In this document: positions 1 through 64,000 of the stretch, in pieces | Numbering within the stretch: the stretch's first letter is position 1 | Layout: the number at the start of each line of letters is the position of its first letter | Origin: an uncultured Gammaproteobacteria bacterium | Lineage (GTDB): Bacteria > Pseudomonadota > Gammaproteobacteria > SZUA-152 | Assembly: GCA_913009875.1 (NCBI GenBank) | Contig: CAJVYS010000003.1 | Span: 13,528 to 77,527 of the forward strand | DNA length: 64,000 nucleotides | Reading direction: 5' to 3' | Made by a program: the position numbers and the translations under genes | The notes under the pieces: generated by a model | What the model saw: the letters and a program-made list of their open reading frames with translations, nothing else | Databases searched by the model: none | Told to the model about the DNA's origin: nothing

Positions 1-89
1 CTGGGCATGCTTGAGATGCCGTACACCTGTTTAAACGCGGCAGGGGAGGATTGGTTGACAGGAGGTGGGAATTTTTTATAGCTTGAATT

Positions 90-168
90 GCAGTTTTAGA
101 AATTGTGGGAGCGGCTTCAGCCGCGAATAAAGGTTGGTTTTATTCGCGGCTGAAGCCGCTCCCACAGG
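90..168. repeat. REP-like palindromic element, family 1 (arms tgtgggagcggcttcagccgcgaataa / ttattcgcggctgaagccgctcccaca), followed by a T-run
   Basis: Inverted repeat read directly at 104-130 and 140-166. Near-identical copies at 3448-3523 and 12944-13013 share the flank aatttctaaaac. Confidence 0.8.
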
Positions 169-214
169 TTTTTTTGTTTTTTTCCGCCGATCATCGCGGC
201 CAAGGCCCACTCCA

Positions 215-1099
215 CTACCAGCTGTACGCGGCACCCACCCCCGCATACAGGGTGCTACCACCACTGATTTCCGGCATGCGCAACAGGCCACCGTTGAGAC
301 GCAGGCGCCATTGACGGTCGAGGTCAATGGAGAGACGCACGCTGGTTAACCAGCTGGCCAGGCCGTCCACGGCCGAGACACTGCGGTATTCGTCCACGCT
401 CAACAAGGCGCGGCGGAAGGCGTAGCGAAGGCCGGCACTCATGCCATAATCCTCGAAGCCCATAACCAGCTCCAGCGCCAAGGGTGAAAACAGGCGGATT
501 GCCCGGGGGTTGGTGGCCAGCGGGGCCAGGTCACGGTCGTAATCGTGAGCGGACAGGCCCAGGGCAAAACCCCAAGCTCCCCAATAGTAGTTACCGTCAA
601 CGCGAATGCCATAGCTCTCGATCCGCCACTCATCAGGGCAGGTGGGAAAACGGCGGCAAAGATCCGACGTCGAAAGGACGATATTGCGCCACTGTGGGCG
701 AATGGCGAGGGTCCAATCGAGGCTGTTGTAGGCCAGAAATCCGCGTACGGTGGTACTGGTGATGTGGTCCGCCCTGCCCCACTGTTCCAGCTCGGCACCA
801 TAATTCAGTGCCTGCAGCGGGTCGTTGACCATGCCGATAAGAAAGGACTGGGTTGAATAGTCCGAAAATTCGTTGTCGATGCGCGTCTGCACGGCGGAGA
901 ACAGCAGCCGCGGGCCGCCGATGGCGAGGTCGAGATCGAGGTACAGGTCGCTGCGGCCATCATCACCGGCGCTCCACTCCACGCTCAGCAGCGAGGGCAG
1001 TTCATCCAGTGCCAGCAGCGGCGCGTTGGCGCACAGCAGGGCCAGCGCACACAGCAGGCGGCAGATGACCCTTCGCAAACACAGATATTCAATAGGCAA
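215..1099 (-). CDS. putative outer-membrane beta-barrel protein (signal peptide, C-terminal aromatic residue)
   Basis: Long ORF with N-terminal hydrophobic signal-like segment (RRVICRLLCALALLCANA). Alternating Gly/aromatic composition and C-terminal ...YSW. No specific family recognised. Confidence 0.5.
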   Translation of the reverse strand: MPIEYLCLRRVICRLLCALALLCANAPLLALDELPSLLSVEWSAGDDGRSDLYLDLDLAIGGPRLLFSAVQTRIDNEFSDYSTQSFLIGMVNDPLQALNYGAELEQWGRADHITSTTVRGFLAYNSLDWTLAIRPQWRNIVLSTSDLCRRFPTCPDEWRIESYGIRVDGNYYWGAWGFALGLSAHDYDRDLAPLATNPRAIRLFSPLALELVMGFEDYGMSAGLRYAFRRALLSVDEYRSVSAVDGLASWLTSVRLSIDLDRQWRLRLNGGLLRMPEISGGSTLYAGVGAAYSW

Positions 1100-1169
1100 G
1101 ACTTCCCCCTGACATTGGTCAGCGGGAAGATTATACCCCGATGCGCCTTTGCTCTCTCAGCGCAACGCC

Positions 1170-1679
1170 TCAGCGGTGCCTCTGCCGGTGCAGTTCCTGA
1201 CGCTGGCGGGGCGTCAGGTGGCGGATGCGTTCACGGCGTTCGATGAAGTGGCGGCGCTGCTGCGGCGTCATGCTGCGCCAGCGTTCACGCAGGACTCGGC
1301 GACGATCAGTCGGCAGTTGGCGAAACTGGCGGTACTGCTCGCGCAGGTGACGACGCTCGGCCGGTGGCAGGGTCATGAAGCGCTCATAACGCTGACGTGC
1401 GCGGGCGCGTTGTTGCGGCGGCAAATGTTTCCAGCGCTCGAAGCGTTTTTTGAAGCGTGCACGTTGTTTCGGGGAGAGTTGTTCCCAGCGCGCCGCACCC
1501 TTGCGCAGATTCTGTTGGCGTTCGGCGGGCAGGCCATCCCAGTTTTTCTTCAGCGGGGCCAGCAGCTTGCGTTCCTGCTGTGTCAGGACATCCCAGCCGA
1601 TGCCACCGGCATCGTTCCCGGCCCACGTGGCCAGCGGTGCGAGCAATATCAGTACAAATACGATGGCTCTAGTCATCAT
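1170..1679 (-). CDS. DUF3106-family periplasmic protein (repeated W-x-L-P/Q-x-R motifs)
   Basis: Signal peptide MMTRAIVFVLILLAPLATWA. Arg-rich repeats (ERQ..LRKG..RWEQLSPKQRARFKKRFERWKHLPPQQRARARQRYERF...) typical of DUF3106 proteins that follow ECF-sigma/DUF3619 genes. Confidence 0.6.
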   Translation of the reverse strand: MMTRAIVFVLILLAPLATWAGNDAGGIGWDVLTQQERKLLAPLKKNWDGLPAERQQNLRKGAARWEQLSPKQRARFKKRFERWKHLPPQQRARARQRYERFMTLPPAERRHLREQYRQFRQLPTDRRRVLRERWRSMTPQQRRHFIERRERIRHLTPRQRQELHRQRHR

Positions 1680-1920
1680 TGTCTACCTCTGTGTCCTTCG
1701 CCTCAGTCGGCATCGCGGGCGCATCTTCGGCCTCCAGCGCATCGAGCATCTGCAACGGGTCAATCCATTCGCCATCGGCGTCTTCCCAGCTGCCGAGGAA
1801 TTCCAGCAGCGCCAGATCCGGCGCCTGCGTGTCTTCTTCCGCCGCCATCACGCCGGGCGGCAGGAACAATAATCCCAGCACTCCCAACGCTCCCAACAAA
1901 GGAAGGCAACGACTACCCAT
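1669..1920 (-). CDS. small secreted acidic protein (signal peptide, then Asp/Glu-rich tail)
   Basis: Internal start MGSRCLPLLGALGVLGLLFLPPGVMA overlaps the upstream stop (1913-1915). Lies between the anti-sigma-like gene and the DUF3106 gene on the same strand. Confidence 0.4.
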   Translation of the reverse strand: MGSRCLPLLGALGVLGLLFLPPGVMAAEEDTQAPDLALLEFLGSWEDADGEWIDPLQMLDALEAEDAPAMPTEAKDTEVDNDD

Positions 1921-2269
1921 TGTCGTCTTCCGCGGGAGCACCCTCGGCGACCCAGGCGTAGAACTCCAGATCGGCGTAGAACTCCGGGTCGGCCTCATCA
2001 CTGAGCAGGGCAATATCTTCCAGCGCGGCAAAGCTGTCGCCCATCGGCGGCACCTGCCACAGGCTGACAGTCAGCACCGCCACTGTGGCGGCTGCGGCCA
2101 AGCCGCTGGCCGGCAGCAGCCAGACAGGCCTACGCGGTCGCTTGGCTGCGGCCAACGCCTCACGACGGGCAGCGCCCAGGCGGGCCTGCGTGGCGCCATC
2201 AATGCGTTGTTCGGCCTCGTCCAGCACGGTGCTGATCCGTCGCAGAAAGTCATCCTGCTGTTCACTCAT
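1913..2269 (-). CDS. DUF3619-like single-pass membrane protein (putative anti-sigma factor)
   Basis: Start MSEQQDDFLRRI overlaps the sigma-factor stop (ATGA at 2266-2269). One transmembrane segment (LLPASGLAAAATVAVLTVSLW) and an acidic periplasmic tail. Sits in the sigma / DUF3619 / DUF3106 arrangement. Confidence 0.55.
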   Translation of the reverse strand: MSEQQDDFLRRISTVLDEAEQRIDGATQARLGAARREALAAAKRPRRPVWLLPASGLAAAATVAVLTVSLWQVPPMGDSFAALEDIALLSDEADPEFYADLEFYAWVAEGAPAEDDNG

Positions 2270-2892
2270 GGCCAGTGATCCTCCAGTTTGTCGCGCAGTG
2301 CCTGCACCGCGCGGGAATAATGTGTCTTGACGCTGCCAGCACTGATACCCATGGCCGTGGCCGTTTCCGCCACGCTCAGGCCCTCCCACTGACGCAACAA
2401 AAAAGCCTGCTGCTGGCGCAGGGGCAGCGCGTGCAGGGCGACATCCAGGGCGTCAATGGCGCACTGCAAACCCAGACTGCCATCCGGGCCGGGGGCATGG
2501 CTGGCAATGCTGGTCTCCAGCGGGTCGCCGCCCATCTCATCATCCGCCGCCCCCCGGGGAAAGCCCAGCCACTGCCGCCAACGATTGCGCACCCGGCTGC
2601 GCCGGTGCCAGTCGTGGATGGTGCTCTGCACGATGCGCTGAAACAAAGGCCCCCACTCCGCCTCGGGGCGGTCCGCATAGCCTTTCACCAGACGCAGCAT
2701 GGCATCCTGCACGATATCCAGGGCATCCTCACGGTTGCTGGTGGCAATCCAGGCCATGCGATAGGCCCGGCGTTCCATACCGGCGAGAAAACGATCCATT
2801 GCCTGCGTTGATTCCAGCCTGTGCTCTCCATCGAATCGTGCCTGCGCCCATTCTGGCCGCGAGGGGTAGTGGCTGTCTACGGCATCCCGCAT
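2266..2892 (-). CDS. RNA polymerase ECF (sigma-70 family, sigma-E-like) sigma factor
   Basis: Region-2 motif AWIATSNREDALDIVQDAMLRLV and region-4 HTH LSVAETATAMGISAGSVKTHYSRAVQALR. Start placed at MRDAVD (cat at 2890-2892). An internal start MDRFLAG at 2799 is also possible. Confidence 0.8.
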   Translation of the reverse strand: MRDAVDSHYPSRPEWAQARFDGEHRLESTQAMDRFLAGMERRAYRMAWIATSNREDALDIVQDAMLRLVKGYADRPEAEWGPLFQRIVQSTIHDWHRRSRVRNRWRQWLGFPRGAADDEMGGDPLETSIASHAPGPDGSLGLQCAIDALDVALHALPLRQQQAFLLRQWEGLSVAETATAMGISAGSVKTHYSRAVQALRDKLEDHWP

Positions 2893-2983
2893 CCGGGCTA
2901 TGTTTCTACTACTTAACGCGGCAGTCAGCCATTGGTTGACAGAGGAGTGTAAAATCCTGCTTGCAGCCCTAAAGAGAAAAACG

Positions 2984-3391
2984 ATGAGCACACAGAAACA
3001 GGCCTTCGCCGAACGACTCAACGACGCCTTGGACAATATCCGCTTCCCCGCGCTGGGCAATGGCCGCCTGAGCCGCTTGTCAGAGCTTCTCAGCACCCGG
3101 CAACTGGAAACCGACCGCTGGCTGAAGGGAGTGGATTTCCCCCCCACCTCGGTACTGGTCAAGCTGGCCGAGCTGACCCAGACGCGATCCAACTGGCTGC
3201 TTTCCGGCCAGGGTGCACCCTTCGAGCCGGGCAGACACCCACGCGGCACGGGCAAGATTCCGCCGGCGACGGGAAAGGAAAAGCTCAGCAAGGAAGCGCT
3301 GGAACTGGGACTGAAGTGGATGAAGCTGCCGCGACAGCAACGCCAAGCCATTGCGCGGGTGGTAGAGGAGTTGGTGGGGGATGAGGATTGA
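2984..3391 (+). CDS. HTH-type transcriptional regulator (cI/Xre-like DNA-binding protein), divergent from the ECF sigma gene
   Basis: ATG at 2984 (MSTQKQAFAERLNDAL...). The segment LSRLSELLSTRQLETDRWLKG... reads as an HTH. Divergently placed relative to the ECF sigma operon. Confidence 0.5.
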   Translation: MSTQKQAFAERLNDALDNIRFPALGNGRLSRLSELLSTRQLETDRWLKGVDFPPTSVLVKLAELTQTRSNWLLSGQGAPFEPGRHPRGTGKIPPATGKEKLSKEALELGLKWMKLPRQQRQAIARVVEELVGDED

Positions 3392-3403
3392 GGCGATTTT
3401 AGC

Positions 3404-3575
3404 TGTAGGAGCGGGCCATGCCCGCGATAACTATGCCTGAAAAACCTCTGTGGGAGCGGCTTCAGCCGCGAATAATGGCGGGCCCTATTCGCGGCTAAAG
3501 CCGCTCCCACAATTTCTAAAACTATAATTTCTGTGATGAAAAATAAACTATCGCGGGCATGGCCCGCTCCGATCT
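3404..3575. repeat. nested palindromic elements: family-1 REP (3448-3523) inside an outer palindrome (tgtaggagcgggccatgcccgcgataactat ... atagtttatcgcgggcatggcccgctcc)
   Basis: Outer arms at 3404-3436 and 3546-3575 are reverse complements. The inner copy matches the 90-168 and 12944-13013 elements. The outer arm resembles the element at 45122-45194. Confidence 0.7.
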
Positions 3576-3583
3576 CAAGATCG

Positions 3584-4243
3584 TCAAAAGCGCATCACCA
3601 GACCAGCAGTAATATCCGCCTGCATCAGCGATGAGCCGCCACTGACCGCGATATTGCAACCGCCACTGCCGCAGAACAGGCTGCCGCTGTAATAATTGAA
3701 GGGCAGAAGCAACCGGCCCTGCAGGTTCAGACCAAGGCGTTTGCTGAGCATCATCTCCATGCCCAGGCCGAAGTGCATGGAAAACCGGGTTTCGCTGGAA
3801 TAGCCCGAATCGCGTGGTGAAAAATGGGTGACGCCAAAGGTGCCCATGCCGTAGGTCCGCACTCTCCCTTCGTTGATCACCTTGGTGCCACCGAGCTGGT
3901 AGTGGTCCACGCGCATGTCGAACAGGTCTCGGCTCATACCGCTGAGGTCGGCCTTTTCCTCCACCGTGGTGTCGTAGGTGGAGAAGGAGAATCGCATCCG
4001 GGTGGTATGGCTGCCACGGTAAGGAAGGTCCAGGTTGACGCCATAGTCCGCGGTTTCTTTGATGCGCAGCTGGCCGTCACGGGTGTTGACGGTGCCACCG
4101 AAGATCCAGCCGGTGAAGGGCGTAATGGTGAATGCTTCCTGCGCAGCCATGGCCGGCGTACACAGTACGAATAGCACGCCAACAACAAGCCCTCTCCCAT
4201 CGAGGGAAAGGCCTATCCGTCCCAACGGGCTAAGCATCGCCAT
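3584..4243 (-). CDS. small outer-membrane beta-barrel protein (OmpW/OmpA-beta-barrel-like), terminal Phe
   Basis: Signal peptide MAMLSPLGRIGLSLDGRGLVVGVLFVLCTPAMA. Alternating hydrophobic beta-strand pattern, ends ...GLVMRF. Starts 13 nt after the ABC gene stop. Confidence 0.6.
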   Translation of the reverse strand: MAMLSPLGRIGLSLDGRGLVVGVLFVLCTPAMAAQEAFTITPFTGWIFGGTVNTRDGQLRIKETADYGVNLDLPYRGSHTTRMRFSFSTYDTTVEEKADLSGMSRDLFDMRVDHYQLGGTKVINEGRVRTYGMGTFGVTHFSPRDSGYSSETRFSMHFGLGMEMMLSKRLGLNLQGRLLLPFNYYSGSLFCGSGGCNIAVSGGSSLMQADITAGLVMRF

Positions 4244-6038
4244 CTTCGGCCACCCGCTCCTTTTGCTGCAGGATCCACATCTCCGCATAGCGTCCTTGCG
4301 CCGCCAGCAGTTCCTGATGGGTGCCGCGCTCGATAATACGCCCGGCATCCATCACCAGGATCTGTTCGGCATCGACGATGGTGGACAGACGGTGGGCGAT
4401 GACCAGGGTGGAATGACCGCGGCTGGCCTGTTTCAGGGCGCCGAGGATGGCCTGTTCGGCATGGCTGTCCAGGGCCGAGGTGGCCTCGTCGAAGATGAGG
4501 ATCTGCGGCCGCTTGAGAATGGCACGGGCGATGGCGACGCGCTGCTTTTCACCGCCGGAGAGCTTCAGGCCGCGCTCACCGACGCGGGTGTCGTAACCCT
4601 CCGGCAGGCTGACGACAAAGTCATGCAACTGCGCCAGGCGCGCCGTTTCGATGATCTCATCAAAGCTGGCATCCGGGCGGGCGTAGCGCAGGTTGTATTC
4701 GATGCTTTCGTTGAATAGCACCGTATCCTGCGGCACGATGCCGATGGAGGCACGCAGGCTGGCCTGGCTCACGTCGCGGATATCCTGGCCATCGATGAGG
4801 ATGCGCCCGCCGCTGACATCGTAGAAGCGGAATAGCAGCCGCGCGAGGGTGGACTTGCCCGCCCCGCTGTGGCCCACCACAGCCAGCTTCTGCCCCGGCA
4901 GGATGGTGAAATCGACGTCGTGCAGGATGGGCCGCTCGGGCTGATAGGCGAAGTCGACGTGTTCGAAGCGCACCTCGCCGCGAGTAACCTCCAGCTCGCG
5001 GGCGTCCGGCTTGTCGGTGATCTCCGGCTGTTCGTCGAGCAGCTTCACCAGCTGATCCATATCGGTGAGCGAATGGCGCATCTGCCGGTACACCATGCCG
5101 AGGAAGCCCAGGGGCATGAACAGCTGCAGCAAAAAAGCATTCACCAGCACGAAGTCGCCGATGCTCATGTTGCCGTCGATAACCTCAGCGGCCGCGAAGA
5201 ACATCACCACCGTCACGCCCACGGCGATGATCGCGGCCTGACCGAAATTGAGCACGGAGATGGAGGCCTGGCTCTTCACCGCGTTGGCCTCCCACTGCTC
5301 GAGGGTGCGGTCGTTGCGCTCCACCTCCAGCCTTTCATTGCCGAAATATTTAACCGTTTCGTAGTTCATCAGGCTTTCGATGGCCTGATTGCTGGCCTCG
5401 GATTCGAAGCGGTTCATGGCCAAGCGGTATTCCAGGCGCCAGTTGATTACAGCAAAGGTGAAAGCAATGTAGGCCGCCACGCTGGCGAAGATCACCACGG
5501 CGAACACGGCATCGTATTGGCTGAGCAGGATACCGCCGACCAGGATGAACTCCACCGCCACCGGCAAAATACTGAAGGCCATGTAATTGAGGATGGTGCT
5601 GAGGCTGGCGGCGCCGCGCGCGAGGTCACGCGAAATGGCGCCGGTCTTGCGTTCCAGATGAAAGCGCAGCGACAGGCGGTGCAGATGCTCCAGGGTGCGC
5701 AGGGTCAGGCGGCGCATGGCACGGTAGCGCACGCGGGTGAACAGCACGTCGCGCAGCTCACCGAACAGGGAGCTGCCCAGCTTGGCCAGACCATAGGCCA
5801 ACAATAGGCCCATCGGCAGGGCAACAAGAACCTGATCCGCACTCACATCCAGCCGGTCCACCAGCCCCTTGAGGGCCAGCGGCACGCCCACATTCGCCAC
5901 CTTGGCCAGAACCAGACAGCCCAGCGCCAGCATCACCCGGCCGCGGTATTCCCACAGATAGGGCAACAGGGCGCGGATATTGGCCCAGTCATTGCGGTCG
6001 GCGCTGGGGGCCGCCGTGTAACGGTAGTGTGCGGACAT
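4230..6038 (-). CDS. ABC transporter, fused permease/ATP-binding protein (Atm1/HMT1-type exporter)
   Basis: Six-TM N-terminal domain plus NBD with Walker A GHSGAGKST, signature [14 protein letters not shown] and Walker B ILIFDEATSALD. Confidence 0.85.
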   Translation of the reverse strand: MSAHYRYTAAPSADRNDWANIRALLPYLWEYRGRVMLALGCLVLAKVANVGVPLALKGLVDRLDVSADQVLVALPMGLLLAYGLAKLGSSLFGELRDVLFTRVRYRAMRRLTLRTLEHLHRLSLRFHLERKTGAISRDLARGAASLSTILNYMAFSILPVAVEFILVGGILLSQYDAVFAVVIFASVAAYIAFTFAVINWRLEYRLAMNRFESEASNQAIESLMNYETVKYFGNERLEVERNDRTLEQWEANAVKSQASISVLNFGQAAIIAVGVTVVMFFAAAEVIDGNMSIGDFVLVNAFLLQLFMPLGFLGMVYRQMRHSLTDMDQLVKLLDEQPEITDKPDARELEVTRGEVRFEHVDFAYQPERPILHDVDFTILPGQKLAVVGHSGAGKSTLARLLFRFYDVSGGRILIDGQDIRDVSQASLRASIGIVPQDTVLFNESIEYNLRYARPDASFDEIIETARLAQLHDFVVSLPEGYDTRVGERGLKLSGGEKQRVAIARAILKRPQILIFDEATSALDSHAEQAILGALKQASRGHSTLVIAHRLSTIVDAEQILVMDAGRIIERGTHQELLAAQGRYAEMWILQQKERVAEDGDA

Positions 6039-6154
6039 ACGATAATCCCTATTTTTTCAGCAGTTATTCGCCTCGCGCAGGCTGGGCGCCACTATAAATC
6101 CCACCTCTCCCAATTGCACGGCGGGCTGCAAAAAAACTAAATCTGGCCTCGCAG

Positions 6155-6661
6155 GTGCCGATAGGACTGGCAGCCATACCAAGCCGGTACGACCAGATGT
6201 ATCCCAACGATGGACAAGCTCCAACTTCGGCCCATGTCCATCCCCTGAAAAAAAGTGAACCCGTGATCGCTAAGTTTCGCATATTGACCCTGCTGCTCTC
6301 TGCCGCTCTGCCTATTGCCCCGGCACAGACCAAGGCCGATGCGGAGGGCCAGTATGAACGGGGAGAAAAATTGTTCTCAACTTACTGTGTCCGCTGCCAC
6401 GGTAAGAATGCCGATGGCGAGGGCCGTATGGTTAAACGGCTGTATCGCAAACTGAAAACCCAACTACCCAGTAATTTCACTCTGGGTATTTATTCAGACC
6501 GCCCGGCAGAATACCTGCACAAGATCATTACCAATGGCGGTGAAAACCATTCCATGAGCAAGTACATGCCGCCATTCGGTGAAGAGCTGTCAGCCAAAAA
6601 TATCGATGACCTGGTGCACTTCATCAGGAAGACACCGGAAAAGTATGCTATCGACCCGTAA
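6155..6661 (+). CDS. class I mono-haem c-type cytochrome (true start probably internal, GTG 6263 or ATG 6197)
   Basis: Single CVRCH haem-binding motif. Signal-like segment KFRILTLLLSAALPIAPAQT. C-terminal MPPF..L..L..FI pattern typical of cytochrome c. Confidence 0.7.
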   Translation: MPIGLAAIPSRYDQMYPNDGQAPTSAHVHPLKKSEPVIAKFRILTLLLSAALPIAPAQTKADAEGQYERGEKLFSTYCVRCHGKNADGEGRMVKRLYRKLKTQLPSNFTLGIYSDRPAEYLHKIITNGGENHSMSKYMPPFGEELSAKNIDDLVHFIRKTPEKYAIDP

Positions 6662-6727
6662 ACGACCCCGGACAGAAATACGTCACATGAAACAAATGAG
6701 CTACAGAGCATCTCAGAGGAACCCATC

Positions 6728-8359
6728 ATGTTAGAGACTCTCGTAAAAGGTCTGTCCCATATTGGCTGGCGCACCAAAATACTCAGCCTGTCAGGCTTGT
6801 ACATTTTGCTGATTCTGGCGGTCGGCCTGTTTGGCGCCTACACCATCTATCAGCAAAACCTGGGTATGGAAAACATGGTCCAAAAGGCACAACCCCGGGT
6901 CAATCTCGCCACCAATGCGCGGGTCGCGGTGGTTGAGCTGGGCCGTGCCCTGGCCAACGTCGTCGCTGCCGAACAGAAGAAAGAAATCCGCCGTGAGTCC
7001 GTGGCTGCGATTCGCGCCCTTTCCATGCTGGATGAGCAGGTTCAAACACTGGCCACTAACCTTCCCGACAGCCAGGAGGTCAAACAGCTGACGCCGTTGA
7101 TCGAAAAGCTGCGCCCGACGCAAATGGAAGTAATCAAGGCGGCAAAGAAAAATAACGACAGTGAAGCAATGAAAAAGATGCGCAGCATCACCGAAGACTC
7201 ACAAAAAATTGATGACCTTTCTCTGCGACTGGTAGAAAAAGAGCGCGGTAAATTATCTGAGATGCAGCGTATTTCCAGTGAAAAAAGCCATACCGTTATC
7301 ACCGTCATGGCCACGATTATCGGCATCGGCCTGATCATTGGCATACTCGCCAGTCTTCTGGCAGCCTACCTGGTCACCAAGCCACTGGGTATGATAGAGC
7401 AGACCATGACCGCCATCGCCGACGGTAACCTGAAGGTTCGTATCGATGATGCAGGCACCGACGAGATCGGCCGTACGGTCAATGCCATCAGCCGCACCGT
7501 GCGCAACCTGCACGAGATCATCTCCAAGATCCGCAGCGGCGCCCTGCAGCTAGGTGAACAATCAAACCAGGTGGGACAGGCGGCCGAGGTGGTCAATGAA
7601 GTCTCCACTAAACTGCATGACAGCGTGGTGGAGATTCAGGATGACGCGGCACTGGTCACATCGGTCACCGACAACGTCGCCACCAGACTGGGCGAGACGG
7701 CTGAGGCGGCGCAACAGACTTCAAAGGCGACCCGCGAGGCCTCCGAACAGCTACTGGCGACGGTCAGGGAATTTGAAAAATTTCAGGCAGATATGGAAAG
7801 CACCGCCAAGGCAACACGTGAACTGTCTAGCGCCGCCGATGAGGTCACCAGCATCACCGACACTATTCGCGATATCTCTTCACAGACCAATCTACTGGCA
7901 CTCAATGCCGCCATAGAGGCTGCACGTGCTGGGGATCACGGGCGAGGATTCGCCGTCGTTGCCGATGAGGTCCGCCAGTTGGCCAAGCGTACCGAAGAGG
8001 CAACCTCGGAAATTTCTGGTCTGGTCGAGGGTATTTCCGGCAGCGTCAGCACCACGGTCGATGCCCTGGAAAACAGTGTTGGCAATGCGAAATCCAATAT
8101 AGATCGCCTCACCAGCCTGGCCGATGAAACCACCCTTAGCAGCCAGCGTGTACAGGAAATGCGTACCAGTATGATGGAGGTGGACGATCTGATGGTGTCG
8201 CAGGGTCAGGCCGTACAACGCATCACATCAACCGTCTCGGCCCTGGTCGATGTCTCATCGGACGCCAACCGGCAAACCATTGAACTCAGTGAGTTGTCAG
8301 GCAACCTGGATGCCGCCGCCACGGATCTGAACAAGGTCGTCGACAGATTTAACCTGTAA
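6728..8359 (+). CDS. methyl-accepting chemotaxis protein (4HB-type periplasmic sensor, HAMP, MA domain)
   Basis: Two TM segments flanking a ~170-aa periplasmic domain. HAMP domain. Highly conserved signalling motif [31 protein letters not shown]. Confidence 0.9.
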
Positions 8360-8502
8360 CCGCGAAACACCCTGGATGGCTGCAAAATCACTGGCATATT
8401 TACTTTAATGGCCTAATATCTGTTAGGTTTGCAAAAAATTAATTTCATTCTGCAACTATTGCAGGCAGAAAAATGATTAGCGAAAGAGAGAGAGGAGACC
8501 TC

Positions 8503-9522
8503 ATGAAAACACATTCCACATTGACCCGCATGCTCCACAAGGTACTGCTCATTACCTGTCTGGGCGCAGCCGCCGCAGGCGTGCAGGCTGCGGAAGACTA
8601 CAGCAGCTTTCTGAGGCCTGCTGAAATCCCCCAGCCGGACAACAACCGCATTACCACAGCACGCACCGAGCTGGGAAAGATGCTGTTCTTCGATCCCCGT
8701 CTCTCTGGCTCCAACTGGATCAGTTGTGGCACCTGCCATAACCCGGCCCTCGGCTGGTCCGATGGCCTGCCCACCGCCATTGGCCATGGTATGGGTGTCC
8801 TGGGACGCGCGACGCCCACCATCCTCAATACTGCCTATCAGCCACTGCAGTTCTGGGACGGCCGGGCACGGACGCTGGAAAAACAGGCCCTGGGCCCGAT
8901 TAAGGCCGCGGGTGAAATGAACCAGGATCTGGATGAAGTCATCAAGGAGCTTTCCGTCCTCAAGGGCTATCGCGATGCCTTTGAAGATGCCTATCCGGGC
9001 GAGGGCATCACGAAGAAGACCCTCGCCAAGGCCATTGCGACCTACGAGCGCACCATCGTTTCCACAGAGTCACCCTTTGACCGCTGGGTGAAAGGTGAAA
9101 CTCACGCCATGAGCAAGACGGCCCAGCAAGGCTTCGAGGTATTCCTCGGCAAGGGGCGCTGCGTGCTGTGCCATGGCGGCTTTAACTTTACCGACAATGG
9201 CTTCCACAATCTGGGCCTGAAGGGTGACGATGATCCGGGCCGCTATGGCATTCGCAAGGTCAAGATCCTCAAGGGCGCCTTCAAGACACCCACCCTGCGG
9301 GATGTCGAGCTTACCGCCCCCTATATGCACAACGGCATGTACAAAACGCTGGAAGAAGTTATTGATCACTACAACCGGGGTGGCGACACAAAGGATAATC
9401 TTGACCCCAACATGCAGCCCCTGCATTTGAATGCCAGCGAAAAGGCCGGCCTGGTGGCCTTTATGAAGGCGTTAACGGGTGAACCTGCGCCGGTCACACT
9501 ACCCCGTCTGCCCGTCGAATAA
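8503..9522 (+). CDS. di-haem cytochrome c peroxidase (CCP/MauG family)
   Basis: Two haem motifs CGTCHN and CVLCHGG with conserved spacing, PTLRDV.LTAPYMHNG motif, signal peptide. RBS agagaggagacctcATG. Confidence 0.85.
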   Translation: MKTHSTLTRMLHKVLLITCLGAAAAGVQAAEDYSSFLRPAEIPQPDNNRITTARTELGKMLFFDPRLSGSNWISCGTCHNPALGWSDGLPTAIGHGMGVLGRATPTILNTAYQPLQFWDGRARTLEKQALGPIKAAGEMNQDLDEVIKELSVLKGYRDAFEDAYPGEGITKKTLAKAIATYERTIVSTESPFDRWVKGETHAMSKTAQQGFEVFLGKGRCVLCHGGFNFTDNGFHNLGLKGDDDPGRYGIRKVKILKGAFKTPTLRDVELTAPYMHNGMYKTLEEVIDHYNRGGDTKDNLDPNMQPLHLNASEKAGLVAFMKALTGEPAPVTLPRLPVE

Positions 9523-9544
9523 TTGCAAAATCAAGGAGACAATC

Positions 9545-9895
9545 ATGCAAACTCAGTCAAAACAGAAATTGCTTCATGCTGCCTTTATCATCGCCGCCAT
9601 GCTCACTACGATCACTGCACAGGCCGCCGAAATTGTCGTTGACCAGCACAACAAAACCTTCGTCGTCGAGGGCAACAAGGTTGAGGCCATTACCATCAAT
9701 GCCGGCGATACCCTTCGCTTCAGAAACGATGACCCCTTCTTCCACAATATTTTCTCACTGTCAGACCTGAAAACCTTTGACCTGGGCTCATTCCCCAAAG
9801 GGCAGTCCAAGACAGTTACCTTTGACAAGGCCGGGATGGCGGAAGTGGAATGCGCCATCCATCCGGAGATGTACATGGAGGTTACGGTGAAATGA
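9545..9895 (+). CDS. type-1 copper (cupredoxin/plastocyanin-pseudoazurin-like) protein
   Basis: Signal peptide. Copper-ligand pattern His (FHNIFS) ... Cys-x2-His-x2/4-Met (ECAIHPEMYM). RBS aaggagacaatcATG. Stop overlaps the next start (ATGA). Confidence 0.65.
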   Translation: MQTQSKQKLLHAAFIIAAMLTTITAQAAEIVVDQHNKTFVVEGNKVEAITINAGDTLRFRNDDPFFHNIFSLSDLKTFDLGSFPKGQSKTVTFDKAGMAEVECAIHPEMYMEVTVK

Positions 9896-10545
9896 AAAGG
9901 AAGCTCTCCATGGGCCTCATGGTGACGTTGTGCGTATTCAGCGTCACCCTGCTGAGCGCTGTCTCACAGGCAGACAGCCGCAAAGCGGTCAAGAAAGAGC
10001 TTTCGAAGCCCGTTATCCGCGGCGGCATCGTCTTCAAGAATTACTGCACGCTATGTCACGGCGAACGGGCCGACGGCATTGCGCGGGCAGCAAAGCTCTA
10101 TGGTGTTGCTAATCTGACCATCAAGCCCGCAGATAAAGATTACTACTTCAGGATAATTCGTAACGGCGGAACATCTGTTGGCAAGTCGGAATTCATGCCC
10201 CCTTGGGAGGATGAACTCTCGGAAGAACAGATCAGGGATGTCGTCGCCTATCTGAAAATTGCCACTGACGGCAAGCGCCGTGGCGAGGTGGTCTTCAAGA
10301 CAAACTGCATTCTCTGTCATGGCCTCAAGGCCGATGGCAAGGGCCGTGCCGCCAAGCTGTATAATCCGCCGCCGGCCAATCTCACCAAAAGTGACAAGAA
10401 TGACGATTACAAGCGCATGATCATCACCCTGGGTGGTGCCGCCATGGGCCGCTCCGAGTTCATGCCCATCTGGAGCGAGCAGCTCTCGGAGCAGGAAATC
10501 GAGGATGTCATCGCCTACCTGAGAACCGTTCTTGTGCACAATTGA
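9892..10545 (+). CDS. di-haem cytochrome c (c4-like)
   Basis: Two CxxCH motifs (CTLCHG, CILCHG) in duplicated ~90-aa halves, each ending EFMP.W.E.LSE.EI.DV.AYL. Signal peptide. Confidence 0.8.
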   Translation: MKRKLSMGLMVTLCVFSVTLLSAVSQADSRKAVKKELSKPVIRGGIVFKNYCTLCHGERADGIARAAKLYGVANLTIKPADKDYYFRIIRNGGTSVGKSEFMPPWEDELSEEQIRDVVAYLKIATDGKRRGEVVFKTNCILCHGLKADGKGRAAKLYNPPPANLTKSDKNDDYKRMIITLGGAAMGRSEFMPIWSEQLSEQEIEDVIAYLRTVLVHN

Positions 10546-10684
10546 TGCGGTTCGCCACCGCTCACCAGCATCCTACACAGACGGCCGGAACAAATAAAAA
10601 GAAACGTAGCCTGGATTGAGCCTGCGAAACCCGGGGGAGGCGGCACGATAAACTCCCGGGTTTCGCAAGCTCAACCCAGGCTAC
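10544..10684. repeat. two adjacent palindromic elements: family-3 half-site (gatgcggttcgccaccgctcaccagcatcctacacag) then family-2 element (gtagcctggat...atccaggctac-like)
   Basis: 10544-10580 matches the arms of the 51207-51337 element. 10606-10684 has termini gtagcctgg...ccaggctac as at 12194-12274, 13027-13107 and 23971-24045. Confidence 0.7.
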
Positions 10685-10784
10685 TTGCTTTGAACTTCCT
10701 GGATTCCGGCCTGCGCCGGAATGACGAGAGGTAAATTAACCAGACTTCCTGAAAAAACAGGTTAGGGGGTGTTAACAATCATCG

Positions 10785-10831
10785 TGCGCACGGCGCACAC
10801 TACGGGCAGGTGTAGTGTGCGCCGTGCGCAC
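10785..10831. repeat. perfect 20-bp inverted repeat gtgcgcacggcgcacactac-N6-gtagtgtgcgccgtgcgcac (strong hairpin / candidate operator)
   Basis: Read directly, the two arms are exact reverse complements. Lies 3' of the minus-strand TraB gene. Confidence 0.75.
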
Positions 10832-10897
10832 AATAGGGATAACCAGTTTCCCTGTGAACGCCATAACCCGACAGTGAGCTGAATAGTTACTTCGACC

Positions 10898-12160
10898 TCA
10901 GCCACTCAGGCGCTCGAAAATCCGGAAGCCCGCGACATAGGTACCAATCGCTGAACCCAGGGTACTGAACAGAAAGACCAGCAGGACGCGCGTGACGCGA
11001 TTGCGCCACCAACCCTTGAGGGTGGTGGTGTCCGAGCGCAGACGGCCAAAGTCACTCACCTTGGGCTTGCGGAAATAGACTTCAATGGCCGCCGTGACCA
11101 TCCCCGCACCCACGGCGGGGTTGAGCGAGGTCAGCGGCGCGGCGACGAAGGCGCCAAGCACCGTCACGGGATGCCCGCCGGCGATGAAAGCACCCAGCGC
11201 CGACAAACCACCGTTGATGAGCACCCAGTCGAGCACCAGCTGCCAACCCAGCTCGGGGCTACGCGAAAAGCCCACGGCAAAACCGGTCAATATCAGCAAT
11301 ACGATCAGCCAGGGAATACGCTTGCCCCAACGGCCACCCGCCGGTACATATTCCAGCTCGGCGATCTCCTCCGCCGCCGCTTTTTCCGCTGCGCGCTCAA
11401 AGTAACGCTGCATACCCGCCAGATGCCCGGCCCCCACCACCGCCAGCACATTCTCATGGGGATGTTTCTCAATTTCCTGACGCAAGCGCGCGACCATGTA
11501 GCGGTCGCGCTCGTCGATCAGCGGCTTGAACAGTGCCTTCTCTTCCTCGGCAAACTGGGCAAAGGTGGATTCGAGAACATCGCCTTCTTTGAGGCGCTCG
11601 ATCTCTTCTTCGCTCACTTTTTCCTTGGTCACCACACTGCCCAGCAAGCCCGCGATGAGATTGAATCGCTGCCACCAGGGTACATTGCGATAAATGCGTT
11701 TCAGCGTGGTGCCGACTTCGCGGTCGATAAGCAACACCGGCAGTTTGGCCTGCTTGGCGTCGTCGATGGCAACACGCATTTCCGCGCCGGGCTGAATCCC
11801 CATCTGCTCCGCGGCGCGCTGTTGAAAGGCGCCCAGCGCCAGACTGGCCGCCACCATTGAGGCCTTGCCCTCACGGATAACCTGAAATAGATCCATCTTG
11901 GCCAGCGCATCGGGGTCGACGATGGCATTATACCGGCTGGGACACAGCTCAACGGCCACCGCGTCATACTCCCCGGTGGCCAGCAGCTCACGCACCTTGT
12001 CGGCACTGCTCTGCGATACGTGGGCCGTACCCAACAGGGTAATGCGACTGTCGCCGATGGTCACGGTCACCATCGGCTCCTGTAATGGAGCGTTCACTGT
12101 CTGCGTAGTATCGTCGTCAGCAACGACGGAGGTGGCATTGTCTTCGTTATTTTTAGTCAC
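10898..12160 (-). CDS. TraB/GumN family protein
   Basis: N-terminal TraB-like fold (ITLLGTAHVSQSSADKV...) and C-terminal multi-TM region, matching the TraB-family size and architecture. Confidence 0.7.
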   Translation of the reverse strand: MTKNNEDNATSVVADDDTTQTVNAPLQEPMVTVTIGDSRITLLGTAHVSQSSADKVRELLATGEYDAVAVELCPSRYNAIVDPDALAKMDLFQVIREGKASMVAASLALGAFQQRAAEQMGIQPGAEMRVAIDDAKQAKLPVLLIDREVGTTLKRIYRNVPWWQRFNLIAGLLGSVVTKEKVSEEEIERLKEGDVLESTFAQFAEEEKALFKPLIDERDRYMVARLRQEIEKHPHENVLAVVGAGHLAGMQRYFERAAEKAAAEEIAELEYVPAGGRWGKRIPWLIVLLILTGFAVGFSRSPELGWQLVLDWVLINGGLSALGAFIAGGHPVTVLGAFVAAPLTSLNPAVGAGMVTAAIEVYFRKPKVSDFGRLRSDTTTLKGWWRNRVTRVLLVFLFSTLGSAIGTYVAGFRIFERLSG

Positions 12161-12193
12161 GTTGTGTTATTACAAAGTTAATATTTTCGGTGG

Positions 12194-12274
12194 GTAGCCT
12201 GGATGGAGCGCAGCGGAATCCGGGAAGTGTGATGCACCTTTATCCCGGATTCCGCTGCGCTCCATCCAGGCTAC
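12194..12274. repeat. family-2 palindromic element (gtagcctggatggagcgcagcggaatccggga ... tcccggattccgctgcgctccatccaggctac)
   Basis: Near-perfect 32-bp arms around an ~17-bp loop. Other copies at 10606-10684, 13027-13107 and 23971-24045. Confidence 0.8.
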
Positions 12275-12300
12275 CTTGTTGTTACTTGCTGTCAATCGCA

Positions 12301-12867
12301 TCAGACCCGCGACATGAACTTGCCGGTGCCGGTGTTTATTTTCAGCACATCGCCGACGGCGATATATTCCGGCACCTGCACTTCGATACCGCTCGCCAGC
12401 GTGGCGGGTTTGGTGCGGCCGGTGGCCGTGGCACCCTTCATCGCCGGCGCCGTTTCCACCACCGCCAGATTCACCGACTGTGGCAGCTCGACACCGATCA
12501 CATTGCCATCCACCAGCAGCGCGGACAGACCTTCCAGTCCGTCCACCAGATAGCCCAGTTGCTCATCGAGATCGTCTGCGCTGAGGGTGTACTGGCTATA
12601 ATCCTCCACATCCATGAAGGTGACCATGTCGCCGTCCTGAAACAGGTACTGCACCGCGCGGCGGCTGAAGTCCATGTTCTTGACCATGTCCTCACCCTTG
12701 TAGGTCTGCTCCAGCTTCTGTTTGCTCTGCACGTTGTTGAAGCGCACTTTGTACAGGGTATTGGCACCACGCGACGAGGGGCTCTTCACATCGACGTTCT
12801 TCACCACATGGGGTTCGCCATTGATCTCGACGATCATCCCGCGCTTCAGGTCACCGGCCTTTGGCAT
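12301..12867 (-). CDS. efpL: elongation factor P-like protein (YeiP/EfpL paralogue)
   Basis: MPKAGDLKRGMIVEINGEPHVVKNVDVKSPSSRGANTLYKVRFNNV... aligns to the YeiP N-terminus rather than canonical EF-P. Three-domain length (188 aa). Confidence 0.8.
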   Translation of the reverse strand: MPKAGDLKRGMIVEINGEPHVVKNVDVKSPSSRGANTLYKVRFNNVQSKQKLEQTYKGEDMVKNMDFSRRAVQYLFQDGDMVTFMDVEDYSQYTLSADDLDEQLGYLVDGLEGLSALLVDGNVIGVELPQSVNLAVVETAPAMKGATATGRTKPATLASGIEVQVPEYIAVGDVLKINTGTGKFMSRV

Positions 12868-12943
12868 TGCTATCTCCAGTTAGTCTATCCCGGTTAAATT
12901 TTTATCCCCACAAAAATCCTCAGGGGTGATATACAGCGGAACA

Positions 12944-13013
12944 CTGTGGGAGCGGCTTCAGCCGCGAAGCTGTATTTCACATAATTTCGCGGCTGAAGCC
13001 GCTCCCACAATTT
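12944..13013. repeat. REP-like element, family 1 (third copy)
   Basis: ctgtgggagcggcttcagccgcgaa ... ttcgcggctgaagccgctcccacaattt. Confidence 0.8.
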
Positions 13014-13026
13014 AATGCTGTAGCAA

Positions 13027-13107
13027 GTAACCTGGATGAAACGAAGTGGAATCCGGGATGGGACTGCACCACACTTCCCGGATTCCGCTGCGCTCCAACC
13101 AGGCTAC
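13027..13107. repeat. family-2 palindromic element, adjacent to the family-1 copy
   Basis: gtaacctggatgaaacgaagtggaatccggga ... cccggattccgctgcgctccaaccaggctac. Confidence 0.75.
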
Positions 13108-13120
13108 CTTGTTACAAAAT

Positions 13121-14968
13121 TCAATGCTGCAGTTTTCCATACAGGCGACTGTACAATCCTTCGCCCTGAATCAATTCGTCGTGCGCGCCCTCTTCGATGA
13201 TCCGGCCGCCGTCGAAGACATAAACCCGGTCCGCCTGTTTTACCGCGCTCAGGCGATGGGCAATGATCAGCGTGGTGCGGCCTTCGAGAAATTCGTGCAG
13301 GGCCCGGTGCAGACGCGCCTCGGTCTGCGTATCCAGGGCGGATGTCGCCTCGTCCAGTATCACCAATTTCGGCTCGCCCAACACCATGCGCGCGATGGCC
13401 AGCCGCTGCCGCTGGCCGCCGGAGAGTCGTACGCCCTGCCGGCCGACAAGGGTCTCCAGCCCGTTGGGCATGGCCTCCACCACCTCGCGCAGCTGCGCCA
13501 CGCCCAGCGCATGCCATAACTGTTCGTCCGTGACATCCTGGCCCAGGGTCAGATTCATGCGCACGCTATCATTGAACATGGCCGGGTTCTGCAACACCGT
13601 GGCGACGTTGGCGCGCACCACATCAAGGCCGATCTCGGTGACCGGAACCTCGTGATTATCGCTACCGATAAAATAAAGTTCACCGGATTGCGGAGCATAC
13701 ATGCCGAGGATCACCTGCACCAGTGTGGACTTGCCACCGCCACTGGCGCCCACCAGGGCCACCTTCTCACCGGCCGCGACGTGCAGATTGACGTGATCGA
13801 GAACCGGCGACCTGTCGCCATTGCGGCCATAGTGGAAGCTCACGTCCTTCACCCGCAGGCCGACCGTGCGGTTGCCGGCGAAGGGATCGGCGTTGTGCGG
13901 ATAGTCCGGCTCCTGCTTCAGTTTCAGCAGGCCGTTGACGCGCTCCAGCGCCGCCTTGGCCGCATAGTACTTGTACTGAAGATTGAGCAACTCCTGCACC
14001 GGCGCCATCATGAACCACAGATAGCCGAACACCGCCATCATCTCGCCAATGCTGAGATCGGAAAACACCACCATCAACATGGTAATGGCGCGAAACACAT
14101 CAAAACCGAGCAGAAACACGCCCATGGACAGCCGAGTAGCCACATCACTCTTCCACGCATAGGCCGCCGAATGGGTGCGGATGGTGTGAGCCTTGCCGAT
14201 CACGTCGCGGATATAGTGGCCCTCGCGGTTACTGGCGCGGATCTGGTGGATATTATCCAGGGTCTCGGTGAGGGCCTGCTGAAACAGCTCGAAGGCCGAA
14301 TTCTCATGACGCTTCAGGGTCTTTACCCGCTTGCCCAGCAACACGGTGAAATAGATCACCAGCGGATTCATGAACAGGATGAACAGCGCCAGCTGCCAGT
14401 GCATCCACAGCAGCACGGCGGTAATACCCACCAGCGTCAGGGCGGAAATCAGCGCCTTCGCCACCGAATCGCCGATGAAATCGTCCAGGGCATTCAGGTC
14501 GGTGACAAAGTGCGACGCCACCCCGCCACTGCCCAGGGTCTCGTACTCCGCCATCGACACCCGCTGCATACGCCGCAACAGGGTACGCCGGATGCGGTAG
14601 GTCACCTCCTTGGCGACCAGGGTGAACTGACGCACCTGCCACACGCTCAGCACCAGAAACAACAGTCGCAGGACAATCGTTACCAGCAGGATCACCAGGA
14701 TATACAGCACCGGCCCGTGCCACGCCGTGGGGAACATCGCGTTCATGGCCGCCACCAGTGCACCCGGCTTCTGCAGCAACACCTCGTCGACCATGAGGGG
14801 AAACAGCAGCGGCAACGGCACACTGGCCAGCACGGCAAGGATCGCGACAATATTGGCGATCACCAGTGTGCGGCGATGTTCCAGCGCAATGTCAACGATG
14901 TATCGCCAGCTGTAGCCGTTGGCGGGAATGGCTTCCTGATCGCGGGACGCGGGAGAGGTTTTACTCAT
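13121..14968 (-). CDS. ABC transporter, fused permease/ATP-binding protein (MsbA-like exporter family)
   Basis: Six-TM domain plus NBD with Walker A GASGGGKST, signature [13 protein letters not shown] and Walker B ILDEATSALD. Confidence 0.85.
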   Translation of the reverse strand: MSKTSPASRDQEAIPANGYSWRYIVDIALEHRRTLVIANIVAILAVLASVPLPLLFPLMVDEVLLQKPGALVAAMNAMFPTAWHGPVLYILVILLVTIVLRLLFLVLSVWQVRQFTLVAKEVTYRIRRTLLRRMQRVSMAEYETLGSGGVASHFVTDLNALDDFIGDSVAKALISALTLVGITAVLLWMHWQLALFILFMNPLVIYFTVLLGKRVKTLKRHENSAFELFQQALTETLDNIHQIRASNREGHYIRDVIGKAHTIRTHSAAYAWKSDVATRLSMGVFLLGFDVFRAITMLMVVFSDLSIGEMMAVFGYLWFMMAPVQELLNLQYKYYAAKAALERVNGLLKLKQEPDYPHNADPFAGNRTVGLRVKDVSFHYGRNGDRSPVLDHVNLHVAAGEKVALVGASGGGKSTLVQVILGMYAPQSGELYFIGSDNHEVPVTEIGLDVVRANVATVLQNPAMFNDSVRMNLTLGQDVTDEQLWHALGVAQLREVVEAMPNGLETLVGRQGVRLSGGQRQRLAIARMVLGEPKLVILDEATSALDTQTEARLHRALHEFLEGRTTLIIAHRLSAVKQADRVYVFDGGRIIEEGAHDELIQGEGLYSRLYGKLQH

Positions 14969-15074
14969 TATGACGGGTCACACCTTCCTGATTGGTAGGT
15001 AAAGCAGGGCAGGCCATCAAACAGGCGGAGCGGCCCCTCAGGCCGCGATAGCCCGCGCTTGCAGGCAGTCGTCA

Positions 15075-16994
15075 TCATTGCCCACGCATGAACAGGCCAT
15101 CCAGCGCATCCATCTCCATCTGTACCCAGGTCGGCCGCCCATGGTTGCACTGGCCGCTGCGTTCGGTACGCTCCATATCGCGCAGCAGCGCATTCATTTC
15201 CGGGATCGTCAACTTGCGGTTAGCGCGCACGGAACCGTGACAGGCCATGGTACCCAGCAGTTCGTTGATGGCCTCGCGCACGCGCTGTGTAGTACCGTAG
15301 GTGGCCAGGTCCGACAGCACGTCACGCACCAGCGTTTCCACGTCCGCGTCACGCAGCAGGCTGGGCACCTGCCGCACCACCAGCGTCTCGGGCCCCATGG
15401 CCTCGACAACGAAACCCAACTCACTGAAGACCTCGACAAACTCCGTGGCCAGGCGCGCCTCGCTCTCACTGACGGCGATGCTGATCGGCACCAGCAACGG
15501 TTGCGAACGCACGCCTTCACCGTCCAGTGCAGCCTTCATGCGCTCGTAGGTGATGCGTTCATGGGCGGCATGCATGTCCACCACGATCAGTCCCTGGGCA
15601 TTTTCGGCGAGGATGTAAATACCATGCAGTTGGGCGATGGCGTAGCCCAGTGGTGGTGCCTCGGTGGATTCCGTGTCCTGCGTGACGTTCCCGGCCGGTA
15701 GTGTCTGCGCCCCCTGATACAGCGCCTGCAGGCCCGGCTGCTGTTCGCGCACGGCGAAGGCCATGTTGGATTGCCGGTGATAGTGGTTGCCCGGTGAACT
15801 GCCGGAATAACTGCCAGTAGCGCCCCCGACAGGAGGCGAATGCCGTTGCATGGACTGCTCGGTGACGGTCTGCCCGGCTGGCGCTGCGATGATTTCGCCA
15901 CTCTCCTCATCCACAGTTGCGCCCGGACGCACATCGGCCAGGGCCTGATGCAGACTGCGGAACAGAAAATCGTGCACCGTGCGCCCCTCGCGGAAACGTA
16001 CCTCGTGCTTGGTGGGGTGCACGTTGACATCCACCGCCGTCGGATCCAACGCCAAATAGAGCACGTAGGCCGGGTGCCGACCGTGATAGAGCACGTCCTG
16101 ATAGGCCTGGCGAATGGCATGCGCCACCAGCTTGTCACGGATCATGCGACCGTTGACGTAGAAATACTGCAGATCCGCCTGCGAACGGGAAAAGGTGGGC
16201 TGCGCCACCCAGCCCCACAGGCGCATGTCAGCGACCTGATAATCCACCCACAGGGCCTGGTCGACAAAGGCCGAACCGCACACCTGTGCCACCCGTTGGC
16301 GCTGCTCCGGCTCGCTCTGCGCCGGGCGCAACTTCAGCACCGTGCGCTGATTGTGGCGCAGGGCGAAGGCGACATCGAAACGGCTCAGGGCAATGCGTTT
16401 GACCACCGTCTCGAGATGGGAGAACTCGGTCTTGTCGGTGCGCAGAAACTTGCGCCGCGCGGGAGTATTAAAGAACAGGTCGCGCACCTCGATGGTGGTG
16501 CCCTCGGGATGCGCCACCGGCTGTGGCTCGCTGATGGCGTCGCCGCCGTCACCCGTGACGCGCCAGCCACTGTCATCGCCACGCGCGCAGGAACGCAGCT
16601 CCAGCCGCGACACGGAACTGATACTGGGCAGGGCCTCGCCACGAAAGCCCAGGCTGACCACGCACTCCAGATCATCAAAGGAGTGGATCTTGCTGGTCGC
16701 ATGACGGCTGAGGGCGAGGGGAAAATCCTCCTTGAGAATGCCGCAGCCGTCGTCGCGCAGGCGGATCAACTTACGGCCGCCCTGCTCCACGTCGATGTCG
16801 ATGCTGCGGGCACCGGCGTCGAGGCTGTTCTCCAGCAGCTCCTTGACCACCGCCGAGGGGCGTTCCACCACCTCACCGGCGGCGATCTGGTTGGCCAGGC
16901 GGGTCGACAGCTTCTGGATGCGGGGAACTGCCGGAGCATCGGCAGGCGTTGCGGCGGAATTGGCAACAGCGGTATCGGCGGTGGAATCGCTCAT
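15075..16994 (-). CDS. mutL: DNA mismatch repair protein MutL
   Basis: GHKL ATPase N-terminus ([30 protein letters not shown]...) and MutL C-terminal dimerisation domain. Synteny with amiB and tsaE. Confidence 0.9.
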
Positions 16995-17183
16995 GGATGG
17001 CCGGGACTCGTGCGGGCCTGCAAGGCAGGCGTCTGAAAAGGGCCATTATACGTGCCAGTCACTGCTGGCCCACAATTTTCCTTCCCCCGTGAGAAAACAC
17101 GAATATCGCAGAAACGGGCTGTGTCAGCGAAAAGGCCTGAAACAAAGCCGCAAATGACGCCAATGAACGCGAATACACCCTTC

Positions 17184-17474
17184 TTATAATCTGTTTCTCT
17201 CTTCTTCTCTCTGGTGCCAGATTCTCAAAATATTGATTGTTTTATCGAGAACCAAATACCGAGCGACGTAACTTCCTAAGACCAAATCCCTCATCAATTC
17301 TGGATTCGGTGCTTTACTGACTTGTATTCCTATCTGCGGAAATCGTTTCAGTTTTTTAACGCCATCCAGGAGTGAATTGGCAATTCTCCCGGCCGCCTCT
17401 GGATTATTGGTTTCGATAAACTCTCTCAACCGGGCCAAGTCTTCAATGGCCTCTGGCGTGTAAACAATTTTCAT
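17184..17474 (-). CDS. type II toxin, ParE/RelE superfamily
   Basis: 96 aa. Overlaps the upstream antitoxin by 4 nt. Lies in a local low-GC segment. Typical RelE/ParE length and charge pattern. Confidence 0.65.
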   Translation of the reverse strand: MKIVYTPEAIEDLARLREFIETNNPEAAGRIANSLLDGVKKLKRFPQIGIQVSKAPNPELMRDLVLGSYVARYLVLDKTINILRIWHQREEERNRL

Positions 17475-17737
17475 ATTTTCGGGGGTGATTGTTCATTTTC
17501 TGTTCCCCAACTCTTAAGCCAATCCACAACTTCAGCTTCTTCAACAACAACGCCATTTTTCACCGAATCCAAAGCCACGAGAGTCTCAGTCCAGCGTTCT
17601 TCTTCAATGGCACGCCTATCCAAAAACTCTTTAATCGCCTGATTAATCAGATAATTTTTGCTTCTGTCCAGTTTTTTTGACAGAATTTCCAGCGGTTTTT
17701 CAACGTCTGGCCGTAAACGTATGCTGGTGACACCCAT
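17471..17737 (-). CDS. type II antitoxin, ribbon-helix-helix (ParD/CopG-like)
   Basis: 88 aa. N-terminal RHH-like segment (TSIRLRPDVEKPLEILSKKLDRSKNYLINQAIKEFL). Translationally coupled to the downstream toxin. Confidence 0.6.
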   Translation of the reverse strand: MGVTSIRLRPDVEKPLEILSKKLDRSKNYLINQAIKEFLDRRAIEEERWTETLVALDSVKNGVVVEEAEVVDWLKSWGTENEQSPPKI

Positions 17738-17997
17738 GATATTTCTCCTTCTAGACTACAGCTAACTACATTGTAGTACAAAATGAAAATGAAGGAAGTT
17801 CCAGCCAAAGTCCACAACGGTTAGCTTGTGACACCGCTCTGCGGTGTTACTCATCCCGTGGCGCTCAGCGCCACACCATCGTTGGTAGAGTAGGGGTATT
17901 CGCATCCATTAGCGTCATTTGCGGCTTGGTTTTCAGGACTTTTCGCGGGCATGACCCGCACCTACAGGGCGATTGATGCGCCACGACGGACGCGCAA

Positions 17998-19308
17998 TCA
18001 CATCACAGGAATACGCAGGGTCTGTCCGACCTTGAGACGGTCGCCGGAGAGGTTATTGGCCGTGCGCAGATATTTCTGGCTAATGCGGTACTTCTGCGCG
18101 ATGCCACTGAGGGTGTCACCACGTCGAATCACGTATTTCCGCCCACTCTTCGCCTTCGGTCCACTCGGTTTCAGCGCCAGCAGGGTGCCAGGCGGTGCAT
18201 TGCGGGTGAAATAGCTGCGCACGCCACGCAGCATGGCGCTGGCCAGCTTGCGCTGGTAGTTGGGGTCACGCAGATTACGCTCTTCGCGGGAATTGGAAAT
18301 AAATCCGGTCTCCACCAGGATCGATGGGATATCCGGCGACTTCAGCACCACGAAACCGGCCTGTTCCACGTGCGGCTTATGCACCTTGGTAATGCGCTTC
18401 AACTCGCCCAGCATCAGCCCACCAACGTCAAGGCTGGCAGCAATGGTGGCATTCTGCGAAAGATCCAGCAGCACCGAGGCGAGCAGGTCATCCTTGTCAT
18501 CCAGACTCACGCCGCCGATGAGATCGGCGCTGTTCTCGCTTTCCGCCAGCCAGCGACCTGCCTCACTGCTGGCGCCCTTCTGCGACAGCACCCACACCGA
18601 GGCGCCGCGCGCACGGCCATCACGGAAGGCATCGGCATGGATAGAGATGAACAGGTCGGCCTTCATGTCGCGCGCCTTCTGCATGCGCTTGCGCAGACTG
18701 ACGTAATAGTCGCCGGTGCGGATCATCACCGGGCGCATGCCGCGCTCCTGGCGGATCAGCCGTTCCAGCCGGCGCGCGATGGCCAGCACCACATCTTTTT
18801 CCCGCGTGCCGTGGCGGCCGGAGGCCCCCGGATCGTCACCGCCGTGACCGGCGTCGATGGCGATAATCACATCGCGTACCTTGCCGGTCGTCGCCTGCAC
18901 GCTGCGCTGCGTCACCGTCGGTTTGCTGCTCGGTTCCTGCAGGTCGATCACCAGACGGTGGCCGTATTTCTGCGTCGGCTTGAGCAGGAAGCTTTTCGGC
19001 TGCACCTTGCCACGCATGTCCAGCACCACACGCAGATTGCCATTGTGCGTGGCGCTGCGCACGCGGTGCACGAAGCTTTTACTGAGATCCAGCCGCCCCA
19101 GGTCATGCAGCAGGCGGGCATTCTTGATGTCCACCACCACCCGCTCGGGGGAATGAAGCACAAAGAGCTTGTGGCTGACAGGGCCGTTAAGGTCGAAAAC
19201 CAGGCGGTTCTGATCCGGGCCGGACCACAGGCGAACGCCCTCAATCGTTGCCGCCGAGACCGGCAGAGACAACGTCAGCGCCAGCAAAATCAGTAATGAT
19301 CGCTGCAT
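17998..19308 (-). CDS. amiB: N-acetylmuramoyl-L-alanine amidase (AmiB/AmiC type: AMIN domain, Amidase_3, C-terminal LysM)
   Basis: Amidase_3 motifs (AIDAGHGGDDPGA..., ISIHADA). C-terminal LysM (YVIRRGDTLSGIAQKY...LKVGQTLRIP). Signal peptide from MQRSLLILLALTL. Conserved tsaE-amiB-mutL neighbourhood. Confidence 0.85.
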   Translation of the reverse strand: MQRSLLILLALTLSLPVSAATIEGVRLWSGPDQNRLVFDLNGPVSHKLFVLHSPERVVVDIKNARLLHDLGRLDLSKSFVHRVRSATHNGNLRVVLDMRGKVQPKSFLLKPTQKYGHRLVIDLQEPSSKPTVTQRSVQATTGKVRDVIIAIDAGHGGDDPGASGRHGTREKDVVLAIARRLERLIRQERGMRPVMIRTGDYYVSLRKRMQKARDMKADLFISIHADAFRDGRARGASVWVLSQKGASSEAGRWLAESENSADLIGGVSLDDKDDLLASVLLDLSQNATIAASLDVGGLMLGELKRITKVHKPHVEQAGFVVLKSPDIPSILVETGFISNSREERNLRDPNYQRKLASAMLRGVRSYFTRNAPPGTLLALKPSGPKAKSGRKYVIRRGDTLSGIAQKYRISQKYLRTANNLSGDRLKVGQTLRIPVM

Positions 19309-19488
19309 CGACAGGCGCGCAAATTTTGCACAGAAAGACCCCATATCCTTAATTGTGCAACAAAAACACAATAACGCAAGTTATTTATTCACATTTTTTG
19401 TTTAAGAACACGGAGATAGAAAGGAAAGTTACAGTGACATGAAGGTTTGAACAGTAGTCAGGGGCCGCCAGGGTGGAAAACGCCGGGA

Positions 19489-19953
19489 TCAACTGCGGAA
19501 ATGCGCCAGCCAGGCATTGCGGCCACCGGCACCGGGGTGCAGGCTCACCCGGCGGGCGTGACCGTGATAAGCGATATCCACCACCACATCGGCCGCCGGC
19601 AGCACTCCCTCGCCGCGCTGGGGCCACTCCACCAGCACCACCGCCTGCGGGTCGAAGTAGTCACGAATACCCATATATTCCAGCTCCTCGGGATCGGCAA
19701 GGCGATAGAGGTCGAAGTGATAGGCGTGGCCGCCGGCAAATTCATAGGGCTCGACCAGGGTGTAAGTCGGGCTCTTGACCCGGCCGCCGACACCCAGGCC
19801 CTGCAGGATGCCGCGCGACAGGGTGGTCTTGCCAGCCCCGAGTTCACCGTGCAGATGGAGCACGCCACCGCCGCGCAGGTGCTCGGCGATGCGCGCACCG
19901 AGAGCCAGCATGGCGGCCTCATCCGCGATATCCAGGGTGACTTCGCCACTCAT
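19489..19953 (-). CDS. tsaE: tRNA threonylcarbamoyladenosine biosynthesis protein TsaE (YjeE)
   Basis: P-loop [13 protein letters not shown] and YjeE-family length. Overlaps the nnr stop. Confidence 0.85.
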
Positions 19954-21437
19954 CCAAACAACTCGCGCAGATGGGGAAACAGGTCGCTGGCCAGCAGGCC
20001 GTGCTGTCCGGCTGCGGCGGCACGGTCAGCGGCCGCGGCGTGCAGACAGACGCCCCGTCGTGCCGCTTCATCACACGCCAGCCCCTGGGCCATCAGCGCC
20101 GCGATCACTCCCGTGAGCACGTCGCCCATGCCGCCACTGGCCATGCCGGGATTGCCGGCGCTGCAGAGACTGACATCGCCGGCACTGTCGACGATCAACG
20201 TGCCTGCACCCTTCAGCACCACCACACCCCCATATTTCTGCTGCAAGGCACGGGCGGCGGCGAGGCGGTCGGCCTGTATTTCCGAGGTGGTCTGGCCCAG
20301 CAACCGCGCTGCCTCACCGGGGTGCGGGGTGAGCACCCACTGCGCCCGTCGTGCTGGCTCGGCGGCCAGCAGATTGAGGGCATCGGCATCCACCACCAAC
20401 GGCAGACGGCTGGCCAGCGCGGCACCCAGCAGCTGCCGGCCCCAGGCACCCTGCCCCAGCCCGGGGCCGATGGCCAGCACCGTGGCGCGGTGCAACAGGG
20501 ATTTCAACGCTATGGCATCACCAACGCCGTGGCACATGAGTTCAGGCCGCGCGGCGCTGATGGCCGCCACGTGTTCCGGACGTGTAACCAGACTCACCAG
20601 GCCCGCGCCGCAGCGCAGCGCCGCCTCGCCTGCCAGCCGCGCCGCGCCGGACATGCTGTGATCGCCGCCGACCACCAGCACGTGGCCGAAGTCACCCTTG
20701 TGGGCGCAGGCACGGCGCGGCGGCAGGTACGCCCCAGCCTCCGGCGGCGCCAGGCGAGTCGCGGCCGGGATCAACCGCGCATAAATCTTCGGTGGCACAT
20801 CGAGATCATTGAACAGCACCTCAGCGCAGTAGTCCGGCCCCTGTCCGGTGAACAGGCCCAGCTTGAGCCCGATAAAAGTCACGCAGACCTGCGCCCGCAC
20901 CGCCGCGCCCAGCACCGCACCGGTGTCGGCGTGCAGGCCGGAGGGGATGTCTAACGCCAGCACGCCACAACCACTTTCGCCGGCCGCATTGACGGCCTCG
21001 ATAGCCTCGCGCCAGGAGCCGCTCACCTCGCCGCTGAGGCCGGTACCGAGCAGGCCGTCCACCAGCACATCGACCGCAGACAGATCCTGCCCGACAAAGG
21101 CCTCGGCACGCAGGCCGGCGGCCTCCATCTGCTGCCGGGCACTCAAGGCATCGCCACGGGTGCGGCCAGCGTCGCCCACCTGCCACACGTCCACCCGCAG
21201 CCCCGCCGCCTGTGCCAGACTCGCCAGCACGAAGCCATCGCCGCCGTTGTTGCCGCTGCCGCACAGCACGCCGATGTGGCGCGCACGCGGCCAACGCTGG
21301 CGCAGGGCCTCGAAAGCGGCGCGGCCTGCGCGCTGCATCAAAGTCAGGCCGGGGATGCCCAGCTCGTCGATGGCGATGCGATCCAGTTCACGCACCTGTT
21401 CGGCACGGTAAAGACTGTGGGGCAGGGGTTTCATCAC
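19950..21437 (-). CDS. nnr: bifunctional NAD(P)H-hydrate repair enzyme Nnr (epimerase/dehydratase, YjeF)
   Basis: YjeF N-terminal and C-terminal carbohydrate-kinase-like domains (…GPGLG…, GDVLTG…). Confidence 0.85.
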
Positions 21438-21452
21438 GCTATCATAGCCGCT

Positions 21453-22529
21453 ATGAATGAATCACAGAACCAGGCGGCCGACTGGCAACAACTCGCCGAC
21501 GACATCAAACGGTGGGGCCGCGAGCTGGGCCTGCAGAAGGTGGGCATCAGCGACATCCAGCTGTCAGCCGCCGAGGCGCGGCATTTCGAACGCCTGGCCA
21601 AGGGCTACCACGGCGAAATGGGCTACATGGCCAGCCACGGCCACAAGCGCACGCGCCCCGCCGAGCTGGTGCCGGGCACCCTCAGCATCATCAGCGTGCG
21701 CATGGATTACCTGCCCGCCGCGGGCGCCGATCCGGAGGCGGTGCTGAGCGACCCGAACAAGGCCTACATTTCACGTTATGCCCTGGGACGCGATTATCAC
21801 AAAGTATTGCGAAAACGTTTACAGAAACTCGCCACACGCATCGAGCAGCACATCGGCGACTTCGGCTACCGGGTGTTCACCGACAGCGCCCCGGTGCTGG
21901 AAAGGCCCATCGCCGAAAAGGCCGGCCTGGGCTGGATCGGCAAGCACAGCAACCTGCTCGCCGAGCACACCGGCTCGTGGTTCTTTCTCGGCGAGATCTA
22001 CACCGACCTGCCGTTGCCGGTGGACACGCCCGTGGCACCGCACTGTGGCACCTGCACCGCCTGCATCGATGTCTGCCCCACCCGCGCCATCGTCGCGCCC
22101 TATGAGGTGGACGCCCGCCTGTGCATCTCCTACCTCACCATCGAACTGCACGGCGCCATCCCCGTGAAACTGCGCCCGCTGCTGGGCAACCGCATCTACG
22201 GCTGTGACGACTGCCAGCTATTCTGCCCGTGGAACCGCTTCGCCCAGCCCAGCCCGGAGGTGGATTTTCTGCCCCGCCACACGCTGGACGACAGCACGCT
22301 GATCGAGCTGTTTGGCTGGGACGAAGAAACCTTCCTGCAACGCACCGAAGGCAGCCCCATCCGCCGTATCGGCCATCAGCGCTGGCTGCGCAACATCGCC
22401 GTGGCGTTGGGCAATGCACCCTCATCCGAGGCAACGATTGCCGCCCTGCGCAGTCGACTGAATCACCCTTCAGCACTGGTTCGAGAACATGTGCAATGGG
22501 CGCTGGAGAGACAACAGGTACAGCCCTGA
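21453..22529 (+). CDS. queG: epoxyqueuosine reductase QueG
   Basis: 4Fe-4S motifs CGTCTACIDVCP and CDDCQLFCPWN. Cobalamin-binding region. Divergent from nnr as in the enterobacterial yjeS-yjeF arrangement. Confidence 0.85.
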   Translation: MNESQNQAADWQQLADDIKRWGRELGLQKVGISDIQLSAAEARHFERLAKGYHGEMGYMASHGHKRTRPAELVPGTLSIISVRMDYLPAAGADPEAVLSDPNKAYISRYALGRDYHKVLRKRLQKLATRIEQHIGDFGYRVFTDSAPVLERPIAEKAGLGWIGKHSNLLAEHTGSWFFLGEIYTDLPLPVDTPVAPHCGTCTACIDVCPTRAIVAPYEVDARLCISYLTIELHGAIPVKLRPLLGNRIYGCDDCQLFCPWNRFAQPSPEVDFLPRHTLDDSTLIELFGWDEETFLQRTEGSPIRRIGHQRWLRNIAVALGNAPSSEATIAALRSRLNHPSALVREHVQWALERQQVQP

Positions 22530-22711
22530 GCCAGTCGGCCCTGCGCACACCATTTTCCCCCGCCAGCCCTCGGCACAGGCGCATTCCACCCATGCCTTGA
22601 CCTCCATCAAATGCTTCCCCCTATCGTCTTGCTAGTCTGATTTTCCGGTTCACCGCACCGCTGTTTGTCTCGCACAAACATCCGTCCATTCAGTCAAGAG
22701 CGAGGTCTGAT

Positions 22712-23941
22712 TTGAACAACATAGCCACCAACCCCAAACTGGCGCAACTCCAGGCTATCTTTCATGCCCTCTGCAACGGCGGTGACGCAGAGGCATTGAT
22801 CAAGGCATTCGATGCAGAATGCGAAAGTCTTGCCCAGGAAGACATCACCTGGGTCCTGCAGAAAATCAATGAACAAGGCATGGCGTATCAAAACAACCCC
22901 AGGGTGAAGACATTCTACTACGACGTGGTGGAGCCAAAGCTGTCGGTTGGCATCATCAACGGTTTTCCACCGGGGCATCCGGTGCGCGTCTATCTCGAAG
23001 AGAACCGCATGCTGCGCTCCCTGTTCGCCCGCATCAGCAAACTCGATCCCGAGCAGGACAGCGACGATTTCCGGATTCTGTTCAGTGATATCTGCAAGGT
23101 GGAGAAACATTACCAGCGCAAGGAAAACCAGCTATTCCCCTGCCTGGAAAGACATGGCTGGGACGGCCCCAGCAAGAATATGTGGGCCTTTCACGACGAG
23201 ATCCGCGCGATGCTCAAACAGATTCGCCTGGCCCTGGAAGAAGGCCGGCTGGAAAAGGTCGGCGTCAACTTCTCCCTGCTCAAGGACGAAATGCTGCGTC
23301 TGATCTCAGTCGAGGAGGAGCGGCTGCTGCCCAATGCGCTGAAGCTGCTGGAAGAATCGGAATGGCAGGCCATGCGCACCGGCGACGAAGAGATCGGCTG
23401 GATGCTGGATATTACTCCACCGCCCTATCCCGTCCCCTCGGAAAAGGGAGAAGAGGAGAAAGAGGATGCGGAGAAAAACTACGTCCATCCTTCACAGGCC
23501 AAACCGGATGAAAATCCGAGCTTCGCCACCGACGACCAATTCCACTACGACGAAGGCTACATGACCCCGCAGCAGGTAAATCTCATCTTCCGCACCCTGC
23601 CGCTGGACATCACCTATGTGGACGAAAATGACCGCGTGGTGTTCTACAACCGCGGCGACGAGCGCCTCTTCCCGCGCAGCGCCGGCGTCATCGGGCGCGA
23701 GGTGCGCTACTGTCATCCGCCAAAATCCGTCGACACCGTGCTGCGCATTCTCGAGGAATTCAGGAAAGGCACGCGCGACGTGGCCGATTTCAGAATCAAC
23801 TTCAAGGGAAGGCTGGTGCAGATCCGCTACTTTGCCGTGCGGGACGAAGACAGAACCTACCGCGGTGTACTGGAGATGTCCCAGGACATCACCGACATTA
23901 AGACTCTGGAGGGGGAACAGCGTCTGCTGGATTGGGACTGA
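22712..23941 (+). CDS. DUF438/hemerythrin-like/PAS domain protein (TTG start as in ORF track; the first in-frame ATG is much further in)
   Basis: DUF438 architecture (N-terminal DUF438, HHE hemerythrin-like region, C-terminal PAS-like RYCHPPKS... FRINFKGRLVQIRYFAV). Confidence 0.6.
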   Translation: MNNIATNPKLAQLQAIFHALCNGGDAEALIKAFDAECESLAQEDITWVLQKINEQGMAYQNNPRVKTFYYDVVEPKLSVGIINGFPPGHPVRVYLEENRMLRSLFARISKLDPEQDSDDFRILFSDICKVEKHYQRKENQLFPCLERHGWDGPSKNMWAFHDEIRAMLKQIRLALEEGRLEKVGVNFSLLKDEMLRLISVEEERLLPNALKLLEESEWQAMRTGDEEIGWMLDITPPPYPVPSEKGEEEKEDAEKNYVHPSQAKPDENPSFATDDQFHYDEGYMTPQQVNLIFRTLPLDITYVDENDRVVFYNRGDERLFPRSAGVIGREVRYCHPPKSVDTVLRILEEFRKGTRDVADFRINFKGRLVQIRYFAVRDEDRTYRGVLEMSQDITDIKTLEGEQRLLDWD

Positions 23942-23970
23942 GCGCGGAAGTTCTGGAGACACGATCAAGA

Positions 23971-24045
23971 TAGTCTGGATGGAACGCAGCGTAATCCGGT
24001 AAGTGTGACGCCGCCCCGGATTCCACTGCGCTTCTTCCAGGCTAC
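23971..24045. repeat. family-2 palindromic element (divergent copy)
   Basis: tagtctggatggaacgcagcgtaatccgg ... ccggattccactgcgcttcttccaggctac. Confidence 0.65.
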
Positions 24046-24219
24046 TCGCTACGTCGGTTGCAGGGATGTTACAACACGAGACCCCGTTTCCCTGATCAAC
24101 AAAAAAACTGGCCTGGCGGTTGTTGCCTCGTTGAACCACATGCTGTGGCACCCCAGCCATGCTCAATCTTGGGAGTCTTGCCATTGCTTTACTCTATGCT
24201 TTGCTCTCTTTTGTCTAGC

Positions 24220-24315
24220 ATATCCCTGCATAGGTGCGGAATCAATTACTCTGACCCCATTGATTTCATATCCCTGCATAGGTGCGGAATCAATTACTCT
24301 GACCCCATTGATTTC
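24220..24315. repeat. perfect 48-bp tandem duplication (atatccctgcataggtgcggaatcaattactctgaccccattgatttc x2) in an AT-rich spacer
   Basis: Read directly. Two identical adjacent copies in a ~550-bp low-GC stretch immediately upstream of the truncated RND gene. Confidence 0.9.
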
Positions 24316-24624
24316 TGGCCAACTCAAGAATAATTCCAGGAAAAAGAAAAAGGCAAGACTTGACCCCGCGCCTGGTTCCGATCCTGCGTATAAAAGCAGA
24401 TAGAAAGAAGCAGATAAAAGGGCTCTGACCCCTTTTATCCCGCTTTTATCCCGTTCACAAGATATATGGGCACTGGGGATTTTCCGAGCTTAGCTGATCC
24501 CCAAAAAAAACTGAAACCGAAAAAGATATTTTCAATACCGCTTCACCACTCCTCAATCAACGGGCTTGTCCAACAGACGGTTCAGATTGTGGTTCGTTCC
24601 TCACACAATCTAACCTTATTCGTT

Positions 24625-26811
24625 ATGTTCCCGCCAGCCCTGGCCGTCTCGGAGGAGGTGGACAAGGCTCTGGCGCAACTGCGCCTGCCGCCGGATACCC
24701 GTCTGGAGAAGTTCTACGACCAGGCCGAGATCATCGGCTTGGCCTATCGCAACATGCGCAACAATCTGCTGGTGGGGGCGCTGCTGGCGATTATTGCCGT
24801 GGTCTGGGTGCTAGGCCGCAACCGCGCCAGCCTGGTGATCGCCGCCAGTTTCCCGCTGGTGGTGCTGGCCACCTTCGCCGCCATGGGCGTCTTCGATCTG
24901 GGCCTGAACCTGATGACCCTCGGCGCGTTGACGGTGGCCATCGGCCTGATCGATGACGATGCCGTGGTGGTGATGGAAAATATCGACCGCCACCGGGCAA
25001 TGGGCAAGACGCCGCGGCATGCTGCGCTGGACGGTACCCGCGAAGTGCTGGCCGCGGACGTCGCCGGCACCCTGACCGTGCTGGCGGCCTTCGTGCCGCT
25101 GGTGCTGGTGACCGGTCTGGCGGGTCGCCTGTTTCAACCCTTCGGCCTCACCTTTGGTTTTATTTTGCTGTTTTCCCTGTTGGTCTCACTGACACTGATT
25201 CCGCTGGCGTCGGTCTATTGGGCGCCGCACAAGCGGACGAATGCACCCCACATGACCGCCGGGGCACGCTGGATCCACTGGCTGGGCGTGTGGAATCTGC
25301 GTCTGCTGGACAAGCTGCTTCGGCATCGGGGCAAGACCCTGTCCGTCACCGCGTTGTTGCTTGTTGCCAGCCTGGCGCTGCTGATCTTCAACCCGGCGCG
25401 CCTGTTGCCGCTGCTGGATGAAGGCAGTTTGCTGTTGAGCTATCAGCTGGCACCGGGTACCTCCTTGTCCGAAAGCAACCGCGTGGGTGATGAGCTGGAG
25501 GCACGCCTGCTGGCAATGCCGGCGGTCAAGGCAGTCTTCCGCCGTACCGGCTCTCCCGAGTCATCTTTTTATATCGAAGGGCCGGATGAAGGTGAACTGG
25601 TGGTTCGACTGGACAAGAAAAAGGCACCGGATCCCTTGGCGGTGAAGGCCGACATCGACCGCCTGTTGGCCGGGACACCGGGCGTTATCGGCCGGGTCAA
25701 CGAGCCGACCACGGAGAAACTGGACGAATCCTTTTCCGGCCTGCCGGCCCTGTTCGGCATCACCCTTTATGGCAACGATCTGCAACAACTCTACGCCGCC
25801 GCGGCCAAAGTGGAAGCGGCGGCGGGAAAGGTCGCGGGATTGGCCAATGTCGTCAATAACACCAAAATTCCGGTGGACCAGATCCGCGTAGCCATCGACC
25901 GCACGGCACTGGCCCGTTTTGACGTCAGCGCGCAAACCGTGGCGCAGGCTGTGCGCACCGCCATGCAAGGTGATCGCATCGGCCAGGTGATTATTGAGCA
26001 GCAGCCCGTCGATATCATTCTGCGCTACGCCAATGCTCGGCGCGACAGCCTGAGCGCACTCAAGCAGGTACAGATACCCGGCCCCGCCGGTCGGCTGATT
26101 CCACTGTCACAACTTGCGCGTATCGACACCCTGTCGAGCTACCCCATCATCGAGCACCAGCACGGCTTGCGGGCGCTGACGCTGACCGCCGAGATCGATG
26201 GCAATCCTTATGCCGTGATGCGCAGTCTGGACCAGGCATTGACCGCGCTACAACTGCCCGAGACTGTGCAGTGGGGTTACACGGGTGAATATGGTCAACT
26301 GATGAAAACGGGCGGACAGGTTCTGTGGGTGCTGCTGGCCTCGGCCTTGTTGGTCTACGGCATCATCGCCATCCAGCTCGGCAACCTGCTGGACCCGGCG
26401 GTGGTGCTGGCCAAGCTGCCGCTGGATTTCATGGGTGCGGCGCTGGCGCTGTTCATCACCCGCCAACACCTTGACCTCACCGTGGCCATCGGTTTTATCA
26501 CCCTCATCGGGGTGGCGACCAACAATGGCATCATGCTACTCACCTTTACCCGCAACTTTCGCCGTCAGGGTTTGGATGCCGTGGCGGCCATACGCGAGGC
26601 GGTGCGCCTGCGCACCCGCCCCATGCTACTGACCCATCTGACCACGCTGTTAGCCCTGATCCCCGCGGTCCTGGGGTTGGGAGAGGGGCCGCAACTGCTG
26701 CAACCGCTGGGCATTATGCTGTTCGGCGGCCTCACGGCGGGCACACTCCTGACGCTGAATCTGTTACCGGTGATTTATGTCGCAACTGAACGCTGGCGGC
26801 GGGCATCGTGA
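24625..26811 (+). pseudogene. 5'-truncated RND efflux permease (CzcA/AcrB superfamily) lacking the N-terminal ~300 residues
   Basis: Homology begins abruptly at ...PPALAVSEEVDK..., the PN2/TM2 region (GALLAIIAVVWVLGRNRASLVIAASFPL...GLIDDDAVVVMENIDRH), and continues to the normal C-terminus. The remaining length (~730 aa) is short of a ~1030-aa RND protein. The ORF's first 53 codons come from the AT-rich scar. Confidence 0.7.
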
Positions 26812-26896
26812 CTTAGGCAGTCTGGGTTGAGTACAGAGAACCCTGGGAGTTTGTCGTACCAATTATCCTGAGTTCCACTGTGTACAAGCCAAGCCT

Positions 26897-27220
26897 CTAA
26901 TCGTGAATGATAATGCGCCGGGTATCTGTCTGAATATCCACAACCTGGCCGGCCTCATGGGCAATTTCTGCCAGTTCAGCCAAGGCCGGCTCATTGTTTT
27001 CCTCTGCCAGAGTCTTCAGCGTATTTTCCGCATGACAATCGATGTGGTGTGTGGCCGCATCACCGGCTTCGCAGCCACAGGCCGGAGCATCAATCGCCAG
27101 CACGAAATCTTCCGGCATTTGCAGGATCACCGGCTCGGCATGGTGAACCTGCGCAATAGCCTTTTTGGCACTGATCGGGCCCTCCCAGTGGAGGGTGGGC
27201 ATATTGCTGTAATCACGCAT
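26897..27220 (-). CDS. hypothetical Cys/His-rich small protein (putative metal-binding: APACGCEAGDAATHHIDCH)
   Basis: 107-aa ORF with clustered C-x-C ... HH ... C-H. No family assignment made. Confidence 0.35.
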   Translation of the reverse strand: MRDYSNMPTLHWEGPISAKKAIAQVHHAEPVILQMPEDFVLAIDAPACGCEAGDAATHHIDCHAENTLKTLAEENNEPALAELAEIAHEAGQVVDIQTDTRRIIIHD

Positions 27221-27523
27221 GGTTGTCTCCCTTGTATGGCTGTCTGGATGTTGTTGGCCTATTACCCTGCATCAATATAGATCATGTTCCGTCGCCATGC
27301 GCAGCGAGGCAGCAAAGCGCCGCATGCGTGTGGTCTGTTTTTTTCAAAAAACTGATCAGGAACATCAGGTATCCCTGAACACGGCAAATTAGCTAGCCGG
27401 GACAACAATAACTGCCCGGAATGCTGCCTTAATAAAAATGTTCTGACTGCAACTTGGGTTACTGAAGCCTGAAACGACTTGCACTAAGGTACCCGGAGTC
27501 TCGCAAATATTGAGGATGACGCC

Positions 27524-27871
27524 GTGGGTATAGCACGCAAGAAGCTTGATCAAGTCGCAGAACTGACACGTCGCCTGAGCAAGGATTATCCAGCGGAGAC
27601 CCGCGCCTTTCTCGGCTTCCTGCAGACGGCCGAGCAGGGAAAGGCGCTGGATTTACGCATCAAGGAACTGATTAATGTTGGTTTGGCGGTGGCTGGGCAA
27701 TGTGAGTGGTGCATCGCCTTCCATGTCGAGCAGGCAGTCAAGGCCGGCGCCAGTCGCGATGAAGTGGTGGAAGCCGGTTTCATGGCGGTGGTGATGCATG
27801 GTGGGCCGGCCTACATGTACATGACACCACTCTTCGAGGCTGTGGATGAGTTTTATCAGAGTTCAGGGTAG
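27524..27871 (+). CDS. carboxymuconolactone decarboxylase / AhpD-like family protein
   Basis: AhpD-like motif CEWCIAFHVEQA. GTG start with RBS tgaggatgacgccGTG. Confidence 0.7.
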   Translation: MGIARKKLDQVAELTRRLSKDYPAETRAFLGFLQTAEQGKALDLRIKELINVGLAVAGQCEWCIAFHVEQAVKAGASRDEVVEAGFMAVVMHGGPAYMYMTPLFEAVDEFYQSSG

Positions 27872-27886
27872 CCCCCGGCTGAGGCA

Positions 27887-28534
27887 GTGAATACTTATCG
27901 GCCTTATTCCTCGCTGCCACCGGTTGTACTGGCTCTGCTGGTCATCAATGGTGGGATGTTTCTTCTGGAACATTCTGCTGCCAATCGGCTGATTGACCTG
28001 CTTGCGCTTTGGCCTGTGGCGGTACCTGTTTCACCATTGCTGGGCATGATGCCACCTTCGTTTGAACCATGGCAGCTGGTGAGCTATTCATTCTTGCACG
28101 GCAGCATCATGCACCTGCTGCTGAACATGTATGCCTTGTGGCTGTTCGGTACGCGTATGGAGAATGTCTGGGGCTCGAAGGTCTTTGCCCTTTACTACTT
28201 TGTCTGCGTCATGGGTGCGGGTTTGGTGCAACTGTATGTTGCCAGTCAAGCAGCGAAGCAGGGTGGTGTCTATCCGACGATCGGTGCCTCTGGTGGTGTG
28301 TTTGGCTTGTTGCTGGCCTTTGGTATGACCTTTCCTAACGAGCGGCTGATGCTTATTTTTCCGCCAATTGTGCTGAAGGCGAAATGGTTTGTACTGATTT
28401 ACGGCGCCATCGAGTTATGGGCTGGTGTTACTGGTACGGAAGCGGGCGTGGCACACTTTGCCCACTTAGGCGGTATGTTTTTTGGCCTTGCGTTGCTGCT
28501 TTACTGGCGTCGCTATCCGCCGGGGTTTCGTTGA
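27887..28534 (+). CDS. rhomboid family intramembrane serine protease
   Basis: Catalytic GASGGVFGLL (Ser) and HLGGMFFG (His). Six TM segments. HLLLNMYALWLFG motif. Confidence 0.85.
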   Translation: MNTYRPYSSLPPVVLALLVINGGMFLLEHSAANRLIDLLALWPVAVPVSPLLGMMPPSFEPWQLVSYSFLHGSIMHLLLNMYALWLFGTRMENVWGSKVFALYYFVCVMGAGLVQLYVASQAAKQGGVYPTIGASGGVFGLLLAFGMTFPNERLMLIFPPIVLKAKWFVLIYGAIELWAGVTGTEAGVAHFAHLGGMFFGLALLLYWRRYPPGFR

Positions 28535-28600
28535 ATGTGTAGCGCCGTGAGCTGCACGGATAAAACTCGTTGGCGAAGTTGAGATGGAGGAAACAGGTAC

Positions 28601-29656
28601 ATGGAATCGGGCTTATTAAAGAAGATGCTGCGCGACATGCTGCTGGCGCGGGCCTTCGAAGAGCGGGCGGCGCAGGAATACGCTCAGGGCAACATCGCCG
28701 GTTTTCTACATCTCTATCCGGGCGAGGAGGCGGTGGGCGTGGGTGTACTGCATGCAGCGGAGCCCGCCGATTATGTTGTCTCCACTTACCGGGAACATGT
28801 CCACGCCCTGGTGCGTGGCGTGCCGGCCCGGATGGTGATGGCCGAGCTGTTCGGCCGCAAGACCGGTTGCAGCGGCGGCCTGGGCGGCTCCATGCATCTG
28901 TTTGACCGTGAGCGCCGCTTCATGGGCGGCTATGCCATCGTTGGCGAGACCTTTCCCATCGCCATCGGTATCGGCTACGCCATCGCCATGCGTGAACTGC
29001 CCGAGGCGGTAATTTGTTTCTTTGGCGATGGCGCTGTAAACCAGGGAACCTTCCATGAAAGTCTCAACATGGCGGCGCTGTGGAAACTGCCAGTGCTGTT
29101 CGTGTGCGAGAACAACCATTACCAGATAGGTACCGAGATTCACCGCCACTCAGCGGTTGCCGAGGTTTACAAGCGTGCCTGTGGATATCGTATTCCGGCC
29201 CGCCGGGTTAACGGCATGGATGTGTTGGCCGTGCATCGTGCGACCGAAGAGGCCCTGGCGCAAATCCGTGCTGGTAATGGCCCACAATTCATCGAATGCG
29301 AGACCTACCGTTTCCGTGGTCACTCCATGGCCGATCCCGGCAGTTACCGTCCCAAGGTGGAACTGCAGGCCTACGAGAGTACCGAGGATCCGGTGAAGAT
29401 CGCCATCGCCGAGACTGTGACCGCCTATCCCACGGCGGAGCAGATTGCAGCCGTGGGCTCGGACAATATCGCCAGCCTGACAGGCAGTCTGCGCAGTGGC
29501 GGACATTTTCCACCTGAACATCTCGACGCCATGCAGGCGGAAATCGCCGCTGAGGTGGAGGCGGCCGTGCATTTCGCCAGTGAAAGCCCCGAGCCCACGC
29601 TGGCGGATGCGCAGGCGGCATTGGATTGCAATCGACAGGGGGAGGTGCTGGTCTGA
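28601..29656 (+). CDS. thiamine-diphosphate-dependent 2-oxo-acid (pyruvate/acetoin) dehydrogenase E1 component, alpha subunit
   Basis: TPP-binding GDGAVNQG...ENN motif. Heterotetrameric E1alpha family. Confidence 0.85.
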   Translation: MESGLLKKMLRDMLLARAFEERAAQEYAQGNIAGFLHLYPGEEAVGVGVLHAAEPADYVVSTYREHVHALVRGVPARMVMAELFGRKTGCSGGLGGSMHLFDRERRFMGGYAIVGETFPIAIGIGYAIAMRELPEAVICFFGDGAVNQGTFHESLNMAALWKLPVLFVCENNHYQIGTEIHRHSAVAEVYKRACGYRIPARRVNGMDVLAVHRATEEALAQIRAGNGPQFIECETYRFRGHSMADPGSYRPKVELQAYESTEDPVKIAIAETVTAYPTAEQIAAVGSDNIASLTGSLRSGGHFPPEHLDAMQAEIAAEVEAAVHFASESPEPTLADAQAALDCNRQGEVLV

Positions 29657-30636
29657 TGGCGGAACAGGTTTTTTACTGGCAGGCGCTCAACCGCGCCTTG
29701 GATGCCGAGATGGCGGTGGATGATTCAGTCGTCGTGCTGGGTGAGGACGTGGGACTCTACGGTGGCAGTTATCGGGTCACCGAAGGGCTGCATGCCAAAT
29801 ACGGTGAGTGGCGCTTGCGCGATATGCCTATCTCCGAAGGCAGTTTTACCGGTCTCGGCGTCGGCGCGGCAATGGTCGGCCTACGTCCGGTGGTGGAAAT
29901 CATGACCATCAACTTCGCGTTACTCGCCCTGGACGCCATCATCAATATGGCGGCCAAGATCCCCTTCATGTCCGGCGGACAGTTTTCCATGCCACTGGTA
30001 GTGCGCATGCCCGGCGGGGTGGCCAAACAGCTCGCCGCTCAGCATTCGCAGCGACTGGAGCAAACCCTGATGAATGTGCCGGGTCTGCGCATCGCCGTGC
30101 CAGCAACACCGCAGGATGCCTACTGGCAGTTACGCCAGGCGATCAATAGTGATGAACCGATTGTGCTGCTGGAGCATGAACTGCTTTATTTCAGTAAAGG
30201 CGAGCTGGACGAATCACGGCAAGCGCCTCCCATGCACCGCGCCCAAGTGTGTCGACAGGGTGGTGACCTCACCATCGTCACCTATTCGCGGATGTGCGAT
30301 CTTGCCTTGCAAGCGGCGACGCAACTCGCCGAAACGGGCATCGAGGCAGAAGTCATCGATTTGCGCAGCCTGCGCCCCATTGACTGGGACAGCTGTGTGG
30401 TATCGCTGGAAAAAACCCATCGTCTGCTGATCGTGGAAGAGGATTCAGGTTTCTCCGGCGCGGGTGCCGAGATCGCCGCGGGCCTTGCCGAACGTTGTTT
30501 CCTGATCATGGATGCGCCGCCGCGACGCGTGGCGGGAAGGGAGCTGCCCATTGCCTATAACGCCGCTCTGGAAGCTGCCAGTATTCCTCGGGTCACCGAT
30601 GTCGTCAGTGCCGCCCAACAACTGTGTAATCCCTGA
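29656..30636 (+). CDS. 2-oxo-acid dehydrogenase E1 component, beta subunit
   Basis: Transketolase-like pyrimidine-binding and C-terminal domains. ATG overlaps the alpha-subunit stop. Confidence 0.85.
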   Translation: MAEQVFYWQALNRALDAEMAVDDSVVVLGEDVGLYGGSYRVTEGLHAKYGEWRLRDMPISEGSFTGLGVGAAMVGLRPVVEIMTINFALLALDAIINMAAKIPFMSGGQFSMPLVVRMPGGVAKQLAAQHSQRLEQTLMNVPGLRIAVPATPQDAYWQLRQAINSDEPIVLLEHELLYFSKGELDESRQAPPMHRAQVCRQGGDLTIVTYSRMCDLALQAATQLAETGIEAEVIDLRSLRPIDWDSCVVSLEKTHRLLIVEEDSGFSGAGAEIAAGLAERCFLIMDAPPRRVAGRELPIAYNAALEAASIPRVTDVVSAAQQLCNP

Positions 30637-30648
30637 GGAGTCATCGCC

Positions 30649-31893
30649 GTGCGTGAACCCATTCTGATGCCGAGCCTTTCCGATACCATGGAAACAGGCC
30701 ATCTTATCGACTGGTTGAAACAACCGGGCGACGCGGTAAAAAAGGGCGAAGCCATTGCCGAAGTGGAAACGGACAAGGCGGTCATGGATGTAGAAGCCTT
30801 TTATGATGGCTATCTGGCTGGCCCCCTGGCGGCGGCGGACACGGATATTCCCGTGGGCGTGGTGATCGGTTACATCGTCGATAGCCTGGGTGCGGAAAAA
30901 GCCACGGAAAAACAGGAAAAACAAGAGAAGCAGAAAGTGGATAAAGCCCCCCTCGCCAAGGCGGCAGATGTAGGCATAAAAGCACCACCACCGGCTGTTC
31001 AAACATCGACGGAAGCACCGGCTCAGGCGGCCAAGGCTCCAGCATCAGCCAAGCCAATGGCAACCGACATGACATCGAGCAAACACATTCCCGCCTCACC
31101 CTATGCACGTGGGCTGGCGCGAGAACTGGGCATCGATCTGGCACGGCTGACAGCAGGACCAGACGGCAGCATCCGTTCCGTTCAGGTAGTATCGGCCGCA
31201 CTGGGCAGGGTTGAACCGAATCTCAGCGATGGCCCGGACTATGAGCTTCATCCCCTCACTCCAATGCAGAAGGCCATAGCCAATAACATGATGGCGGCCG
31301 CGACGACCCCCACATTTCGTGTTAGTGCCCGGTTTCCGCTTGCACCGCTGATTGCCTTGGCGCACGAAGAAGGTTACTCCCTCACCTTGCTGCTGGCTCG
31401 CGCCTGTGCATTGACTGTAGAGGCGCATCCGCGTTTCAACGCAGTGCTCACCCCGCAGGGGTTGGCGCAGCGGCAACAGGTCGATGTCGGTATTGCGGTG
31501 GATGTGCCCAATGGTCTGGTTACGCCGGTATTGCGTGATGTCGCACGCCGTCCAGTCGAGGAACTGGCCGGGAACTGGAACACGCTGAAGGAGCGGGCGA
31601 CAGGCAAGCAACACAGCCAACGTCTGACACCACAAGACTACCGCGGGGCAACTTTTTATCTCTCCAATCTTGGCATGTTCAGTAGCGTTGTCCATTTTGA
31701 TGCCGTTGTTCCCGCTGGTGCCGTGGCGATACTCGCGGTTGCTGCAATACAGGATGGCCTTGTCGAATTCACACTCAGCTGTGATCACCGGGTGGTCTAT
31801 GGCGCCGATGCGGCACGCTTTATGGAAACACTGGCCCTGTTGCTGGGTGATCCCACTGGTCTTGATGCTGCACCGACCAGCGGCGCTGCGTGA
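30649..31893 (+). CDS. dihydrolipoamide acyltransferase E2 component (lipoyl domain, E3-binding domain, catalytic domain)
   Basis: Lipoyl motif EVETDKAVMDVEA. Peripheral subunit-binding domain (ASPYARGLARELGIDL). Catalytic DHRVVYGA. GTG start. Confidence 0.85.
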   Translation: MREPILMPSLSDTMETGHLIDWLKQPGDAVKKGEAIAEVETDKAVMDVEAFYDGYLAGPLAAADTDIPVGVVIGYIVDSLGAEKATEKQEKQEKQKVDKAPLAKAADVGIKAPPPAVQTSTEAPAQAAKAPASAKPMATDMTSSKHIPASPYARGLARELGIDLARLTAGPDGSIRSVQVVSAALGRVEPNLSDGPDYELHPLTPMQKAIANNMMAAATTPTFRVSARFPLAPLIALAHEEGYSLTLLLARACALTVEAHPRFNAVLTPQGLAQRQQVDVGIAVDVPNGLVTPVLRDVARRPVEELAGNWNTLKERATGKQHSQRLTPQDYRGATFYLSNLGMFSSVVHFDAVVPAGAVAILAVAAIQDGLVEFTLSCDHRVVYGADAARFMETLALLLGDPTGLDAAPTSGAA

Positions 31894-31903
31894 GACGGGC
31901 AAT

Positions 31904-32611
31904 ATGTCACCGAGCAAGACACACATGAAAACCTGCCAGGTCTGTCGGCATAGCAAGCCGATGAACCAATTGTTGCCGGCACGACTGGTGCGAGGTGGTG
32001 TGTTGAGCTTGATCCGTGGGGATATCCCGGACTGGCAGGATGACGGCTACATCTGTTTCACCTGCCTCAACCGTTACCGCACCGAATATGTGCAGAATTT
32101 GATGGAAAAGGATCTGGGTGAACTGGATGAACTTGAACAAGAAGTGATGAATAGCCTGCAGGATAATGCTCTGCTTTCCGAGAATATCAATGAGGAATAT
32201 GAACAATCCCTGACCTTTGGCGATCACATCTCCGACAAGGTGGCTGAGTTTGGCGGCAGCTGGAAATTCATCATTTTGTTCGGTGTCGTTCTCGCTATCT
32301 GGATCATCATCAATACGGTGTTTGTGCTTGCCGGACCCTTTGATCCCTATCCCTTTATTCTGCTCAATCTCGTACTTTCACTGCTGGCGGCGATACAGGC
32401 GCCGGTCATCATGATGAGTCAGAATCGTCAGGAAGACCGTGACCGCATTCGTGCAGAAAATGATTACCAAGTGAATCTAAAGGCCGAAATGGAAGTCCGA
32501 CTGATCAGTGAAAAGCTCGACCAGTTGTTACATCAGGAAATGCGGCGTTTCATGGAGGTTCAGGAGATTCAGATGGAAATGCTGAATGAACTACATGACA
32601 AGATACGATGA
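31904..32611 (+). CDS. DUF1003 membrane protein with N-terminal Cys4 zinc-ribbon
   Basis: CQVC...CFTC N-terminus. DUF1003 core FGGSWKFIILFGVVLAIWIIINT...FDPYPFILLNLVLSLLAAIQAPVIMMSQNRQ. Confidence 0.7.
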   Translation: MSPSKTHMKTCQVCRHSKPMNQLLPARLVRGGVLSLIRGDIPDWQDDGYICFTCLNRYRTEYVQNLMEKDLGELDELEQEVMNSLQDNALLSENINEEYEQSLTFGDHISDKVAEFGGSWKFIILFGVVLAIWIIINTVFVLAGPFDPYPFILLNLVLSLLAAIQAPVIMMSQNRQEDRDRIRAENDYQVNLKAEMEVRLISEKLDQLLHQEMRRFMEVQEIQMEMLNELHDKIR

Positions 32612-32695
32612 GACATTTTTTGCCCCCCTTTCCCTTTGCAGGGAGAGAGGACGGCCGGCCGCACAGCTGATCAATAACGTAGTAAGGAGAAAACA

Positions 32696-32992
32696 ATGAC
32701 CAACGAAGAACAATTAGTTGAATCTCATGTCAGAGAGTATGAGTCACGTCTGAGACATATTGATGAACTCATCGCGCGCGCAAGCAAAACGGATTTTCAG
32801 AAGGTAGAGTATCAGTCTGAACTATCGGACCTGAAACAGAAACGCAACAAGCTGTCGGGTCACCTCGATGAGATTAAGGCACTGTCCGCTGAGGAATGGG
32901 CAAAGAAGGGTGGCCCAATGGTTATTTGGGATATTGTCGCCGAGCGGCTGGAAAAACTGGTCGAGTATCTTGAGGGCACATCTAAAGATTGA
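32696..32992 (+). CDS. hypothetical coiled-coil protein
   Basis: 98-aa ORF with good RBS (aaggagaaaacaATG). Start of a lower-GC block. Confidence 0.4.
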   Translation: MTNEEQLVESHVREYESRLRHIDELIARASKTDFQKVEYQSELSDLKQKRNKLSGHLDEIKALSAEEWAKKGGPMVIWDIVAERLEKLVEYLEGTSKD

Positions 32993-33050
32993 TTGTGACC
33001 TCTGCGTAATGATTTGCTATGCCCTTGAGTAATCACAGGAGACAGACAAC

Positions 33051-35489
33051 ATGTGTGATGAAGCTGGTCAATATATTCGCTGGTTTTCTGAAATGAGTAT
33101 TGATGATGTACCACTGGTTGGCGGCAAGAATGCCTCGTTGGGGGAGATGTATCAAAACCTGCGCTCTGAAGGTGTGCGAATTCCCAATGGGTTTGCCATT
33201 ACCGCAACAGCATATCGTTATGTACTTGATCACAACAATGCCTGGCCGTTATTGCATAAGGCACTTGATGGCCTGAACCCGGACAATATCAAGGACTTGC
33301 AGGCTCGTGGTGATGCTGCCAGGACGATCATCGATGGCTGTGTATTGCCAGATGATCTGAAAGTGAAAATCTCTCAAGGCTATGAGCGATTAAAGCAGGA
33401 ATATGGTGAGAGTTTTTCTGTGGCGGTACGCTCATCGGCCACGGCGGAGGACTCGCCAGAGGCCTCTTTTGCCGGACAAAATGATACCTATCTCAATGTC
33501 AGTAGTGTGGATGCGCTGCTCAATGCCTATAAACGTTGCCTGGCATCCAATTTTACTGACCGTTCCATTCACTATAAATACGACAATGGTTTTGACTATT
33601 ACACAGTCTACCTCTCTGTTGTTGTGATGAAAATGGTGCGCAGTGATTTGGGGGCCAGTGGCGTCATGTTTTCGCTGGACACAGAAACCGGATTCAAAGA
33701 TGTTGTTTTTAACAATGCAGCACTGGGACTGGGTGAAAATGTAGTACAGGGAACGATTGATCCCGATAGTTTCTATGTGCACAAGCCCACATTCAAAAAG
33801 AACTATCGGGCCGTTCTGAAGCGTCGCCTGGGAAAAAAAGAAAAAAAGATGATTTTTACCGACACCCTTAATACCGGCAACATTGCTGTGGAATATACCC
33901 GAAATATTGATACCAGTAACGAGGAAAGAAATCACTTCTGTATCACCGATGCGGATGTCATGGTCCTGACGGACTATGCCATCCGTGTGGAAAACCATTA
34001 TTCACAGAAGGCCGGCTTTTATAAGCCCATGGATATGGAGTGGGCAAAGGATGGCAATGATGGAGAACTGTACATGGTGCAGGCGAGACCGGAGACGGTG
34101 GCATCACAAAAGAAAGGCAGTGTGCTTGAAATATATCACCTGAATGAAAGATCCCGCGTCGTACTCCAGGGTCGAGCTGTCGGCACCAAAATCGGCAGCG
34201 GAAAAGTACGTGCCATCACTGATGTGAAGTATCTCAACGACTTTCAGCCGGGAGAAGTTCTGGTGGCGGATACCACGACACCGGACTGGGAGCCGGTGAT
34301 GAAAACGGCAGCCGCGATCATTACCAATCGTGGTGGCCGTACCTGCCACGCCGCTATCGTTTCACGTGAACTGGGGATTCCCGCCATTGTTGGATCCGGG
34401 CGTGCGACTGAGTTATTGAGAAACGGGCAGGAAGTCACCGTCAGTTGTGCCGAAGGCGAAACCGGTAATGTCTATGAGGGTATTCTGGATTTTGAAATTC
34501 AACAGACGGATCTCAGTCAACTGGGGAAACCCAACACCGAGATAATGATGAATGTGGGCAATCCGGATCAGGCGTTCAGCCTCGCCTCATTGCCTGTGGA
34601 TGGTATTGGCCTGGCGCGGATGGAATTTATTATCAATGAATACATCAAGGTGCACCCGATGGCACTTAAGCACCCGGAAAAGGTGGATGCTGAAACCCGT
34701 GAGAAAATCGCGGACATCAGTATTGCCTATGATGATCCTGAAGAATTTTTCATTAAAACTCTTGCCGAGGGTGTCGCCACGATTGCCGCTGCGGTTTATC
34801 CCAAGCCCTGTGTGGTTCGCATGAGCGACTTTAAGAGTAATGAATATGCCACCTTGCTGGGCGGACGTTTTTTTGAACCGGAAGAAGATAATCCGATGAT
34901 CGGTTTTCGTGGTGCATCCCGTTATGTACATCCTGCCTATGCCGAGGGATTTGCTCTGGAGTGCGTAGCTATGAAACAAGTGCGCGATGTCATGGGTATG
35001 ACTAACGTCAAATTGATGATTCCATTCTGCCGACGGGTAGAAGAGGGGAAAAGGGTGTTGGAGGCCATGGCCTCTAACGGTCTCGCACGTGGTGACAGCG
35101 GCCTTGAGATCTATGTTATGTGCGAGATTCCTAACAACGTTATCCTCATTGATGAATTCGCCAAGCTGTTCGACGGTTTTTCCATCGGCTCCAATGACCT
35201 CACCCAGCTGACTCTTGGCGTGGACCGCGATTCGGAAATTGTAGCCTTTGATTTCGATGAGCGTGATCCCGGGGTAAAAGAGATGATCCGTCTAGCGGTG
35301 ACAGGCGCAAAGCGCAATGGCCGTCATTCCGGCCTGTGTGGGCAGGCGCCGTCTGATTATCCCGAGATAGCTGCATACCTGGTGGAAATTGGTATCGATT
35401 CCATGAGTCTCAACCCGGATTCGGTGCTTTCCACTACCCGGCATGTGCTGGCGGTGGAACAGCGTCTGCGGAAGGGTTCTGAGGGATAG
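33051..35489 (+). CDS. ppsA: phosphoenolpyruvate synthase (pyruvate, water dikinase)
   Basis: Full-length match to the PpsA pattern: VGGKNASLGEM, catalytic His region NRGGRTCHAAIVSRELGIPA, C-terminal PEP-utilising domain. 812 aa. Confidence 0.9.
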   Translation: MCDEAGQYIRWFSEMSIDDVPLVGGKNASLGEMYQNLRSEGVRIPNGFAITATAYRYVLDHNNAWPLLHKALDGLNPDNIKDLQARGDAARTIIDGCVLPDDLKVKISQGYERLKQEYGESFSVAVRSSATAEDSPEASFAGQNDTYLNVSSVDALLNAYKRCLASNFTDRSIHYKYDNGFDYYTVYLSVVVMKMVRSDLGASGVMFSLDTETGFKDVVFNNAALGLGENVVQGTIDPDSFYVHKPTFKKNYRAVLKRRLGKKEKKMIFTDTLNTGNIAVEYTRNIDTSNEERNHFCITDADVMVLTDYAIRVENHYSQKAGFYKPMDMEWAKDGNDGELYMVQARPETVASQKKGSVLEIYHLNERSRVVLQGRAVGTKIGSGKVRAITDVKYLNDFQPGEVLVADTTTPDWEPVMKTAAAIITNRGGRTCHAAIVSRELGIPAIVGSGRATELLRNGQEVTVSCAEGETGNVYEGILDFEIQQTDLSQLGKPNTEIMMNVGNPDQAFSLASLPVDGIGLARMEFIINEYIKVHPMALKHPEKVDAETREKIADISIAYDDPEEFFIKTLAEGVATIAAAVYPKPCVVRMSDFKSNEYATLLGGRFFEPEEDNPMIGFRGASRYVHPAYAEGFALECVAMKQVRDVMGMTNVKLMIPFCRRVEEGKRVLEAMASNGLARGDSGLEIYVMCEIPNNVILIDEFAKLFDGFSIGSNDLTQLTLGVDRDSEIVAFDFDERDPGVKEMIRLAVTGAKRNGRHSGLCGQAPSDYPEIAAYLVEIGIDSMSLNPDSVLSTTRHVLAVEQRLRKGSEG

Positions 35490-35759
35490 CGATGATGAAC
35501 GAGGCGGTTCTGGCGCATCGGCTTACCGGCATCAGGCTTGATCAAGAACTACCCCACTGAATAGTCCATTGGCAGACTTTGCCGATGCCATAAATAAATT
35601 ACCTGGCTGTAACTAGGGTTACATCCTCCCGTTCTCACCAAGACTATCATGCATGCAAGTGAGAGATATCAAACTGATAGTGTATTTTCAAAGGAAGTGT
35701 CTCTCAAACACATAATCCAACGAAAAATTAGCTTTCAGACGAAATCAGAGGAAATACGC

Positions 35760-37310
35760 ATGATGATTAAATACAAACAAAGGATTGGTGCGGCAGCGAT
35801 AGTGATTCTGTTGGCTTGCCTGGCAGCCGCTCCATCATTCGCCACCGAAGCATTGGCAGATGTTGATATCAGCTACTGGGTGCGTGATTCCCTTCGCATT
35901 GACCCTCGCGTGGACGCATCGAAGATCAGTGTGGCCAGTGAGCAGGGCATTGTCACTCTGTCCGGCACTGTGGATAACTTGGCGGCGAAGCAATATGCCG
36001 ATCTTGAGGCGAAAAAAATCAATGGTGTTAAGGGCGTTATCAACGAGATTACGGTAATACCCGTGTGGCGCTCGGATGCCGATATCAAGCACACCGTGAA
36101 GCGTCGCCTTCTGCATAGTACTGCCATCAGTTCGGAGAATATCCGGGTCACTGTCAATGACGGCCGGGTCACCCTGTTGGGCGAAGCACCTGACTGGGGG
36201 GAAGTGCAACAGGCCGGCTTGCTGGCCAGTGAGGTTGTTGGCGTAAAAATGGTCACCAATGATGTTGTCGCTGTCTGGCAGTATGAGCGCAGTGACCAGG
36301 CCATCAAGAAAGACGCCATCGCTGCGCTGCAACGCGATGTATATCTGAATGGTCTGCCTATCGTGGTCGATGTTAATAACGGTATTGTCACCCTGAAGGG
36401 TTCGGTTGGTAGTGTCTTTGAAAGTGATCGTGCGATGCAGAAGGTGCGCTGGATTTCGAACGTCAAGGGTGTCGTGAGCAACTTCAAGATTGAGGCTTGG
36501 GAGAATCGTGGTGCGCGCAAGGAAAAGGTCTGGCCATCGGATGATGCGCTGAAGCAAGCCGTTATGGCCGAACTGGATCAGGATCCCTACGTCGTGACCG
36601 CCGGCATCAGTGTTCGTGCCAGCCTCGGCTCGATTACGCTAGATGGCACGGTCAGTAGTTACTACCAGGCGCTTATCGCCGGACAGGATGCCAATAACGT
36701 GGTTGGCGTGGGCTGGGTTGTTAATAACCTATTGGTTGGCGGTACCAGCCGTTCTGACTGGCTGATCGAGGATGATGTTGCTTTTAATCTCGACACGGAT
36801 TATGTGCTGCAAGGCTTTCAGCTTAAGAGCAAGGTCAAGAATGGCGTGGTTAGTCTTACCGGCGAGGTGAACAACAGTTTCGAAAAATACCATGCTGGAA
36901 ATGTGGCGGCCGATGTTCTTGGTGTCAAACAGGTCATCAATCGGATCGCTGTCCTGCGGACGAGTATGAAGAGTGATCAGGCACTCACTGGTGATGTCAT
37001 TAACAATCTCCGTTGGAACTGGACTACCCGGCCCGTACTCAAAGATATCAAGGTCAGCGTAATCAACGGTGTCGTTACTCTGAAGGGGGCGGTCGATAGC
37101 GGGTCCGAGCGCCGTGAGGCGGGTCGTGTTGCGTTTCGTACCGCAGGTATTTTGGCGGTGGACAACCAACTAACGGTGACCAGTTACGATGCCAATTATC
37201 CATGGGATCAATGGTTCGACAAGAGTATACCCGGGCAATGGGATCCGACCTACTATCCTGGCCATATGTGGAAATACTACGAGCATCCGTACTTGTGGGA
37301 TAACAGCTGA
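35760..37310 (+). CDS. periplasmic multi-BON-domain protein (OsmY-like, ~6 BON repeats)
   Basis: Signal peptide. Repeated ...V.V.NG.VTL.G.V....A.. units. RBS gaggaaatacgcATG. Confidence 0.7.
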   Translation: MMIKYKQRIGAAAIVILLACLAAAPSFATEALADVDISYWVRDSLRIDPRVDASKISVASEQGIVTLSGTVDNLAAKQYADLEAKKINGVKGVINEITVIPVWRSDADIKHTVKRRLLHSTAISSENIRVTVNDGRVTLLGEAPDWGEVQQAGLLASEVVGVKMVTNDVVAVWQYERSDQAIKKDAIAALQRDVYLNGLPIVVDVNNGIVTLKGSVGSVFESDRAMQKVRWISNVKGVVSNFKIEAWENRGARKEKVWPSDDALKQAVMAELDQDPYVVTAGISVRASLGSITLDGTVSSYYQALIAGQDANNVVGVGWVVNNLLVGGTSRSDWLIEDDVAFNLDTDYVLQGFQLKSKVKNGVVSLTGEVNNSFEKYHAGNVAADVLGVKQVINRIAVLRTSMKSDQALTGDVINNLRWNWTTRPVLKDIKVSVINGVVTLKGAVDSGSERREAGRVAFRTAGILAVDNQLTVTSYDANYPWDQWFDKSIPGQWDPTYYPGHMWKYYEHPYLWDNS

Positions 37311-37403
37311 TATTTGTTTGCGCGGGACCGAGTCAATGAACCCGGTCCCGCGGGATGATTGGCAGTGGAAGAAATGCAACCAGTCTTCGATAGAGGAGTT
37401 ATC

Positions 37404-37838
37404 ATGAAAAAACTACTTATCGTTATTCTTGGTATGACGCTCCTGACACTTGGTGCATGTGCCAACCGTACAGTGAATGAAGTCAGCCCTGGTTCAACGA
37501 CTTACCTCATGCACTATGAGGACGGCAGGATTGCAGAGATCAGGCCTGTTGTCATCAAGGACAGTGGAACGGGCGGCTTTCTGGGTACCATCACCGGCGC
37601 CGTACTTGGATCGACCATGGGCCGGGGGCGCGGCAATGCGCTGGCGACGCTGGCTGGAGGTCTGCTGGGAGCCTATGCTGGCAGTGAAGTTGGCAAGGCG
37701 AATGCGCAGGAACTTGTGGTTGATCTGAATAACGGTGACTCGGTTGTTGTTATAGCCAAAGGCCAGCAATTCGCCGTTGGTCAGCACGTTAGAATCGTTA
37801 CGGAAAATGGCAACGTCATTTCGGTAGAGCATAATTGA
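37404..37838 (+). CDS. outer-membrane lipoprotein with glycine-zipper domain (SlyB/Pcp-like)
   Basis: Lipobox LTLGAC. Gly-zipper GTITGAVLGSTMGRGRGNALATLAGGLLGAYAGSEVG. Confidence 0.75.
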   Translation: MKKLLIVILGMTLLTLGACANRTVNEVSPGSTTYLMHYEDGRIAEIRPVVIKDSGTGGFLGTITGAVLGSTMGRGRGNALATLAGGLLGAYAGSEVGKANAQELVVDLNNGDSVVVIAKGQQFAVGQHVRIVTENGNVISVEHN

Positions 37839-37942
37839 TCTGCTTTTGAATCCAGAAGCCGAAGAAATACACATCCCCGCAGCAGTACTAAAAACCGGTG
37901 TTTTGAGGTGAACTGTGGGTAATTTATTTATCAGAGATTACT

Positions 37943-38491
37943 ATGAATATTCTGCCCATTGAAAATGATGTATTCAAAAAATTTGGACCCTATACCCTGG
38001 TAACGGGTATTCTTCTGATTATTTTAGGGTTTATTGGCATTGCATTTCCTGTCCTGATGTCCCTGGCAACCAGTATTTTTATTACCTGGCTGTTGCTTAT
38101 TGGTGGCATTTTCTGGGCTATTCATACTTACACTTATAGTCGCAAAAGTGTCATGGAGTGGATCAAACCTACACTTCTACTCGTTACTGGCGGCCTATTG
38201 CTTTTCTATCCCACTTTCGGTGTGGAGACAGTCGGTCTGTTGCTGGCATTTTATCTGTTGCTGGACGCCTTTGGCAGCTTCACCCTTGCCCGTTCTATTC
38301 ATCCCGCCAAGGGTTGGGGGTGGATGACCTTCAACGGTGTTATTTCCGCTTTGTTGGCCACGCTGTTTCTTATTGGCTGGCCAGGCACATCTCTGTGGCT
38401 TGTGGGATTGTATGTCGGCATCAGTCTGCTATTTGATGGTTGGGCATTGGTTGTTATTGGCTGGACGCTTCGCAAAGGTGAACAAGCATGA
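37943..38491 (+). CDS. HdeD-family (DUF308) acid-resistance membrane protein
   Basis: Six-TM DUF308 pattern with repeated GI/GW segments. Size 182 aa. Confidence 0.65.
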
Positions 38492-39792
38492 ATAACTCTT
38501 TTGAAATTCAATCACTCATTGGCCGCGAGATTCTAGACTCTCGCGGTAACCCCACCGTAGAAGTGGAATGCGAACTGCGGGATGGTGCCAGTGCCCGTGC
38601 CGCAGTGCCCTCGGGTGCTTCTACCGGCAGCCGTGAGGCCGTGGAATTGCGCGACGGCGATGCCAGACGTTTTCGTGGCAAGGGTGTCTTGCAGGCGGTG
38701 GCCAACGTCAACGAAATTATCGCGCCGGGACTCCAGGGCTTGGATGCACGCCAGCAGGCTATAATCGATCACGCCATGATCGAACTGGATGGCACGCCGA
38801 ACAAGGCGCGTCTGGGTGCCAATGCCATCCTCGGTGTTTCCTTGGCCGTGGCGCGCGCCGCCGCGGCTGCCAGCAGATTGCCGTTATACCAGTACCTCGG
38901 TGGCCCGGGCGCAACGCGTCTGCCGGTGCCTCACATGAATATTCTCAACGGTGGCGTTCACGCCCACTGGCAGGGGGCGGACTTTCAGGAATTCATGATT
39001 GCGCCCTATGGCGCAGACAGTTTTCGTCAGGCGCTCGAATGGGGCAGTGAGGTTTACCACGCCTTGCAGGCATTGCTGGAAAAGAAGGGGCTCTCTGTCG
39101 GCGTCGGCGATGAGGGTGGTTTTGCGCCGCAGGTCTCATCCAACCAGGAACCCTTTGATCTGATCATGCGGGCGATTGACGACGCGGGCCTGATTCCGGG
39201 GCGGGATGTGGGCATCGCCTGTGACCCGGCCTCCAGTGAGTTTTATGAAAAGGGTAAATACCATTTGCGCAGCGAGAAGCGTAGCTTGGATTCTGCCGCC
39301 ATGACGGCCTATTATGCAAAGCTGATCGACCACTATCCGCTGGTGTTGCTGGAAGACGGTATGGCCGAGGACGATTGGCCGGGCTGGAAGATTCATTTTG
39401 CAGAGCTGGGTGGGCGCATCGAGCTGGTGGGCGACGATGTGTTCTGCACCAATCCAGCGATCATCGCCCGCGGTATTGAGGAGAATATCGCCAATGCCGT
39501 GCTCATCAAGCTCAACCAGATCGGCACCCTGACGGAGACCATTACCGCTACTCGCCTGGCCCGCAACCATGGCTGGGGCGCATTTGTCTCGCACCGCTCG
39601 GGGGAAACCGTGGACAGCTTTATCGCCGACATGACCGTGGCCCTGGATACGGGCCATCTCAAGACCGGGGCACCGGCACGCGGTGAACGGGTGGAGAAAT
39701 ACAACCAACTGCTGCGCATTGAGCAACAGTTGGGAACGGCGGCGAGCTATGCGGGCGTTGGCGCTTATGTACATCCACCCCGGAGGGCCTGA
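38488..39792 (+). CDS. eno: enolase (phosphopyruvate hydratase)
   Basis: [19 protein letters not shown]..., [26 protein letters not shown] and [14 protein letters not shown] motifs. Confidence 0.9.
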
Positions 39793-39794
39793 AA

Positions 39795-40505
39795 TTGACG
39801 GCAAGGGAAAAAAGTGCTCGCCTGACCCTGCTGCGCCATGGTGAGTCTATCTGGAATCTGCAAAACCGCTTCACCGGCTGGGTGGATGTTTCACTCAGCC
39901 CGCAGGGTATGGCCGAAGCCCAGCAGGCGGGAGAACTGTTGGCCGATGAGCATTTTGATATTGCTTTTACCTCCACCCTGCTGCGGGCCCAGGACAGTCT
40001 TTATGAAGTCCTCAAGCAGAACCGCCTTTGCAATCACTATGTGCGCGTGCACGAGCAGAGCAGCGAGTGGTATGAGCACTTCACGCCTGGAGAGGGAGAC
40101 GCCAGTGAACTGAAGATCTATGTGTCGGAAAAGCTCAATGAACGCTATTACGGTGATCTGCAAGGCCTGAATAAGGACTGGGCTCGGCAACGTTTTGGCG
40201 AGCAGCAGGTGCATTTGTGGCGGCGCAGTTATGACATTGCGCCTCCGAATGGTGAAAGCTTGAAAATGACTGCGGCAAGAACCATTCCTTACTACCGTGA
40301 ACGTATCATGCCCTGCCTGCAACGGGGAGATGACGTGCTGGTAGTCGCCCATGGCAATTCACTGCGATCGATTATCATGCACCTCGAGCGCATGACGCAG
40401 CAGCAGATCATCGACTATGAACTACCCACCGGTGAGCCACACGTGTATCACTTTGATGAGCAGGCGCAAGTTGTTGGCAAGCATATCCTAAACAGCAACA
40501 CTTAA
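39795..40505 (+). CDS. gpmA: 2,3-bisphosphoglycerate-dependent phosphoglycerate mutase
   Basis: LLRHGESIWNLQNRFTGWVDV and the RAQDS His-phosphatase motifs. TTG start. Confidence 0.8.
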   Translation: MTAREKSARLTLLRHGESIWNLQNRFTGWVDVSLSPQGMAEAQQAGELLADEHFDIAFTSTLLRAQDSLYEVLKQNRLCNHYVRVHEQSSEWYEHFTPGEGDASELKIYVSEKLNERYYGDLQGLNKDWARQRFGEQQVHLWRRSYDIAPPNGESLKMTAARTIPYYRERIMPCLQRGDDVLVVAHGNSLRSIIMHLERMTQQQIIDYELPTGEPHVYHFDEQAQVVGKHILNSNT

Positions 40506-40527
40506 TGACAGGCTAGGAGAAACAGAC

Positions 40528-41064
40528 ATGAACAATAAGACTTCAAACTTTGTCGGTGGCGTTTTCAGCAATCCCGAAGATGCGCAGGCCGTGGTGGAGG
40601 AAATGATCAAGCAGGGTTTTCTCATGGATCAGGTATCCATCCTGCACAAGGCCGGGGGCAAGGGTGATGACTTCCTCGGTATTGTCTACACCGATGAAAA
40701 GGAACGCTTCCAGGTGTGGGGTGCGGGCGGCGCCCTGGCCGGCGCCCTCGGCGGCTTGCTGGCCGGCGCTGGCGGCCTGATGCTGATCCCCGGTATCGGC
40801 CCGGTGCTGGTGGCCGGGCCGATCATCAATGCCATCGTCGGCGCCGTGGCTGGTGCTGGCATCATGACCGCCGGAGCGGCCGCCACCCATCTCACCATCG
40901 CCCTGCGCCGCATGGGCATCCCGGAAGACAAGCTGGAGATGCTGCACCAAGCGGTGATGGACGGTAAGACGGTGGTACTGATGAATGTCAGCAAGGATGA
41001 TCCGGAAGCTTGGCGCTCACGCCTGGAATGGAAAGGGGCCGATCCCGTACTCATCCTGCCATGA
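40528..41064 (+). CDS. general stress protein 17M-like (YflT/DUF1269-type) membrane protein
   Basis: N-terminal VGGVFSNPEDAQAVVEEMIKQGF...DQVSIL region. Gly-rich TM segment. Confidence 0.55.
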   Translation: MNNKTSNFVGGVFSNPEDAQAVVEEMIKQGFLMDQVSILHKAGGKGDDFLGIVYTDEKERFQVWGAGGALAGALGGLLAGAGGLMLIPGIGPVLVAGPIINAIVGAVAGAGIMTAGAAATHLTIALRRMGIPEDKLEMLHQAVMDGKTVVLMNVSKDDPEAWRSRLEWKGADPVLILP

Positions 41065-41113
41065 ATGTTACAGTGGTGACGTGATCGTGATATTCGTCCG
41101 ATGAGGAGCGTCA

Positions 41114-41620
41114 ATGAGCGAGACCGATCTGACACTGGTGCAGGAATGGGTAAGGCAGTGGGGCTACCTTGGCATTGTCATTCTTATGTTGCTGGAGTCC
41201 GCCCCGCTGATTGGCCTGATGTTACCCGGTATTTTTATCACGATTTCTCTGGGCGCCCTGACGGCAAGTGGCGTTTTACCGTTAGAGAAAACCTGGTTGT
41301 TTGCTTCCCTTGGTGCCATGCTGGGTGACAGCCTGGGCTATTGGGCGGGGCGCCTGGGGTCAAAAGAATTACACTATCATCTGCACAAAACGCGTTTTAT
41401 GGAAAAGCGTTCAAGGGCCTCTGATTATCTGCAGCGCTACGGGGCGGCAGGGATTTCCGTTGGCCGGTTTGTCTGGTTCGTTCATCCAGTCGTACCGCCA
41501 TTGGCAGGTATCTCAGGCATCTCCCCGCAGCGTTTTTATCTTTACGACCTGCCAGCCTGTCTGCTCTGGGTGGCTCTCTATCTGGGGTTGGGACACTGGT
41601 TTGCCGGTATCTGGTTATGA
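41114..41620 (+). CDS. DedA/SNARE-associated (VTT-domain) family membrane protein
   Basis: YLGIVILMLLESAPLIGLMLPG motif typical of DedA. Confidence 0.7.
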   Translation: MSETDLTLVQEWVRQWGYLGIVILMLLESAPLIGLMLPGIFITISLGALTASGVLPLEKTWLFASLGAMLGDSLGYWAGRLGSKELHYHLHKTRFMEKRSRASDYLQRYGAAGISVGRFVWFVHPVVPPLAGISGISPQRFYLYDLPACLLWVALYLGLGHWFAGIWL

Positions 41621-41887
41621 AGGAACCCTGTGATCATTCTGTGGGTGTGTGCCATCAAACAAAGATAATAGCCCGACAAGGCGAGGTGATGGGAAGGTGG
41701 ACACAACCAATAAACCATCCGGTATAAACCTGAGCGATGGTGAAGTGACTACCGTAGGGGCGGAAGACGTTGGCTGTTGGCCCACATTCGCTGGTGTTGC
41801 TTACCTCAGGTTCAAAGAATGAGAGATAAAAGTCGAGAACAAATTGATTTTGCTTGTTGTTATTCGCAGCCCGATATTAGACGGTGG

Positions 41888-43093
41888 ATGTGTTTGATGG
41901 CACTGTTTGCGGTCATATTGTTGCCCCTGGAACTACTCGCCGACACTATCGCCAACAATATATCCTTACATTATCCGAAATTCCCTTCAGCCCAGATTGA
42001 AGCGGGCGCTGATAAAGAACAGATTGCACGCGGCGAATACCTGGTGAAGCTGGGCGATTGCATGGGCTGCCATACGGACACCGGGAACGGGGGCGCTCCC
42101 TTCGCTGGAGGTTTGCGTATCGACACACCCTTTGGCACGTTATTCGTACCGAATATCACACCGGATAAAAACACTGGTATTGGCAACTGGAGTGAGGATG
42201 ACTTTGTCACTGCCATGAGGGAGGGTATCAGCCCGGACGGCAGTTATTATTACCCTGTTTTCCCCTACAATTATTACAACCGCATGAGTCGCGAAGACGT
42301 GGTGGCGATCAAGGCCTATCTGGATCGTATTCCTGCCGAAAAGCATATCAACAAGCCACCACAAATGGAGTGGCCATTCAACTATCGCTGGCTGCAGTTC
42401 GGCTGGCGCGTGCTGTATTTTGATTTTGATGAGGGGCAATTCATCCCCGATCCTAAAAAATCTGAGCGCTGGAACCGGGGAGCATTCATTGTCGAGGGCC
42501 CCGGCCACTGTACCCTGTGTCATACTGAACTGAATATGCTGGGGTCTCCGAAAAAAGAATATTACCTGGCGGGGGCCTTTGTTGAGGACTACTATGCGCC
42601 AAGTATCAATGCACAAGGACTACGGCACCTGTCTCCCGGTGTAGTTGCAGATATATTTATGCATGATGTTAAACCCACGGGAGGAAAGTTGCTGGGGTCC
42701 ATGAGCGACGTCGAGCATAACAGCCTGAGATATCTCCGCCACGCAGACATGCTCGCTATTGCCGATTATTTGAAGTCGGTAAAGAGCGTATCGCCTCCGG
42801 TGAAAGGATTGCAAACACCGTTAAACAAAGAAGTCGGCCGCAAGCTTTACGAGAGTAACTGTAGCTCTTGTCATAACACTGGCGTCGCAGGTGCGCCTGA
42901 AACAGGCAAACAGAGGGTTCGCCAGATATTGCGTGATCAGGGGCGCGAGCATCTTTACCAGATAGCCATCAAGGGTGATGGCGCTATGATGCCTCCCAAG
43001 GGGGGGTGTAATATCTGTTCTGATGCACAGGTGGAGGCGGCGGTTGATTACATGATCAAGCTTGGTTCAGGTAAAAAATCCGATACTCATTGA
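41888..43093 (+). CDS. tri-haem cytochrome c (ADH/gluconate-2-dehydrogenase cytochrome subunit type)
   Basis: Three CxxCH motifs (CMGCH, CTLCH, CSSCH) in three cytochrome-c domains. Signal peptide. Start uncertain (41777, 41888 or 41897). Confidence 0.75.
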   Translation: MCLMALFAVILLPLELLADTIANNISLHYPKFPSAQIEAGADKEQIARGEYLVKLGDCMGCHTDTGNGGAPFAGGLRIDTPFGTLFVPNITPDKNTGIGNWSEDDFVTAMREGISPDGSYYYPVFPYNYYNRMSREDVVAIKAYLDRIPAEKHINKPPQMEWPFNYRWLQFGWRVLYFDFDEGQFIPDPKKSERWNRGAFIVEGPGHCTLCHTELNMLGSPKKEYYLAGAFVEDYYAPSINAQGLRHLSPGVVADIFMHDVKPTGGKLLGSMSDVEHNSLRYLRHADMLAIADYLKSVKSVSPPVKGLQTPLNKEVGRKLYESNCSSCHNTGVAGAPETGKQRVRQILRDQGREHLYQIAIKGDGAMMPPKGGCNICSDAQVEAAVDYMIKLGSGKKSDTH

Positions 43094-43176
43094 ACCGGCT
43101 GATCTGTCATGTTCATTGTTTCGAATCATCATTCTAGACTAGTACTCCATCAATATAAACTTGATGGAGTACTAGG

Positions 43177-43884
43177 TTAAAGCAGCCCGGTGCGACCTGC
43201 CTCCTTGATCGTCATGCCGACGAAGCGGCCATCTTTAAGTGCAAGAACACGGTCGGCAATATCCAGAATGCGTGGATCGTAGGTAACCAGCAGAATGGTT
43301 GAGCCCTGCTTTGTGGCAAGATCGTGCAACTGTTCCACCACGACCCGCCCTGTCTTGCCGTCAAGCGATGCCGTCGGTTCGTCGGCAAGGATGATCTTCG
43401 GGCGCATCACAAGGGCACGTGCAATCGCAACCCGCTGTCTCTGCCCACCGGAAAGTTGGCATGGAAACTTGTCGATATGATCGCCAAGACCGACCTGCTT
43501 AAGGATATTGTCTGCCGCCTCGGCGGGTGACTGGATCTCCGGGTGTAGGCGCAATCCCATCATCAGATTCTGGTGTGCCGTCAGCGCATCGATCAGGTTG
43601 TGAAGCTGGAAAATAAAACCGATATTCCGACGTGCCTCACGCAGCACTTTCTGAGGTGCACCGTATAATTCCCAACCCATCAATCTGACACTGCCTTCCT
43701 GCAGGCTCCTTAGGGCGCCGATCAGGGTTAGAAATGTCGTTTTCCCCGAACCGGAAGGCCCAGTGACAATCACCACCTCGCCCGCGTTTATCGTTCCTGT
43801 CAGTGAAAACAGCACCTGGCGGCGCAGGTTACTTTTGCCAAAGGAATGACTGACATTGTTGAATTCAATAATAGGACTCTTCAT
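43177..43884 (-). CDS. ABC transporter ATP-binding protein (DevA/MacB-ATPase/LolD family)
   Basis: Walker [10 protein letters not shown], signature [14 protein letters not shown], Walker B ILADEPT. Start MKSPIIEF overlaps the permease stop. Confidence 0.85.
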
Positions 43885-45056
43885 CGGAAGAGTTCCGCAG
43901 GATCTGCCTTTTTCAGATGCCGCATGGCAAGAAGCCCAGCCAATATGCACATAATTGTCGTAGAGGCAAAAGCTAAGGCAGCTTTATCAAGACTCAGGAT
44001 CATCGTATAGCCGGTTGATGCAGCCGTATAACGATAGATTACCCACGACAGGAGCGTGCCGGGAATGAAGCCGAGTACCGACAGGATAAGAGATTGTTTG
44101 AGTACCAAAGCGGAAAAAAATCGGTCGGAATAACCCATCGCCTTGAGCGTCGCAAATTCTGGCAGGTGGCTGATTACATTAGTATAAAGAATTTGATAAA
44201 CAATCACTGCCCCGATGATAAATCCCATAATGGCACCGACAATAAACAAGAAACCGATAGCTGCGGTCTTGTTCCAGTAGTCTATTTCATGTTGCACAAA
44301 TTCAGCACGCGTTAGCACCTTAACGTCTTTCCCTGCCAGCATTTTACGGATCTTTTCCCGCATAATATGAGGGTCTGCGCCTTGATCGAGTCGTACGAGG
44401 CCGATATTCACAAGCCCTGGTGTGGCGTTTGGGAAAAGTGCGAAAAATGTCTGTTCTCCCATCAGTACATTGCCGAAAGCAGCGAAGGTGACGCCGATGT
44501 CAAATAGCCCATCAACGGTAACATTGTGGCCTGCTACCGTGGCGGCAAAGGGGCCATCGCGATTGAAGCGGTAAACCACGTTGCCGAAATAACTGCTGAG
44601 GCCCTTTTTATCAAACAAAACACTCCCAGTAACGGTGAGCTTGCCCTCCTGAGTGATGATATCCGGCAGGGTCAGCATATGACGTCCTGGCTGAAGGCCC
44701 ATACACAATATCCAGCGTTGATAACCCGTATTGATATTCTTAAAACTACAGAACGAATAATAAAGAGGAAGCACTTCTTTGACTCCGGTTACTCCCGCTG
44801 CCTGCATAAGCCTTGGACGGGCAAAGTCATGTTGCGAGCCAAAGAATTCAAACCCGGCGGGTATAATAACCAGCTGTGCATTCAGGTGTTTGAGCACCTT
44901 GGTGGCACTATCGTTCATTGCTGAGTAAAAACCGATCTGCACCAGGATTAAGAAAACGGCAAAGCTTATGCCGGCGAGTGCAGCGGCAAGCCGGCGTTTC
45001 TCAAAGATGATCTGACGCCATGCGAGCGAGAATCTCTCCTGGCCGGAATGTCTCAT
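43881..45056 (-). CDS. ABC exporter permease, FtsX/DevC-like (MacB-type, 4 TM plus periplasmic domain)
   Basis: N-terminal TM, large periplasmic domain, C-terminal FtsX-like three-TM bundle. Coupled to the ATPase gene. Confidence 0.75.
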   Translation of the reverse strand: MRHSGQERFSLAWRQIIFEKRRLAAALAGISFAVFLILVQIGFYSAMNDSATKVLKHLNAQLVIIPAGFEFFGSQHDFARPRLMQAAGVTGVKEVLPLYYSFCSFKNINTGYQRWILCMGLQPGRHMLTLPDIITQEGKLTVTGSVLFDKKGLSSYFGNVVYRFNRDGPFAATVAGHNVTVDGLFDIGVTFAAFGNVLMGEQTFFALFPNATPGLVNIGLVRLDQGADPHIMREKIRKMLAGKDVKVLTRAEFVQHEIDYWNKTAAIGFLFIVGAIMGFIIGAVIVYQILYTNVISHLPEFATLKAMGYSDRFFSALVLKQSLILSVLGFIPGTLLSWVIYRYTAASTGYTMILSLDKAALAFASTTIMCILAGLLAMRHLKKADPAELFR

Positions 45057-45121
45057 AATTCAATCTCTCCAGGTCGCATTCCCCGTTGCCCGCAGTGAAA
45101 TAATTTATTGCCCTAAACAAT

Positions 45122-45194
45122 TGTAGGAGCGGACCCTTGGGCCGCGATTCCAAGGGTGGGAAAACCATCGCGGCCCAAGGGTCCGCTCCTACAA
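45122..45194. repeat. palindromic element, family 4 (tgtaggagcggacccttgggccgcgat ... atcgcggcccaagggtccgctcctaca)
   Basis: Near-perfect ~27-bp arms. Related to the outer arms at 3404-3575. Confidence 0.8.
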
Positions 45195-45248
45195 CACGAT
45201 ACCTCGTCAGCTCGCCTAAAGCGCCTACTTTTGGTGCTGTGGGGTGGT

Positions 45249-45926
45249 TCAATTCGCTTTGCTGGATATATCTATTAGCGCCGTGCCCTGCAGGTTGATA
45301 AATCGTGCCGCCGCCGCGCTGTCTTTCAGGGTGATGTAGACCTTTATGATGCGGGCCTCGGTATTGGGCATCGGATCGGGCGAATAGATCGCTACCCGCG
45401 TGAGGCTGGGTGCTATGCGTGTGACCGTGCCCGTGAGCGACTGACTGAGTGCCGGACTCTTGAAAATTGCGGATTGCCCTTTTTTCACATATTTGATGTC
45501 GGTTTCATAAACCTCTGCGACCGCTTCCATATGGTCAATATCCCCAATCTCAGCGATACCTGTCGTCTCTGAAACGGCTTCGCCATCTCGAGCGTAGATG
45601 CCAAGCACCATACCCTCGACTGGTGAGCGTATTATCATTTTACTGAGTAGCGCCTCAGCTCGCTTTAAATTGAGTCGTGCTTTTTCCAGTGCTATTTGAG
45701 TCCGTTCAGACGCATCGCGTTGATCGTTGCAAGATTCTTGCGAAATGGATTTATTTTTGAAAAGTGTCTGTCGATGATCAAATTCACGCTTTTTTTCCGC
45801 AGCATCAACTTTTGCCCGTTCGACTTCCGCCTTAGCGATCCCGACTTCAATCCTGCGAACATTCGCCATATCAAAGACGGCAATGACATCACCCTTTTTG
45901 ACCCTCTGGCCTTCTTTCACGGGCAT
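45249..45926 (-). CDS. periplasmic adaptor (HlyD/membrane-fusion, DevB-like). ORF as tracked lacks its membrane anchor; the natural N-terminus extends to 46094 but is interrupted by an in-frame TAG.
   Basis: Biotinyl-lipoyl hairpin VRISEMPVKEGQRVKKGDVIAVFD and beta-barrel/MP domains. Upstream in frame: MKKITTV-TAG-IFLFTVSLTFADNASRPERVGALARLEPHNGVHTLAGPSSVVSVRISEMPVK. Confidence 0.7.
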   Translation of the reverse strand: MPVKEGQRVKKGDVIAVFDMANVRRIEVGIAKAEVERAKVDAAEKKREFDHRQTLFKNKSISQESCNDQRDASERTQIALEKARLNLKRAEALLSKMIIRSPVEGMVLGIYARDGEAVSETTGIAEIGDIDHMEAVAEVYETDIKYVKKGQSAIFKSPALSQSLTGTVTRIAPSLTRVAIYSPDPMPNTEARIIKVYITLKDSAAAARFINLQGTALIDISSKAN

Positions 45927-46141
45927 TTCAGAGATCCTTACCGAAACAACGGAGGACGGACCTGCAAGGGTGTGGACGCCATTGTGTGGTTCAAGACGGG
46001 CAAGCGCACCGACCCTTTCAGGTCGGGAAGCGTTATCAGCGAAGGTCAGGGATACCGTAAAAAGGAAAATCTATACCGTAGTAATCTTTTTCATACGCAA
46101 TTCCTAAATTATTTTTCACGATTTACTGGTAGCGACAGGTT

Positions 46142-48187
46142 TTACAAAAACGGTACCAGCAACAAGGCCATCAGGCTCAGTACCTTGCGCATCGGATTGA
46201 TGGCCGGGCCGGCGGTGTCCTTGCAGGGGTCGCCGACCGTATCGCCGGTGATTGCCGCCATGTGGGCCGGAGAACCCTTGCCACCGTAATGACCGGCTTC
46301 GATATATTTCTTGGCGTTGTCCCATGCCGCCCCACCGGTACTCAACATCAGGGCGAGAATCAGTCCTGAAATGACAGCGCCGATCAGGATACCTCCCATC
46401 AGCTGGGCGCCACTGCCGTGTGGGCCAAAAGGTGTCCAGGCAAAGGCGACCAGTAGCGGTACGATCACCGGCAGTAGCCCGGGCAGGATCATGCCGCGGA
46501 TCGATGCGCGGGTCAGCATGCGCACAGCCCGGGCGTAATCCGGCAGACGTTCGCCAGTGAGAATCTCGGGGTGGGCCTTGAACTGCTCGCGAACTTCTTC
46601 AACCACCGAGGCGGCGGCCTTGCCGACGGCCTTGAAGATGATGCCGCTGAAGATAAAAGGTAATAGTGCACCGATGAATAACCCGGCAAGAATATAGGGG
46701 TTATCAATGGCAAACGAGACACCGTCGAGGCGCGAGCCAAATTCCAGCTTGAAGGCGCCAAACAGCGCCAGTGCCGCCAGCCCGGCGGAACCGATGGCGA
46801 AGACCTTGGTGAGTGATTTGGTGGAATTTCCTGCGGCATCCAGTTCGTCGGTGACCTGGCGAACTTCCTCGGGAAGATGTGCCATCTCGGCAATGCCGCC
46901 GGCATTGTCGGTGACTGGCCCGTAGGCATCGATGGCGACTACCACCGGGGTCAGGGAGAGCAGGGCGACAGTGGCGATGGCGATGCCAAAAATGCCGGCG
47001 AAGGCATAGGCAGCGATCACCCCGGCCGCGATGACCAGGGTGGGGATCAGGGTCGATTCCATACCCACCGACAGACCGGCAATGATATTGGTGGCGTGTC
47101 CGGAGCGTGAAGCGCGGGCGATCTCTTGAACCGGGCGGTGATTGGTACCGGTGAAATAGGTGGTTGTCGCCACCATGCCGATACCCACCGCGAGGCCGGT
47201 CAGAGCGCTGGCGAACAGGCTGTTGGCCGTGTAGCTCGTGGCGCCAGCCGGCATCCAGTGACTGGCGAGGTAAAAGCCTGCGGCACTCAGTACGATGGTT
47301 AACAGCACGGCCCGTATCAGGGTGGAGAGAATGGTGCCGTGGGTACTGAGTCGCGAGGTATGAATGCCGATCATGCTGGCGAACAGAGCGACACCACCCA
47401 GCACCAGGGGATAAACCTGGTCGGCGTTCTCGCCGCTCCCCGTTACAGAGGCGACCAGCATGGCGGCCACCAGTGTCACCGCATAACTCTCAAAAATATC
47501 GGCGGCCATGCCGGCGCAGTCACCGACGTTATCGCCGACATTATCGGCAATCACGGCTGGATTGCGTGGATCGTCCTCGGGAATACCCTGCTCGATCTTG
47601 CCGACCAGATCGGCACCCACATCGGCCGCCTTGGTAAAAATACCGCCGCCCAGACGGGCGAAGATGCTCACCAGCGAGGCGCCAAAACCCAGCCCCGCCA
47701 GCGGGCGCAAATCCATCGGGCCGGTGTCGTTTAGGCTGTAAAGTAAAAGGTAGAAGCCACTGACGCTGGCCAATGCCAGCGCTCCCACCAAAAATCCCGT
47801 GACGGCACCGGAACGGAGGCTGATTTGCAGTGCGAGCGGCAGTCCCTGCCGGGCAGCCGCCGTGGTGGTCCGTACATTGGCGCGTACCGCGACCCACATG
47901 CCCACGATGCCGGAAATGGCGGAGCACAGTCCGCCGATGGCAAAACCCAGTGCGGTCAGAAAGCCGAACTGGGGGGTGATCCAGAGAATGATCAACAGCA
48001 AAACACCGACGGCCAGAATCGTCAGGTACTGGGTGCGGATGAAGGCGTTGGCCCCTTCACGAATAGCCAGGTAAGGAGGGCGCAATTCGGCACCCCCTTC
48101 ATCCTGACGCAATACCCAGAGACCGCACCAGATCGCATAGGCGAGCCCTGCGGCAGCGGCAATCAGACTAAAGGTCAGGGCAATCAT
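46142..48187 (-). CDS. hppA: membrane-bound proton-translocating inorganic pyrophosphatase (V-type H+-PPase)
   Basis: 681 aa, ~16 TM. Conserved GGG..TKAADVGADLVGK, DNVGDNVGD and EYYT-like regions. Confidence 0.9.
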   Translation of the reverse strand: MIALTFSLIAAAAGLAYAIWCGLWVLRQDEGGAELRPPYLAIREGANAFIRTQYLTILAVGVLLLIILWITPQFGFLTALGFAIGGLCSAISGIVGMWVAVRANVRTTTAAARQGLPLALQISLRSGAVTGFLVGALALASVSGFYLLLYSLNDTGPMDLRPLAGLGFGASLVSIFARLGGGIFTKAADVGADLVGKIEQGIPEDDPRNPAVIADNVGDNVGDCAGMAADIFESYAVTLVAAMLVASVTGSGENADQVYPLVLGGVALFASMIGIHTSRLSTHGTILSTLIRAVLLTIVLSAAGFYLASHWMPAGATSYTANSLFASALTGLAVGIGMVATTTYFTGTNHRPVQEIARASRSGHATNIIAGLSVGMESTLIPTLVIAAGVIAAYAFAGIFGIAIATVALLSLTPVVVAIDAYGPVTDNAGGIAEMAHLPEEVRQVTDELDAAGNSTKSLTKVFAIGSAGLAALALFGAFKLEFGSRLDGVSFAIDNPYILAGLFIGALLPFIFSGIIFKAVGKAAASVVEEVREQFKAHPEILTGERLPDYARAVRMLTRASIRGMILPGLLPVIVPLLVAFAWTPFGPHGSGAQLMGGILIGAVISGLILALMLSTGGAAWDNAKKYIEAGHYGGKGSPAHMAAITGDTVGDPCKDTAGPAINPMRKVLSLMALLLVPFL

Positions 48188-48218
48188 TTGATCGCTTGAT
48201 GGGCTTTGGATTCAACCG

Positions 48219-48404
48219 CTATGTGTTCGATGCGCTGTCGATGGCATCCAACACCCTTTGCAAATGCTCCCTTTTGGTCTTCAACTCATCACGGAATGAC
48301 TTTTTATCAGTATCCGCAATCTCATAGCTCAGGTCGGAGAGGTAGCTCTTTAAGGCTGCGCTCAGGGCTTGTTTCTCGTTTTCATCCAAGTCCAAATGAA
48401 TCAT
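48219..48404 (-). CDS. hypothetical small protein
   Basis: 61-aa ORF with balanced composition in an AT-rich spacer. Weak call. Confidence 0.25.
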   Translation of the reverse strand: MIHLDLDENEKQALSAALKSYLSDLSYEIADTDKKSFRDELKTKREHLQRVLDAIDSASNT

Positions 48405-48617
48405 TGCCGTCTCCTATTCTTTTTTTGAGATATTGATAAAAGAAACACGGATTTCAGCACTGTATATCCAGTGAACTATAAATAGCACAGGTAATGAAAG
48501 GGAACTGTAACCTAAGTAGCAGCAGGGGGGATCTATTTGTATTTAACTGTGCAGGGATGAAGGTGTCGATACGATTTGTTGTAACTTTCGAAGTCCAACC
48601 GAGGAAGGGAAAAGGTC

Positions 48618-48836
48618 ATGGTAAAAGAAAAGCCGAAGGCATCCCCCAAAAAGGGCCGCAAGGCCAAAACTCCGTCGGCAGTTTCAGTACCGCAGCAGGA
48701 TACGGTTGAGCGACAGGTAATGATCGCCGAAGCCGCCTATTTTATTGCGGAACAGCGTGGTTTTACCGCAGGCGATGAGCTTGGTGACTGGCTGCAGGCA
48801 GAACGTGAGATCCAAACCAGCTTGCAGCAACCGTAA
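48618..48836 (+). CDS. DUF2934 family small protein
   Basis: Characteristic IAEAAYFIAEQRGFTAGDELGDWLQAEREI. RBS gaggaagggaaaaggtcATG. Confidence 0.6.
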   Translation: MVKEKPKASPKKGRKAKTPSAVSVPQQDTVERQVMIAEAAYFIAEQRGFTAGDELGDWLQAEREIQTSLQQP

Positions 48837-48876
48837 AATGTTGGAGCATCGTTGGTTGCAACGCCGGGCATCAAGG

Positions 48877-49119
48877 ATGAATGTTCAGCTGTACAAACAG
48901 GGTGAGGCCGTTGGCACGGTTTGTACCTTTGACATGAATTCGCAAGGTATCGGTGTTGAGTGCGGAAAGCTGGATTTGCACGAAGGTGAAATTGTCGAGA
49001 TTGACCTGCCGGAGAATGGCATCCCCGCGGGTATGGAGTCTCATGTCCGGTGTCTGGTAATTCATACAGGGAAGACGCGTTGTGGCCTGATGCTTCTTGA
49101 TACGGCTGACGCTGACTAA
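48877..49119 (+). CDS. small PilZ-like/hypothetical protein
   Basis: 80 aa, RBS caaggATG. Weak DxSxxG-like FDMNSQGIGVE. No firm family. Confidence 0.35.
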   Translation: MNVQLYKQGEAVGTVCTFDMNSQGIGVECGKLDLHEGEIVEIDLPENGIPAGMESHVRCLVIHTGKTRCGLMLLDTADAD

Positions 49120-49454
49120 TACGTTGGCGTTGCATGTCGACGTGAATAGCCGCCACTATCATACCGAGGCACTGATTATACCTAAGTCCAACGGCGTCAC
49201 ATTTAGTCGTCTGTGAAGGTCTTTCGATTTGCTGCCGAGGTTGGTTCTTGAACCCTCACCCTAGCCCTCTCCCAGTTTTGGGAGAGGGAACAATCGGCCG
49301 TAGGGCCGATCAGTCCGGCTTTTAGCCGTAACCTGAAGCCACCGGCTTTAACCGGTGGAGTATTCACAACGGACCTGAGTTTATCCGCTCTGGGCCGGTT
49401 TAGCAGATCAGATCGATGGCGTAGGTTATAATCCACAGGGAGCGTAACTGAATC

Positions 49455-51158
49455 ATGGCATCGACTTTCGCTGACGTCTTTACTGAAATGGCGGTACTGC
49501 TGTTGCTGGCCACTGTCATCGGTGCCATCGGTGTGCGCCTGCGCCAGCCGCTGATCGTCGCCTTCATCGCGGTAGGTATCCTGGTGGGGCCATCGGTTTT
49601 CGGCTGGGTGTCGGCAAATGATCAAGTCGATCTGCTGGCCAAACTGGGTATTGCGCTGCTGTTGTTCGTGGTTGGGCTCAAACTGGATCTGCACATTATC
49701 CGTAGCATGGGGCTGGTGGCGCTGGCCACCGGACTGGGGCAGGTCTTCTTCACCTCCGTCGTCGGCTACTTTATCGCCATCGCCCTGGGGATGACCCCGG
49801 TGACCGCCCTCTATGTGGCGGTGGCGCTGACCTTCTCCAGCACCATCATCATCGTCAAGCTGCTCTCCGACAAACGCGAAGTGGACACGCTGCACGGTCG
49901 TATCGCCATCGGCTTCCTTATCGTTCAGGATATCGTGGTGGTGCTGGTGATGATTGGTCTGGCCGCGCTGGGCGAGGCCGCCGATGCAGCCGATGCAGCC
50001 GCGCTGGGCCGGGAGGCGGTCGAGGTATTGATCAAGGGCGGCCTGTTCATCGCCGCCATCGGGTTGTTGATGCGCTATGTGTTGACGCCGCTGCTACACC
50101 AACTGGCCCGTTCGCGGGAGCTGTTGGTGCTGTTCGCCATTGCCTGGGCGGTGGCGCTGGGCGCGGCGGGTGGATACCTGGGTTTCAGCAAGGAGGTGGG
50201 CGCCTTTCTCGCCGGCGTGTCGCTGGCCTCTACACCCTACCGCGAGGCCATCGGCGCGCGTTTGGTCAGTCTGCGGGATTTTTTGTTGCTGTTCTTCTTT
50301 ATCGATCTGGGCGCCGGGCTGGAGTTGGCTGTGCTCGGTGCACAGGTTGTGCCGGCCATTATCCTTTCGCTGTTCGTACTCATCGGCAACCCATTGATCG
50401 TGATGACCATCCTCGGTGCCATGGGTTATCGCAAGCGCACCGGGTTTCTGGCCGGTCTGACGGTGGCCCAGATCAGCGAATTCTCTCTGATCCTGGGGGC
50501 GTTGGGCCTGAGCCTGGGCCATATCGACGCCGACACCATGGGTCTCATCACCCTGGTGGGGTTGATCACCATCAGCACCTCCACCTACATGATCTTGTAC
50601 TCCCACCTTCTCTACGAGCGGATTTCCCCCTGGCTGGATCTGTTCGAACGTAAACAGGCGCATCGGGAAGAGGCTCAGGATCGGAATACGCAGGAGAACG
50701 GATACGATGTCATCCTGTTCGGTTTGGGGCGGTTCGGCACCAGGATTGCGCGGCAACTGCGGCTAAGAGGCTACCGGGTGCTCGGCGTGGATTTCGATCC
50801 TGATCTGGTACGCCGGCAAGAGGGGCACGGTTATGCAGTGCGCTACGGCGATGCCGAAGACCCGGAATTTCTCACCACCCTGCCGCTCAGGCAGGTGCGC
50901 TGGGTCTTGAGCAGCTTGCGAGAGATGCCCGTCAATCTCGCACTGCTGCATGGCCTGCGTGATCATGGTTACAGTGGGCGGGTGGCGGTTACCGCCCATT
51001 CCTTGCAAAATGTCGAACAGTTGAAAAGTGCAGGTGCCGACCAGGTGCTGGTCCCTTATGCCGATGCGGCCACCGAGGCCGTTGATAACCTGTTTGGTGT
51101 GAGCGGCAAGCAGCCATCCGGGGTGGGCGACAGGAACAACGCCAAAGATGTGACGTGA
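49455..51158 (+). CDS. monovalent cation:proton antiporter-2 (CPA2, Kef-type) with C-terminal RCK/TrkA-N domain
   Basis: 12-13 TM Na_H_exchanger domain followed by Rossmann-like ILFGLGRFGTRIARQL RCK domain. Confidence 0.85.
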   Translation: MASTFADVFTEMAVLLLLATVIGAIGVRLRQPLIVAFIAVGILVGPSVFGWVSANDQVDLLAKLGIALLLFVVGLKLDLHIIRSMGLVALATGLGQVFFTSVVGYFIAIALGMTPVTALYVAVALTFSSTIIIVKLLSDKREVDTLHGRIAIGFLIVQDIVVVLVMIGLAALGEAADAADAAALGREAVEVLIKGGLFIAAIGLLMRYVLTPLLHQLARSRELLVLFAIAWAVALGAAGGYLGFSKEVGAFLAGVSLASTPYREAIGARLVSLRDFLLLFFFIDLGAGLELAVLGAQVVPAIILSLFVLIGNPLIVMTILGAMGYRKRTGFLAGLTVAQISEFSLILGALGLSLGHIDADTMGLITLVGLITISTSTYMILYSHLLYERISPWLDLFERKQAHREEAQDRNTQENGYDVILFGLGRFGTRIARQLRLRGYRVLGVDFDPDLVRRQEGHGYAVRYGDAEDPEFLTTLPLRQVRWVLSSLREMPVNLALLHGLRDHGYSGRVAVTAHSLQNVEQLKSAGADQVLVPYADAATEAVDNLFGVSGKQPSGVGDRNNAKDVT

Positions 51159-51206
51159 CAATACAGATCCAATTCTTTTCGTGTGTGATAACAAGATGAT
51201 TTCAGT

Positions 51207-51337
51207 CTCTGTAGGATGCTGGTGAGCGGTAGCGAACCGCATCGTTCGCGTGTTATCAAGCGCCCGGCACGGGTGATTGTCGGCGTCACCGCTCTCGACT
51301 GATGCGGTTCGCTACCGCTCACCGGCATCCTACACAG
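51207..51337. repeat. palindromic element, family 3 (ctgtaggatgctggtgagcggtagcgaaccgcatc ... gatgcggttcgctaccgctcaccggcatcctacacag)
   Basis: ~37-bp perfect-ish arms around a ~57-bp spacer. Half-copy at 10544-10580. Confidence 0.8.
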
Positions 51338-51383
51338 AATTTTGAGAATCATTGCCCGAATTGTGTTATGGGGAGCCTGACGG

Positions 51384-51935
51384 ATGACTGTGTGCACATA
51401 TGATCGAAGACAGTCTTTAAAGTTTACACCCCGCGAATCGGTGATTATCCATTTTCGGAGCGGGGGGTTACGTGCTGTTTTGTTTACCCTGCTATGGTGG
51501 ATACTCACAGATGGTGCAACGGATTCATGGCTGGTGGGTGCGCCAGTGGTACTGTTTGCGACATTGGTCAGCGTGGCGCTACTGCCTCCTTTTTCCTGGT
51601 CCTTGATGGGGATCGTACGTTTTATCCCGTTCTTTCTCTGGTGCTCGCTACGGGGGGGCATGGACGTGGCCCGCTGCGCTCTGCACCCGCGGTTACCAAT
51701 CTCGCCGGGGCTGTTTGACTACATATTCCGACTGCCGCCGGGTCTGCCGCGGGTGTTCATGGCCAACATCGTAAGCCTGCTGCCTGGCACCTTGAGCGCG
51801 GAACTCGGTGCGAATTATCTGCAAGTGCATGTGCTCGACGAACGGAAGGATTTCTTGTCAGAACTCGAGAAGGTAGAGCAAAGAGTGGCCGCGATGTTCG
51901 GTATCTCTTTGCCTCCATCCGGAGGAGGCGAATGA
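51384..51935 (+). CDS. mrpE: Mrp-type Na+/H+ antiporter subunit E (MnhE/MbhA-like)
   Basis: MnhE family size and topology (two TM, then cytoplasmic domain). First gene of the operon after the REP. Confidence 0.65.
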   Translation: MTVCTYDRRQSLKFTPRESVIIHFRSGGLRAVLFTLLWWILTDGATDSWLVGAPVVLFATLVSVALLPPFSWSLMGIVRFIPFFLWCSLRGGMDVARCALHPRLPISPGLFDYIFRLPPGLPRVFMANIVSLLPGTLSAELGANYLQVHVLDERKDFLSELEKVEQRVAAMFGISLPPSGGGE

Positions 51936-51936
51936 A

Positions 51937-52908
51937 GTGAAGAGATTCAATAATATTCTTTGCGTGGTGACACCAGGGGCGGGATGCAAAACCGCGTTGG
52001 AACGTGCGGTCACGCTGGCTGAAAACAACCAGGCGAGCCTGACGGTTATCGACGTGACCGAGCGCGTAACTGCCGGTATTGGAATGCCGGAAGGCGGTCC
52101 GATCTCTGCAGACCTGCAGGCAGCAATCGTCAGTGCGCGTGAACAGGAACTGGACTCCCTGGTTGAGCCTTACCGCCAGCGGATCAACGTGCAAGCCAGG
52201 GTGTTGATCGGCACACCGTTTTTGGAAATTATTCGAGAGATACTGCGCAACGGGCATGATCTGGTGATCAAAACCGCTGAACGCTGGGATTGGCAGGACC
52301 GCTTATTCGGCAGCAACGATATGCACCTGTTACGTAAGTGTCCATGTCCGATGTGGATCACGCTGCCGGAGGAAAAGCCCAATTACCGCCGGATCATGGC
52401 CGCGGTCGATTTTGACCCGTGGCTGGAGGGTGCCGGGGAGAATGATCTGAACCGGCTAATCCTCGAGCTGGCGAGTTCGATGGCGCTGTCCGATTTCGCT
52501 GAACTGCATGTGGTCCATGCCTGGGAGCCCATGACGGAGACTATGATAAGAGTGTTCAGCAGCGACTTGTCCGAAGAGCAAATCGCTGCCAACGTGAATC
52601 GTGAACGGCGCGACCACCAGGCCCAGCTCGAACGGCTGACCGGCAGGTTGCGCGACTGGATCGGCACAGAGGCTTACGATTATCTGTTACCGAGGCTTTA
52701 TCTCTGCCAGGGCAGCGCACGCAAGGAAATTCCGGCGCAGGCCAGACGGATTGACGCCGATCTTGTCGTCATGGGCACCGTGGCCCGCACTGGTTTGGCC
52801 GGATTCTTTATGGGCAACACTGCGGAAACGATTCTCAACCAGATCGATTGCGCCGTGCTTGCGGTCAAGCCGCCCGGCTTTGTAACGCCGGTCACATTGG
52901 AGGGCTGA
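51937..52908 (+). CDS. tandem-domain universal stress protein (UspE-like) embedded in the mrp operon
   Basis: Two USP domains (ILCVVTPGAG... and IMAAVDFDP...), with VVMG.....G....GNTAE near the C-terminus. Starts 2 nt after the mrpE stop. Confidence 0.75.
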   Translation: MKRFNNILCVVTPGAGCKTALERAVTLAENNQASLTVIDVTERVTAGIGMPEGGPISADLQAAIVSAREQELDSLVEPYRQRINVQARVLIGTPFLEIIREILRNGHDLVIKTAERWDWQDRLFGSNDMHLLRKCPCPMWITLPEEKPNYRRIMAAVDFDPWLEGAGENDLNRLILELASSMALSDFAELHVVHAWEPMTETMIRVFSSDLSEEQIAANVNRERRDHQAQLERLTGRLRDWIGTEAYDYLLPRLYLCQGSARKEIPAQARRIDADLVVMGTVARTGLAGFFMGNTAETILNQIDCAVLAVKPPGFVTPVTLEG

Positions 52909-52925
52909 ACCCGGGTTGAACACAT

Positions 52926-53204
52926 ATGCAGACCCTTTTCCTCATATTAGCGTTGTTTCTACTGCTGAATCTTGGCGCCGGGATGTGGCGGGTACTTCGT
53001 GGTCCGACCGCCGCCGATCGCATGTTGGCCGCACAGTTATTCGGTACCACGGCGGTGGCCATACTGCTGTTGCTCGCGCAGGTCGATGGCAATGCGGCCC
53101 TGCGCGATGTGGCGTTGGTGTTTGCCCTGTTGGCCGCGGTAACGGCAGTGGCCTTTGTGCGGCGGGCCTGGCCAGACCAGGAAACGGACCATGATGCTGG
53201 GTGA
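52926..53204 (+). CDS. mrpF: Mrp antiporter subunit F (MnhF/MbhB-like)
   Basis: 92 aa, three TM. The LRGPTAADRMLA motif is characteristic of MnhF. Confidence 0.75.
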   Translation: MQTLFLILALFLLLNLGAGMWRVLRGPTAADRMLAAQLFGTTAVAILLLLAQVDGNAALRDVALVFALLAAVTAVAFVRRAWPDQETDHDAG

Positions 53205-53490
53205 TTACCTCACCGTGGTACTGCTGATCGCCGGGAGTATCTTCTTTCTGGCGGGTACCCTGGGCCTGCTGCGATTTCCGGATGTCTATACCCGTCTGCA
53301 TGCATTGACCAAGGCCGACAACGTCGGTCTGGGACTGATGGTGGCCGGGCTCGCCCTGCAGGCGGAATCCTGGACGGTGGTGGGCAAGCTGCTGATGATC
53401 TGGCTGTTGGTACTGCTGGCGGGTGCCAGTGTCGCCCACCTGGTGGCCGCAGCGGCGCGGCAAAGAGGCATCAAGCTGTGGAAACGATGA
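53191..53490 (+). CDS. mrpG: Mrp antiporter subunit G (MnhG/MbhC-like)
   Basis: DYLTVVLLIAGSIFFLAGTLGLLRFPDVYTRLHALTKADNVGLGL matches the MnhG/PhaG pattern. Overlaps mrpF. Confidence 0.8.
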   Translation: MMLGDYLTVVLLIAGSIFFLAGTLGLLRFPDVYTRLHALTKADNVGLGLMVAGLALQAESWTVVGKLLMIWLLVLLAGASVAHLVAAAARQRGIKLWKR

Positions 53491-53628
53491 CGTGCATGGA
53501 CGCACTCGCCGCTCATTGGCATCCATGCCACCACGGCAGGGCCTGCCCCATGAGCGTAGCGAGTGTTTTGGGCATTTGCACATCCCTGTGCATCATTTCG
53601 CGGGCGCATGGAGCGCAGGAGCGATGAG
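53488..53628. repeat. intercistronic palindromic repeat unit (long form), from the mrpG TGA to the ATG of the next gene
   Basis: tgacgtgcatggacgcac-[87-bp insert]-tttcgcgggcgcatggagcgcaggagcgATGAgc. Related units at 54583-54700 and 56457-56748. Confidence 0.85.
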
Positions 53629-53902
53629 CCTGTTGCAGTCTGCATTCGATGTCCTGCTGGGGTCTGCCTTGTTGTGGCTGGCTTGGCGGGCGCTGGCGAG
53701 CCCGGATTTATTCAGGGCCATTGTGCTGTTCATCGCCTTCGGGCTGTTGATGGCGCTGGCCTGGGTTCGGCTCGACGCGCCGGATATTGCCCTGGCCGAG
53801 GCGGCTATCGGCGCGGGACTGACGGGTGCCCTGCTGCTGGCAGCACTGACAAGGCTCGAGTCTAAGAGTGATACAAAATCAGCCCATGAAAAAGACCAAT
53901 AA
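53624..53902 (+). CDS. MbhD-like small membrane protein (MnhB N-terminal-domain homologue)
   Basis: APDIALAEAAIGAGLTGALLL motif typical of MbhD/MrpA-C/MnhB-N domains. ATG supplied by the repeat unit. Confidence 0.6.
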   Translation: MSLLQSAFDVLLGSALLWLAWRALASPDLFRAIVLFIAFGLLMALAWVRLDAPDIALAEAAIGAGLTGALLLAALTRLESKSDTKSAHEKDQ

Positions 53903-54599
53903 ACCGAAATCCATAACTGAAAACGGTGAAAGAGAGGCACCGTTTCGGTTGCTGCTCGCGGTGCTCCTGTCAGTTCTGGCCGTGGGGTTGGGTTATGCGG
54001 TGCTGTCCCTTCCATCGCAGGCCCCGGGTTTGAGCGACTATGTGGCGGAAAACCTCGAAACCAGCGGTGTCAGTAATCCAGTCACTGCGGTGCTGCTTAA
54101 CTTCCGTGGTTACGATACCTTGCTGGAACTGGGGGTGCTGTTGCTGGCCTTGCTTGGGGTCTGGTCACTCGGTGCTGTACCGAAACGCCACGAGTCATCC
54201 CCTGGGCCGGTGCTGGATATGCTGTCGCGCCTGCTGGTTCCTTTACTGATCCTGGTTGCCGGCTATCTATTATGGGTCGGCGCCCATGCGCCGGGCGGTG
54301 CCTTTCAGGCCGGTTCGCTGCTGGCGGCGGCGGGGGTGTTGCTGTTGCTGACGGGGTGGCGACTCGGCACAGGGTTTTCCGGCCTGCTACTGCGCATTAC
54401 CCTGGTAGCCGGCCTGGGGGTCTTTGTGGTGGTGGGTGTTGTGTTGATACTGGCGGGCGGGCGCCTGCTGGAATACCCCCTGTCATTCGCGGGTGCGCTG
54501 ATACTGCTGATCGAGGCGGCAGCGACTGTGTCCATCGGCGTGACCCTGGCTGCCCTGTTCCTGGGTGGCCGCCCAGAGGCAGGAGCGCAGGAGCGATGA
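53886..54599 (+). CDS. mrpB: Mrp antiporter subunit B (MnhB/MbhE-like)
   Basis: MnhB domain ...NPVTAVLLNFRGYDTLLELGVLLLALLG... Start ambiguous (53868 or 53886) and overlaps the upstream ORF by 17-35 nt in another frame. Confidence 0.65.
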   Translation: MKKTNKPKSITENGEREAPFRLLLAVLLSVLAVGLGYAVLSLPSQAPGLSDYVAENLETSGVSNPVTAVLLNFRGYDTLLELGVLLLALLGVWSLGAVPKRHESSPGPVLDMLSRLLVPLLILVAGYLLWVGAHAPGGAFQAGSLLAAAGVLLLLTGWRLGTGFSGLLLRITLVAGLGVFVVVGVVLILAGGRLLEYPLSFAGALILLIEAAATVSIGVTLAALFLGGRPEAGAQER

Positions 54600-54700
54600 C
54601 GTGCATGGATGCACTAAGTTCGCGGGCGCATGGAGCGCAGGAGCGATGACGTGCATGGATGCACTAAGTTCGCGGGCGCATGGAGCGCAGGAGCGATGAG
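54583..54700. repeat. intercistronic repeat: partial unit plus two tandem 50-bp short units
   Basis: ggagcgcaggagcgatgac + 2 x gtgcatggatgcactaagttcgcgggcgcatggagcgcaggagcgatga(c/g). It encodes the last residues of mrpB (GAQER*) and the ATG of mrpC. Confidence 0.85.
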
Positions 54701-55004
54701 CCCTGCTTTCCTCTATGCACTGGTGGGGGTGGGTCTGTTCACTCTGGGTCTGTACGCCTTGATCGTCCACACGCATTTACTGCGTAAGATCCTGGCCATC
54801 AATGTGATGGCCAGCGGGGTGTTCCTGGTGTTGGTGGCACTGGCGGTCCGTACCCAGGGGGCAGCGCCGGATCCAGTGCCGCACGCCATGGTGATTACCG
54901 GCATCGTGGTTGCCGTATCGGCCACCGCCCTGGCGTTGGCGCTGATGCTGCGGGTACAGGCGGCAACAGGCCGGGCTGAGCTTGCCGAAGAGCCGTTGGA
55001 ATAA
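54696..55004 (+). CDS. mrpC: Mrp antiporter subunit C (NuoK-like, MnhC/MbhG)
   Basis: Three TM, 102 aa. LYALIVHTHLLRKILAINVMASGVFL matches the MnhC/NuoK pattern. Confidence 0.8.
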   Translation: MSPAFLYALVGVGLFTLGLYALIVHTHLLRKILAINVMASGVFLVLVALAVRTQGAAPDPVPHAMVITGIVVAVSATALALALMLRVQAATGRAELAEEPLE

Positions 55005-55010
55005 CACTCG

Positions 55011-56459
55011 ATGTCTATGTGGATACCAGGTGTCCACTGGGGGGTGATGGCTATTGTGTTGCCGCTGGCCGGGGCCATAAGCTGTTTCTTGTGGCCGCGA
55101 CGCACCGTCCCGCTGGGTCTGGTTACTGCGCTGGGTATTGTCGCTTGCGTGGCCGGACTGGGCTGGCGGGTGGTGGAGCAGGGTGCGCAACGCTATGCGG
55201 TCGGAGGCTGGGGTGCGCCATTGGGTATCGACCTCTATGCAGATGGTTTGAGTCTGCTGATGCTAATGGTGGCGGCGGTGGTGGGGCTGGGCATCAGCGT
55301 CTATTCCAGCGGCTATTTTAAACCAGACAGGGCGACGCATTTTTGGCCATTGTGGCTGTTTCTGTGGGCCGCGCTGAATGCTTTGTTTCTGTCCGCGGAT
55401 ATCTTCAATCTTTATGTCACCCTGGAACTGCTGGGGCTGGCGGCGGTGGCGTTGGTCGCGTTAGCCGGGGGGGCGGATGCCTTGACCGGGGCCATGCGCT
55501 ACTTGTTGGTCAGTCTGCTGGGTTCGTTGTTCTATCTGCTGGGTGTCGCGCTGCTCTATCACAGTTTTGGCAGCGTCGATATCGCGATATTGGCAGAGCG
55601 GGTGGAACCGTCCCCCGCAGTGTGGGCAGCGATGGGATTGATGAGTGCCGGTTTGCTGCTCAAGACCGCGTTGTTTCCGCTGCACTTCTGGTTGCCGCCA
55701 GCCCATGCCAGTGCCCCGGCGCCAGTGAGCGCGCTGTTGTCAGCACTGGTGGTGAAGGCATCGTTTTATATTCTGCTGCGTCTGTGGCTGGAGATTTTCC
55801 CGCTGACCAACGCCGTGCTTGGTCAGTTGCTGGGTCTGCTCGGCGCGGCCGCTGTGCTCTGGGGCGGGCTTCAGGCGTTACGCCAGACGCGGCTCAAAAT
55901 GTTGATCGCCTATTCGACCGTGGCGCAACTGGGTTATCTGTTTCTGGCTTTTCCGCTGGCGAACATCATCGGTTGGACGGGTGCGCTCTATATGCTGTTA
56001 TCCCACGCCGCGGCCAAGACGGCCATGTTCATGGCGGCCGGCAACATCCTGTATTTCGGCGGACATGATCGCATTGCGGATCTTGATCGTGTCGTGCAGC
56101 GTCTACCCCTGACGATTACCGCCTTTGCCTTGGCGGGTATCAGCATCATGGGCCTGCCGCCCAGTGGCGGATTTATCGCCAAATGGCTGCTGCTGGAGGC
56201 CGCCATCCGTTCCGATCAGTGGTGGTGGGGGATCATCCTGATCCTCGGTGGACTGCTGTCTGCCGCCTGGGTCTTTAAAGTGGTCGGTTATGCCTTTACC
56301 CAGTCCGAGGTACCCCACCAAGCCAGAGCGGTACCTGCCACCATGGAGTGGACCGCGCTGGTCATGGCCGTGGTCGCCATCCTGCTGGGCCTGTTTGCCC
56401 CCTGGCCGCTGGCATTAATGGAAATCGGTTTACCCTTTAGCGGGGAAGATCCCGGATGA
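55011..56459 (+). CDS. mrpD: Mrp antiporter subunit D (NuoN/NuoM-like antiporter-type subunit)
   Basis: ~14 TM proton-pumping module: TLELLGLAAVALVAL, HAAAKTAMFMAAGN and WLPPAHASAPAPVSALL motifs. Confidence 0.8.
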   Translation: MSMWIPGVHWGVMAIVLPLAGAISCFLWPRRTVPLGLVTALGIVACVAGLGWRVVEQGAQRYAVGGWGAPLGIDLYADGLSLLMLMVAAVVGLGISVYSSGYFKPDRATHFWPLWLFLWAALNALFLSADIFNLYVTLELLGLAAVALVALAGGADALTGAMRYLLVSLLGSLFYLLGVALLYHSFGSVDIAILAERVEPSPAVWAAMGLMSAGLLLKTALFPLHFWLPPAHASAPAPVSALLSALVVKASFYILLRLWLEIFPLTNAVLGQLLGLLGAAAVLWGGLQALRQTRLKMLIAYSTVAQLGYLFLAFPLANIIGWTGALYMLLSHAAAKTAMFMAAGNILYFGGHDRIADLDRVVQRLPLTITAFALAGISIMGLPPSGGFIAKWLLLEAAIRSDQWWWGIILILGGLLSAAWVFKVVGYAFTQSEVPHQARAVPATMEWTALVMAVVAILLGLFAPWPLALMEIGLPFSGEDPG

Positions 56460-56748
56460 CGTGCATGGATGCACTAATTTCGCGGGCGCATGGAGCGCAG
56501 GAGCGATGACGTGCATGGATGCACTCGCCGCTCATTGGCATCCATGCCACCACGGCAGGGCCTGCCCCATGAGCGTAGCGAGTGTTTTGGGCATTTGCAC
56601 ATCCCTGTGCATCATTTCGCGGGCGCATGGAGCGCAGGAGCGATGACGTGCATGGATGCACTCGCCGCTCATTGGCATCCATGCCACCACGGCATTTGCA
56701 CATCCCTGTGCATCATTTCGCGGGCGCATGGAGCGCAGGAGCGATGAG
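56457..56748. repeat. intercistronic repeat array: short unit, long unit, and long unit with a 36-bp internal deletion
   Basis: 56461-56510 (50 bp), 56511-56647 (137 bp), 56648-56748 (101 bp). Array starts at the mrpD TGA and ends ...gagcgATGAgc (start of the next gene). Confidence 0.85.
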
Positions 56749-58240
56749 CTGGAATGCCGCGCTGCCGCTACTCGTTCTCGCCAGCTCCCTGTTACCGGGA
56801 CTGGTGATTTTCTTTCTGCCAGAGGAGCGTGTTGCAACCCGTACCACCCTGAACCTGACCGGTGCAGTACTCAAACTGGTGTTGGTCGGGGTGATGATCT
56901 GGGGCGTTTTTCACGGCCACCATTATGAGACCCGTCTGCCCCTGTTACCCGGGCTGGATCTGGTACTGCGTGCCGACCCCCTGTCGATGCTGTTTGTGGT
57001 GCTTTCCAGTGTCCTGTGGCTTGTGACGACCGTTTATGCCATCGGCTACCTGGAGGGCTCGCCTAACCGCAGCCGCTTTTTCGGATTTTTCAGCCTGTGT
57101 GTGACCGCAACGGTCGGTGTGGCGTTGGCCGGCAACCTGATTACCTTTTTGCTGTTTTACGAGCTGCTGACCCTGGCCACCTATCCGCTGATCGTGCACC
57201 GTGGTACCGACGAGGCGCGGCGCGCAGGTCGTACCTACCTGAACTATACGGTTGCAGGCGGCGCCCTGTTGCTGATCGGCACGGTATGGCTGTACACCCT
57301 CACCGGCACCCTGGAGTTCACAGCACGTGGTTTTTTATCCAGCCTGGATGAAACACACTACGGGGTTCTGGTCGTCATATTTGTACTCTTGATCGCTGGT
57401 CTGGGTGTAAAGGCCGCACTGATTCCGCTGCATGGCTGGCTGCCGCAGGCCATGGTGGCGCCCGCACCCGTGAGCGCATTATTGCATGCGGTGGCGGTGG
57501 TGAAGGCGGGTGCCTTCGGTATCGTGCGCGTGGTCCACGATGTCTATGGCATCCAGTTTGCCGCCAGTCTGGGAGTGACATTGCCACTGGCAATAGTGGC
57601 GGCGGCGACCATTATTTATGGTTCGATGCGAGCATTGTTCCAGGATGATCTGAAACGCCGGCTGGCGTTCTCCACGGTCAGCCAGGTTGCCTATATTGTC
57701 CTCGGCATCGCCATCGCCGGCCCGATCGCGACCATCGGCGGCCTGGTCCATCTGGTGCACCAGGGCGTGATGAAAATCACCCTGTTTTTCTGCGCCGGCA
57801 ATCTCGCCGAGACTTTAGGAATTCACAAAGTCAGCGAAATGAACGGGGTCGGACGGCGCATGCCCTGGACCATGGTCGCCTTTACTATCGCTGTCTTTGG
57901 CATGATTGGTGCGCCACCCTTGGCCGGTTTTGTCAGTAAATGGTATCTGGGACTGGGGGCATTGGACGCCGGGCAGAGCTGGGTGATTATTATCCTGGCT
58001 GGTAGTAGCCTGCTCAACGCGGCGTATTTCCTGCCTATTCTGTACGCCGCCTGGTTCAAGGCACCTCCCGATACCTGGCCCGCCGAGCGCTCCTTCGGGC
58101 GGCGTGAGACGGCCTGGACGCTACTGGCGCCCCCGGTGGTGACCGCTTTGCTGACACTGGCTGCGGGGTTGCTGGCATCGGCACCGTTTAGTCCGTTGCA
58201 ATGGGCGCGTTTCATCACGACTCTGGGATACGCATCATGA
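56744..58240 (+). CDS. second NuoL/M/N-family antiporter-like subunit (MrpD/MrpA-like paralogue)
   Basis: GNLITFLLFYELLTLATYPLIVHRGTDEARRAGRTYL, WLPQAMVAPAPVSALLHAVAVVKAGAFG and HQGVMKITLFFCAGN motifs. ATG supplied by the repeat. Confidence 0.8.
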   Translation: MSWNAALPLLVLASSLLPGLVIFFLPEERVATRTTLNLTGAVLKLVLVGVMIWGVFHGHHYETRLPLLPGLDLVLRADPLSMLFVVLSSVLWLVTTVYAIGYLEGSPNRSRFFGFFSLCVTATVGVALAGNLITFLLFYELLTLATYPLIVHRGTDEARRAGRTYLNYTVAGGALLLIGTVWLYTLTGTLEFTARGFLSSLDETHYGVLVVIFVLLIAGLGVKAALIPLHGWLPQAMVAPAPVSALLHAVAVVKAGAFGIVRVVHDVYGIQFAASLGVTLPLAIVAAATIIYGSMRALFQDDLKRRLAFSTVSQVAYIVLGIAIAGPIATIGGLVHLVHQGVMKITLFFCAGNLAETLGIHKVSEMNGVGRRMPWTMVAFTIAVFGMIGAPPLAGFVSKWYLGLGALDAGQSWVIIILAGSSLLNAAYFLPILYAAWFKAPPDTWPAERSFGRRETAWTLLAPPVVTALLTLAAGLLASAPFSPLQWARFITTLGYAS

Positions 58241-59574
58241 ATACCACACTGAGTGCTATCCTTCTGCTGTCGGTACCTGGATGCCCGTTGTTACTCGCAT
58301 TTCCTGCACTTCGCTCACGCCTTCCTGATCCCTGGTCTTGCCATATCGCCCTTTTGCCCGCGGTTATCCTGTTGGCTGTGCCGACGGTCTTTTCTGTTGA
58401 CTTGCCTTGGCTGCTGTTCGGTACCGGACTGGGTATAGGCGAGGCATCCCGATGGTTGTTAGCGATGTCAGTGGTACTATGGGCTGCCGCCGCGACCCTT
58501 TTACATGCACCCACCGGCCAATCTGCGGACAATCGGCTCACGACCTTTTTTCTGTTGACCCTGGCGGGTAATCTGGGTGCGATTCTGGCGACGGATCTGG
58601 TCGGATTTTTCGCCTTTTCGACCCTGATGGGTTATGGCTTCTATGGCCTGCTGGTTAATGGTGGAAATAAGGCAGCGCGGCGGGCCGGACGCGTCTATCT
58701 CGGTCTCCTTATCCTGGCGGATCTGGCCCTGTTCGAGGCCTTGTTGATCGCGGCTGCAACGACCGGGAATCTGGGCTTTGGAATAGTGCGCCAGGCAGTG
58801 GCCCAGTCAGCTTCCCCAAGTTTGTATCTGTCGATGGTTCTCGTCGGCTTTGCCCTCAAGGCAGGCATCTGGCCGTTGCACTTCTGGTTACTGCCGGCCT
58901 TTCGTTCGGCCCGGCCGGCGGTCGCCCTGCTGCTGGGCGCTGTTCCCGTTGCTATCGGACTGCTTGGAGTCGTGCACTGGTTGCCCCTTGGCGAAATCAC
59001 CTCGCCTGACCTGGGGTTGATCATCCAGGGGCTGGGGGTGGCCGCCATGCTCTATGCCATGGTAGCCGGGCTGATGCGTAGGCAGCTAAAAATGCTACCC
59101 GCCTATGCCGCCATCGTCGCCACGGGATTGTTCGTCACCGTCTTGGGGGCGGGACTGGCCGATCCTGCTGTGTGGCACCGGTACGGAAATCTGGCGCATT
59201 TCTTCATTGTTTCTCTGGGGTTTGGCTTGGCGGCCCTGACCGTCGGCATCGGGTGGCTGGAGGCGAGGAACCCTTATTCTGCTGCGCCTGTAAAGCAAGT
59301 CGACGATTCGACCCCGTGGTTTGAGCGCTGGCCTGACGCAGTGGTGCGTTGGGCCGCGCAGATGGGGTTCGATACCTTACCCCGGTTGCGTGCATCGTGG
59401 CTGGCTAAAGTGGGCCGTCTCTGGCGAGTCCGTGCATGGCAACGAACCTTGGACGGTAGTGAGCGTTTTCTGCAACACTGGACCTTTGCGATCACCCTGT
59501 TTCTCTTGCTGGGAATTGTCGTGGCGCTTGTCGGCGCATCATTTTGGGACAAATCATTGTGGAGCGTTTTTTGA
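58237..59574 (+). CDS. third NuoL/M/N-family antiporter-like subunit (divergent)
   Basis: ATDLVGFFAFSTLMGYGFYGLLVNGGNKAARRAGRVYL and WPLHFWLLPAFRSARPAVALLLGA motifs. ATGA overlap with the previous gene. Confidence 0.7.
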   Translation: MNTTLSAILLLSVPGCPLLLAFPALRSRLPDPWSCHIALLPAVILLAVPTVFSVDLPWLLFGTGLGIGEASRWLLAMSVVLWAAAATLLHAPTGQSADNRLTTFFLLTLAGNLGAILATDLVGFFAFSTLMGYGFYGLLVNGGNKAARRAGRVYLGLLILADLALFEALLIAAATTGNLGFGIVRQAVAQSASPSLYLSMVLVGFALKAGIWPLHFWLLPAFRSARPAVALLLGAVPVAIGLLGVVHWLPLGEITSPDLGLIIQGLGVAAMLYAMVAGLMRRQLKMLPAYAAIVATGLFVTVLGAGLADPAVWHRYGNLAHFFIVSLGFGLAALTVGIGWLEARNPYSAAPVKQVDDSTPWFERWPDAVVRWAAQMGFDTLPRLRASWLAKVGRLWRVRAWQRTLDGSERFLQHWTFAITLFLLLGIVVALVGASFWDKSLWSVF

Positions 59575-59607
59575 TTAACACCAACGCTCGGTTCGCAAGA
59601 GCGACAT

Positions 59608-59976
59608 TCAGAGATAATGGGAGATAACGGGATGAATTTTCAAACACAAAGAAGCGCTGCGAAAGTCGCGCAGACGATCCAATGCAGTCGCGTGAGTGAG
59701 CTCACTCATCCGTTTAATGTTGCGGAGTTTCCATTGGATTGCAGGCAATTCCTGGATATGGTCGAAGGGCATCAGGCTCCAGTCGGGCTCGCCTTGCTTA
59801 ATCGACAGCAGGAACTTGCGCTCATTTTCTGTTAGCGCTGTGCGTACCCACGAAAATAGTTGCTTTCGGGCGGCTTCGAGTTCGTCCAGCTCGATTGCAT
59901 GGGCTGTCATGCCCGCAAAGTGGTGAGTGTAGAGCTGTTCAATGGTTTTGGCATTCGGAGCCAACAGTTCTGCCAT
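59608..59976 (-). CDS. hypothetical protein at the edge of an AT-rich islet
   Basis: 122-aa ORF with lower GC than the flanks. No family recognised. Confidence 0.35.
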   Translation of the reverse strand: MAELLAPNAKTIEQLYTHHFAGMTAHAIELDELEAARKQLFSWVRTALTENERKFLLSIKQGEPDWSLMPFDHIQELPAIQWKLRNIKRMSELTHATALDRLRDFRSASLCLKIHPVISHYL

Positions 59977-60054
59977 GGGGCGGTGATGTCCAGTAAGGTA
60001 AACAGCGAATCAGCAAATCCACCTGGGCTCGATAGCGTTCGTTGACAGGCATGA

Positions 60055-60942
60055 TGGCTCCTTATTGGTGATTCGTGTCTGCTACGACCAGGATATATTT
60101 TAAATATCCATGGTACCGTAATCAAAAATCGTCTCTATGAAACGGAGAGACAAAGCAAAGCATACGGCACGTTACGAACAATTATCTTCATCGGAAAACA
60201 AGGCAAACAGATCCCTGTAATAAGCACAAACCTGACATTAAGCGCCGCTGAAATTGTTGCTCGGTTACAGAAGAGATGGGTAGAAGAGAACGGATTCAAA
60301 TATATGGATGAACATTACAATATTGATCTATTGACCACCTATGAAACAGAAGAGGCCCCCGACAAAATAATGAGCAGGCCTAACCCAGATCGTAAAGCCG
60401 CGAACAGAGCCATAGCAGAAAAGAAAACGGAGCTCAAAGAATTAAAAGAAAAATATGCCACGAAACTAAATGAAACAAAAGATAAAGACGAGCTGACCAT
60501 CGCCGCGTTTGAAGAGCAAGAAAAAGAGCTAAAATTGGAAATAAAAACTGCCGAGATGGAGCTGGGGTTACTGGAGTTAAAGCGAAAAGAGATCCCCAGT
60601 AAGGTAGAAAGCAACCTGAAAGAGGAAAGCGTTATCAGCTCTCAAAAACGAAGACTGTTCATCAACTTGGTAAAGACCATGAACTACAATTGTGAAAAAT
60701 GGCTGCAGCTCATTTTTTGTCAATTTCACCCGAAAGCGGATGAAACCTTAAGCCTGATCCGGCATCTCTTGACCCAGCCAGGTCGCATTCGCCAGCGGGG
60801 CCAGATCCTCGAAGTTGAGTTGGAAAGGCTCGATAGTGGGGTACAGGCCAACACGCTAGATAAAGTGTTGGAAAAGTTCAGAGAAGACAATCACTTAAAT
60901 CTTCCTGATGGTCGGAAACTGGTGATTTGGCAAGCGCTGTGA
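60055..60942 (+). pseudogene. transposase remnant: C-terminal DDE-region fragment with no start codon (open frame from 60055; first ATG only at 60304)
   Basis: ...GKQIPVISTNLTLSAAEIVARLQKRWVEENGFKYMDEH... carries the Y-x2-RW-x-VE-x2-FK signature of IS4/IS5-type DDE transposases. The upstream part is missing. AT-rich context. Confidence 0.5.
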
Positions 60943-60954
60943 CAATTGGGAAAC

Positions 60955-61134
60955 TTAAGATTTCGATACAAGTCTCGTTTGGAGTTCTGAACTGGCAATA
61001 TCCTGGAGCACCGCCCTGGCTTCGCCGTGTTGTGTGATCACTATGGTACGTTGCCCCTCACTGACGTTTCGCAGAACCTCGGCGGTGTGGCTTTTCAAAT
61101 AGCTGATGGGTTTGACCGATTCACTCAGCTTCAT
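60955..61134 (-). CDS. Phd/YefM-family antitoxin-like small protein (59 aa, possibly C-terminally truncated; no cognate toxin downstream)
   Basis: MKLSESVKPISYLKSHTAEVLRNVSEGQRTIVITQHGEARAVLQDIASSELQTRLVSKS matches the Phd/YefM N-terminal domain pattern. Below the 60-aa track threshold. Confidence 0.55.
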   Translation of the reverse strand: MKLSESVKPISYLKSHTAEVLRNVSEGQRTIVITQHGEARAVLQDIASSELQTRLVSKS

Positions 61135-61370
61135 GGTTTGTGTTTCCTTATCGGTTTAATTGGTGCTAAATATAGTCCATATTTGGTTCCAGTGTAAAGG
61201 TGGCCGGGTATGACCTCTGCCGAGGTGGAGGCTTTGGATAGTGGCGATTAGCAACAAATTCTGAGCATGGTATCTCTCATGGTATTATCACTGATCACAA
61301 CAATTAACCTATTGATAGTAATGGATGATTTTGGCCCGTTTACAATCGAGTGGGAGTAGGGTGAGCGGCC

Positions 61371-61886
61371 TTGGAAAGCCAAACGATTTCCGCCAGTCAG
61401 AATTTCACTAACGGCACGCCGCGTGACCAGCAGTGGATGCGCCATGCCATGGCGCTGGCGCAACGCGCCGAGGCCTCGGGCGAGGTGCCTGTGGGTGCCG
61501 TTATCGTGCGCGACAACAGCCTGCTGGCCGAAGGCTGGAATCAGCCCATCGGCGCTCATGACCCGACCGCCCACGCCGAGATCATGGCCCTGCGTGCGGC
61601 GGGGCTGACCGCTGCGAATTATCGTCTCACCGGTACCACCTTGTTCGTGACCCTGGAGCCCTGTGTGATGTGCGCCGGCGCCATTGTTCATGCACGAGTC
61701 GCGCGGGTTGTCTATGCGGCCACGGATCCGCGTGCCGGTGCTGCCGGGAGTGTCTTTTCCCTGTTAGAGAATACACCGCTTAATCATCAAGTGAGCGTAC
61801 AAGGCGGGGTGCTGGCCGAAGAATGCAGTGACATGCTGCGGCAGTTTTTTCGTGCACGGCGCAACATGCCGGGGGAGAGGGGATGA
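61371..61886 (+). CDS. tadA: tRNA-specific adenosine deaminase TadA
   Basis: CMP/dCMP deaminase zinc motifs HAEIMAL and PCVMCAGA. TTG start as tracked. A shorter start at MRHAMALAQRA is possible. Confidence 0.85.
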   Translation: MESQTISASQNFTNGTPRDQQWMRHAMALAQRAEASGEVPVGAVIVRDNSLLAEGWNQPIGAHDPTAHAEIMALRAAGLTAANYRLTGTTLFVTLEPCVMCAGAIVHARVARVVYAATDPRAGAAGSVFSLLENTPLNHQVSVQGGVLAEECSDMLRQFFRARRNMPGERG

Positions 61887-62047
61887 TTAACTGTGCGTCG
61901 TGGTTTTCTGCTGGTTTCTCCTGCTGCCATCGCTGCTGATATCTGGAAGGTTGTAAAAATGCGGGTGCCGAGACATGGGTTGACTTCTTACGTCTACTTA
62001 TTTCTGGCCTGGAAGTTGAATTAATGGGTGAGTAGCGGTGGTATGTG

Positions 62048-62076
62048 TTGAGCGCGAAATCAATACCGCGTATCCT
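62048..62076 (+). promoter_or_regulatory. candidate sigma-70 promoter for the tRNA (-35 TTGAGC, 17-nt spacer, -10 TATCCT, GC-rich discriminator)
   Basis: Read directly upstream of the tRNA. Spacing to the mature 5' end (~13 nt) is consistent with a processed leader. Confidence 0.35.
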
Positions 62077-62089
62077 ATGCGCCTTGTTC

Positions 62090-62179
62090 GGAGAGGTGCC
62101 AGAGAGGCCGAATGGGCTTGACTCGAAATCAAGTGAACGCGCGAGCGTTCCGAGGGTTCGAATCCCTCCCTCTCCGCCA
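62090..62179 (+). tRNA. tRNA-Ser (anticodon CGA), encoded CCA end
   Basis: Acceptor stem ggagagg/cctctcc plus gcca. Anticodon stem-loop cttga-ctCGAaa-tcaag. Long variable arm (gtgaacgcgcgagcgttc) typical of class II tRNA. T-arm ggttcgaatcc. Confidence 0.85.
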
Positions 62180-62190
62180 AACAGTGAAAC

Positions 62191-62218
62191 AGGCTGCCCG
62201 CTAGGTAGCCTTTTTTAT
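62191..62218 (+). terminator. rho-independent terminator after the tRNA
   Basis: aggctgcc-cgcta-ggtagcct stem (one G-U pair) followed by tttttatt. Confidence 0.7.
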
Positions 62219-62658
62219 TGTTTCGGAGAAGGATGCCATGATGAGAGCCCGGAGTTCGACGCGCACGAAGTGTGCACAGGGAAAGCGCCATAGCATCGCG
62301 GAGGGACTCCGAAGGGAGGCGCCAGTGGTGCGAAATTCCTGCCTTTTTCGCTCGCCGGCACTGGGCATGAACCCTCCGCTTATCGAAGACCATTACTCTC
62401 CTTTGGCTGCCGATATGATTTTTGTTCATATCTCATACATGCGGTTAGATATGGCCATAATCGATGCGCCATTTCTGACACTTGGTAGGTCTTTCTCGAG
62501 AAATTCTTCACAGGATTATGGCCTTAATTATTTAATTTTTCTGTTATTTTATCTGGCATGAAATGCTACTATTTGTGGGCATATTCCACATTTTGATGTT
62601 TACGAGCTCTCTTTACTTTTTTGATGTTAATTTTAATAAGATAACAAGGAGTTTTCCT

Positions 62659-63492
62659 ATGGATGCATTGCTTAATTCCGATGTAGATTATCTTGGTACC
62701 TACATTATTCCCTGGGCCGTTAATCTTGTTTTGGCGCTGGTCATATTCATTGTCGGGCGCTGGGTTGCGCGAGCGGTGACCAATGCGGTGGGGCGCCTGA
62801 TGAAAAAGGGTGGTATGGATGAGTCCCTGGTCGATTTTCTCGGCAACCTGATTTATGCCGCGCTGTTGGTAGTAGTTATCATCGCGGCGCTGGATCAACT
62901 GGGTGTGGACACCACGTCAGTGATGGCCATCTTTGCGACCGCCGGTCTGGCTGTGGGTTTGGCGCTGAAAGATTCACTCGGCAATCTGGCGGCAGGAGTG
63001 ATGCTGGTGCTGTTCAAGCCTTTCAAACTCGGCGATTTCATCGAGGCGGGTGGCGTAACGGGCGTGGTGGAATCGATCCGTATTTTCAGTACGCTGTTGA
63101 AAACAGGGGATAATCGTGAGATTACGGTGCCCAACGGACAGATCTATGGCGGCACCATCGTCAATTTCAGCGCTCGTGATACGCGCCGTATCGATCTGAT
63201 ATTCGGCATCGGTTATGACGATGATATTCGTCAGGCCAAGCAGTTGATTGAGGAAGTGATGGCGGCCGATGAGCGTATCCTGAAGGATCCGGCCGCGGTG
63301 GTGATGGTTGCGGAGCTGGCCGACAGCAGCGTGAATCTGGCGGTGCGGCCGTGGGTGGAGTCTGCGGACTACTGGAACGTGCGAGCCGCGATGTTGGAGA
63401 ACATAAAGATCACCTTTGACGCTGCCGGAATTTCGATTCCCTATCCGCAAACGGATGTGCATTTGTTTTCGGTGGATGAACAGGCCGCCTGA
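62659..63492 (+). CDS. mscS: small-conductance mechanosensitive channel (MscS family)
   Basis: Three TM, then a beta-domain. GDFIEAGGVTGVVESIRIFSTLLKTGDNREITVPNGQI matches the MscS core. RBS aaggagttttcctATG. Confidence 0.85.
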   Translation: MDALLNSDVDYLGTYIIPWAVNLVLALVIFIVGRWVARAVTNAVGRLMKKGGMDESLVDFLGNLIYAALLVVVIIAALDQLGVDTTSVMAIFATAGLAVGLALKDSLGNLAAGVMLVLFKPFKLGDFIEAGGVTGVVESIRIFSTLLKTGDNREITVPNGQIYGGTIVNFSARDTRRIDLIFGIGYDDDIRQAKQLIEEVMAADERILKDPAAVVMVAELADSSVNLAVRPWVESADYWNVRAAMLENIKITFDAAGISIPYPQTDVHLFSVDEQAA

Positions 63493-63581
63493 TATTCTGC
63501 GGGAATCCTGATCTGGATGAAGGGGGCTTTTCAGCCCCCTTTTTCTTTGTCTGCAATGCCGGTGTGGGCCGCGGGTAAGGG

Positions 63582-63893
63582 CTATTCGGTTGTACGGGTG
63601 AGACAGCGTGTGGTGTTTGTCTTCGCCTTGTTAACGCATGCCAAGTAGCTCTGCGGCTCATCCTGATACAGCCGGGTGCATATCTCATAACTGCGGATCA
63701 GGGCCCAGTTGCACTCCATCTGTTGTTCAATTCGTTGCAGGGCCGCCCGCTGTCTGTCGTTACCCTGCTCCTGTTTATCGATGTCTTCGAGCAGTTGACG
63801 GAGCGCCTGCTCCGTTTGAGGTGTAGTGACTTCCGCCGCACCGGCAAGCGAAAGGGACAGTAGGAACAAAAAGGTGCTGCGAAGAATAATCAT
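63582..63893 (-). CDS. hypothetical secreted Cys-containing protein (DUF1311-like?)
   Basis: Signal peptide MIILRSTFLFLLSLSLAGAA. Four Cys spaced as in periplasmic LprI/DUF1311-type folds. Weak family assignment. Confidence 0.4.
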   Translation of the reverse strand: MIILRSTFLFLLSLSLAGAAEVTTPQTEQALRQLLEDIDKQEQGNDRQRAALQRIEQQMECNWALIRSYEICTRLYQDEPQSYLACVNKAKTNTTRCLTRTTE

Positions 63894-64000
63894 TGTGGCT
63901 GCATCTGCGATCAAACGGTTAAGAGTAGCAAATGCGGTGGCTGGCGTGCAGGCCCTTGGACCCCAGTTTGTCACTGCCTGGATGGGGCGGGTCTGGCGAT

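Follow-up and report, generated by a model that had tools for sequence, protein, structure and literature searches.

A truncated RND permease gene beside a Y1/RAYT-like transposase remnant: a probable rearrangement-junction pseudogene in an uncultured gammaproteobacterium

RND efflux permeases, among them the heavy-metal pumps of the CzcA/ZneA type and the MdtB-like proteins, are about 1000–1050 aa long and possess 12 transmembrane (TM) helices and two large periplasmic loops, and the established topology of AcrB serves here for placing the helices. Palindromes and short structured upstream repeats are usual around RAYT genes, the second kind of system that concerns us. RAYT/TnpA-REP proteins and the TnpA proteins of IS200/IS605 are Y1 HUH transposases (PF01797; reviewed in PMC5581495, PMC6006769 and PMC8266576), and REPINs are doublets of REP sequences that form hairpins (PMC3116915, PMC3337134, PMC3733652). 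In the window, by which we mean the whole 64-kb stretch of DNA analysed here, pieces of both kinds of system lie side by side. We consider it probable that an illegitimate event, most simply a deletion, joined the remnant of an RND permease gene to a decayed Y1 locus and so produced a rearrangement-junction pseudogene.

The permease remnant and its intact relatives

The right-hand part of the locus comprises the following features.

24632..26811, + strand: 5′-truncated RND permease gene, equal to intact codons ~284–1009 plus the stop codon
24630..24641, no strand: right junction, from alignments with the intact alleles L088, L120, L003 and L125
26897..27220, − strand: orf107, convergent and His/Cys-rich (107 aa; 8 His, 3 Cys), family unassigned by profiles

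Residues 59–773 of the open reading frame at 24466–26811 match positions 293–1019 of 1021 in the ACR_tran profile (PF00873; Pfam, E 5.7e-154), and the score of 514.7 bits, where the gathering score is 28, establishes family homology. The NCBIfam RND_permease_2 match of the remnant covers positions 292–1007 of 1009 but its 429 bits fall far short of the cutoff of 1250. The full-length relative P0001 (1019 aa) aligns through its residues 287–1008 to window positions 24640–26805 at 91% identity, and its residues 1–286 have no match anywhere in the 64-kb window (tblastn). These results bear out the claim of the initial annotation that the first third of the gene is gone; the number of missing N-terminal codons is 283–286 (~285). 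The truncation itself was correctly recognised, while the start of RND homology, first put at ~24625, is refined to 24630–24632 by DNA-level comparison with intact alleles. The remnant is 95% identical to P0125 (1009 aa), and its GC content is 62.8%, compared with 56.9% for the whole window. Its 728-aa product has an identical entry, P0122, in the cluster table, although exact look-ups of the 781-aa and 728-aa products and of the PAS/hemerythrin protein returned no entry.

When mapped onto solved structures, residue 21 of the remnant corresponds to AcrB residue 317 and residue 20 to ZneA residue 310, and the AcrB alignment places the start of the remnant about 35 residues before TM2. Like its closest kin, the CzcA/ZneA heavy-metal efflux and MdtB-like permeases (best solved: ZneA, 4K0E, and MdtB, 9LYQ), the remnant has homology spanning TM2–TM12 and the second periplasmic loop. 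Unlike them, it is devoid of TM1, of nearly the entire first periplasmic loop (by the AcrB/ZneA alignment PN1, DN and the greater part of PN2) and of an adaptor gene, and thus does not have the full-length architecture. Neither a short N-terminus shared with relatives nor a frameshift in an otherwise complete gene accounts for this, as all close homologues (up to 95% identical) are 1009–1019 aa long and no upstream continuation of the remnant was found in the window, in any frame or after frameshift correction (tblastn). Two proteins considered as natural short forms, P0034 (726 aa) and P0089 (787 aa), both proved to be frameshifted full-length genes with their upstream N-terminal ACR_tran pieces still present.

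In four relatives (L001, L003, L120 and L125) a membrane-fusion adaptor gene of 357–366 aa lies directly upstream of the permease gene, and the intact operons consist of adaptor and permease only, with an outer-membrane-factor gene absent. The adaptor and OEP proteins of relatives have no match in the window (Pfam, tblastn), and the genes upstream of the junction region encode PAS/hemerythrin, QueG and YjeF-type proteins (Pfam). It had been stated at the outset that adaptor and outer-membrane-factor genes are missing upstream; this is true of both, but the adaptor is the sole partner to be expected. The relative L120 is 93.8% identical to the window at the DNA level over 24632–29661, including the entire right flank (orf107, CMD, rhomboid, E1), and the first 2571 nt of L120, which hold a 104-aa ORF, the adaptor gene and RND codons 1–283, are absent from the window. 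Closer still is the metagenome contig L088, which is 99.88% identical to the window over 24632–37220 (12.6 kb) and extends 221 nt past the breakpoint into intact RND coding sequence (aa 210–1008 of P0001). That L088 is intact across the breakpoint shows that the truncation is derived, recent and specific to the window's strain. Of 12 substitutions separating L088 from the window, two lie within the 2.2-kb remnant (~2180 positions), which therefore displays no excess decay.

Downstream, the small convergent Cys/His-rich reading frame of the initial annotation is both present and conserved. This gene, orf107, is identical on four metagenome contigs and 92.5% identical in the syntenic, intact L120, has a 36% homologue in L006/L112 and gives no Pfam or NCBIfam match. 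It is a conserved right neighbour of the pump gene, outside the scar described below.

The right junction is ragged when set against the intact alleles, with CGCCAGC common to both, the window 2 nt shorter, and unbroken identity thereafter. Ragged as it is and without a shared repeat, it gives no sign of homologous recombination between copies of the element. The 2-nt deficit places ATG 24625, as well as the longer reading frame from ATG 24466, in frame with the remnant, which could be coincidence, yet formally would leave translation possible. A newly initiated, functional short RND protein, begun at either ATG and kept by selection, would fit these in-frame ATGs, the frame that is intact over 728–781 codons, and the permease label that gene callers give to P0122, which is identical to the 728-aa remnant product starting at ATG 24625. 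We nevertheless regard such a protein as extremely improbable. An intact frame is what recency alone predicts, given 2 differences in ~2180 positions, and the region lost includes TM1 and nearly the entire first periplasmic loop. Moreover, the 58-aa N-terminal extension of the 24466 reading frame amounts to hydrophilic junk translated from the scar, no adaptor is encoded in the window, no sigma-70-like promoter was detected on the + strand of the scar, no Shine-Dalgarno-like sequence precedes ATG 24625 or ATG 24466, and the short form occurs in no relative. With TM1/PN1, adaptor, and recognisable promoter and Shine-Dalgarno sequences all lacking, the remnant is in all likelihood a non-functional pseudogene. 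We take it to be a recently decapitated dead gene, neither a pump nor a new system.

The left flank and the low-GC scar

To the left of the remnant, conserved sequence gives way to a low-GC scar in the following order.

22712..23941, + strand: gene for a hemerythrin + PAS_10 protein (409 aa; Pfam PAS_10 2.2e-27, Hemerythrin 2.6e-13)
23971..24045, no strand: REPIN-like palindrome, its two REP arms in inverted orientation and 16 nt apart (inverted-repeat search)
24046..24086, no strand: last intergenic stretch conserved with relatives (blastn; left boundary 24086/24087)
24087..24631, − strand: scar, one unbroken piece left over from a Y1 (IS200/RAYT-like) transposase locus (545 bp, 45.3% GC)
24092..24184, − strand: Y1_Tnp (PF01797, RAYT-like) codons 1–31, MARLPRLSMAGVPQHVVQRGNNRQASFFVDQ (tblastn, phmmer, alignment)

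The hemerythrin + PAS_10 gene is the last of a block that is colinear with relatives. Five of these (L008–L011 and L015; 88–95% protein identity) follow the window up to 23962–24086, colinearity ending at 24086 with L008 and at 24079 with L011 and L015, and beyond this point all relatives differ (blastn). The palindrome downstream of the gene, initially listed as a member of a second palindromic family, was confirmed by its arms (23971–23999 and 24016–24044, ~29 nt, 79% complementary) and by two more extragenic copies in the window (12194–12278 and 13020–13107), which start with GTAGCC and are of the GTAG-tagged type. The 25-nt arm pattern has four matches in the window against none expected, and the DNA fold of the palindrome reaches −16.9 kcal/mol (z −2.5). 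In its arms, fold and further extragenic copies the element qualifies as a REPIN, and it resembles REPINs in having inverted arms around a spacer and in being extragenic and vertically conserved, as it stands at the same site in L011, L015 and L008. It differs in that the copy at 23971 is degenerate, with ATAGTC instead of GTAGCC and the incomplete arm complementarity given above. The palindrome is a neighbour of the scar and not part of it.

The sharp fall in GC that had been noted upstream of the RND gene corresponds to the 545 bp of the scar. The fragment of 31 codons at its left end matches the N-termini of annotated transposases on plasmids (best E 2e-7, tblastn) and the PF01797-bearing protein P0126 (E 2.6e-9), and its alignment contains ten invariant columns (M1, R3, R6, P13, H15, Q18, R19, G20, R23 and F27). 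Full-length Y1 homologues carry PF01797 and score 70–77 bits against the 80-bit cutoff of the NCBIfam family 'REP-associated tyrosine transposase' (NF047646); the 32-aa Y1 peptide alone, being too short, matches no Pfam or NCBIfam family. In the scar, codons 1–31 are followed by 447 bp of the gene's upstream region. The rest of the gene, ~200 codons with the HUH and Tyr motifs of the catalytic core, is missing, and Y1 protein beyond residue 31–35 is not encoded anywhere in the window. We also considered a Bac_DnaA_C-like C-terminal domain in the full-length homologues, following the idea of a 9-bp-box binder (PMC6006769), and found no Pfam signal for it at E ≤ 5.

The scar resembles RAYT and IS200 loci in that its 31 codons align with the N-terminus of the family, the truncated end of the Y1 gene has a REPIN-like palindrome 47 nt away, and short structured repeats are found upstream. 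It differs from both in retaining codons 1–31 only, and from RAYT loci in that the repeat it shares with the homologues is not a GTAG-type REP but an GGGGTCAG(AG) box at a fixed ~65 nt ahead of the ATG. A complete IS200/IS605 element would have subterminal hairpins and multiple identical copies, whereas this is a fragment with no second copy within the 64-kb window. The REPIN-like element, with three copies in 64 kb, is compatible with a RAYT association, although it also stands at this site in relatives without a Y1 gene. The scar is a decayed Y1/RAYT-like transposase locus, 31 residues being too few to assign it to the RAYT or the IS200 subgroup.

Comparison of the scar and the 48-bp unit within it with mobile-element and phage att sequences had been proposed as a check. 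A distant-mode blastn comparison with collections of plasmids and phages gave no match to the scar, nor does a 30-nt piece of the 48-bp unit match viral contigs, so a phage att site or a known plasmid or phage origin is unsupported. The same holds for a tRNA-linked island, as neither the window nor its relatives have a tRNA gene close to the junction. No Rfam families were found in 23000–28000 at E ≤ 1.

The 48-bp duplication and its box

Most of the scar is the upstream region of the Y1 gene, and it contains three repeat or hairpin features.

24219..24314, − strand: perfect 2 × 48-bp tandem duplication with one GGGGTCAGAG box per unit (TRF, repeat finder)
24353..24369, − strand: degenerate box GGGGTCAAG in a weak terminator-like hairpin, −175 from the Y1 ATG
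24412..24453, − strand: strong hairpin with GGGTCAGAG in its loop, box at −240 from the Y1 ATG

The exact 2 × 48-bp direct repeat, previously placed at 24220–24315, is confirmed by TRF at 24219–24315 (2.0 copies, 100% matches, score 194). On the + strand its box reads TCTGACCCC and occupies 24250–24258 and 24298–24306, so that the ends of the two boxes are 66 and 114 nt away from the Y1 ATG, the proximal box lying at 64–66 nt. Each lies inside a weak 7-bp-stem hairpin (−5.9 kcal/mol, z −1.5), and box repeats within the window are confined to the scar. The hairpin at 24412..24453 is terminator-like on both strands and much stronger (−11.4 kcal/mol, z −4.5, with 0 of 200 shuffles as good). An 11-nt × 2 tandem, CTTTTATCCCG, at 24432–24453 (TRF) overlaps and extends it, and represents the short tttatccc repeats of the initial annotation.

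We considered the hairpin as the conserved feature of the 48-bp unit and rejected it as the principal one, the stem being weak and absent from the Skermanella, Iodobacter and Pseudoalteromonas homologues. What is conserved instead across homologues is the box, together with its spacing from the start codon. In L121 the homologous Y1 gene is preceded, equally far from its ATG, by sequence 96% identical to the 27-nt box core AATCAATGGGGTCAGAGTAATTGATTC. The box is found at −63 to −74 in Pseudoalteromonas, Iodobacter, two Skermanella and Sporomusa loci and at −41 in R. rubrum, the hosts with homologous transposases being Alpha-, Beta- and Gammaproteobacteria and a Negativicute. At the level of sequence, then, the box is evidently conserved upstream of homologous Y1 genes. 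In Skermanella it is tandemly repeated upstream of the homologous transposase, and short tandem arrays of it may be frequent in this RAYT-like Y1 subfamily. A literature search with the box sequence returned irrelevant eukaryotic primer matches only, and no mention of it was found in PMC6006769. We tentatively suggest, as a possibility short of an even chance, that the (T)GGGGTCAG(AG) box at −63 to −74 may be an undescribed cis element of a widespread RAYT-like Y1 subfamily, serving as a recognition/cleavage site or as an autoregulatory operator; the 48-bp duplication would then be one step of array expansion and not random slippage.

The sister species L010 carries CAATGGGGTCAG and a 14-nt × 4 tandem in the same place and orientation as the scar boxes. 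Because this box-type repeat stands at the same position, the Y1 element may be resident and not newly imported. The initial proposal that the gene had been fused to foreign low-GC DNA therefore holds as to low GC and lack of relationship, and is refined to the remnant of a Y1/RAYT-like locus that was perhaps there already.

The internal order of the scar also bears on the quality of the assembly. A chimeric join of strains or loci during metagenome assembly might in principle have created the junctions or the perfect duplication, and it is true that the window itself appears to derive from a metagenome assembly, P0122 lying on a 77.6-kb NCBI/ENA contig, that every one of the closest sequences is a metagenome or MAG contig, that several near-identical contigs end in or near the RND gene (L089 at 25059, L090 at 26078 and L088 at 221 nt beyond the junction), suggesting strain heterogeneity, and that in the protein collection the identical 728-aa product occurs on one contig only. 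However, neither the junction at 24087–24092 nor that at 24630–24641 falls in a sequence with further copies in the window, since the REPIN, which does have such copies, stops 41 nt short of the left junction. A chimera would call for two independent joins at a distance of 545 bp, and the scar makes sense as a unit, its Y1 start codon and its family-typical box being spaced as is usual in the family. An artefact of this kind is, in our view, very unlikely.

Origin and meaning of the junction

The position of the remnant next to the PAS gene is peculiar to the window: this gene stands beside the efflux operon in no relative, and the event may therefore exceed a local deletion, or not be a local deletion at all. 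To the left of the operon, relatives have a VTT/PAP2 gene, then another RND operon, and also PepSY, none of which is encoded in the window (tblastn). A metagenome scan for the lost N-terminal region recovered relatives of at most 90% identity, none with either flank of the window. The closest adaptor homologue, P0148, comes from a more distant relative (86% DNA identity), at whose locus the ancestral left neighbour of the window's strain was not recovered. The initial annotation had proposed a deletion of the 5′ third of the pump gene together with its partner genes. The loss of both stands, whereas a simple deletion and a larger rearrangement are not separable, because no contig joins the ancestral left neighbour to the left flank. 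It counts against a single deletion that a second truncation, of the Y1 gene on its 3′ side at 24087–24092, is needed.

The larger rearrangement could be an inversion or translocation, possibly between two Y1/box copies, with one breakpoint in the RND gene, in which case the adaptor gene and the lost 5′ third would survive elsewhere in the genome, outside the window. The unique PAS–RND adjacency would fit this, as would the other genes found to the right of the left flank in its relatives, the different left neighbours of the operon in its own relatives, the synteny breakpoint to the right of the PAS gene in all five relatives (5/5), and the mobile-element remnants situated exactly at the junction. 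Yet the window holds no second copy of scar, box or Y1 sequence, and the ragged junction has no shared repeat, and on balance we think this course of events unlikely, if less so than a misassembly.

The history that we favour therefore keeps to a deletion as the simplest event. One strain of an uncultured vent/marine gammaproteobacterium, annotated as Chromatiales or Ectothiorhodospiraceae, would have descended from an ancestor with a two-gene efflux operon, encoding an adaptor of ~366 aa and an RND permease of ~1009 aa and followed by the orf107, CMD, rhomboid and PDH-E1 genes. Illegitimate, non-homologous recombination would have taken the adaptor gene and the first ~283 permease codons, joining the rest of the permease to DNA just downstream of the PAS/hemerythrin gene. 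The DNA so joined would be a decayed RAYT/IS200-like Y1 locus, reduced to 31 N-terminal codons and 447 bp of upstream sequence with its GGGGTCAGAG-box array. Slippage or unequal exchange in that array would explain the tandem doubling of one 48-bp box unit, probably a recent step because both copies are still identical. The permease left behind would be a pseudogene that has so far accumulated no mutations.

These findings have several implications. Gene callers label the 728-aa reading frame 'efflux RND transporter permease subunit', yet it is really a remnant without its adaptor. An efflux system, probably one for metals or amphiphiles, would be gone from this strain and is still intact in a co-occurring strain 99.9% identical to it. 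The locus is a hot spot of synteny breaks in every related species, beside decayed Y1/RAYT-type elements. Finally, if it has not already been described, the GGGGTCAG box may offer a handle on DNA recognition or self-regulation by RAYT-like transposases.

Extent of the permease truncation

The features of the region, in window coordinates, are as follows.
23971-24045: palindrome
24087-24631: low-GC scar
24184-24092, minus strand: Y1 transposase N-terminus (Y1, the IS200/RAYT-like family PF01797; RAYT, REP-associated tyrosine transposase)
24219-24315: 2 x 48-bp tandem repeat
24432-24453: 11-nt x 2 tandem repeat
24632-26811, plus strand: 5'-truncated RND permease gene (the remnant)
26897-27220, minus strand: orf107

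By sequence the pump belongs to the RND superfamily, with ZneA (CzcA-like) and MdtB as its closest solved relatives, but it departs from a working member in both architecture and operon. The 781-aa ORF at 24466-26811 matches Pfam ACR_tran positions 293-1019 of 1021 over residues 59-773 (E 5.7e-154), and its matches to the NCBIfam RND models start at about position 292-306, scoring far under the full-length cutoffs. A database search returned approximately 1700 permease homologues, the close ones being 1007-1027 aa long. In tblastn with the full-length pumps P0001 (1019 aa), P0004 and P0006, residues 287-1008 align to 24640-26805 and the first 286 residues have no match anywhere in the 64-kb window, which confirms the missing N-terminal span of the initial annotation. 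The abrupt start of RND homology it had placed at about 24625 also holds, with DNA identity to intact alleles beginning at 24630-24632, as does the absence of adaptor and outer-membrane factor genes upstream, where the genes are PAS/hemerythrin, QueG and YjeF-type.

The short homologues P0034 and P0089 were considered as sharers of the truncation and rejected, both being frameshifted full-length genes. In two metagenome contigs (L006:4340-7395 and L007:9339-12364) frameshifts split the orthologous pump gene into 2-3 ORFs; the cause is either sequencing error or a separate decay of this efflux gene into a pseudogene. A 77.6-kb NCBI/ENA contig encodes an identical 728-aa product (P0122), and a partial copy bears the annotation 'Chromatiales bacterium'.

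PDB alignments equate remnant residue 21 with AcrB 317 and residue 20 with ZneA 310, which would put the start of the product some 35 residues ahead of TM2. In the established AcrB topology, TM1 and the first periplasmic loop precede TM2; the product would be without TM1 and nearly the whole of that loop. We found no promoter-like site on the plus strand of the scar and, on sequence inspection, no Shine-Dalgarno sequence before ATG 24625 or ATG 24466. Together with the missing adaptor, these observations lead us to consider the remnant non-functional, a functional short pump being very unlikely.

The convergent orf107 encodes a His/Cys-rich protein of 107 aa (8 His, 3 Cys; motif CGC...HHIDCH) with no family in Pfam or NCBIfam. 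Four metagenome contigs carry it unchanged, the intact syntenic locus L120 has a version with 92.5% identity, and L006 and L112 have a 36% homologue some 3.4 kb past the pump. The protein might bind metal as a partner of the efflux system.

Junctions and age of the truncation

At the right junction the window has CGCCAGC in common with intact alleles, is then 2 nt shorter, and continues with unbroken identity from 24642. This ragged structure fits illegitimate recombination better than recombination between repeats. The 2-nt deficit (24638-24641) brings both ATG 24625 and ATG 24466 into frame with the remnant, probably by coincidence, and it is because ATG 24625 is thereby in frame that gene callers give a clean 728-aa 'permease'. 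On the left, the PAS/hemerythrin gene occurs in five related genomes (88-95% protein identity) that are colinear with the window to 23962-24086, palindrome included, after which each has different DNA. Since this colinearity ends by 24086 and pump identity resumes at 24630-24632, the variable segment is 24087-24631, or 545 bp. An assembly chimera is unlikely, as both junctions lie outside repeats and the scar is internally coherent.

In operon-bearing relatives (L001, L125) the operon is flanked on the left by a VTT/PAP2 gene, by PepSY and by a second tripartite RND operon, none of which occurs in the window. Relatives with the PAS gene have unrelated right neighbours, namely aconitase B and purB in L010 and Fic and HTH genes in L011. 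With neighbours differing in both sets, only this strain's lineage has the PAS-RND adjacency.

A 357-366-aa membrane-fusion adaptor gene lies directly upstream of the permease in L001, L003, L120 and L125. The L120 permease (P0125, 1009 aa) is 95% identical to the remnant, its right-hand neighbours are those of the window (orf107, CMD, rhomboid, E1), and DNA identity over 24632-29661 is 93.8%. The first 2571 nt of L120, comprising a 104-aa ORF, the adaptor gene and permease codons 1-283, are without counterpart in the window. Between its E1-alpha and E1-beta dehydrogenase genes L120 also has an inserted 403-aa CDF gene (Cation_efflux/ZT_dimer; 7599-8810), which the corresponding window site (29661/29673) lacks.

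Contig L088, from ENA marine metagenome run DRR093004, decides the matter: it is 99.88% identical to window 24632-37220 and extends 221 nt further into intact permease coding sequence, aligning to P0001 residues 210-1008. It differs by 12 substitutions over 12.6 kb, only two of them within the 2.2-kb remnant, so that decay of the remnant has not yet begun. The truncation is derived, recent and strain-specific. Near-identical metagenome contigs break in or just past the pump gene (L089 at 25059, L090 at 26078, L088 221 nt beyond 24632); co-existing intact and truncated alleles may be confusing assemblers.

In the most likely history, illegitimate recombination fused the permease, from codon ~284 on, to sequence upstream of a Y1 gene whose locus was already in place and decaying. 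A deletion would be the simplest such event and would have removed 2.6 kb or more, perhaps far more; an inversion or translocation on a larger scale is less likely. The loss of the Y1 3' end at 24087-24092 would need an event of its own, unless a single, more complex one accounts for both truncations.

The scar and its Y1 sequence

The initial annotation had described a sharp GC drop, a perfect 48-bp duplication and 'tttatccc' repeats, all of which we recover: the scar has 45.3% GC against 62.8% in the remnant and 56.9% in the window, the duplication is perfect (TRF score 194), and the short repeats form the 11-nt tandem. The minus-strand segment encodes MARLPRLSMAGVPQHVVQRGNNRQASFFVDQ, a peptide matching the N-termini of annotated plasmid transposases (tblastn, best E 2e-7). 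Homologues from R. rubrum, Iodobacter and Skermanella carry Pfam Y1_Tnp (PF01797) and, at 70-77 bits, stay just short of the 80-bit cutoff of NCBIfam 'REP-associated tyrosine transposase'. A protein search with this N-terminus gave PF01797-bearing fragments (up to E 2.6e-9), with ten invariant alignment columns. These matches identify the segment as encoding a Y1 transposase N-terminus; no part of the protein beyond residues 1-31/35 is encoded in the window. The scar thus belongs to the Y1/RAYT-IS200 group by sequence, but the catalytic motifs are all gone, and its other 447 bp (24185-24631) are the upstream region of the Y1 gene.

All 22 database matches to the Y1 N-terminus (P0126-P0147) are short proteins of 37-79 aa, and in several, on contigs of 4.5-344 kb, aligned family homology ends after about 30-60 residues. 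Truncated 5' fragments of this transposase may be common, or the short lengths may be an artefact of how candidates were picked, by word matches to a 45-aa query.

The palindrome reported earlier is real, a REPIN-like REP doublet with two further copies in the window (12194-12278 and 13020-13107), which begin with GTAGCCTGGATGGAGCGCAGCGGAATCCGGG (GTAGCC start) and its inverse. Relatives that have no Y1 gene at all retain it at this site. Its family, standing at the orthologous position behind the PAS gene in related species, is vertically inherited. Background on RAYTs and REPINs is available (PMC5581495, PMC3116915, PMC3337134, PMC3733652, PMC6006769, PMC8266576). In the sister species L010, CAATGGGGTCAG follows a 14-nt x 4 tandem (5972-6040) in equivalent position and orientation, 226 nt past the PAS stop, and a separate 49-codon Y1 fragment lies about 1 kb further on (7019-7168). 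This arrangement suggests that box-type or Y1 elements (box, a short motif upstream of Y1 genes) already lay behind the PAS gene when the pump lost its 5' part. Y1 elements seem to accumulate at this site again and again and to decay there.

A box upstream of Y1 genes

Both 48-bp units include AATCAATGGGGTCAGAGTAATTGATTC, and L121, the contig of the closest homologue, has the same 27-mer (153-179) at 96% identity and equal distance from the ATG. Across homologous loci the distance from the end of the core box, (T)GGGGTCAG(AG), to the start codon is 63-74 nt.

Box positions relative to the Y1 ATG in nine homologous loci and the window
L121 (metagenome contig): -65
Pseudoalteromonas (L005; 1428-1436 and 1093-1102): -66
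Iodobacter (L122): -72
Skermanella mucosa (L123): -65, -93, -110 (28-nt tandem units)
Skermanella sp. TT6 (L128): -66
Sporomusa termitida (L127): -74
R. rubrum (L004): -41, as GGGGTCAGAC
P. aeruginosa and Burkholderia: box absent
Window: -66, -114, -240 (24250-24258, 24298-24306, 24424-24432); degenerate copy at -175

The hosts span Alpha-, Beta- and Gammaproteobacteria and a Negativicute, often with short tandem arrays; the box was not found in the more distant homologues (48% identical) of P. aeruginosa and Burkholderia. As a given 7-mer would fall inside a 40-nt interval by chance at about 0.002 per locus, the box is a predicted conserved cis element of this Y1 subfamily. The window copy at -240 lies in the loop of a strong hairpin (z -4.5) adjoining the 11-nt tandem, and no box occurs in the 64-kb window outside the scar. 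Given that such arrays are typical of the family, the 48-bp duplication is one more repeat in an array of box units, and its perfectly identical copies mark it as young.

Gene truncation at mobile-element-rich junctions is well known, and the case described here is therefore ordinary. The GGGGTCAG box was not found in PMC6006769, the one paper searched for it, and a full-text literature search with the box 10-mer gave only irrelevant primer matches among the matches listed. The sole observation that may, tentatively, be new is this box, together with its expansion into tandem arrays ahead of genes of this transposase subfamily.

Follow-up and report, generated by a model that had tools for sequence, protein, structure and literature searches.

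A recent amber mutation in the adaptor gene devB very probably leaves a DevBCA-type exporter dead or crippled in a Chromatiales bacterium

What does a stop codon at the eighth position of an adaptor gene mean for the exporter to which that gene belongs? The question is raised by a locus in a 64,000-nucleotide stretch of DNA from an uncultured gammaproteobacterium (the whole stretch is referred to below as the window). On its minus strand, the sequence and its translation displayed a reading frame of 281 codons that runs from an ATG at 46094-46092 to a terminal TGA at 45251-45249 and contains a single internal stop. The frame (45249-46094) was assigned as a pseudogene of devB, coding for a periplasmic adaptor (membrane-fusion protein), on the basis of the sequence, its translation, the family model TIGR02971 and the 281-aa orthologues. 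It begins ATG AAA AAG ATT ACT ACG GTA TAG ATT TTC CTT, the amber codon lying at 46071-46073 on the minus strand. The initial annotation had reported a TAG at codon 8, and its coordinates and quoted translation proved exact when the minus strand was re-read. Its statement that no other start lies between the TAG and the downstream MPVKEG, whose methionine is Met57, was also borne out by the list of open reading frames and a stop-to-start count (0 ATG, GTG or TTG before Met57). The Met57 frame is preceded by 48 start-less open codons, and the only near-cognate codons between the TAG and Met57 are ATT (codon 9) and CTG (codon 16). The interruption is not a product of chance, since the read-through product can be aligned with the 281-aa orthologues over its whole length.

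The stop splits a predicted Sec-type signal peptide, which spans devB codons 1-19 (46038-46094, minus strand) and was recognised from the orthologue consensus and from a modelled helix. Its parts comprise an MKK n-region, a hydrophobic core and a cleavage-like site between TFA and D, where cleavage would be expected by the -3/-1 rule. In the AlphaFold2 model of an orthologue, P0001, a helix at residues 4-16 is followed by a low-confidence linker. A Shine-Dalgarno-like AGGA motif (46102-46105, minus strand; context GTGAAAAATAATTTAGGAATTGCGTATG) was located 7 nt upstream of the true devB ATG, from the sequence only. A direct repeat, TACGGTAT, occurs at codons 5-8 and 12-15 and was considered as a template for the TAG; this was rejected, since the second copy would give TCC and not TAG.

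The initial annotation had proposed a DevBCA-like exporter, an assignment confirmed by all three products exceeding the cut-offs of the curated NCBIfam families. Read-through DevB, with X at codon 8, reached 185.8 bits on TIGR02971 (cut-off 129), DevC 345.1 bits on TIGR01185 (cut-off 290.35) and DevA 302.6 bits on TIGR02982 (cut-off 295.8). As it stands in the window, DevB is not an uninterrupted member of TIGR02971, the TAG at codon 8 breaking the frame that leads from the signal to the C-terminus. The Pfam domains were HlyD_3, HlyD_D23 and lipoyl-like domains for DevB, FtsX for DevC and ABC_tran for DevA, and the genes follow the order devB-devC-devA on the minus strand. The ATPase and permease genes (43177-45056) had been described as intact, and both frames are indeed uninterrupted: devC (43881-45056, minus strand; TIGR01185) encodes an FtsX/MacB-type permease of 391 aa with an identical product in the sister strain L009, and devA (43177-43884, minus strand; ATG at 43884, stop at 43177; TIGR02982) encodes an ABC ATPase of 235 aa. 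In a database search, read-through DevB had 14 close homologues, which share 66-92% identity with it and are for the most part 281 aa long. The 92%-identical orthologue P0001 gave an AlphaFold2 model with a pLDDT of 87.9, for which the top Foldseek matches were MacA, EmrA, AcrA and MexA (E = 1e-17 to 1e-12), indicating the periplasmic-adaptor fold of lipoyl domain, alpha-hairpin and beta-barrel. The best structural match was MacA in 9QGY (Foldseek E = 3.6e-17), and MacA was also the best solved match by sequence (4DK1, phmmer E = 1.4e-12). The neighbouring genes scanned included no outer-membrane-factor (TolC/HgdD-like) gene and no substitute adaptor or second ABC exporter, and no biosynthetic genes hinting at an exporter substrate adjoin the operon.

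The system most closely resembles DevBCA of Anabaena sp. PCC 7120, the heterocyst-glycolipid exporter, with which it shares the gene order devB-devC-devA. The Anabaena system is a MacB-type tripartite exporter that requires devB, devC and devA together with the TolC-like HgdD, and mutants in devB, devC or devA each lose export (PMC8277102). DevB-type adaptors appear to be without a membrane-proximal domain (PMC8277102), which fits the short 281-aa protein found here; no such domain is evident in the model. Unlike in Anabaena, the host is a Chromatiales gammaproteobacterium and not a cyanobacterium, the signal peptide of the adaptor is short and apparently cleavable, and the adaptor gene is inactivated by an amber codon. 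A likeness to MacAB-TolC (E. coli MacA: PDB 3FPP, 5NIK, 9QGY) lies in the partner of the adaptor, a permease of the MacB/FtsX type whose ATPase is either separate or fused. However, sequence identity between MacA and the present DevB is only ~18-23%, and MacA, at ~370 aa, has an N-terminal transmembrane anchor and a membrane-proximal domain, compared to 281 aa for DevB here. MacB, moreover, fuses the ATPase to the permease, whereas devC and devA are separate genes in this operon.

The codon that the TAG replaced can be read from the orthologues. In the protein alignment, 13 close homologues retain the N-terminus; codon 8 is Leu in 11 of them, Ala in one and Val in one, within a consensus of MKxIxAVLICLFTVSxAFA followed by xxTSRPEKVGALARLEP. 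In the DNA alignment, codon 8 is TTG in L003 (the contig of P0001, with the common PPase-devB synteny) and in L004-L006 (of the 'bacterium BMS3Abin11' type), and TTA in L012-L014. The TAG of the window was therefore derived by a single T>A transversion from TTG. The initial annotation had correctly expected orthologues to carry a sense codon at this position; the candidates it named (TAT, TGG or CAG) were wrong, the ancestral codon being instead TTG, for Leu.

The same TAG was present in two further records, L010 (NCBI GCA_011043965.1) and L011 (ENA ERZ909563, run DRR093004, PRJDB5792), which were found by an exact-product look-up of the neighbouring PPase and which, as they may share one sequencing run, possibly represent one independent confirmation and not two. 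Their haplotype differs from that of the window at 6 sites over ~7.8 kb. One of these is a 1-bp deletion that frameshifts devB in L010/L011, at a base that is intact in the window (45707, minus strand; the G of TCTGAACGG). The deleted G is a lone base outside any homopolymer run, and devB of the sister haplotype is on record at NCBI/ENA only as fragments of 148, 119 and 77 aa. A pattern scan of metagenome contigs, with variable bases left open, returned 0 matches, L003-type sequences included, the collection evidently being without these samples. The annotation names the organism 'Chromatiales bacterium' (a third-party MAG), and PRJDB5792, the source of related assemblies, is a deep-sea massive sulfide deposit project (PMC11427306).

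The devBCA operon holds four of the six differences between the two strains, all four protein-altering and none synonymous. By comparison of the haplotypes, the frameshift arose in the sister strain, while F122C, G18S and E217K are derived in the window, the other lineages compared all agreeing with one another at these positions. The first is a change from TTC (Phe) to TGC (Cys) at devB codon 122 (45730, minus strand). The other two are substitutions in devA, G18S at 43833 and E217K at 43236; at both positions the other devA sequences checked, three in number (from the sister strain L009, from L004 and from L001), agree with one another. The two devA changes may reflect early drift after the inactivation of devB, the sample being too small to tell. 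At an omega of ~0.15, the probability of three out of three changes being nonsynonymous is ~0.03, though little weight was given to this 3N:0S signal because the sample is tiny and an excess of nonsynonymous changes is usual in very recent polymorphism anyway. Between L012 and L014, both with an intact devB, the count was 5N:3S.

Over the longer branch, pairwise omega for devB was 0.15-0.20, and parsimony counts for the window and its closest intact relative, L012, were 9N:9S versus 8N:12S in devB, 21N:32S versus 17N:30S in devC and 9N:23S versus 4N:21S in devA. The operon totals (39N:64S for the window versus 29N:63S for L012, p = 0.37) gave no significant relaxation on the window branch. As no decay over the long branch is discernible, the TAG must be young relative to the ~6% nucleotide divergence from L012. 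Of the options left by the initial annotation, that of a recent pseudogene is thus the one supported by the data: the stop was reproduced, Leu is ancestral, and the window branch gives no sign of long-term decay.

A further loss of the gene was encountered in L015 (GCA_024276955.1, JAJRWE010000072.1, 2800-2835), where devB is deleted and the PPase stop is followed by ~25 bp and then the devC ATG, only the last ~12 nt of devB being left (AAAGCGAATTGA). Judged from these alleles, devB was inactivated on at least two independent occasions, through a nonsense mutation in the lineage of the window and through deletion of the whole gene in L015. By parsimony counts, devC and devA together had accumulated 26N:31S on the L015 branch, compared to 5N:26S on the L012 sister branch (Fisher p = 0.009). 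L015 also displays frameshifts in PPase and devC; these were rejected as signs of decay, since they lie in T4 and T7 homopolymers and are probable assembly errors. Because the homopolymer indels look technical, the count was controlled with the neighbouring PPase on the same branch (8N:52S; p = 0.0002 against 26N:31S), so that random substitution errors cannot account for the devCA signal. The substitution pattern indicates that the permease and the ATPase lose constraint once the adaptor is lost. Such relaxation is in line with the genetics of Anabaena and gives a prediction of what will become of the window operon.

The region upstream of Met57 required particular attention, as gene callers place the start of a 225-aa ORF at this internal ATG (45924-45926, minus strand), which has a Shine-Dalgarno-like TAAGGA motif (45935-45940) 8 nt upstream. 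The choice is not confined to the interrupted allele: the intact 281-codon devB genes of two relatives are also annotated as 225 aa (L012:6373-7050 and L014:3964-4641), although the same L012-type allele was annotated at 281 aa by another caller (P0136). An N-terminal lesion in L012 and L014, which the 225-aa calls could have implied, was rejected, since in the alignment the frame is open and codon 8 reads TTA, so that the gene is intact. With the upstream frame open and evolving as coding sequence, the Met57 calls in intact orthologues are a start-choice artefact that is systematic for the subfamily, brought about by the TAAGGA that precedes the internal ATG.

Two explanations would spare the gene from being dead, one by denying the lesion and the other by denying the relevance of the first 56 codons. 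A miscalled base in this contig, the real genome reading TTG, would be the smallest possible artefact, a single-base substitution in a metagenome-assembled genome, and error-like homopolymer indels do occur in the related assembly L015. Yet the stop recurs in L010 and L011, which are separate records from other pipelines, an unbroken allele of the window type is missing from the protein collection, in which full-length proteins come no closer than 92% identity, and the remainder of the window is dense with long intact ORFs. Because the same TAG is carried by two records that show six further differences from the window, a sequencing error, which the initial annotation had allowed for, is effectively excluded, and the probability left to it is very small. 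It is just as hard to credit that the functional product is the 225-aa protein from Met57, either as the anchor-less adaptor that the initial annotation had entertained or through a naturally used internal start. The Met57 start does have a good Shine-Dalgarno-like motif at the same distance in all lineages, and callers choose it even in intact orthologues. Against this, the motif is accounted for by the conserved V-R-I codons at that point, and the L012-type allele has also been called at 281 aa. All intact relatives keep the upstream 56 codons open, with purifying selection acting on them (omega 0.28-0.42 among intact lineages), and orthologues do not start at MPVKEG but carry the full MKxIxxVLICLFTVS...FA and the conserved VGALARLEP, which substantiates the view of the initial annotation that the upstream frame holds a plausible adaptor N-terminus. 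By homologue conservation, the model and omega, codons 29-56 (45927-46010, minus strand; VGALARLEP...VRISE) form a family-conserved beta-strand segment that would be absent from any Met57 product: L31, R33, E35, P36 and P46, residues of the ALxRLEP type among them, vary little or not at all among 60 homologues, the most distant at 33% identity, and the P0001 model has strands at residues 27-43 and 53-56 with high pLDDT. Finally, a Met57 product would be without an export signal and part of the fold, while every solved relative is a periplasmic adaptor.

A gene that is interrupted but still functional deserves somewhat more consideration, though it too is very improbable. Amber read-through, a suppressor tRNA or reinitiation at the ATT of codon 9 could in principle provide an attenuated but useful adaptor, as the stop comes very early and is directly followed by the ATT, a rare but known bacterial start codon. 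Downstream of the stop, devB is intact in the window strain with a low overall omega, and devC and devA are uninterrupted. A low overall omega is, however, expected for any recent lesion, and a restart at the ATT would, by a reading of the sequence, yield a signal peptide without its positively charged n-region. In the window, TAG terminates 10 of the 57 long ORFs, well-matched genes included. Two TAG-ended ORFs were checked for their Pfam boundaries: a PEP-utilising enzyme matches its domain up to residue 800 of 812, and an ABC exporter is of normal length (602 aa). Stop usage and Pfam end-points were used for this purpose because a six-frame scan for other single-stop-split genes was too noisy at 57% GC. 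The search for tRNAs and Rfam families in the 64-kb window found only tRNA-Ser(CGA) and no suppressor tRNA. As TAG serves as an ordinary stop, no tRNA other than tRNA-Ser(CGA) occurs in these 64 kb and orthologues have Leu with no conserved TAG at the site, amber recoding at devB codon 8 is very improbable on the evidence of the window. The gene also appears dispensable here, since the sister haplotype has added a frameshift and another lineage has deleted the gene.

The spacers on either side of devB provided further observations. The devB-devC spacer (45057-45248, minus strand; 192 bp) contains a perfect palindrome of ~29 bp, with arms at ~45120-45148 and ~45167-45195, as established by alignment, repeat search and folding. 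The repeat search found the two arms, with 0 expected by chance and a single occurrence in the window, and the RNA fold reached -88.5 kcal/mol (z = -5.7). The palindrome is flanked by ATTGAA direct repeats that resemble a target-site duplication, and the insertion is absent from L004, L001 and L015, where the spacer is only 3 bp, and common to L003, L011 and L014. These features suggest a REP/MITE-like insertion. In several other assemblies, the contig breaks exactly at this palindromic spacer. Between the window (43177-46094) and L012:6205-9168, dS was 0.20 for PPase and 0.17 for devB, and 0.67 for devC and 0.49 for devA, the latter two being as large as those between the window and the outgroups L004 and L001. 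The mosaic points to recombination with a breakpoint at the devB-devC junction or close to it, where the palindromic insert lies, and devB and devCA of the window may have different histories.

The PPase-devB spacer (46095-46141 in the window) is 47 bp in the window and the sister strain and ~155 bp in L003:2846-3000 and L012:6047-6204. The ~108 bp absent from the window include, in L012, a hairpin (ATTCCGGG-CGTGA-CCCGGAAT). A promoter scan found no sigma-70-like promoter at 44900-46400, a range that covers this spacer, so that expression of the operon may rely on read-through out of the PPase gene. Elsewhere in the window, an ORF at 60304-60942 (within 60055-60942, plus strand) has only a C-terminal match to Transposase_29 (profile positions 348-505 of 562; E = 8e-6, below the gathering score) and is preceded by 83 start-less open codons; it is probably a truncated transposase remnant. 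A region of ~1 kb at 16994-17998 contains no ORF of at least 120 aa and no Rfam match.

Taken as a whole, the results make it very probable that devB is a young pseudogene, in which TTG became TAG in a recent ancestor of the strain cluster, and that the DevCA exporter is dead or crippled. A single T>A transversion would have converted the Leu codon within the DevB signal peptide into an amber codon, such that translation from the AGGA-preceded ATG would stop after 7 residues. Met57 would be the only canonical restart, and we infer that its product, devoid of the signal peptide and of ~30 conserved beta-strand residues, would be cytoplasmic and incomplete, and that devB has thereby lost its function. 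Reinitiation at the ATT or amber read-through could yield traces of exportable protein, though the frameshift and the deletion in relatives argue that the cell does not depend on trace DevB. DevC and DevA are perhaps still made; without the adaptor they would not be coupled to an outer-membrane duct and there would be no trans-envelope conduit, which would leave the operon functionally dead or crippled, with drift begun.

In its make-up, the locus resembles ordinary nonsense pseudogenes, with a single-base premature stop compared to intact orthologues, secondary lesions (a frameshift, a deletion) in close relatives and relaxed constraint on the dependent neighbouring genes. It does not differ from them in kind, and is unusual only in that three stages of decay are found side by side. 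That adaptor loss in the sulfide-deposit Chromatiales clade is not only recurrent but adaptive, with selection for shedding the exporter as opposed to neutral decay, is conceivable but unlikely. If it were true, the cost of the exporter, or access by phages or predators, would be possible reasons for shedding it. In a weaker variant of the same idea, the early amber codon would be leaky and would throttle DevB levels.

For annotation, the finding means that the 225-aa record of the window and the 148-, 119- and 77-aa records of the sister strain, entered as 'HlyD family' proteins, would be fragments of a dead gene, and that a working DevBCA exporter should not be attributed to the MAG. It also exposes a start-calling artefact, by which orthologues with an intact gene are given a false length of 225 aa, counted from an internal ATG. 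For the biology of the family, the related genomes would represent three stages in the decay of one operon, from the intact form, through a nonsense mutation with or without a frameshift, to deletion of the adaptor with its partners drifting. This succession agrees with the genetics, according to which a DevCA-type pump is useless without its adaptor. The case appears to be one of ordinary gene loss in a known family, and leaves the current understanding of that family unchallenged.

Follow-up and report, generated by a model that had tools for sequence, protein, structure and literature searches.

A putative stand-alone Group 3 Mrp antiporter operon with a degenerate third antiporter-like subunit and mobile repeats at three gene junctions

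Gene content and surroundings of the cluster

The window, a stretch of 64,000 nt from an uncultured gammaproteobacterium, contains at positions 51384-59574 a cluster of genes located on one strand, which, based on ORF and Pfam analyses, encode MrpE, a tandem universal stress protein (USP), MrpF, MrpG, an MbhD-like protein, a fusion of MbhE and MnhB, MrpC and three PF00361 proteins, here designated D1, D2 and D3. The first gene, mrpE (51384..51935, + strand), encodes a protein of 183 amino acids (PF01899 MNHE, E 5.5e-24), and its orthologues are also the first gene of the cluster in the related loci L002, L003, L005 and L006. The genes mrpF (52926..53204, +; 92 aa; PF04066 MrpF_PhaF) and mrpG (53191..53490, +; 99 aa from the ATG at 53191; PF03334 (MnhG)) overlap by 14 nt, as they do in the gene table of L003. 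They are followed by the genes for the MbhD-like subunit (53624..53902, +; 92 aa; PF13244, E 4.6e-19), which carries the motif APDIALAEAAIGAGL, the MbsE-like MbhE+MnhB fusion (53886..54599, +, with an alternative GTG start at 53868; 237 aa; PF20501 and PF04039) and the NuoK-like MrpC (54696..55004, +; 102 aa; PF00420 (Oxidored_q2)); an identical 102-aa mrpC gene was called in L001. The cluster ends with the genes for D1, an MrpD/MbhH-type subunit (55011..56459, +; 482 aa; PF00361 and PF00662), D2, an MrpA-core/NuoL-type subunit (56744..58240, +; 498 aa; PF00361 and PF00662), and D3, a degenerate antiporter-like subunit (58237..59574, +; 445 aa; partial PF00361 match of 62.6 bits), the ATGA start of which overlaps the D2 stop codon. 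ORF coordinates and Pfam searches thus agree with the ORFs, domains, subunit order and protein lengths of 482, 498 and 445 amino acids given in the initial annotation.

A Pfam search with every ORF revealed that this one co-oriented cluster contains the complete set of Mrp domain types (E, F, G, B-domain, C and D/A-type), and no further Mrp or Nuo paralogue was found in the whole window. MrpG exceeds the TIGR01300 cutoff of 63.1 with 73.2 bits; the NCBIfam equivalog cutoffs are unmet by all other proteins of the cluster, and the Mrp subunits are thus divergent. A fused MrpA is lacking, as had been claimed before: PF13244 and PF04039 are located on separate small ORFs, the D genes are only of MrpD size, and none of them encodes the C-terminal extension of MrpA. 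Neither the full-length MrpA of Group 1 (~800 aa) nor the MrpA-MrpB fusion of Group 2 is present, and the relatives are equally split and do not show the Group 2 layout.

The same nine genes are found on related marine gammaproteobacterial contigs. The nine-gene order is complete in L002, L003/L004 and L005, and L006-L010, L131 and L132 contain a partial cluster or fragmented gene calls, every part of which fits this order. The UspE-like tandem USP (51937..52908, +; 323 aa; two PF00582 Usp domains) is encoded between mrpE and mrpF; its GTG start at 51937 is separated from the mrpE stop at 51935 by one nucleotide, not by two as previously stated. The protein reaches 155.7 bits with the UspE model NF008380, which is below the cutoff of 227. 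Since the same E/F position is filled in L006 (84% aa identity), L009 (89%) and L131, the gene is not unique to the source genome; it is missing between E and F in L002, L003, L005 and L010. The tandem USP, which occurs in one subclade, probably binds nucleotides and regulates the Mrp complex.

Upstream of the cluster, an H+-PPase (46142-48187, - strand) and a KefB-type CPA2 protein with a TrkA_N domain (49455-51158) are encoded, and downstream of D3 lies an islet with a GC content of 0.42-0.45, which contains a weak transposase fragment (60304-60942). Both flanks therefore look as initially annotated, with regard to the KefB-type antiporter and H+-pyrophosphatase on one side and the low-GC islet with its transposase remnant on the other. 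The ORFs downstream of D3 in the window encode the transposase fragment, a deaminase and MscS, so that the mrp cluster is surrounded by several ion-homeostasis genes, namely those for the KefB-type CPA2 protein, the H+-PPase and MscS. A DabA (DUF2309) partner is absent among the scanned flanking ORFs and in the Pfam lists of the related loci.

Structural relatives of the subunits and the charge relay

The best solved relatives of the MbhD-like protein are MbhD (6cfw_D) and MbsD (6u8y_D), with which it shares the conserved motif APDxAxAEAAxGAG, and it is equivalent to TM17-19 of MrpA. The B fusion is most similar to the MbsE fusion (6u8y_E); its N-terminal part matches residues 719-794 of MrpA (MbhE / MrpA TM20-21) and its C-terminal part matches MbhF/MrpB. 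The genes for both proteins overlap by 17 nt from ATG 53886 or by 35 nt from GTG 53868, as noted before, and either translational coupling or a frameshift had been considered. An identical 17-nt overlap is found in L002, L003 and L005, and this conservation points to translational coupling and argues against a frameshift.

D1 gave the best PDB matches with MbhH (6cfw_H), MbsH (6u8y_H) and MrpD (7qru_D). Its residues E139, K218, K249, H332, K336 and K391 align with E137, K219, K250, H333, K337 and K392 of MrpD, and the charge relay is thus complete. NdhF, NuoL and the Dietzia MrpA rank high among the PDB matches of D2, the relay residues of which are E140, K223, H248 together with K254, H336/H339/K344 and K399. 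Conserved residues of MrpA are E140, K223 and H248 (PMC9568556), and judged from its sequence, D2 bears this MrpA/NuoL signature; it has neither the lateral helix nor the C-terminal domain. D1 and D2 therefore retain the full set of relay residues reported for MrpD and MrpA (PMC9568556), with the TM5 Glu, TM7 Lys, TM8 Lys/His, TM11 His/Lys and TM12 Lys all present, and the relay is lost in D3.

In D3, T129, A239 and S326 replace the Glu, Lys and Lys of the relay and K208 is retained. These losses are common to all 59 aligned family members, which show a mean column identity of 64%, with individual identities down to 56%, and in which tail residues, including E409 and W415, are invariant. D3 consists of TM1-11, an amphipathic tail with a hydrophobic moment (muH) of up to 0.7 and a terminal TM helix. 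The AF2 model has a pLDDT of 75.6, which falls below 50 for residues 348-413 of the tail; the best Foldseek match is MrpD (6z16_D), with a TM-score of 0.64 over 356 columns, and no relative of the C-terminal tail could be detected among solved chains. D3 thus lacks the relay residues as well as the half-channel of TM12-14 and most likely has the structural role of an end-cap. With its amphipathic tail and terminal TM helix, it may replace the lateral helix that is normally provided by MrpA, NuoL or MbhI, a role that is conjecture, given the low pLDDT of the tail and the lack of a solved relative.

Repeats at three gene junctions

Copies of a single repeat family, overlooked in the initial annotation, occupy the three longer intergenic gaps of the cluster (53491-53623, 54600-54695 and 56460-56743). 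In total, the G|MbhD, B|C and D1|D2 junctions hold 525 nt of two-hairpin repeats of 50, 101 or 137 nt. These inserts begin directly 3' of a TGA stop codon and end in GGAG..GGAGCGATGA, and each insert recreates TGA, GGAG and ATG. The G|MbhD junction contains one composite repeat of 137 nt (53491..53627, +), which directly follows the mrpG TGA and provides the MbhD start with its terminal ATGA. Two tandem 50-nt repeats with scores of 66.2 and 50.8 bits are present at the B|C junction (54600..54699, +), the last ATGA being the mrpC start, and an array of 50, 137 and 101 nt occupies the D1|D2 junction (56460..56747, +), the last ATGA of which is the D2 start and which includes a nested inverted copy (56662-56715, -). 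The last 18 nt of the B fusion gene are identical to the 3' end sequence of the repeat.

Empty sites are found among the relatives: the G|MbhD and B|C junctions are empty in L002, L003 and L005, and the D1|D2 junction is empty in L005 and contains one 50-nt copy in L003 and a copy of ~100 nt in L002. The two B|C copies are also present in the independent contig L001. A comparison of empty and filled sites among relatives shows GATGA on both sides of the inserts. The hairpins are supported by covariation, and copies can be tandem and nested; thermodynamic z scores of the junction structures between -0.65 and -1.95 give weak support. Scans for promoter-like sites (5 vs 3.8 expected) and terminator-like sites (17 vs 9.8 expected, mostly inside genes) were uninformative.

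Members of the wider repeat family occur in large numbers in metagenomes, and Rfam 15 contains no match to them; searching plasmids with the consensus of the family yielded a single weak match. The AUGGAU loops are AYGGAY-like, which made the TwoAYGGAY motif a candidate. Cmscan revealed no match to TwoAYGGAY (RF01731) with E <=1 in window positions 51000-60000 and 12 metagenome loci, or with E <=10 in window positions 54570-54720, and this identity was rejected. IS91-family (Y2_Tnp) genes, the ends of which were considered as an origin of the repeat, are interrupted by it in 20-odd metagenome loci at many positions, often in frame, and an IS6-like gene in L039 is affected in the same way. Since the repeat interrupts them, both types of genes are targets and not the mobilising gene. 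IS200/IS605-type palindrome-associated or REP-type mobile repeats were considered as well; a cognate HUH (Y1) transposase would be expected for them, and none was identified. The repeat does not act as a general leader donating a ribosome binding site either, as it lies directly upstream of an ORF in only 5 of the 96 assessable copies; 59 are otherwise intergenic and 32 are inside open frames.

Candidate relatives of the junction repeats are REP/BIME-type elements and other miniature palindromic repeats, which would likewise have short hairpin units, tandem and nested inverted copies, a copy number that varies between relatives and assembly breaks at copies. In contrast to REP/BIME-type elements, the junction repeats have a core sequence that turns up in many metagenomes, their local subfamily is confined to the ATGA stop/start overlaps within a single operon, where translation signals are rebuilt, and no associated transposase was identified. 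Since the copies regenerate the stop codon, the Shine-Dalgarno sequence and the start codon, the operon would survive their insertion; a mobile repeat that brings along its own stop, ribosome binding site and start can be tolerated even in an essential-type operon. We speculate, as a rather doubtful joint reading, that the three inserts belong to an undescribed, metagenome-wide family of ~50-nt two-hairpin mobile elements with GGA-containing loops, strong compensatory covariation and no Rfam 15 match, and that a subfamily specialised on GATGA overlaps spread into the mrp operon in one clade of marine Gammaproteobacteria; the GGA hairpins might bring CsrA-like post-transcriptional control of the distal cistrons, and D3 might supply the lateral helix of the split MrpA in trans. 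A practical consequence of the junction repeats is that short-read assemblies break at them and too many ORFs are called.

Classification of the system and competing explanations

Group 3 Mrp systems are defined by the lack of mrpA and the presence of one or more mrpD genes (PMC8415708; PMC5703873). The stand-alone Mrp of Pyrococcus furiosus (mrpEFGBB'CD) is functional (PMC8415708), Na+/H+ antiport was demonstrated for the functional cyanobacterial system mrpCD1D2EFGAB of Aphanothece halophytica (PMC5703873), and the Group 3 cluster of 'Ca. Nitrospira alkalitolerans' contains two extra NuoM/L-like genes after mrpD (PMC7784846). Like the P. furiosus Mrp, a Na+-coupled antiporter in pH homeostasis, the cluster described here has the order E-F-G-(MbhD/E/F equivalents)-C-D and neither mrpA nor an energy-input module. 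However, P. furiosus possesses a single MrpD, fused MbhD and MbhE (MrpB) and a separate MbhF-like MrpB', whereas the present cluster has a gene of its own for MbhD, an MbsE-like fusion of MbhE with the MrpB part and three antiporter-like subunits, and its host is a bacterium. The Aphanothece and Nitrospira clusters also have several mrpD-type genes, encode short 'A'/'B' proteins where a fused MrpA would otherwise be found and follow the same order of genes in cyclic terms, but start at C instead of E. Group 1 Mrp complexes (Bacillus pseudofirmus / Anoxybacillus flavithermus; 7qru, 6z16) have homologous subunits, and the same relay residues are found in D1 (MrpD) and D2 (MrpA core); their MrpA, however, is one protein of ~800 aa that includes a lateral helix and a C-terminal domain, their gene order is ABCDEFG and a third antiporter-like subunit is lacking.

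The locus is probably an operon that is intact and co-transcribed and encodes a stand-alone Group 3 Mrp (CPA3) cation/proton antiporter without a redox module. This is judged from the domains present, the conservation of residues and of the gene order, and the finding that relatives lack a partner module. We infer transport direction and subunit arrangement as follows: MrpE, MrpF, MrpG, the MbhD-like protein, the MbsE-like MbhE+MrpB fusion and MrpC would form a sodium-side module, and D1 (MrpD type) and D2 (14-helix MrpA/NuoL core), both with the full Glu/Lys/His relay, a proton-side module. By analogy with the solved Group 1 Mrp complexes, the membrane potential would drive proton entry via D2 and D1, which would be coupled electrostatically to the expulsion of Na+ (or K+) near MrpC, the MbhD-like protein and D1. 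The ion specificity cannot be read from the sequence; a Thermomicrobium Mrp is a Ca2+/H+ antiporter. Points against this reading are the divergence of the subunits and the fact that the three repeat inserts could disturb the expression of distal cistrons.

The gene order had initially been regarded as that of the archaeal Mbh/Mbx/MBS membrane arm and as different from the canonical bacterial mrpABCDEFG order. The likeness to the membrane arm is supported, with 6cfw_D, 6u8y_D and 6u8y_E as the best matches, and the layout, being that of Group 3 Mrp, falls within the known bacterial classes. With the MBS membrane arm (mbsABCDEGHH'; 6u8y), the cluster shares the gene order, the separate MbsD, the MbsE-type fusion and an MrpD-like subunit followed by an MrpA-like one. 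MBS, however, continues with MbsM/J/K/L/N and has the lateral helix on MbsH', whereas here D2 lacks this helix, the degenerate D3 comes next and adjacent catalytic genes are absent. These likenesses, including the best matches to MbsD and MbsE, and the low-GC islet with its transposase fragment would fit a remnant of an MBH/MBS/Mbx-type complex, whose MbhM/J/K/L/N-like genes after D3 were lost when the AT-rich islet inserted. Such a loss, considered possible in the initial annotation, is very improbable and already contradicted by the relatives: in other lineages, the D3 proteins of which are 59-80% identical, D3 is followed by tig-clpP-clpX-lon (L003/L004), an integrase-type gene and ATP synthase genes (L131) or unrelated genes such as Ysc84-like and other ones and an RND transporter (L005 and L132), and none of these four relatives, the ones readable there, carries a hydrogenase- or Nuo-like module at this position, so that nothing suggests a lost module. 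NuoH/MbhM-like or MbhJ/K/L/N (NuoB/C/D/I-like) genes are found neither downstream in the window, as had been noted, nor in the gene tables of these four relatives, no gene table contains a NuoH/MbhM-like gene, and the family is large, with 444 proteins at E up to 1e-5.

It is improbable that the membrane module works with a redox or other energy-input module whose genes lie in another part of the genome. Three antiporter-like subunits equal the number in complex I, and the analysis covers the window, with the remainder of the genome outside its view; the connecting NuoH/MbhM-like subunit, however, is missing in the cluster and in related loci, and stand-alone Group 3 Mrp systems without an input module are documented. 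It is very improbable that the operon is decaying, with the repeats splitting coupled cistrons and D3 being a pseudogene-like relic. The 525 nt of inserts and the loss of relay residues could be read in this way, but all ORFs are intact and of full length compared to their orthologues, translation signals are recreated by each insert, the insert-carrying relatives L006-L009 keep intact genes with 80-95% aa identity, and D3 is conserved as described above.

With the assignment to Group 3, an apparently odd 'Mbh-like' bacterial locus is refiled as a regular stand-alone Mrp of an already described type, which is frequently found among uncultured marine Gammaproteobacteria of the sulfur-cycle type. 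What is less usual about it is the conserved, catalytically degenerate D3 and the mobile repeats located exactly at three gene junctions. The natural 'split MrpA', with the core, TM17-19 and TM20-21+MrpB on separate genes, and the conserved pseudo-antiporter subunit D3 could aid structural work on the contributions of the distal subunit and of the lateral helix within the superfamily of complex I.

Subunits of the mrp operon

The genes that the initial annotation had listed for 51384-59574 are present on the + strand, and each of them carries a Pfam domain: MNHE (51384-51935), two Usp domains in the gene for a tandem universal stress protein (USP; 51937-52908), MrpF (52926-53204), MnhG (53191-53490), MbhD/PF13244 in a protein of 92 amino acids (53624-53902), an MbhE+MnhB fusion (53886-54599) and Oxidored_q2 in MrpC (54696-55004). 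The operon closes with three PF00361 antiporter-like subunits, D1 (482 amino acids, 55011-56459), D2 (498 amino acids, 56744-58240) and D3 (445 amino acids, 58237-59574), the last of which yields a partial match only (62.6 bits). The neighbours described as an ion-homeostasis region could also be recovered, namely an H+-PPase and a KefB-type CPA2 protein with a TrkA_N domain at 46142-51158, and no further Mrp or Nuo paralogue was found elsewhere within the window. D3 is followed by a low-GC islet (59600-61370) with a GC content of 0.42-0.45 compared to about 0.60 elsewhere; an ORF in this islet (60304-60942) resembles a weak transposase fragment, which matches Transposase_29 at positions 348-505 only and below the gathering score. 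Beyond the islet, genes for a TadA-like deaminase and an MscS channel are located at 61371-63492.

The 92-amino acid protein has MbhD (6cfw_D) and MbsD (6u8y_D) as top matches and has the motif APDxAxAEAAxGAG in common with them. The top match of the 237-amino acid MbhE+MnhB protein is MbsE (6u8y_E); its N-terminal part could be aligned to residues 719-794 of MrpA and the C-terminal one to MbhF/MrpB, and MbhE-MrpB-type fusions of this kind have been described (PMC8415708). D1 is nearest to MbhH, MbsH and MrpD and retains E139, K218, K249, H332, K336 and K391, which correspond in the same order to the MrpD residues E137, K219, K250, H333, K337 and K392, whose roles in the relay were taken from PMC9568556. 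D2 scores against NdhF, NuoL and MrpA almost as well as against MrpD. Its residues E140, K223 and H248 agree in identity and numbering with conserved residues of MrpA, and K254, H336, H339, K344 and K399 are additional relay-type residues. Because of these matches and the MrpA-type residues, D2 is predicted to be an MrpA/NuoL-type core of 14 helices, which lacks the lateral helix and the C-terminal domain.

In D3, the glutamate of TM5 and the lysines of TM8 and TM11 are replaced by T129, A239 and S326, leaving the TM7 lysine K208 as the sole relay residue, and no segment could be aligned to TM12-14. This pattern is conserved among 59 family members with identities down to 56%: acidic residues never occur at the TM5 position and basic ones never at the TM8 or TM11 position, and the K208 position is always occupied by K or R. 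An AlphaFold2 model of D3 (pLDDT 75.6) could be superposed on MrpD, MbsH', MrpA and NuoL, with a TM-score of ~0.6 across about 356-370 columns. The model is of low confidence at residues 348-413, which are rich in Arg and Trp and contain the highest hydrophobic moment of the protein (0.7); this tail is followed by a terminal TM helix (413-436). E409 and W415 are invariant in the 59 family members, and no relatives of the tail were found among solved chains. The tail might act as a lateral clamp.

A probable stand-alone Group 3 Mrp system

A search with D3 retrieved 444 homologues at E-values up to 1e-5, of which the majority come from marine gammaproteobacterial MAGs, and contigs that carry such homologues have the gene order E, F, G, MbhD, MbhE+MnhB, C, D1, D2, D3, as in the window. 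It had been suggested that a catalytic module was lost downstream of D3. In the related contigs, D3 is followed by tig-clpP-clpX-lon (L003 and L004), by unrelated genes (L005 and L132) or by an integrase-type gene and ATP synthase genes (L131). No NuoH/MbhM-like or NuoB/C/D/I-like gene is present across these D3-bearing loci, and the suggestion of a lost module is therefore unsupported. The overlap between the MbhD-like gene and the B gene, which amounts to 17 nt from the ATG at 53886 or 35 nt from the GTG at 53868, had been considered as either translational coupling or a frameshift. The same 17 nt are found in L002, L003 and L005, which indicates a conserved coupling arrangement rather than a frameshift. 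Between E and F, the USP gene is also present in L006, L009 and L131 but missing in L002, L003, L005 and L010; it marks a subclade. The adjacency of KefB and mrp is kept in L006, where a KefB-type gene is located upstream, whereas other relatives carry genes for a P-type cation ATPase and a glyoxalase-family protein in its place.

By definition, Group 3 Mrp systems lack mrpA and contain only mrpD, at times in several copies (PMC8415708; PMC5703873). The stand-alone mrpEFGBB'CD cluster of P. furiosus uses Na+ and serves pH homeostasis (PMC8415708), mrpCD1D2EFGAB of Aphanothece halophytica encodes a functional Na+/H+ antiporter (PMC5703873), and the Group 3 cluster of 'Ca. Nitrospira alkalitolerans' contains two more NuoM/L-like genes past mrpD (PMC7784846). 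The window locus belongs to this already described group and appears to be complete. What is special to it is that a complete MrpD-type subunit and an MrpA-core-type subunit are combined with a third one that is conserved but degenerate; this degenerate D3 and the junction-specific repeats give the cluster its added interest. Starting from the observed domain content, the relay residues and the missing partner module, we infer the remaining features of the mechanism. Most probably, the complex works as a secondary antiporter along the lines proposed for Group 1 complexes: protons would enter through D2 and D1, and a lateral chain of charged residues would couple proton entry to the release of Na+ (or K+) in the vicinity of D1, MrpC and the MbhD-like protein. 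D3 would have a structural and the USP a regulatory role.

Repeat inserts at three gene junctions

The initial gene-level reading was correct, but it passed over three long gaps, which are all filled by one repeat family. The insert at the G|MbhD junction spans 137 nt (53491-53627), the one at the B|C junction consists of two 50-nt units (54600-54699), and at the D1|D2 junction a 50-nt unit is joined by a 137-nt and a 101-nt unit (56460-56747). Each insert opens with CGTGCATGGATGCACT immediately 3' of the upstream TGA and closes with GCATGGAGCGCAGGAGCGATGA, whose ATG serves the following gene as start codon; an insert ending in GGAG..GGAGCGATGA thereby recreates a ribosome binding site and a start codon. 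The 101-nt and 137-nt variants enclose a nested copy in inverse orientation just past the first hairpin, as revealed by a covariance model; these inverse copies lie on the - strand at 56662-56715, 53508-53538 and 56527-56557. The 137-nt variant carries an extra 36-nt insert. The final 18 nt of the MnhB-type gene (54582-54599) are identical to the 3' end of the repeat, and the protein ends in ...AGAQER* instead of ...TGARR* or ...TGPQR* as in relatives. This gene seems to have taken up a piece of a repeat copy as coding sequence.

Junction repeats were also seen in L002, L003 and L006-L010, and their fillings vary: L003 has a single 50-nt unit, L002 a stretch of about 100 nt, and L006-L009 have between one and three units. 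Empty sites exist at orthologous junctions, for example GCCGGATGAACTGG between D1 and D2 in L005. An independent short-read contig of 1976 nt from a marine metagenome (L001; ENA DRR093004) encodes an identical D1 protein and matches the junction sequences of the window. Since this contig begins and ends within repeats, it shows that the junction repeats break assemblies. When 185,579 species genomes were scanned for the 3' end of the repeat subfamily, hits were confined to the mrp operons of five MAGs and lay at the same three junctions, and a covariance model built from family copies matched the window at the three mrp junctions only.

The wider repeat family

Using the 5' hairpin as an exact 19-mer, at least 120 metagenome loci (L011-L130) could be identified, and among the matches listed, almost all are unrelated to mrp. 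The family unit comprises roughly 50 nt and two hairpins with GGA loops, with the consensus GACGUGCAUGGAYGCAC-UAAU-G-YCGCG-RG-NNNN-A(U)GGAU-NNNN-ARGA-GCGRC. Covariation among 60 distinct copies extends to 9/9 pairs of helices 2 and 3: doubly changed cells number 109 compared to 30.5 in shuffles, a value attained by 0/500 shuffles, and pairing holds for 92.7% of cells compared to 14-49% when partners are slid. G-U pairs outnumber A-C pairs (32 vs 13) on the strand shown. Rfam 15 contains no family matching the repeat. Members of the family form tandem arrays, lie at contig ends and are present as in-frame 51-nt copies inside IS91- and IS6-type transposase genes. The repeat is best read as a miniature mobile element, of which a local subfamily would target GATGA overlaps. 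Its three GGA motifs might serve as CsrA-type binding sites, which is speculation on our part.

An inverted repeat just upstream of mrpE (51206-51338; 43-nt arms, 91% complementary, 47-nt spacer) probably represents a miniature repeat family other than that of the junction repeats. It is missing at the syntenic locus L006, and one of its arms is found again at 10544-10566.

Follow-up and report, generated by a model that had tools for sequence, protein, structure and literature searches.

Six repeat units of 50, 101, or 137 bp occupy exactly three junctions of an mrp/mbh-type (sodium/proton antiporter) operon in the window, i.e., the whole 64,000-nucleotide stretch analysed. These junctions are J1 (mrpG/mbhD), J2 (mnhB/nuoK-like), and J3 (mrpD/mrpD). 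Every unit in the window is 3n+2 nt long and keeps an open frame between the ATG of one ATGA and the TGA of the following one; therefore, each array forms an unbroken chain of −4 overlaps that connects its two flanking genes. We consider it rather probable that the units are MIRU-like relay mini-cistrons in marine Gammaproteobacteria and descend from REP/MITE-like hairpin repeats.

Table 1. Genes, repeat arrays, and relay ORFs of the mrp/mbh-type operon (positions in the window).
Feature	Position	Strand	Remarks
mrpG (PhaG_MnhG_YufB)	53155–53490	+	TGA 53488–53490 overlaps ATG 53487–53489 of the first relay ORF
J1 array, single 137-bp unit	53491–53627	+	From head hairpin GTGCATGGACGCAC to tail GCGCATGGAGCGCAGGAGCGATGA
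J1 relay mini-ORF, 46 codons	53487–53627	+	MTCMDALAAHWHPCHHGRACPMSVASVLGICTSLCIISRAHGAQER*; TGA 53625–53627 overlaps mbhD ATG 53624
Nested inverted unit copy within the J1 137-bp form	53508–53595	−	Split by 36 nt; covariance-model matches 53539–53595 and 53508–53538
mbhD-like gene	53624–53902	+	Start ATG from unit tail; Pfam
mbhE/mnhB gene	53886–54599	+	Final 18 nt (54582–54599, GGAGCGCAGGAGCGATGA) equal the unit tail exactly
J2 array, two identical 50-bp units	54600–54699	+	Units 54600–54649 and 54650–54699
J2 relay ORFs	54596–54649, 54646–54699	+	17 codons each (MTCMDALSSRAHGAQER*)
nuoK-like (mrpC) gene	54696–55004	+	Start ATG from unit tail; Pfam
mrpD-like gene 1	55011–56459	+	TGA 56457–56459 overlaps ATG of the first J3 relay ORF
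J3 array, 50 + 137 + 101 bp	56460–56747	+	Units 56460–56509, 56510–56646, and 56647–56747
J3 relay ORFs	56456–56509, 56506–56646, 56643–56747	+	17, 46, and 34 aa, respectively
Nested inverted copy in the J3 137-bp unit	56527–56614	−	Split by 36 nt; covariance-model scan
Nested inverted copy of the whole unit in the J3 101-bp form	56662–56715	−	47 bits, full length
mrpD-like gene 2	56744–58240	+	Start ATG 56744 from unit tail; Pfam

The identities of the genes were confirmed via Pfam (PhaG_MnhG, MbhD, MbhE/MnhB, Oxidored_q2, and Proton_antipo_M). The 31-nt unit tail occurs six times in the window with no mismatches, against zero expected from 100 shuffles, and the palindrome of the unit head also occurs six times. 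The J2 array was reported by TRF at 100% identity. A covariance-model scan of the whole 64 kb with the filters off revealed no unit copy outside 53488–56747, and no transposase was found within the window. These data agree with the first-pass annotation, which had placed unit arrays at exactly three mrp junctions with copy numbers of 1, 2 plus a partial unit, and 3 (137 bp; an 18-nt tail plus 50 + 50 bp; 50 + 137 + 101 bp). As it also stated, the end of mrpB (here mnhB) is unit sequence: the 18-nt tail copy directly 5′ of the J2 units encodes the last codons (..GAQER*). The left flank that it described as common to the arrays is cgATGAcg at J1 and J2 but ggATGAcg at J3. The hairpin-rich insert of ~87 bp is present; in fact, it consists of a 51-nt inverted unit copy and a further 36 nt.

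Junction arrays with other copy numbers are present in 12 further assemblies from different projects (13 in all). Empty sites at the orthologous junctions of relatives are bare −4 overlaps: ATGA at J1 and J2 of L005 and at J2 and J3 of L016, and GTGA at J1 of L014. In this clade, only −4 junctions are filled, spacer and long-overlap junctions being free of units, and the occupancy is nested across relatives (none, then J3, then J2 and J3, then all three). L001 and L026 are 100% identical over an ~800-nt 3′ segment of mrpD1, yet their copy numbers differ. The earlier reading of the units as an amplifiable intercistronic element is supported. J1 of L003, L004, and L025 has GTGA on its left side, matching the empty site of L014, and ATGA at its right end. 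Therefore, the ATG of the unit is borne by the element and is not a target duplication, and the earlier view that SD and ATG are supplied by the unit itself is supported.

The first-pass annotation missed the 3n+2 unit length. The chain geometry is kept in 36 of the 37 units of the 13 orthologous operons: chained units start with the NTG of NTGA, or with TGATG, overlapping the preceding stop, and their terminal TGA overlaps the next start. The relay ORFs are 54, 102, 105, 138, or 141 nt in length, and the unit length changes of 51, 36, and 3 nt are all multiples of three. The exception is unit 3 of J3 in L019, which has a 1-nt deletion and a stop 13 nt inside mrpD2. Degenerate units, which we read as old, keep both the frame and the overlap (−4 or −1). 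They occupy the first position of J2 in L003, L004, and L019 and the last position of J1 in L003, L004, and L025. The open frame by itself is weak evidence for relay translation: 23%–54% of shuffles are also open, and a second frame is open as well in 25 of the 27 distinct units. What speaks for the relay is about five indel events, four of them frame-keeping (p about 0.05), and the retained overlaps. The unit peptides had been regarded as artefacts; this view needs changing: one linking frame (MTCMDAL...GAQER*) runs stop-to-start through every unit.

Three helices of the unit covary while their loops stay fixed; 96.5% of cells are paired, and double-change cells number 54 vs. 13.8 in shuffles. 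The 101- and 137-bp forms hold a nested inverted unit copy, as in REPINs. In the 101-bp form, all three helices of this copy are preserved through compensatory changes, and the tail is predicted to pair with it. The loops of hairpin 1 are CAUGGAUG, CAGGGAUG, or CAUGGACG; the core loop GCGC-AUGGA-GCGC is followed by AGGAG at the SD. For all three downstream genes, the SD region is predicted to lie largely in paired structure (P(unpaired) 0.11–0.29). The unit sequence is 95–100% conserved vs. 73–90% for the flanking coding DNA, which is well above the needs of a throw-away relay and hints at an extra constraint, protein binding or RNA structure.

Possibly, though with a clearly smaller probability, the units serve above all as a regulatory RNA module that is under selection in the mrp transcript, with the relay ORF being secondary, an explanation compatible with relay translation. 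The candidate roles are CsrA/Rsm-type protein sites, or processing or stabilising hairpins that would set the expression levels of segments. The covarying helices with fixed loops and the high conservation speak for it, as do candidate sites in which the hairpin loops and AGGAG match the Rsm/CsrA motif CANGGANG and RUACARGGAUGU (PMC6849547). In addition, all informative copies are sense-oriented relative to the flanking genes (about 9 of 9 independent sites). Outside mrp operons, no intact ATGA-type copy was found, and one of the mrp sites, in L016 from a distant genus, is independent. However, the long forms carry the GGA-loop hairpins reversed, so that the mRNA reads CAUCCAUG, which points to recognition at the DNA level. 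Moreover, the sense-strand fold energies are only 1–2 sd better than those of shuffles, the unit has no match in Rfam, and the free copy-number variation among near-identical strains agrees poorly with the idea of a tuned regulator.

The same 50-nt two-hairpin module, ending in GCGACCA, was found in ordinary intergenic DNA of AT-rich genomes, where it has no relation to stop or start codons. The non-mrp copies end in GCGACCA, GCGACGA, or GCGACTA, and the GCGATGA end is found only in operon-junction copies. The L016 unit is located in the 95-nt mnhE/mrpF spacer, after CTGA, and is not part of a −4 chain; its sequence matches, at 100% identity, units of operons that are 27% diverged, which vertical descent does not account for. 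The copy in valS of L019 is an in-frame insertion. The sole left flank common to all sites is ..TGA, or TAA. Judging by these sequences, the unit family is not specific to ATGA, and the idea that ATGA junctions as such are targeted is contradicted by the intergenic relatives, the L016 spacer, and valS. The ATGA-ended subtype was found in mrp operons only; the genomes in question have many further ATGA junctions, none of which was found to carry it. Such confinement is atypical of a mobile element. The spread of the subtype looks operon-local, combined with a selection filter, rather than general homing.

Given such relatives, a plain REP-type extragenic repeat, with an incidental ATGA-to-ATGA geometry and without a role in translation, should be considered, but it is unlikely. 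The palindromic hairpins and inverted pairs resemble REP/BIME, the open frame is statistically not striking, and non-coding copies share the 50-nt length of the basic module, which means that 3n+2 was in part inherited. Nevertheless, 3n+2 is kept in all derived length classes but one, and degenerate units retain −4 or −1 overlaps. The GCGATGA end is confined to operon-junction copies, only the −4 junctions of the clade are filled, and the 64 kb contain no further copies.

When comparing the unit peptides, differences at the Cys/His positions can be noted (C to S, C to Y, H to L/R/Q, and HH to PR). The ratio of synonymous to nonsynonymous changes in the units is near neutral overall; the 105-nt class shows a slight synonymous excess (crude dN/dS about 0.35), and the 54-nt class has the opposite ratio. 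The peptide forms a single cluster among 5.8 billion proteins, and no relative was found in Pfam and PDB. It is very improbable that the units encode real small Cys/His-rich proteins, e.g., metal-binding accessory subunits of the antiporter. Although the 34-aa unit ORF was annotated by a gene caller in a JGI metagenome and the long forms show the synonymous excess, the Cys/His positions are unconserved, the same nucleotides are conserved in non-coding copies, and both copy number and length differ between strains. In the units, the frame is kept and the peptide is not, with no clear conservation at the amino-acid level. Least credible of all is the suspicion that the arrays are short-read assembly artefacts: the independent ENA contig L028, which has the same sequence, breaks inside both arrays (J2 and J3), making the exact copy numbers of long arrays uncertain, but it reproduces J2 exactly and has the same J3 start, 13 assemblies originating from different projects have units at these junctions, and the flanking genes are intact and in frame.

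The unit could not be placed in a named repeat family by the first-pass annotation; Rfam has no match, and a named analogue, MIRU, was left unmentioned (PMC12548453, PMC3184786). As far as the MIRU design (Supply et al. 1997) is summarised in PMC12548453, PMC3184786, and PMC2734929, the mycobacterial MIRU is the closest known system and, by analogy, functionally the same design. In these summaries, MIRUs are co-oriented 40–100-bp units in tandem arrays of variable copy number between genes of polycistronic operons, with length classes set apart by internal gaps. As in the mrp units, each contains an ORF that overlaps at both ends with the neighbouring stop and start codons (−4 spacing); filled sites are flanked by tetranucleotide direct repeats, and relatives have empty sites. 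According to the same sources, about 41 MIRU loci exist per genome, whereas the ATGA-ended units are found in one operon only. Our host belongs to Gammaproteobacteria and not to Mycobacterium, and the likeness is one of design. The present family also differs in its clear relatives in non-coding DNA, its covarying hairpins, and its nested inverted unit copies. No report of a MIRU-like design in this marine bacterial group was found in the literature.

The units share short GC-rich imperfect palindromes, extragenic and intercistronic sites, and mosaic arrays of alternating orientation with REP/BIME/REPIN elements and their RAYT (TnpA-REP) (PMC3333891, PMC3116915, PMC8266576), the 101-bp form being two inverted units, as in a REPIN. 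Classical REPs modulate mRNA stability within operons (same sources) and are not known as translated relay cistrons; in contrast to them, our units lack the GTAG 5′ tetranucleotide and are strictly sense-oriented, and no RAYT gene was seen. Hairpin MITEs derived from IS200/IS605 (PMC3201880, PMC5027513, PMC10055086) likewise carry “cargo” flanked by a left and a right hairpin, each close to one end and with a similar loop (CATGGA). Both lack terminal inverted repeats and target duplications (the latter, in our family, as judged from the AT-rich copies), have a short left flank that does not vary (here ..TGA), and insert in a strand-specific manner. However, the left hairpin of our unit begins 1 nt from the boundary, which is too close for an IS608-type guide sequence, the element boundaries are ambiguous by 2–3 nt, and no TnpA partner was found for the units. 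Rickettsia palindromic elements (RPEs) and in-frame intragenic MITEs are selfish palindromes found in translated sequence only if they keep the frame (PMC10969869), and the valS copy of L019 is exactly such a case; RPEs fuse into host proteins, whereas the mrp units are separate cistrons with their own start and stop codons. In the synthetic bicistronic design (bioRxiv 10.1101/2023.02.09.527918; PMC12548453), a short leader ORF also contains the next SD and closes with a stop/start overlap, and the translating ribosome melts local structure and then hands over; that design is an engineered single cassette at the 5′ end of a gene and is not natural, repeated, or mobile.

Translational coupling is lost beyond a spacing of about 20–30 nt, and an excess of −4 overlaps is seen for subunits of heteromeric complexes (PMC10666635, PMC12548453). 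Thus, an insert of 50–288 nt would break coupling unless it were itself translated. We propose that a sub-lineage ending in ...AGGAGCGATGA arose within a REP/MITE-type family of tiny (about 50 nt) two-hairpin repeats of marine Gammaproteobacteria and settled in the −4 (ATGA/GTGA) overlaps of the mrp antiporter operon. Array growth and shrinkage may have occurred via recombination or slippage between units, and the long forms would result from an inverted copy nested within a unit. A ribosome ending the upstream gene would restart on the unit, make a throw-away peptide of 17, 34, or 46 codons, stop at the next ATGA, and then restart on the following unit or the downstream gene. Since the tail hairpin is predicted to base-pair the SD and ATG, this hand-over probably depends on the incoming ribosome, and the array would act as a relay of translationally coupled mini-cistrons. 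Points that speak against this proposal are the frameshifted unit 3 of J3 in L019, the spacer unit of L016, the restriction of the ATGA subtype to one operon, the window's lack of a transposase, and the unexpectedly high conservation of the units. MIRUs are proposed, in the summaries cited above, to permit insertion with little effect on downstream expression. Similarly, the units may persist in the coupling junctions of the antiporter operon because each of them would rebuild what it interrupts, starting right after the upstream TGA, measuring 3n+2 nt, leaving the frame of the overlapping ATG open, and providing its own SD and ATGA.

Direct reading of the window sequence confirmed the repeat arrays that the first-pass annotation had described at three gene junctions, J1 (mrpG/mbhD), J2 (mnhB/nuoK-like) and J3 (mrpD/mrpD). 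Pfam analysis of the flanking genes indicates an mrp/mbh-type antiporter operon with the gene order mnhE, usp, mrpF, mrpG (J1) mbhD, mbhE/mnhB (J2) nuoK-like, mrpD (J3) mrpD, mrpD. The 31-nt tail of the repeat unit occurs six times in the window with zero mismatches and is absent from 100 shuffled sequences; the head palindrome has six occurrences as well. When the whole 64 kb were scanned, filters off, with a covariance model of 15 distinct units, no copies were found outside positions 53488–56747. The arrays contain one to three units of 50, 101, 134 or 137 bp, and all copies in mrp operons lie in the sense orientation relative to the operon genes. Below, related loci and contigs are designated L001–L027, and L028 is an ENA contig carrying the window's own sequence.

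Coordinates of the repeat arrays, their relatives and neighbouring features
Sequence	Feature	Position	Remark
Window	J1 array	53491–53627	single 137-bp unit
Window	Unit-tail copy forming the end of mnhB, upstream of J2	54582–54599	18 nt
Window	J2 array	54600–54699	two 50-bp units, 100% identity by TRF
Window	J3 array	56460–56747	50 + 137 + 101 bp
Window	Usp tandem gene	51937–52908	between mnhE and mrpF
Window	Region where the operon stops	59575–60942	small minus-strand ORF and weak Transposase_29 fragment (60304–60942)
Window	Tandem duplication	24219–24315	perfect, 2 x 48 bp
Window	AcrB-family ORF	24466–26811	aligned at profile positions 293–1019 only
L001	Fused mbhD and mbhE/mnhB	4595–5641	348 codons
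L026	Fused mbhD and mbhE/mnhB	7717–8763	348 codons
L005	Native mnhB 3' end	1195–1228
L016	Unit in the mnhE/mrpF spacer	1883–1990	spacer of 95 nt
L019	Copy within valS	6500–6600	minus strand
L024	Module within a host palindrome	~1440–1590	element orientation
L027	Tandem copies, accA–tilS	~3540–4055	element orientation; ~2883–3401 in stored coordinates

Each unit consists of a head hairpin (GTGC-ATGGAT-GCAC), a linker, a two-tier tail hairpin (UCGC..GCGC-AUGGA-GCGC..GCGA), AGGAG, CG and ATGA; loosely, the element can be written as a CANGGANG hairpin, N(3–90) and GCGGGCGCATGGAGCGC. Across 44 distinct copies, pairing in the three helices reaches 96.5%, with 54 double-change cells versus 13.8 in shuffles and a collapse of the signal in slid controls, the helix alignment being fitted to the model and thus biased towards a paired result. 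What the 101-bp form has in addition, 51 nt between head and tail, is an inverted copy of the unit over its full length, with a minus-strand score of 47 bits and with all helices maintained through compensatory changes. The 137-bp form contains 36 further nucleotides at the corresponding position of its inverted copy. Given these nested inverted copies, the short forms look like a left and a right end with nothing between them, and the long ones hold "cargo" between these ends, arranged much as in a REPIN or BIME. The sense-strand fold z-scores, used as a test of stable RNA structure, are only −0.9 to −1.8, and the Rfam covariance models gave no relevant match at E ≤ 10 for the window region or at E ≤ 1 for nine non-mrp loci.

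Every unit of the arrays is a mini-ORF joined by overlaps to its neighbours. The frame opened by the ATG of the upstream gene's ATGA has no stop until the TGA of the ATGA at the unit end, and comprises 17 codons in the 50-bp unit (MTCMDALSSRAHGAQER and stop), 34 in the 101-bp unit and 46 in the 137-bp unit. Since the unit lengths are all 3n+2 and the differences between forms (51 and 36 nt) are multiples of three, the upstream gene is connected to the downstream one by a continuous chain of −4 stop/start overlaps. The first-pass annotation recognised the arrays and their units correctly; it overlooked these mini-ORFs and took the repeated peptides of the ORF track for artefacts of the units. 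The chain is kept by 36 of the 37 units found in 13 operons, old degenerate units included. The first J2 unit of both L003 and L004 has a TGATG (−1) overlap, the counterpart in L019 having ATGA. The last J1 unit is 3 nt shorter in three loci, ending in a −4 ATGA overlap in L003 and in GTGATG in L004 and L025. The sole exception is the third J3 unit of L019, where a 1-nt deletion moves the stop 13 nt into mrpD2. An open frame by itself is unremarkable in this GC-rich sequence and is weak as a statistic, and the indel argument for a kept frame comprises only about five events.

Termination–reinitiation coupling is most efficient at spacings of −4 to +3 nt and is nearly lost at 20–30 nt, and −4 overlaps are enriched in genes for heteromeric complexes (PMC10666635, PMC12548453). 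As Mrp is a heteromeric complex and coupling is limited by spacing, an insert of 50–288 nt in a −4 junction would uncouple the genes unless it were translated and the overlaps re-created. If the unit is translated and the overlaps are rebuilt, coupling would be preserved through the insert; lengths that stay 3n+2 and overlaps that persist, as observed, are expected under such a constraint. We infer translation of the units from this geometry. Folding predictions place most of the SD region of each of the three downstream genes in base pairs, with P(unpaired) of 0.11–0.29, and make the nested inverted copy the pairing partner of the tail in the 101-bp form. These folds would fit a ribosome hand-over that depends on an arriving ribosome. 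The encoded peptide does not look to be under selection itself. The positions of Cys and His vary between copies, and the ratio of synonymous to nonsynonymous changes is near neutral and inconsistent across length classes (crude dN/dS of 0.35 for the 105-nt class, about 3 for 54 nt and 0.6 for 138 nt, from non-independent counts). No family or structure match to the peptide was found in Pfam and PDB.

An exact-match scan for the tail, with one genome per species, identified four other species, always in the orthologous operon and at the same junctions. A search with the 46-aa peptide returned one called gene of 34 aa on two further contigs, a single cluster in 5.8 billion proteins, and a metagenome scan contributed another eight mrp loci. 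The ATGA-type tail was seen in mrp operons only, in the four species genomes and seven metagenome loci. When the orthologous operons were compared, the same junctions were found as bare −4 overlaps in more distant relatives, as the first-pass annotation had proposed to check. In L016 (73% nucleotide identity) J1 to J3 are unoccupied, J2 and J3 being ATGA overlaps; in L005 (about 80–84%) J3 alone is filled; in L014 (about 88–90%) J2 and J3 are filled and J1 is an empty GTGA. All three junctions are filled in the window, L001/L026 and L003, and L019 has filled J2 and J3 on a contig that does not reach J1. In L003, L004 and L025, J1 has GTGA at the left flank and ATGA at the right end of the array, which indicates that the downstream start codon is borne by the element and is not a product of target duplication. 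The earlier proposal that the unit supplies the downstream ATG thus holds.

The arrays are real; their exact copy numbers are less certain. The unit repeats break short-read assemblies: L028 (ENA ERZ909563, 1976 bp), an independent assembly of the window sequence, starts in the J2 array and ends in the J3 array, reproducing J2 and the beginning of J3 and breaking within both. Copy-number turnover is fast. Over the ~800-nt mrpD1 3' segment compared, L001 and L026 show 100% identity, yet their copy numbers are unequal at J2 and J3, and those of L003 and L004 are unequal at J1 and J2. Within genomes, CATCCCTGCC and CAATTCG are common to all L001 units, and CATCCATGCC and CATTTCG to all long units of the window; unit variants are partly homogenised inside a genome. 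The native mnhB 3' end of L005 (..GGGGCCGCAGCGATGA, ..AGPQR and stop) resembles the unit tail at the corresponding place in the window (GGAGCGCAGGAGCGATGA, ..GAQER and stop). In the window, an exact tail copy has replaced the native end, and the L003 J3 unit has a tail (GGAGTGCCGCAGCGATGA) that looks like an exchange in the reverse direction.

Other differences in gene content can be noted. The Usp tandem gene embedded in the window operon is absent from L014 and L016. The window operon stops after the third mrpD-like gene; in L005, L016 and L002 a 584-aa antiporter-like gene comes next, which the window operon lacks. The mbhD and mbhE/mnhB genes are separate and overlapping in the window and form one ORF in L001 and L026. 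Elsewhere in the window, a tandem duplication lies directly upstream of an AcrB-family ORF with an apparently truncated N terminus.

The same module was found without nearby mrp genes at twelve metagenome loci, most of them on contigs of 38–45% GC, with the consensus ..TTGA CGTGCATGGATGCAC TAATG TCGCGGGCGCATGGAGCGCAGGAGCGAC CA..; one further hit, L009, is an apparent chance match within coding DNA. In L015, on a 60% GC contig, the module is present as a partial variant only. The non-mrp copies end in GCGACCA, GCGACGA or GCGACTA, not in GCGATGA. They occupy ordinary intergenic DNA (after accA, before ispD, before apbE, between convergent genes) and are co-oriented with the upstream gene in every case where that gene is known. 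At the left flank the copies have only ..TGA in common (or TAA, in L010 and L017). The element itself therefore has no ATGA specificity, and the targeting of ATGA junctions suggested by the first-pass annotation is not supported for the family as such. The insertion contexts leave a narrower rule: copies outside stop/start junctions exist, and the −4 junctions hold ATGA-ended copies only. In L027, a genome of 40% GC, three tandem 99-bp non-ATGA units are accompanied by a longer composite, which has a further module (CCTCGGCTYTGGCTTC..CTACCTC) in common with the L019 valS insert. In the AT-rich hosts L024, L007, L011, L013, L020 and L023, the module lies within another host repeat (..TCCGCAAATGAACGCAAA.. 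/ ..TTTGCGTT^CATTTGCGGA), which looks like a second repeat family; the insertion breaks into one palindrome arm, as in L024. The valS gene of L019 carries a general-type copy (TGAC-GCACAGGGACGTGC-TAATGTCGCGGG...) as an in-frame insert, roughly 33 codons long and placed after ..CKPVLNSE, resembling the Rickettsia palindromic elements; the version in the L003 valS orthologue is 48 nt shorter and degenerate. The ATGA-type unit in the L016 spacer follows CTGA outside any −4 chain, and a frame through it ends at a TAG 4 nt short of the mrpF ATG. This unit is 100% identical to units of L014 and L003 despite the 27% divergence of the operon and the 47% GC of the host, which points to recent horizontal movement.

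Several traits resemble those of single-strand elements of the IS200/IS605 and REP/RAYT types (PMC3201880, PMC3333891), namely same-loop hairpins at both ends without inverted termini, a lack of target duplication in the AT-rich copies, and a constant left flank ..TGA (ATGA, GTGA, CTGA and TTGA sites) with strict strand bias. No Y1 transposase was found among the 52 window ORFs, only a weak Transposase_29 fragment. The element boundaries are ambiguous by 2–3 nt. The lack of a Y1 gene among these ORFs speaks against membership of either type, as do the missing space for a guide sequence on the left and the missing GTAG tetranucleotide, the 5' flank being TGAC, TGAT or TAAT. The ATGA subtype was seen at four independent sites, in mrp operons only. 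This suggests that it spread locally, through reinsertion nearby in the operon or through microhomology at CGATGA, with selection afterwards, and not by general homing.

A putative CsrA/Rsm binding layer is possible as a rival to the relay of mini-ORFs or as an addition to it. At the sequence level the units match the CsrA/Rsm motif CANGGANG, with GGA in hairpin loops (PMC6849547): every unit contains CAUGGAUG, CAUGGAGC and CAGGAG. The loop sequences are CAUGGAUG, CAGGGAUG or CAUGGACG, and AUGGA, with AGGAG coming after them at the SD. Such a layer could explain why the units are conserved far beyond the need of a throw-away relay, but the long forms carry the same hairpins inverted, which points to recognition at the DNA level. 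We consider it improbable that the 50-nt unit is actively and horizontally moving, homing to mrp operons across genera and used by the hosts as a relay or attenuator whose strength is set by copy number; the movement and homing in this reading are supported by the identity of the L016 unit with units of 27%-diverged operons. If it were true, each added unit, with its GGA-loop hairpins as candidate CsrA/Rsm sites, would lower or gate ribosome hand-over, and array length would set the stoichiometry of the antiporter subunits, with rapid change between strains. Target-site duplication is ruled out by the J1 GTGA/ATGA ends and by the AT-rich copies, whose left flank is TTGA and whose right end is ACCA. 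CRISPR arrays are rejected as there are no spacers, the intervening sequence of L027 being identical between repeats, and integron attC sites as no RYYYAAC/GTTRRRY ends were seen when the sequence was read by eye. Small ribozymes, the hammerhead included, and a tRNA-like ACCA end are likewise rejected, as their core motifs are absent.

By analogy, the closest known system to the relay of coupled mini-ORFs is the mycobacterial MIRU. According to PMC12548453, PMC3184786 and PMC2734929, citing Supply et al. 1997, MIRUs are units of 40–100 bp in tandem arrays of variable copy number, co-oriented between operon genes, with an ORF that overlaps the adjacent stop and start codons at −4 spacing, tetranucleotide direct repeats, and empty sites in relatives. 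The present units likewise form head-to-tail arrays of strain-variable copy number, co-oriented between operon genes, with a unit ORF overlapping the flanking stop and start. ATGA on both sides and empty ATGA/GTGA sites (L005, L014, L016) are also shared, the repeat here being element-borne. The likeness is one of design, and the host phylum differs. Unlike MIRUs, the present element has relatives in non-coding DNA and within a gene, hairpins that covary, and nested inverted copies, and dispersal over tens of loci of a genome was not found in the 64-kb window or in the species-genome and metagenome scans. With REP/REPIN sequences it shares short imperfect palindromes and nested inverted copies, but there is no GTAG 5' of the hairpin. 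The literature search found no report of MIRU-like elements in Gammaproteobacteria, coupling junctions are unmentioned in a 2024 review of prokaryotic MITEs, and the unit was not found in viral contigs, phage records or plasmid records.

MIRUs have been used for decades for typing tuberculosis strains; to our knowledge, their movement and role are still unclear. A second, unrelated-looking family with the coupled mini-cistron design, here from marine Gammaproteobacteria, suggests that this is a general lifestyle for tiny selfish repeats in coupling-dependent operons. The occurrence of 0, 1, 2 and 3 relay units at one junction provides a natural series for measuring ribosome hand-over, which could also show whether array length tunes the subunit ratios of a membrane complex.
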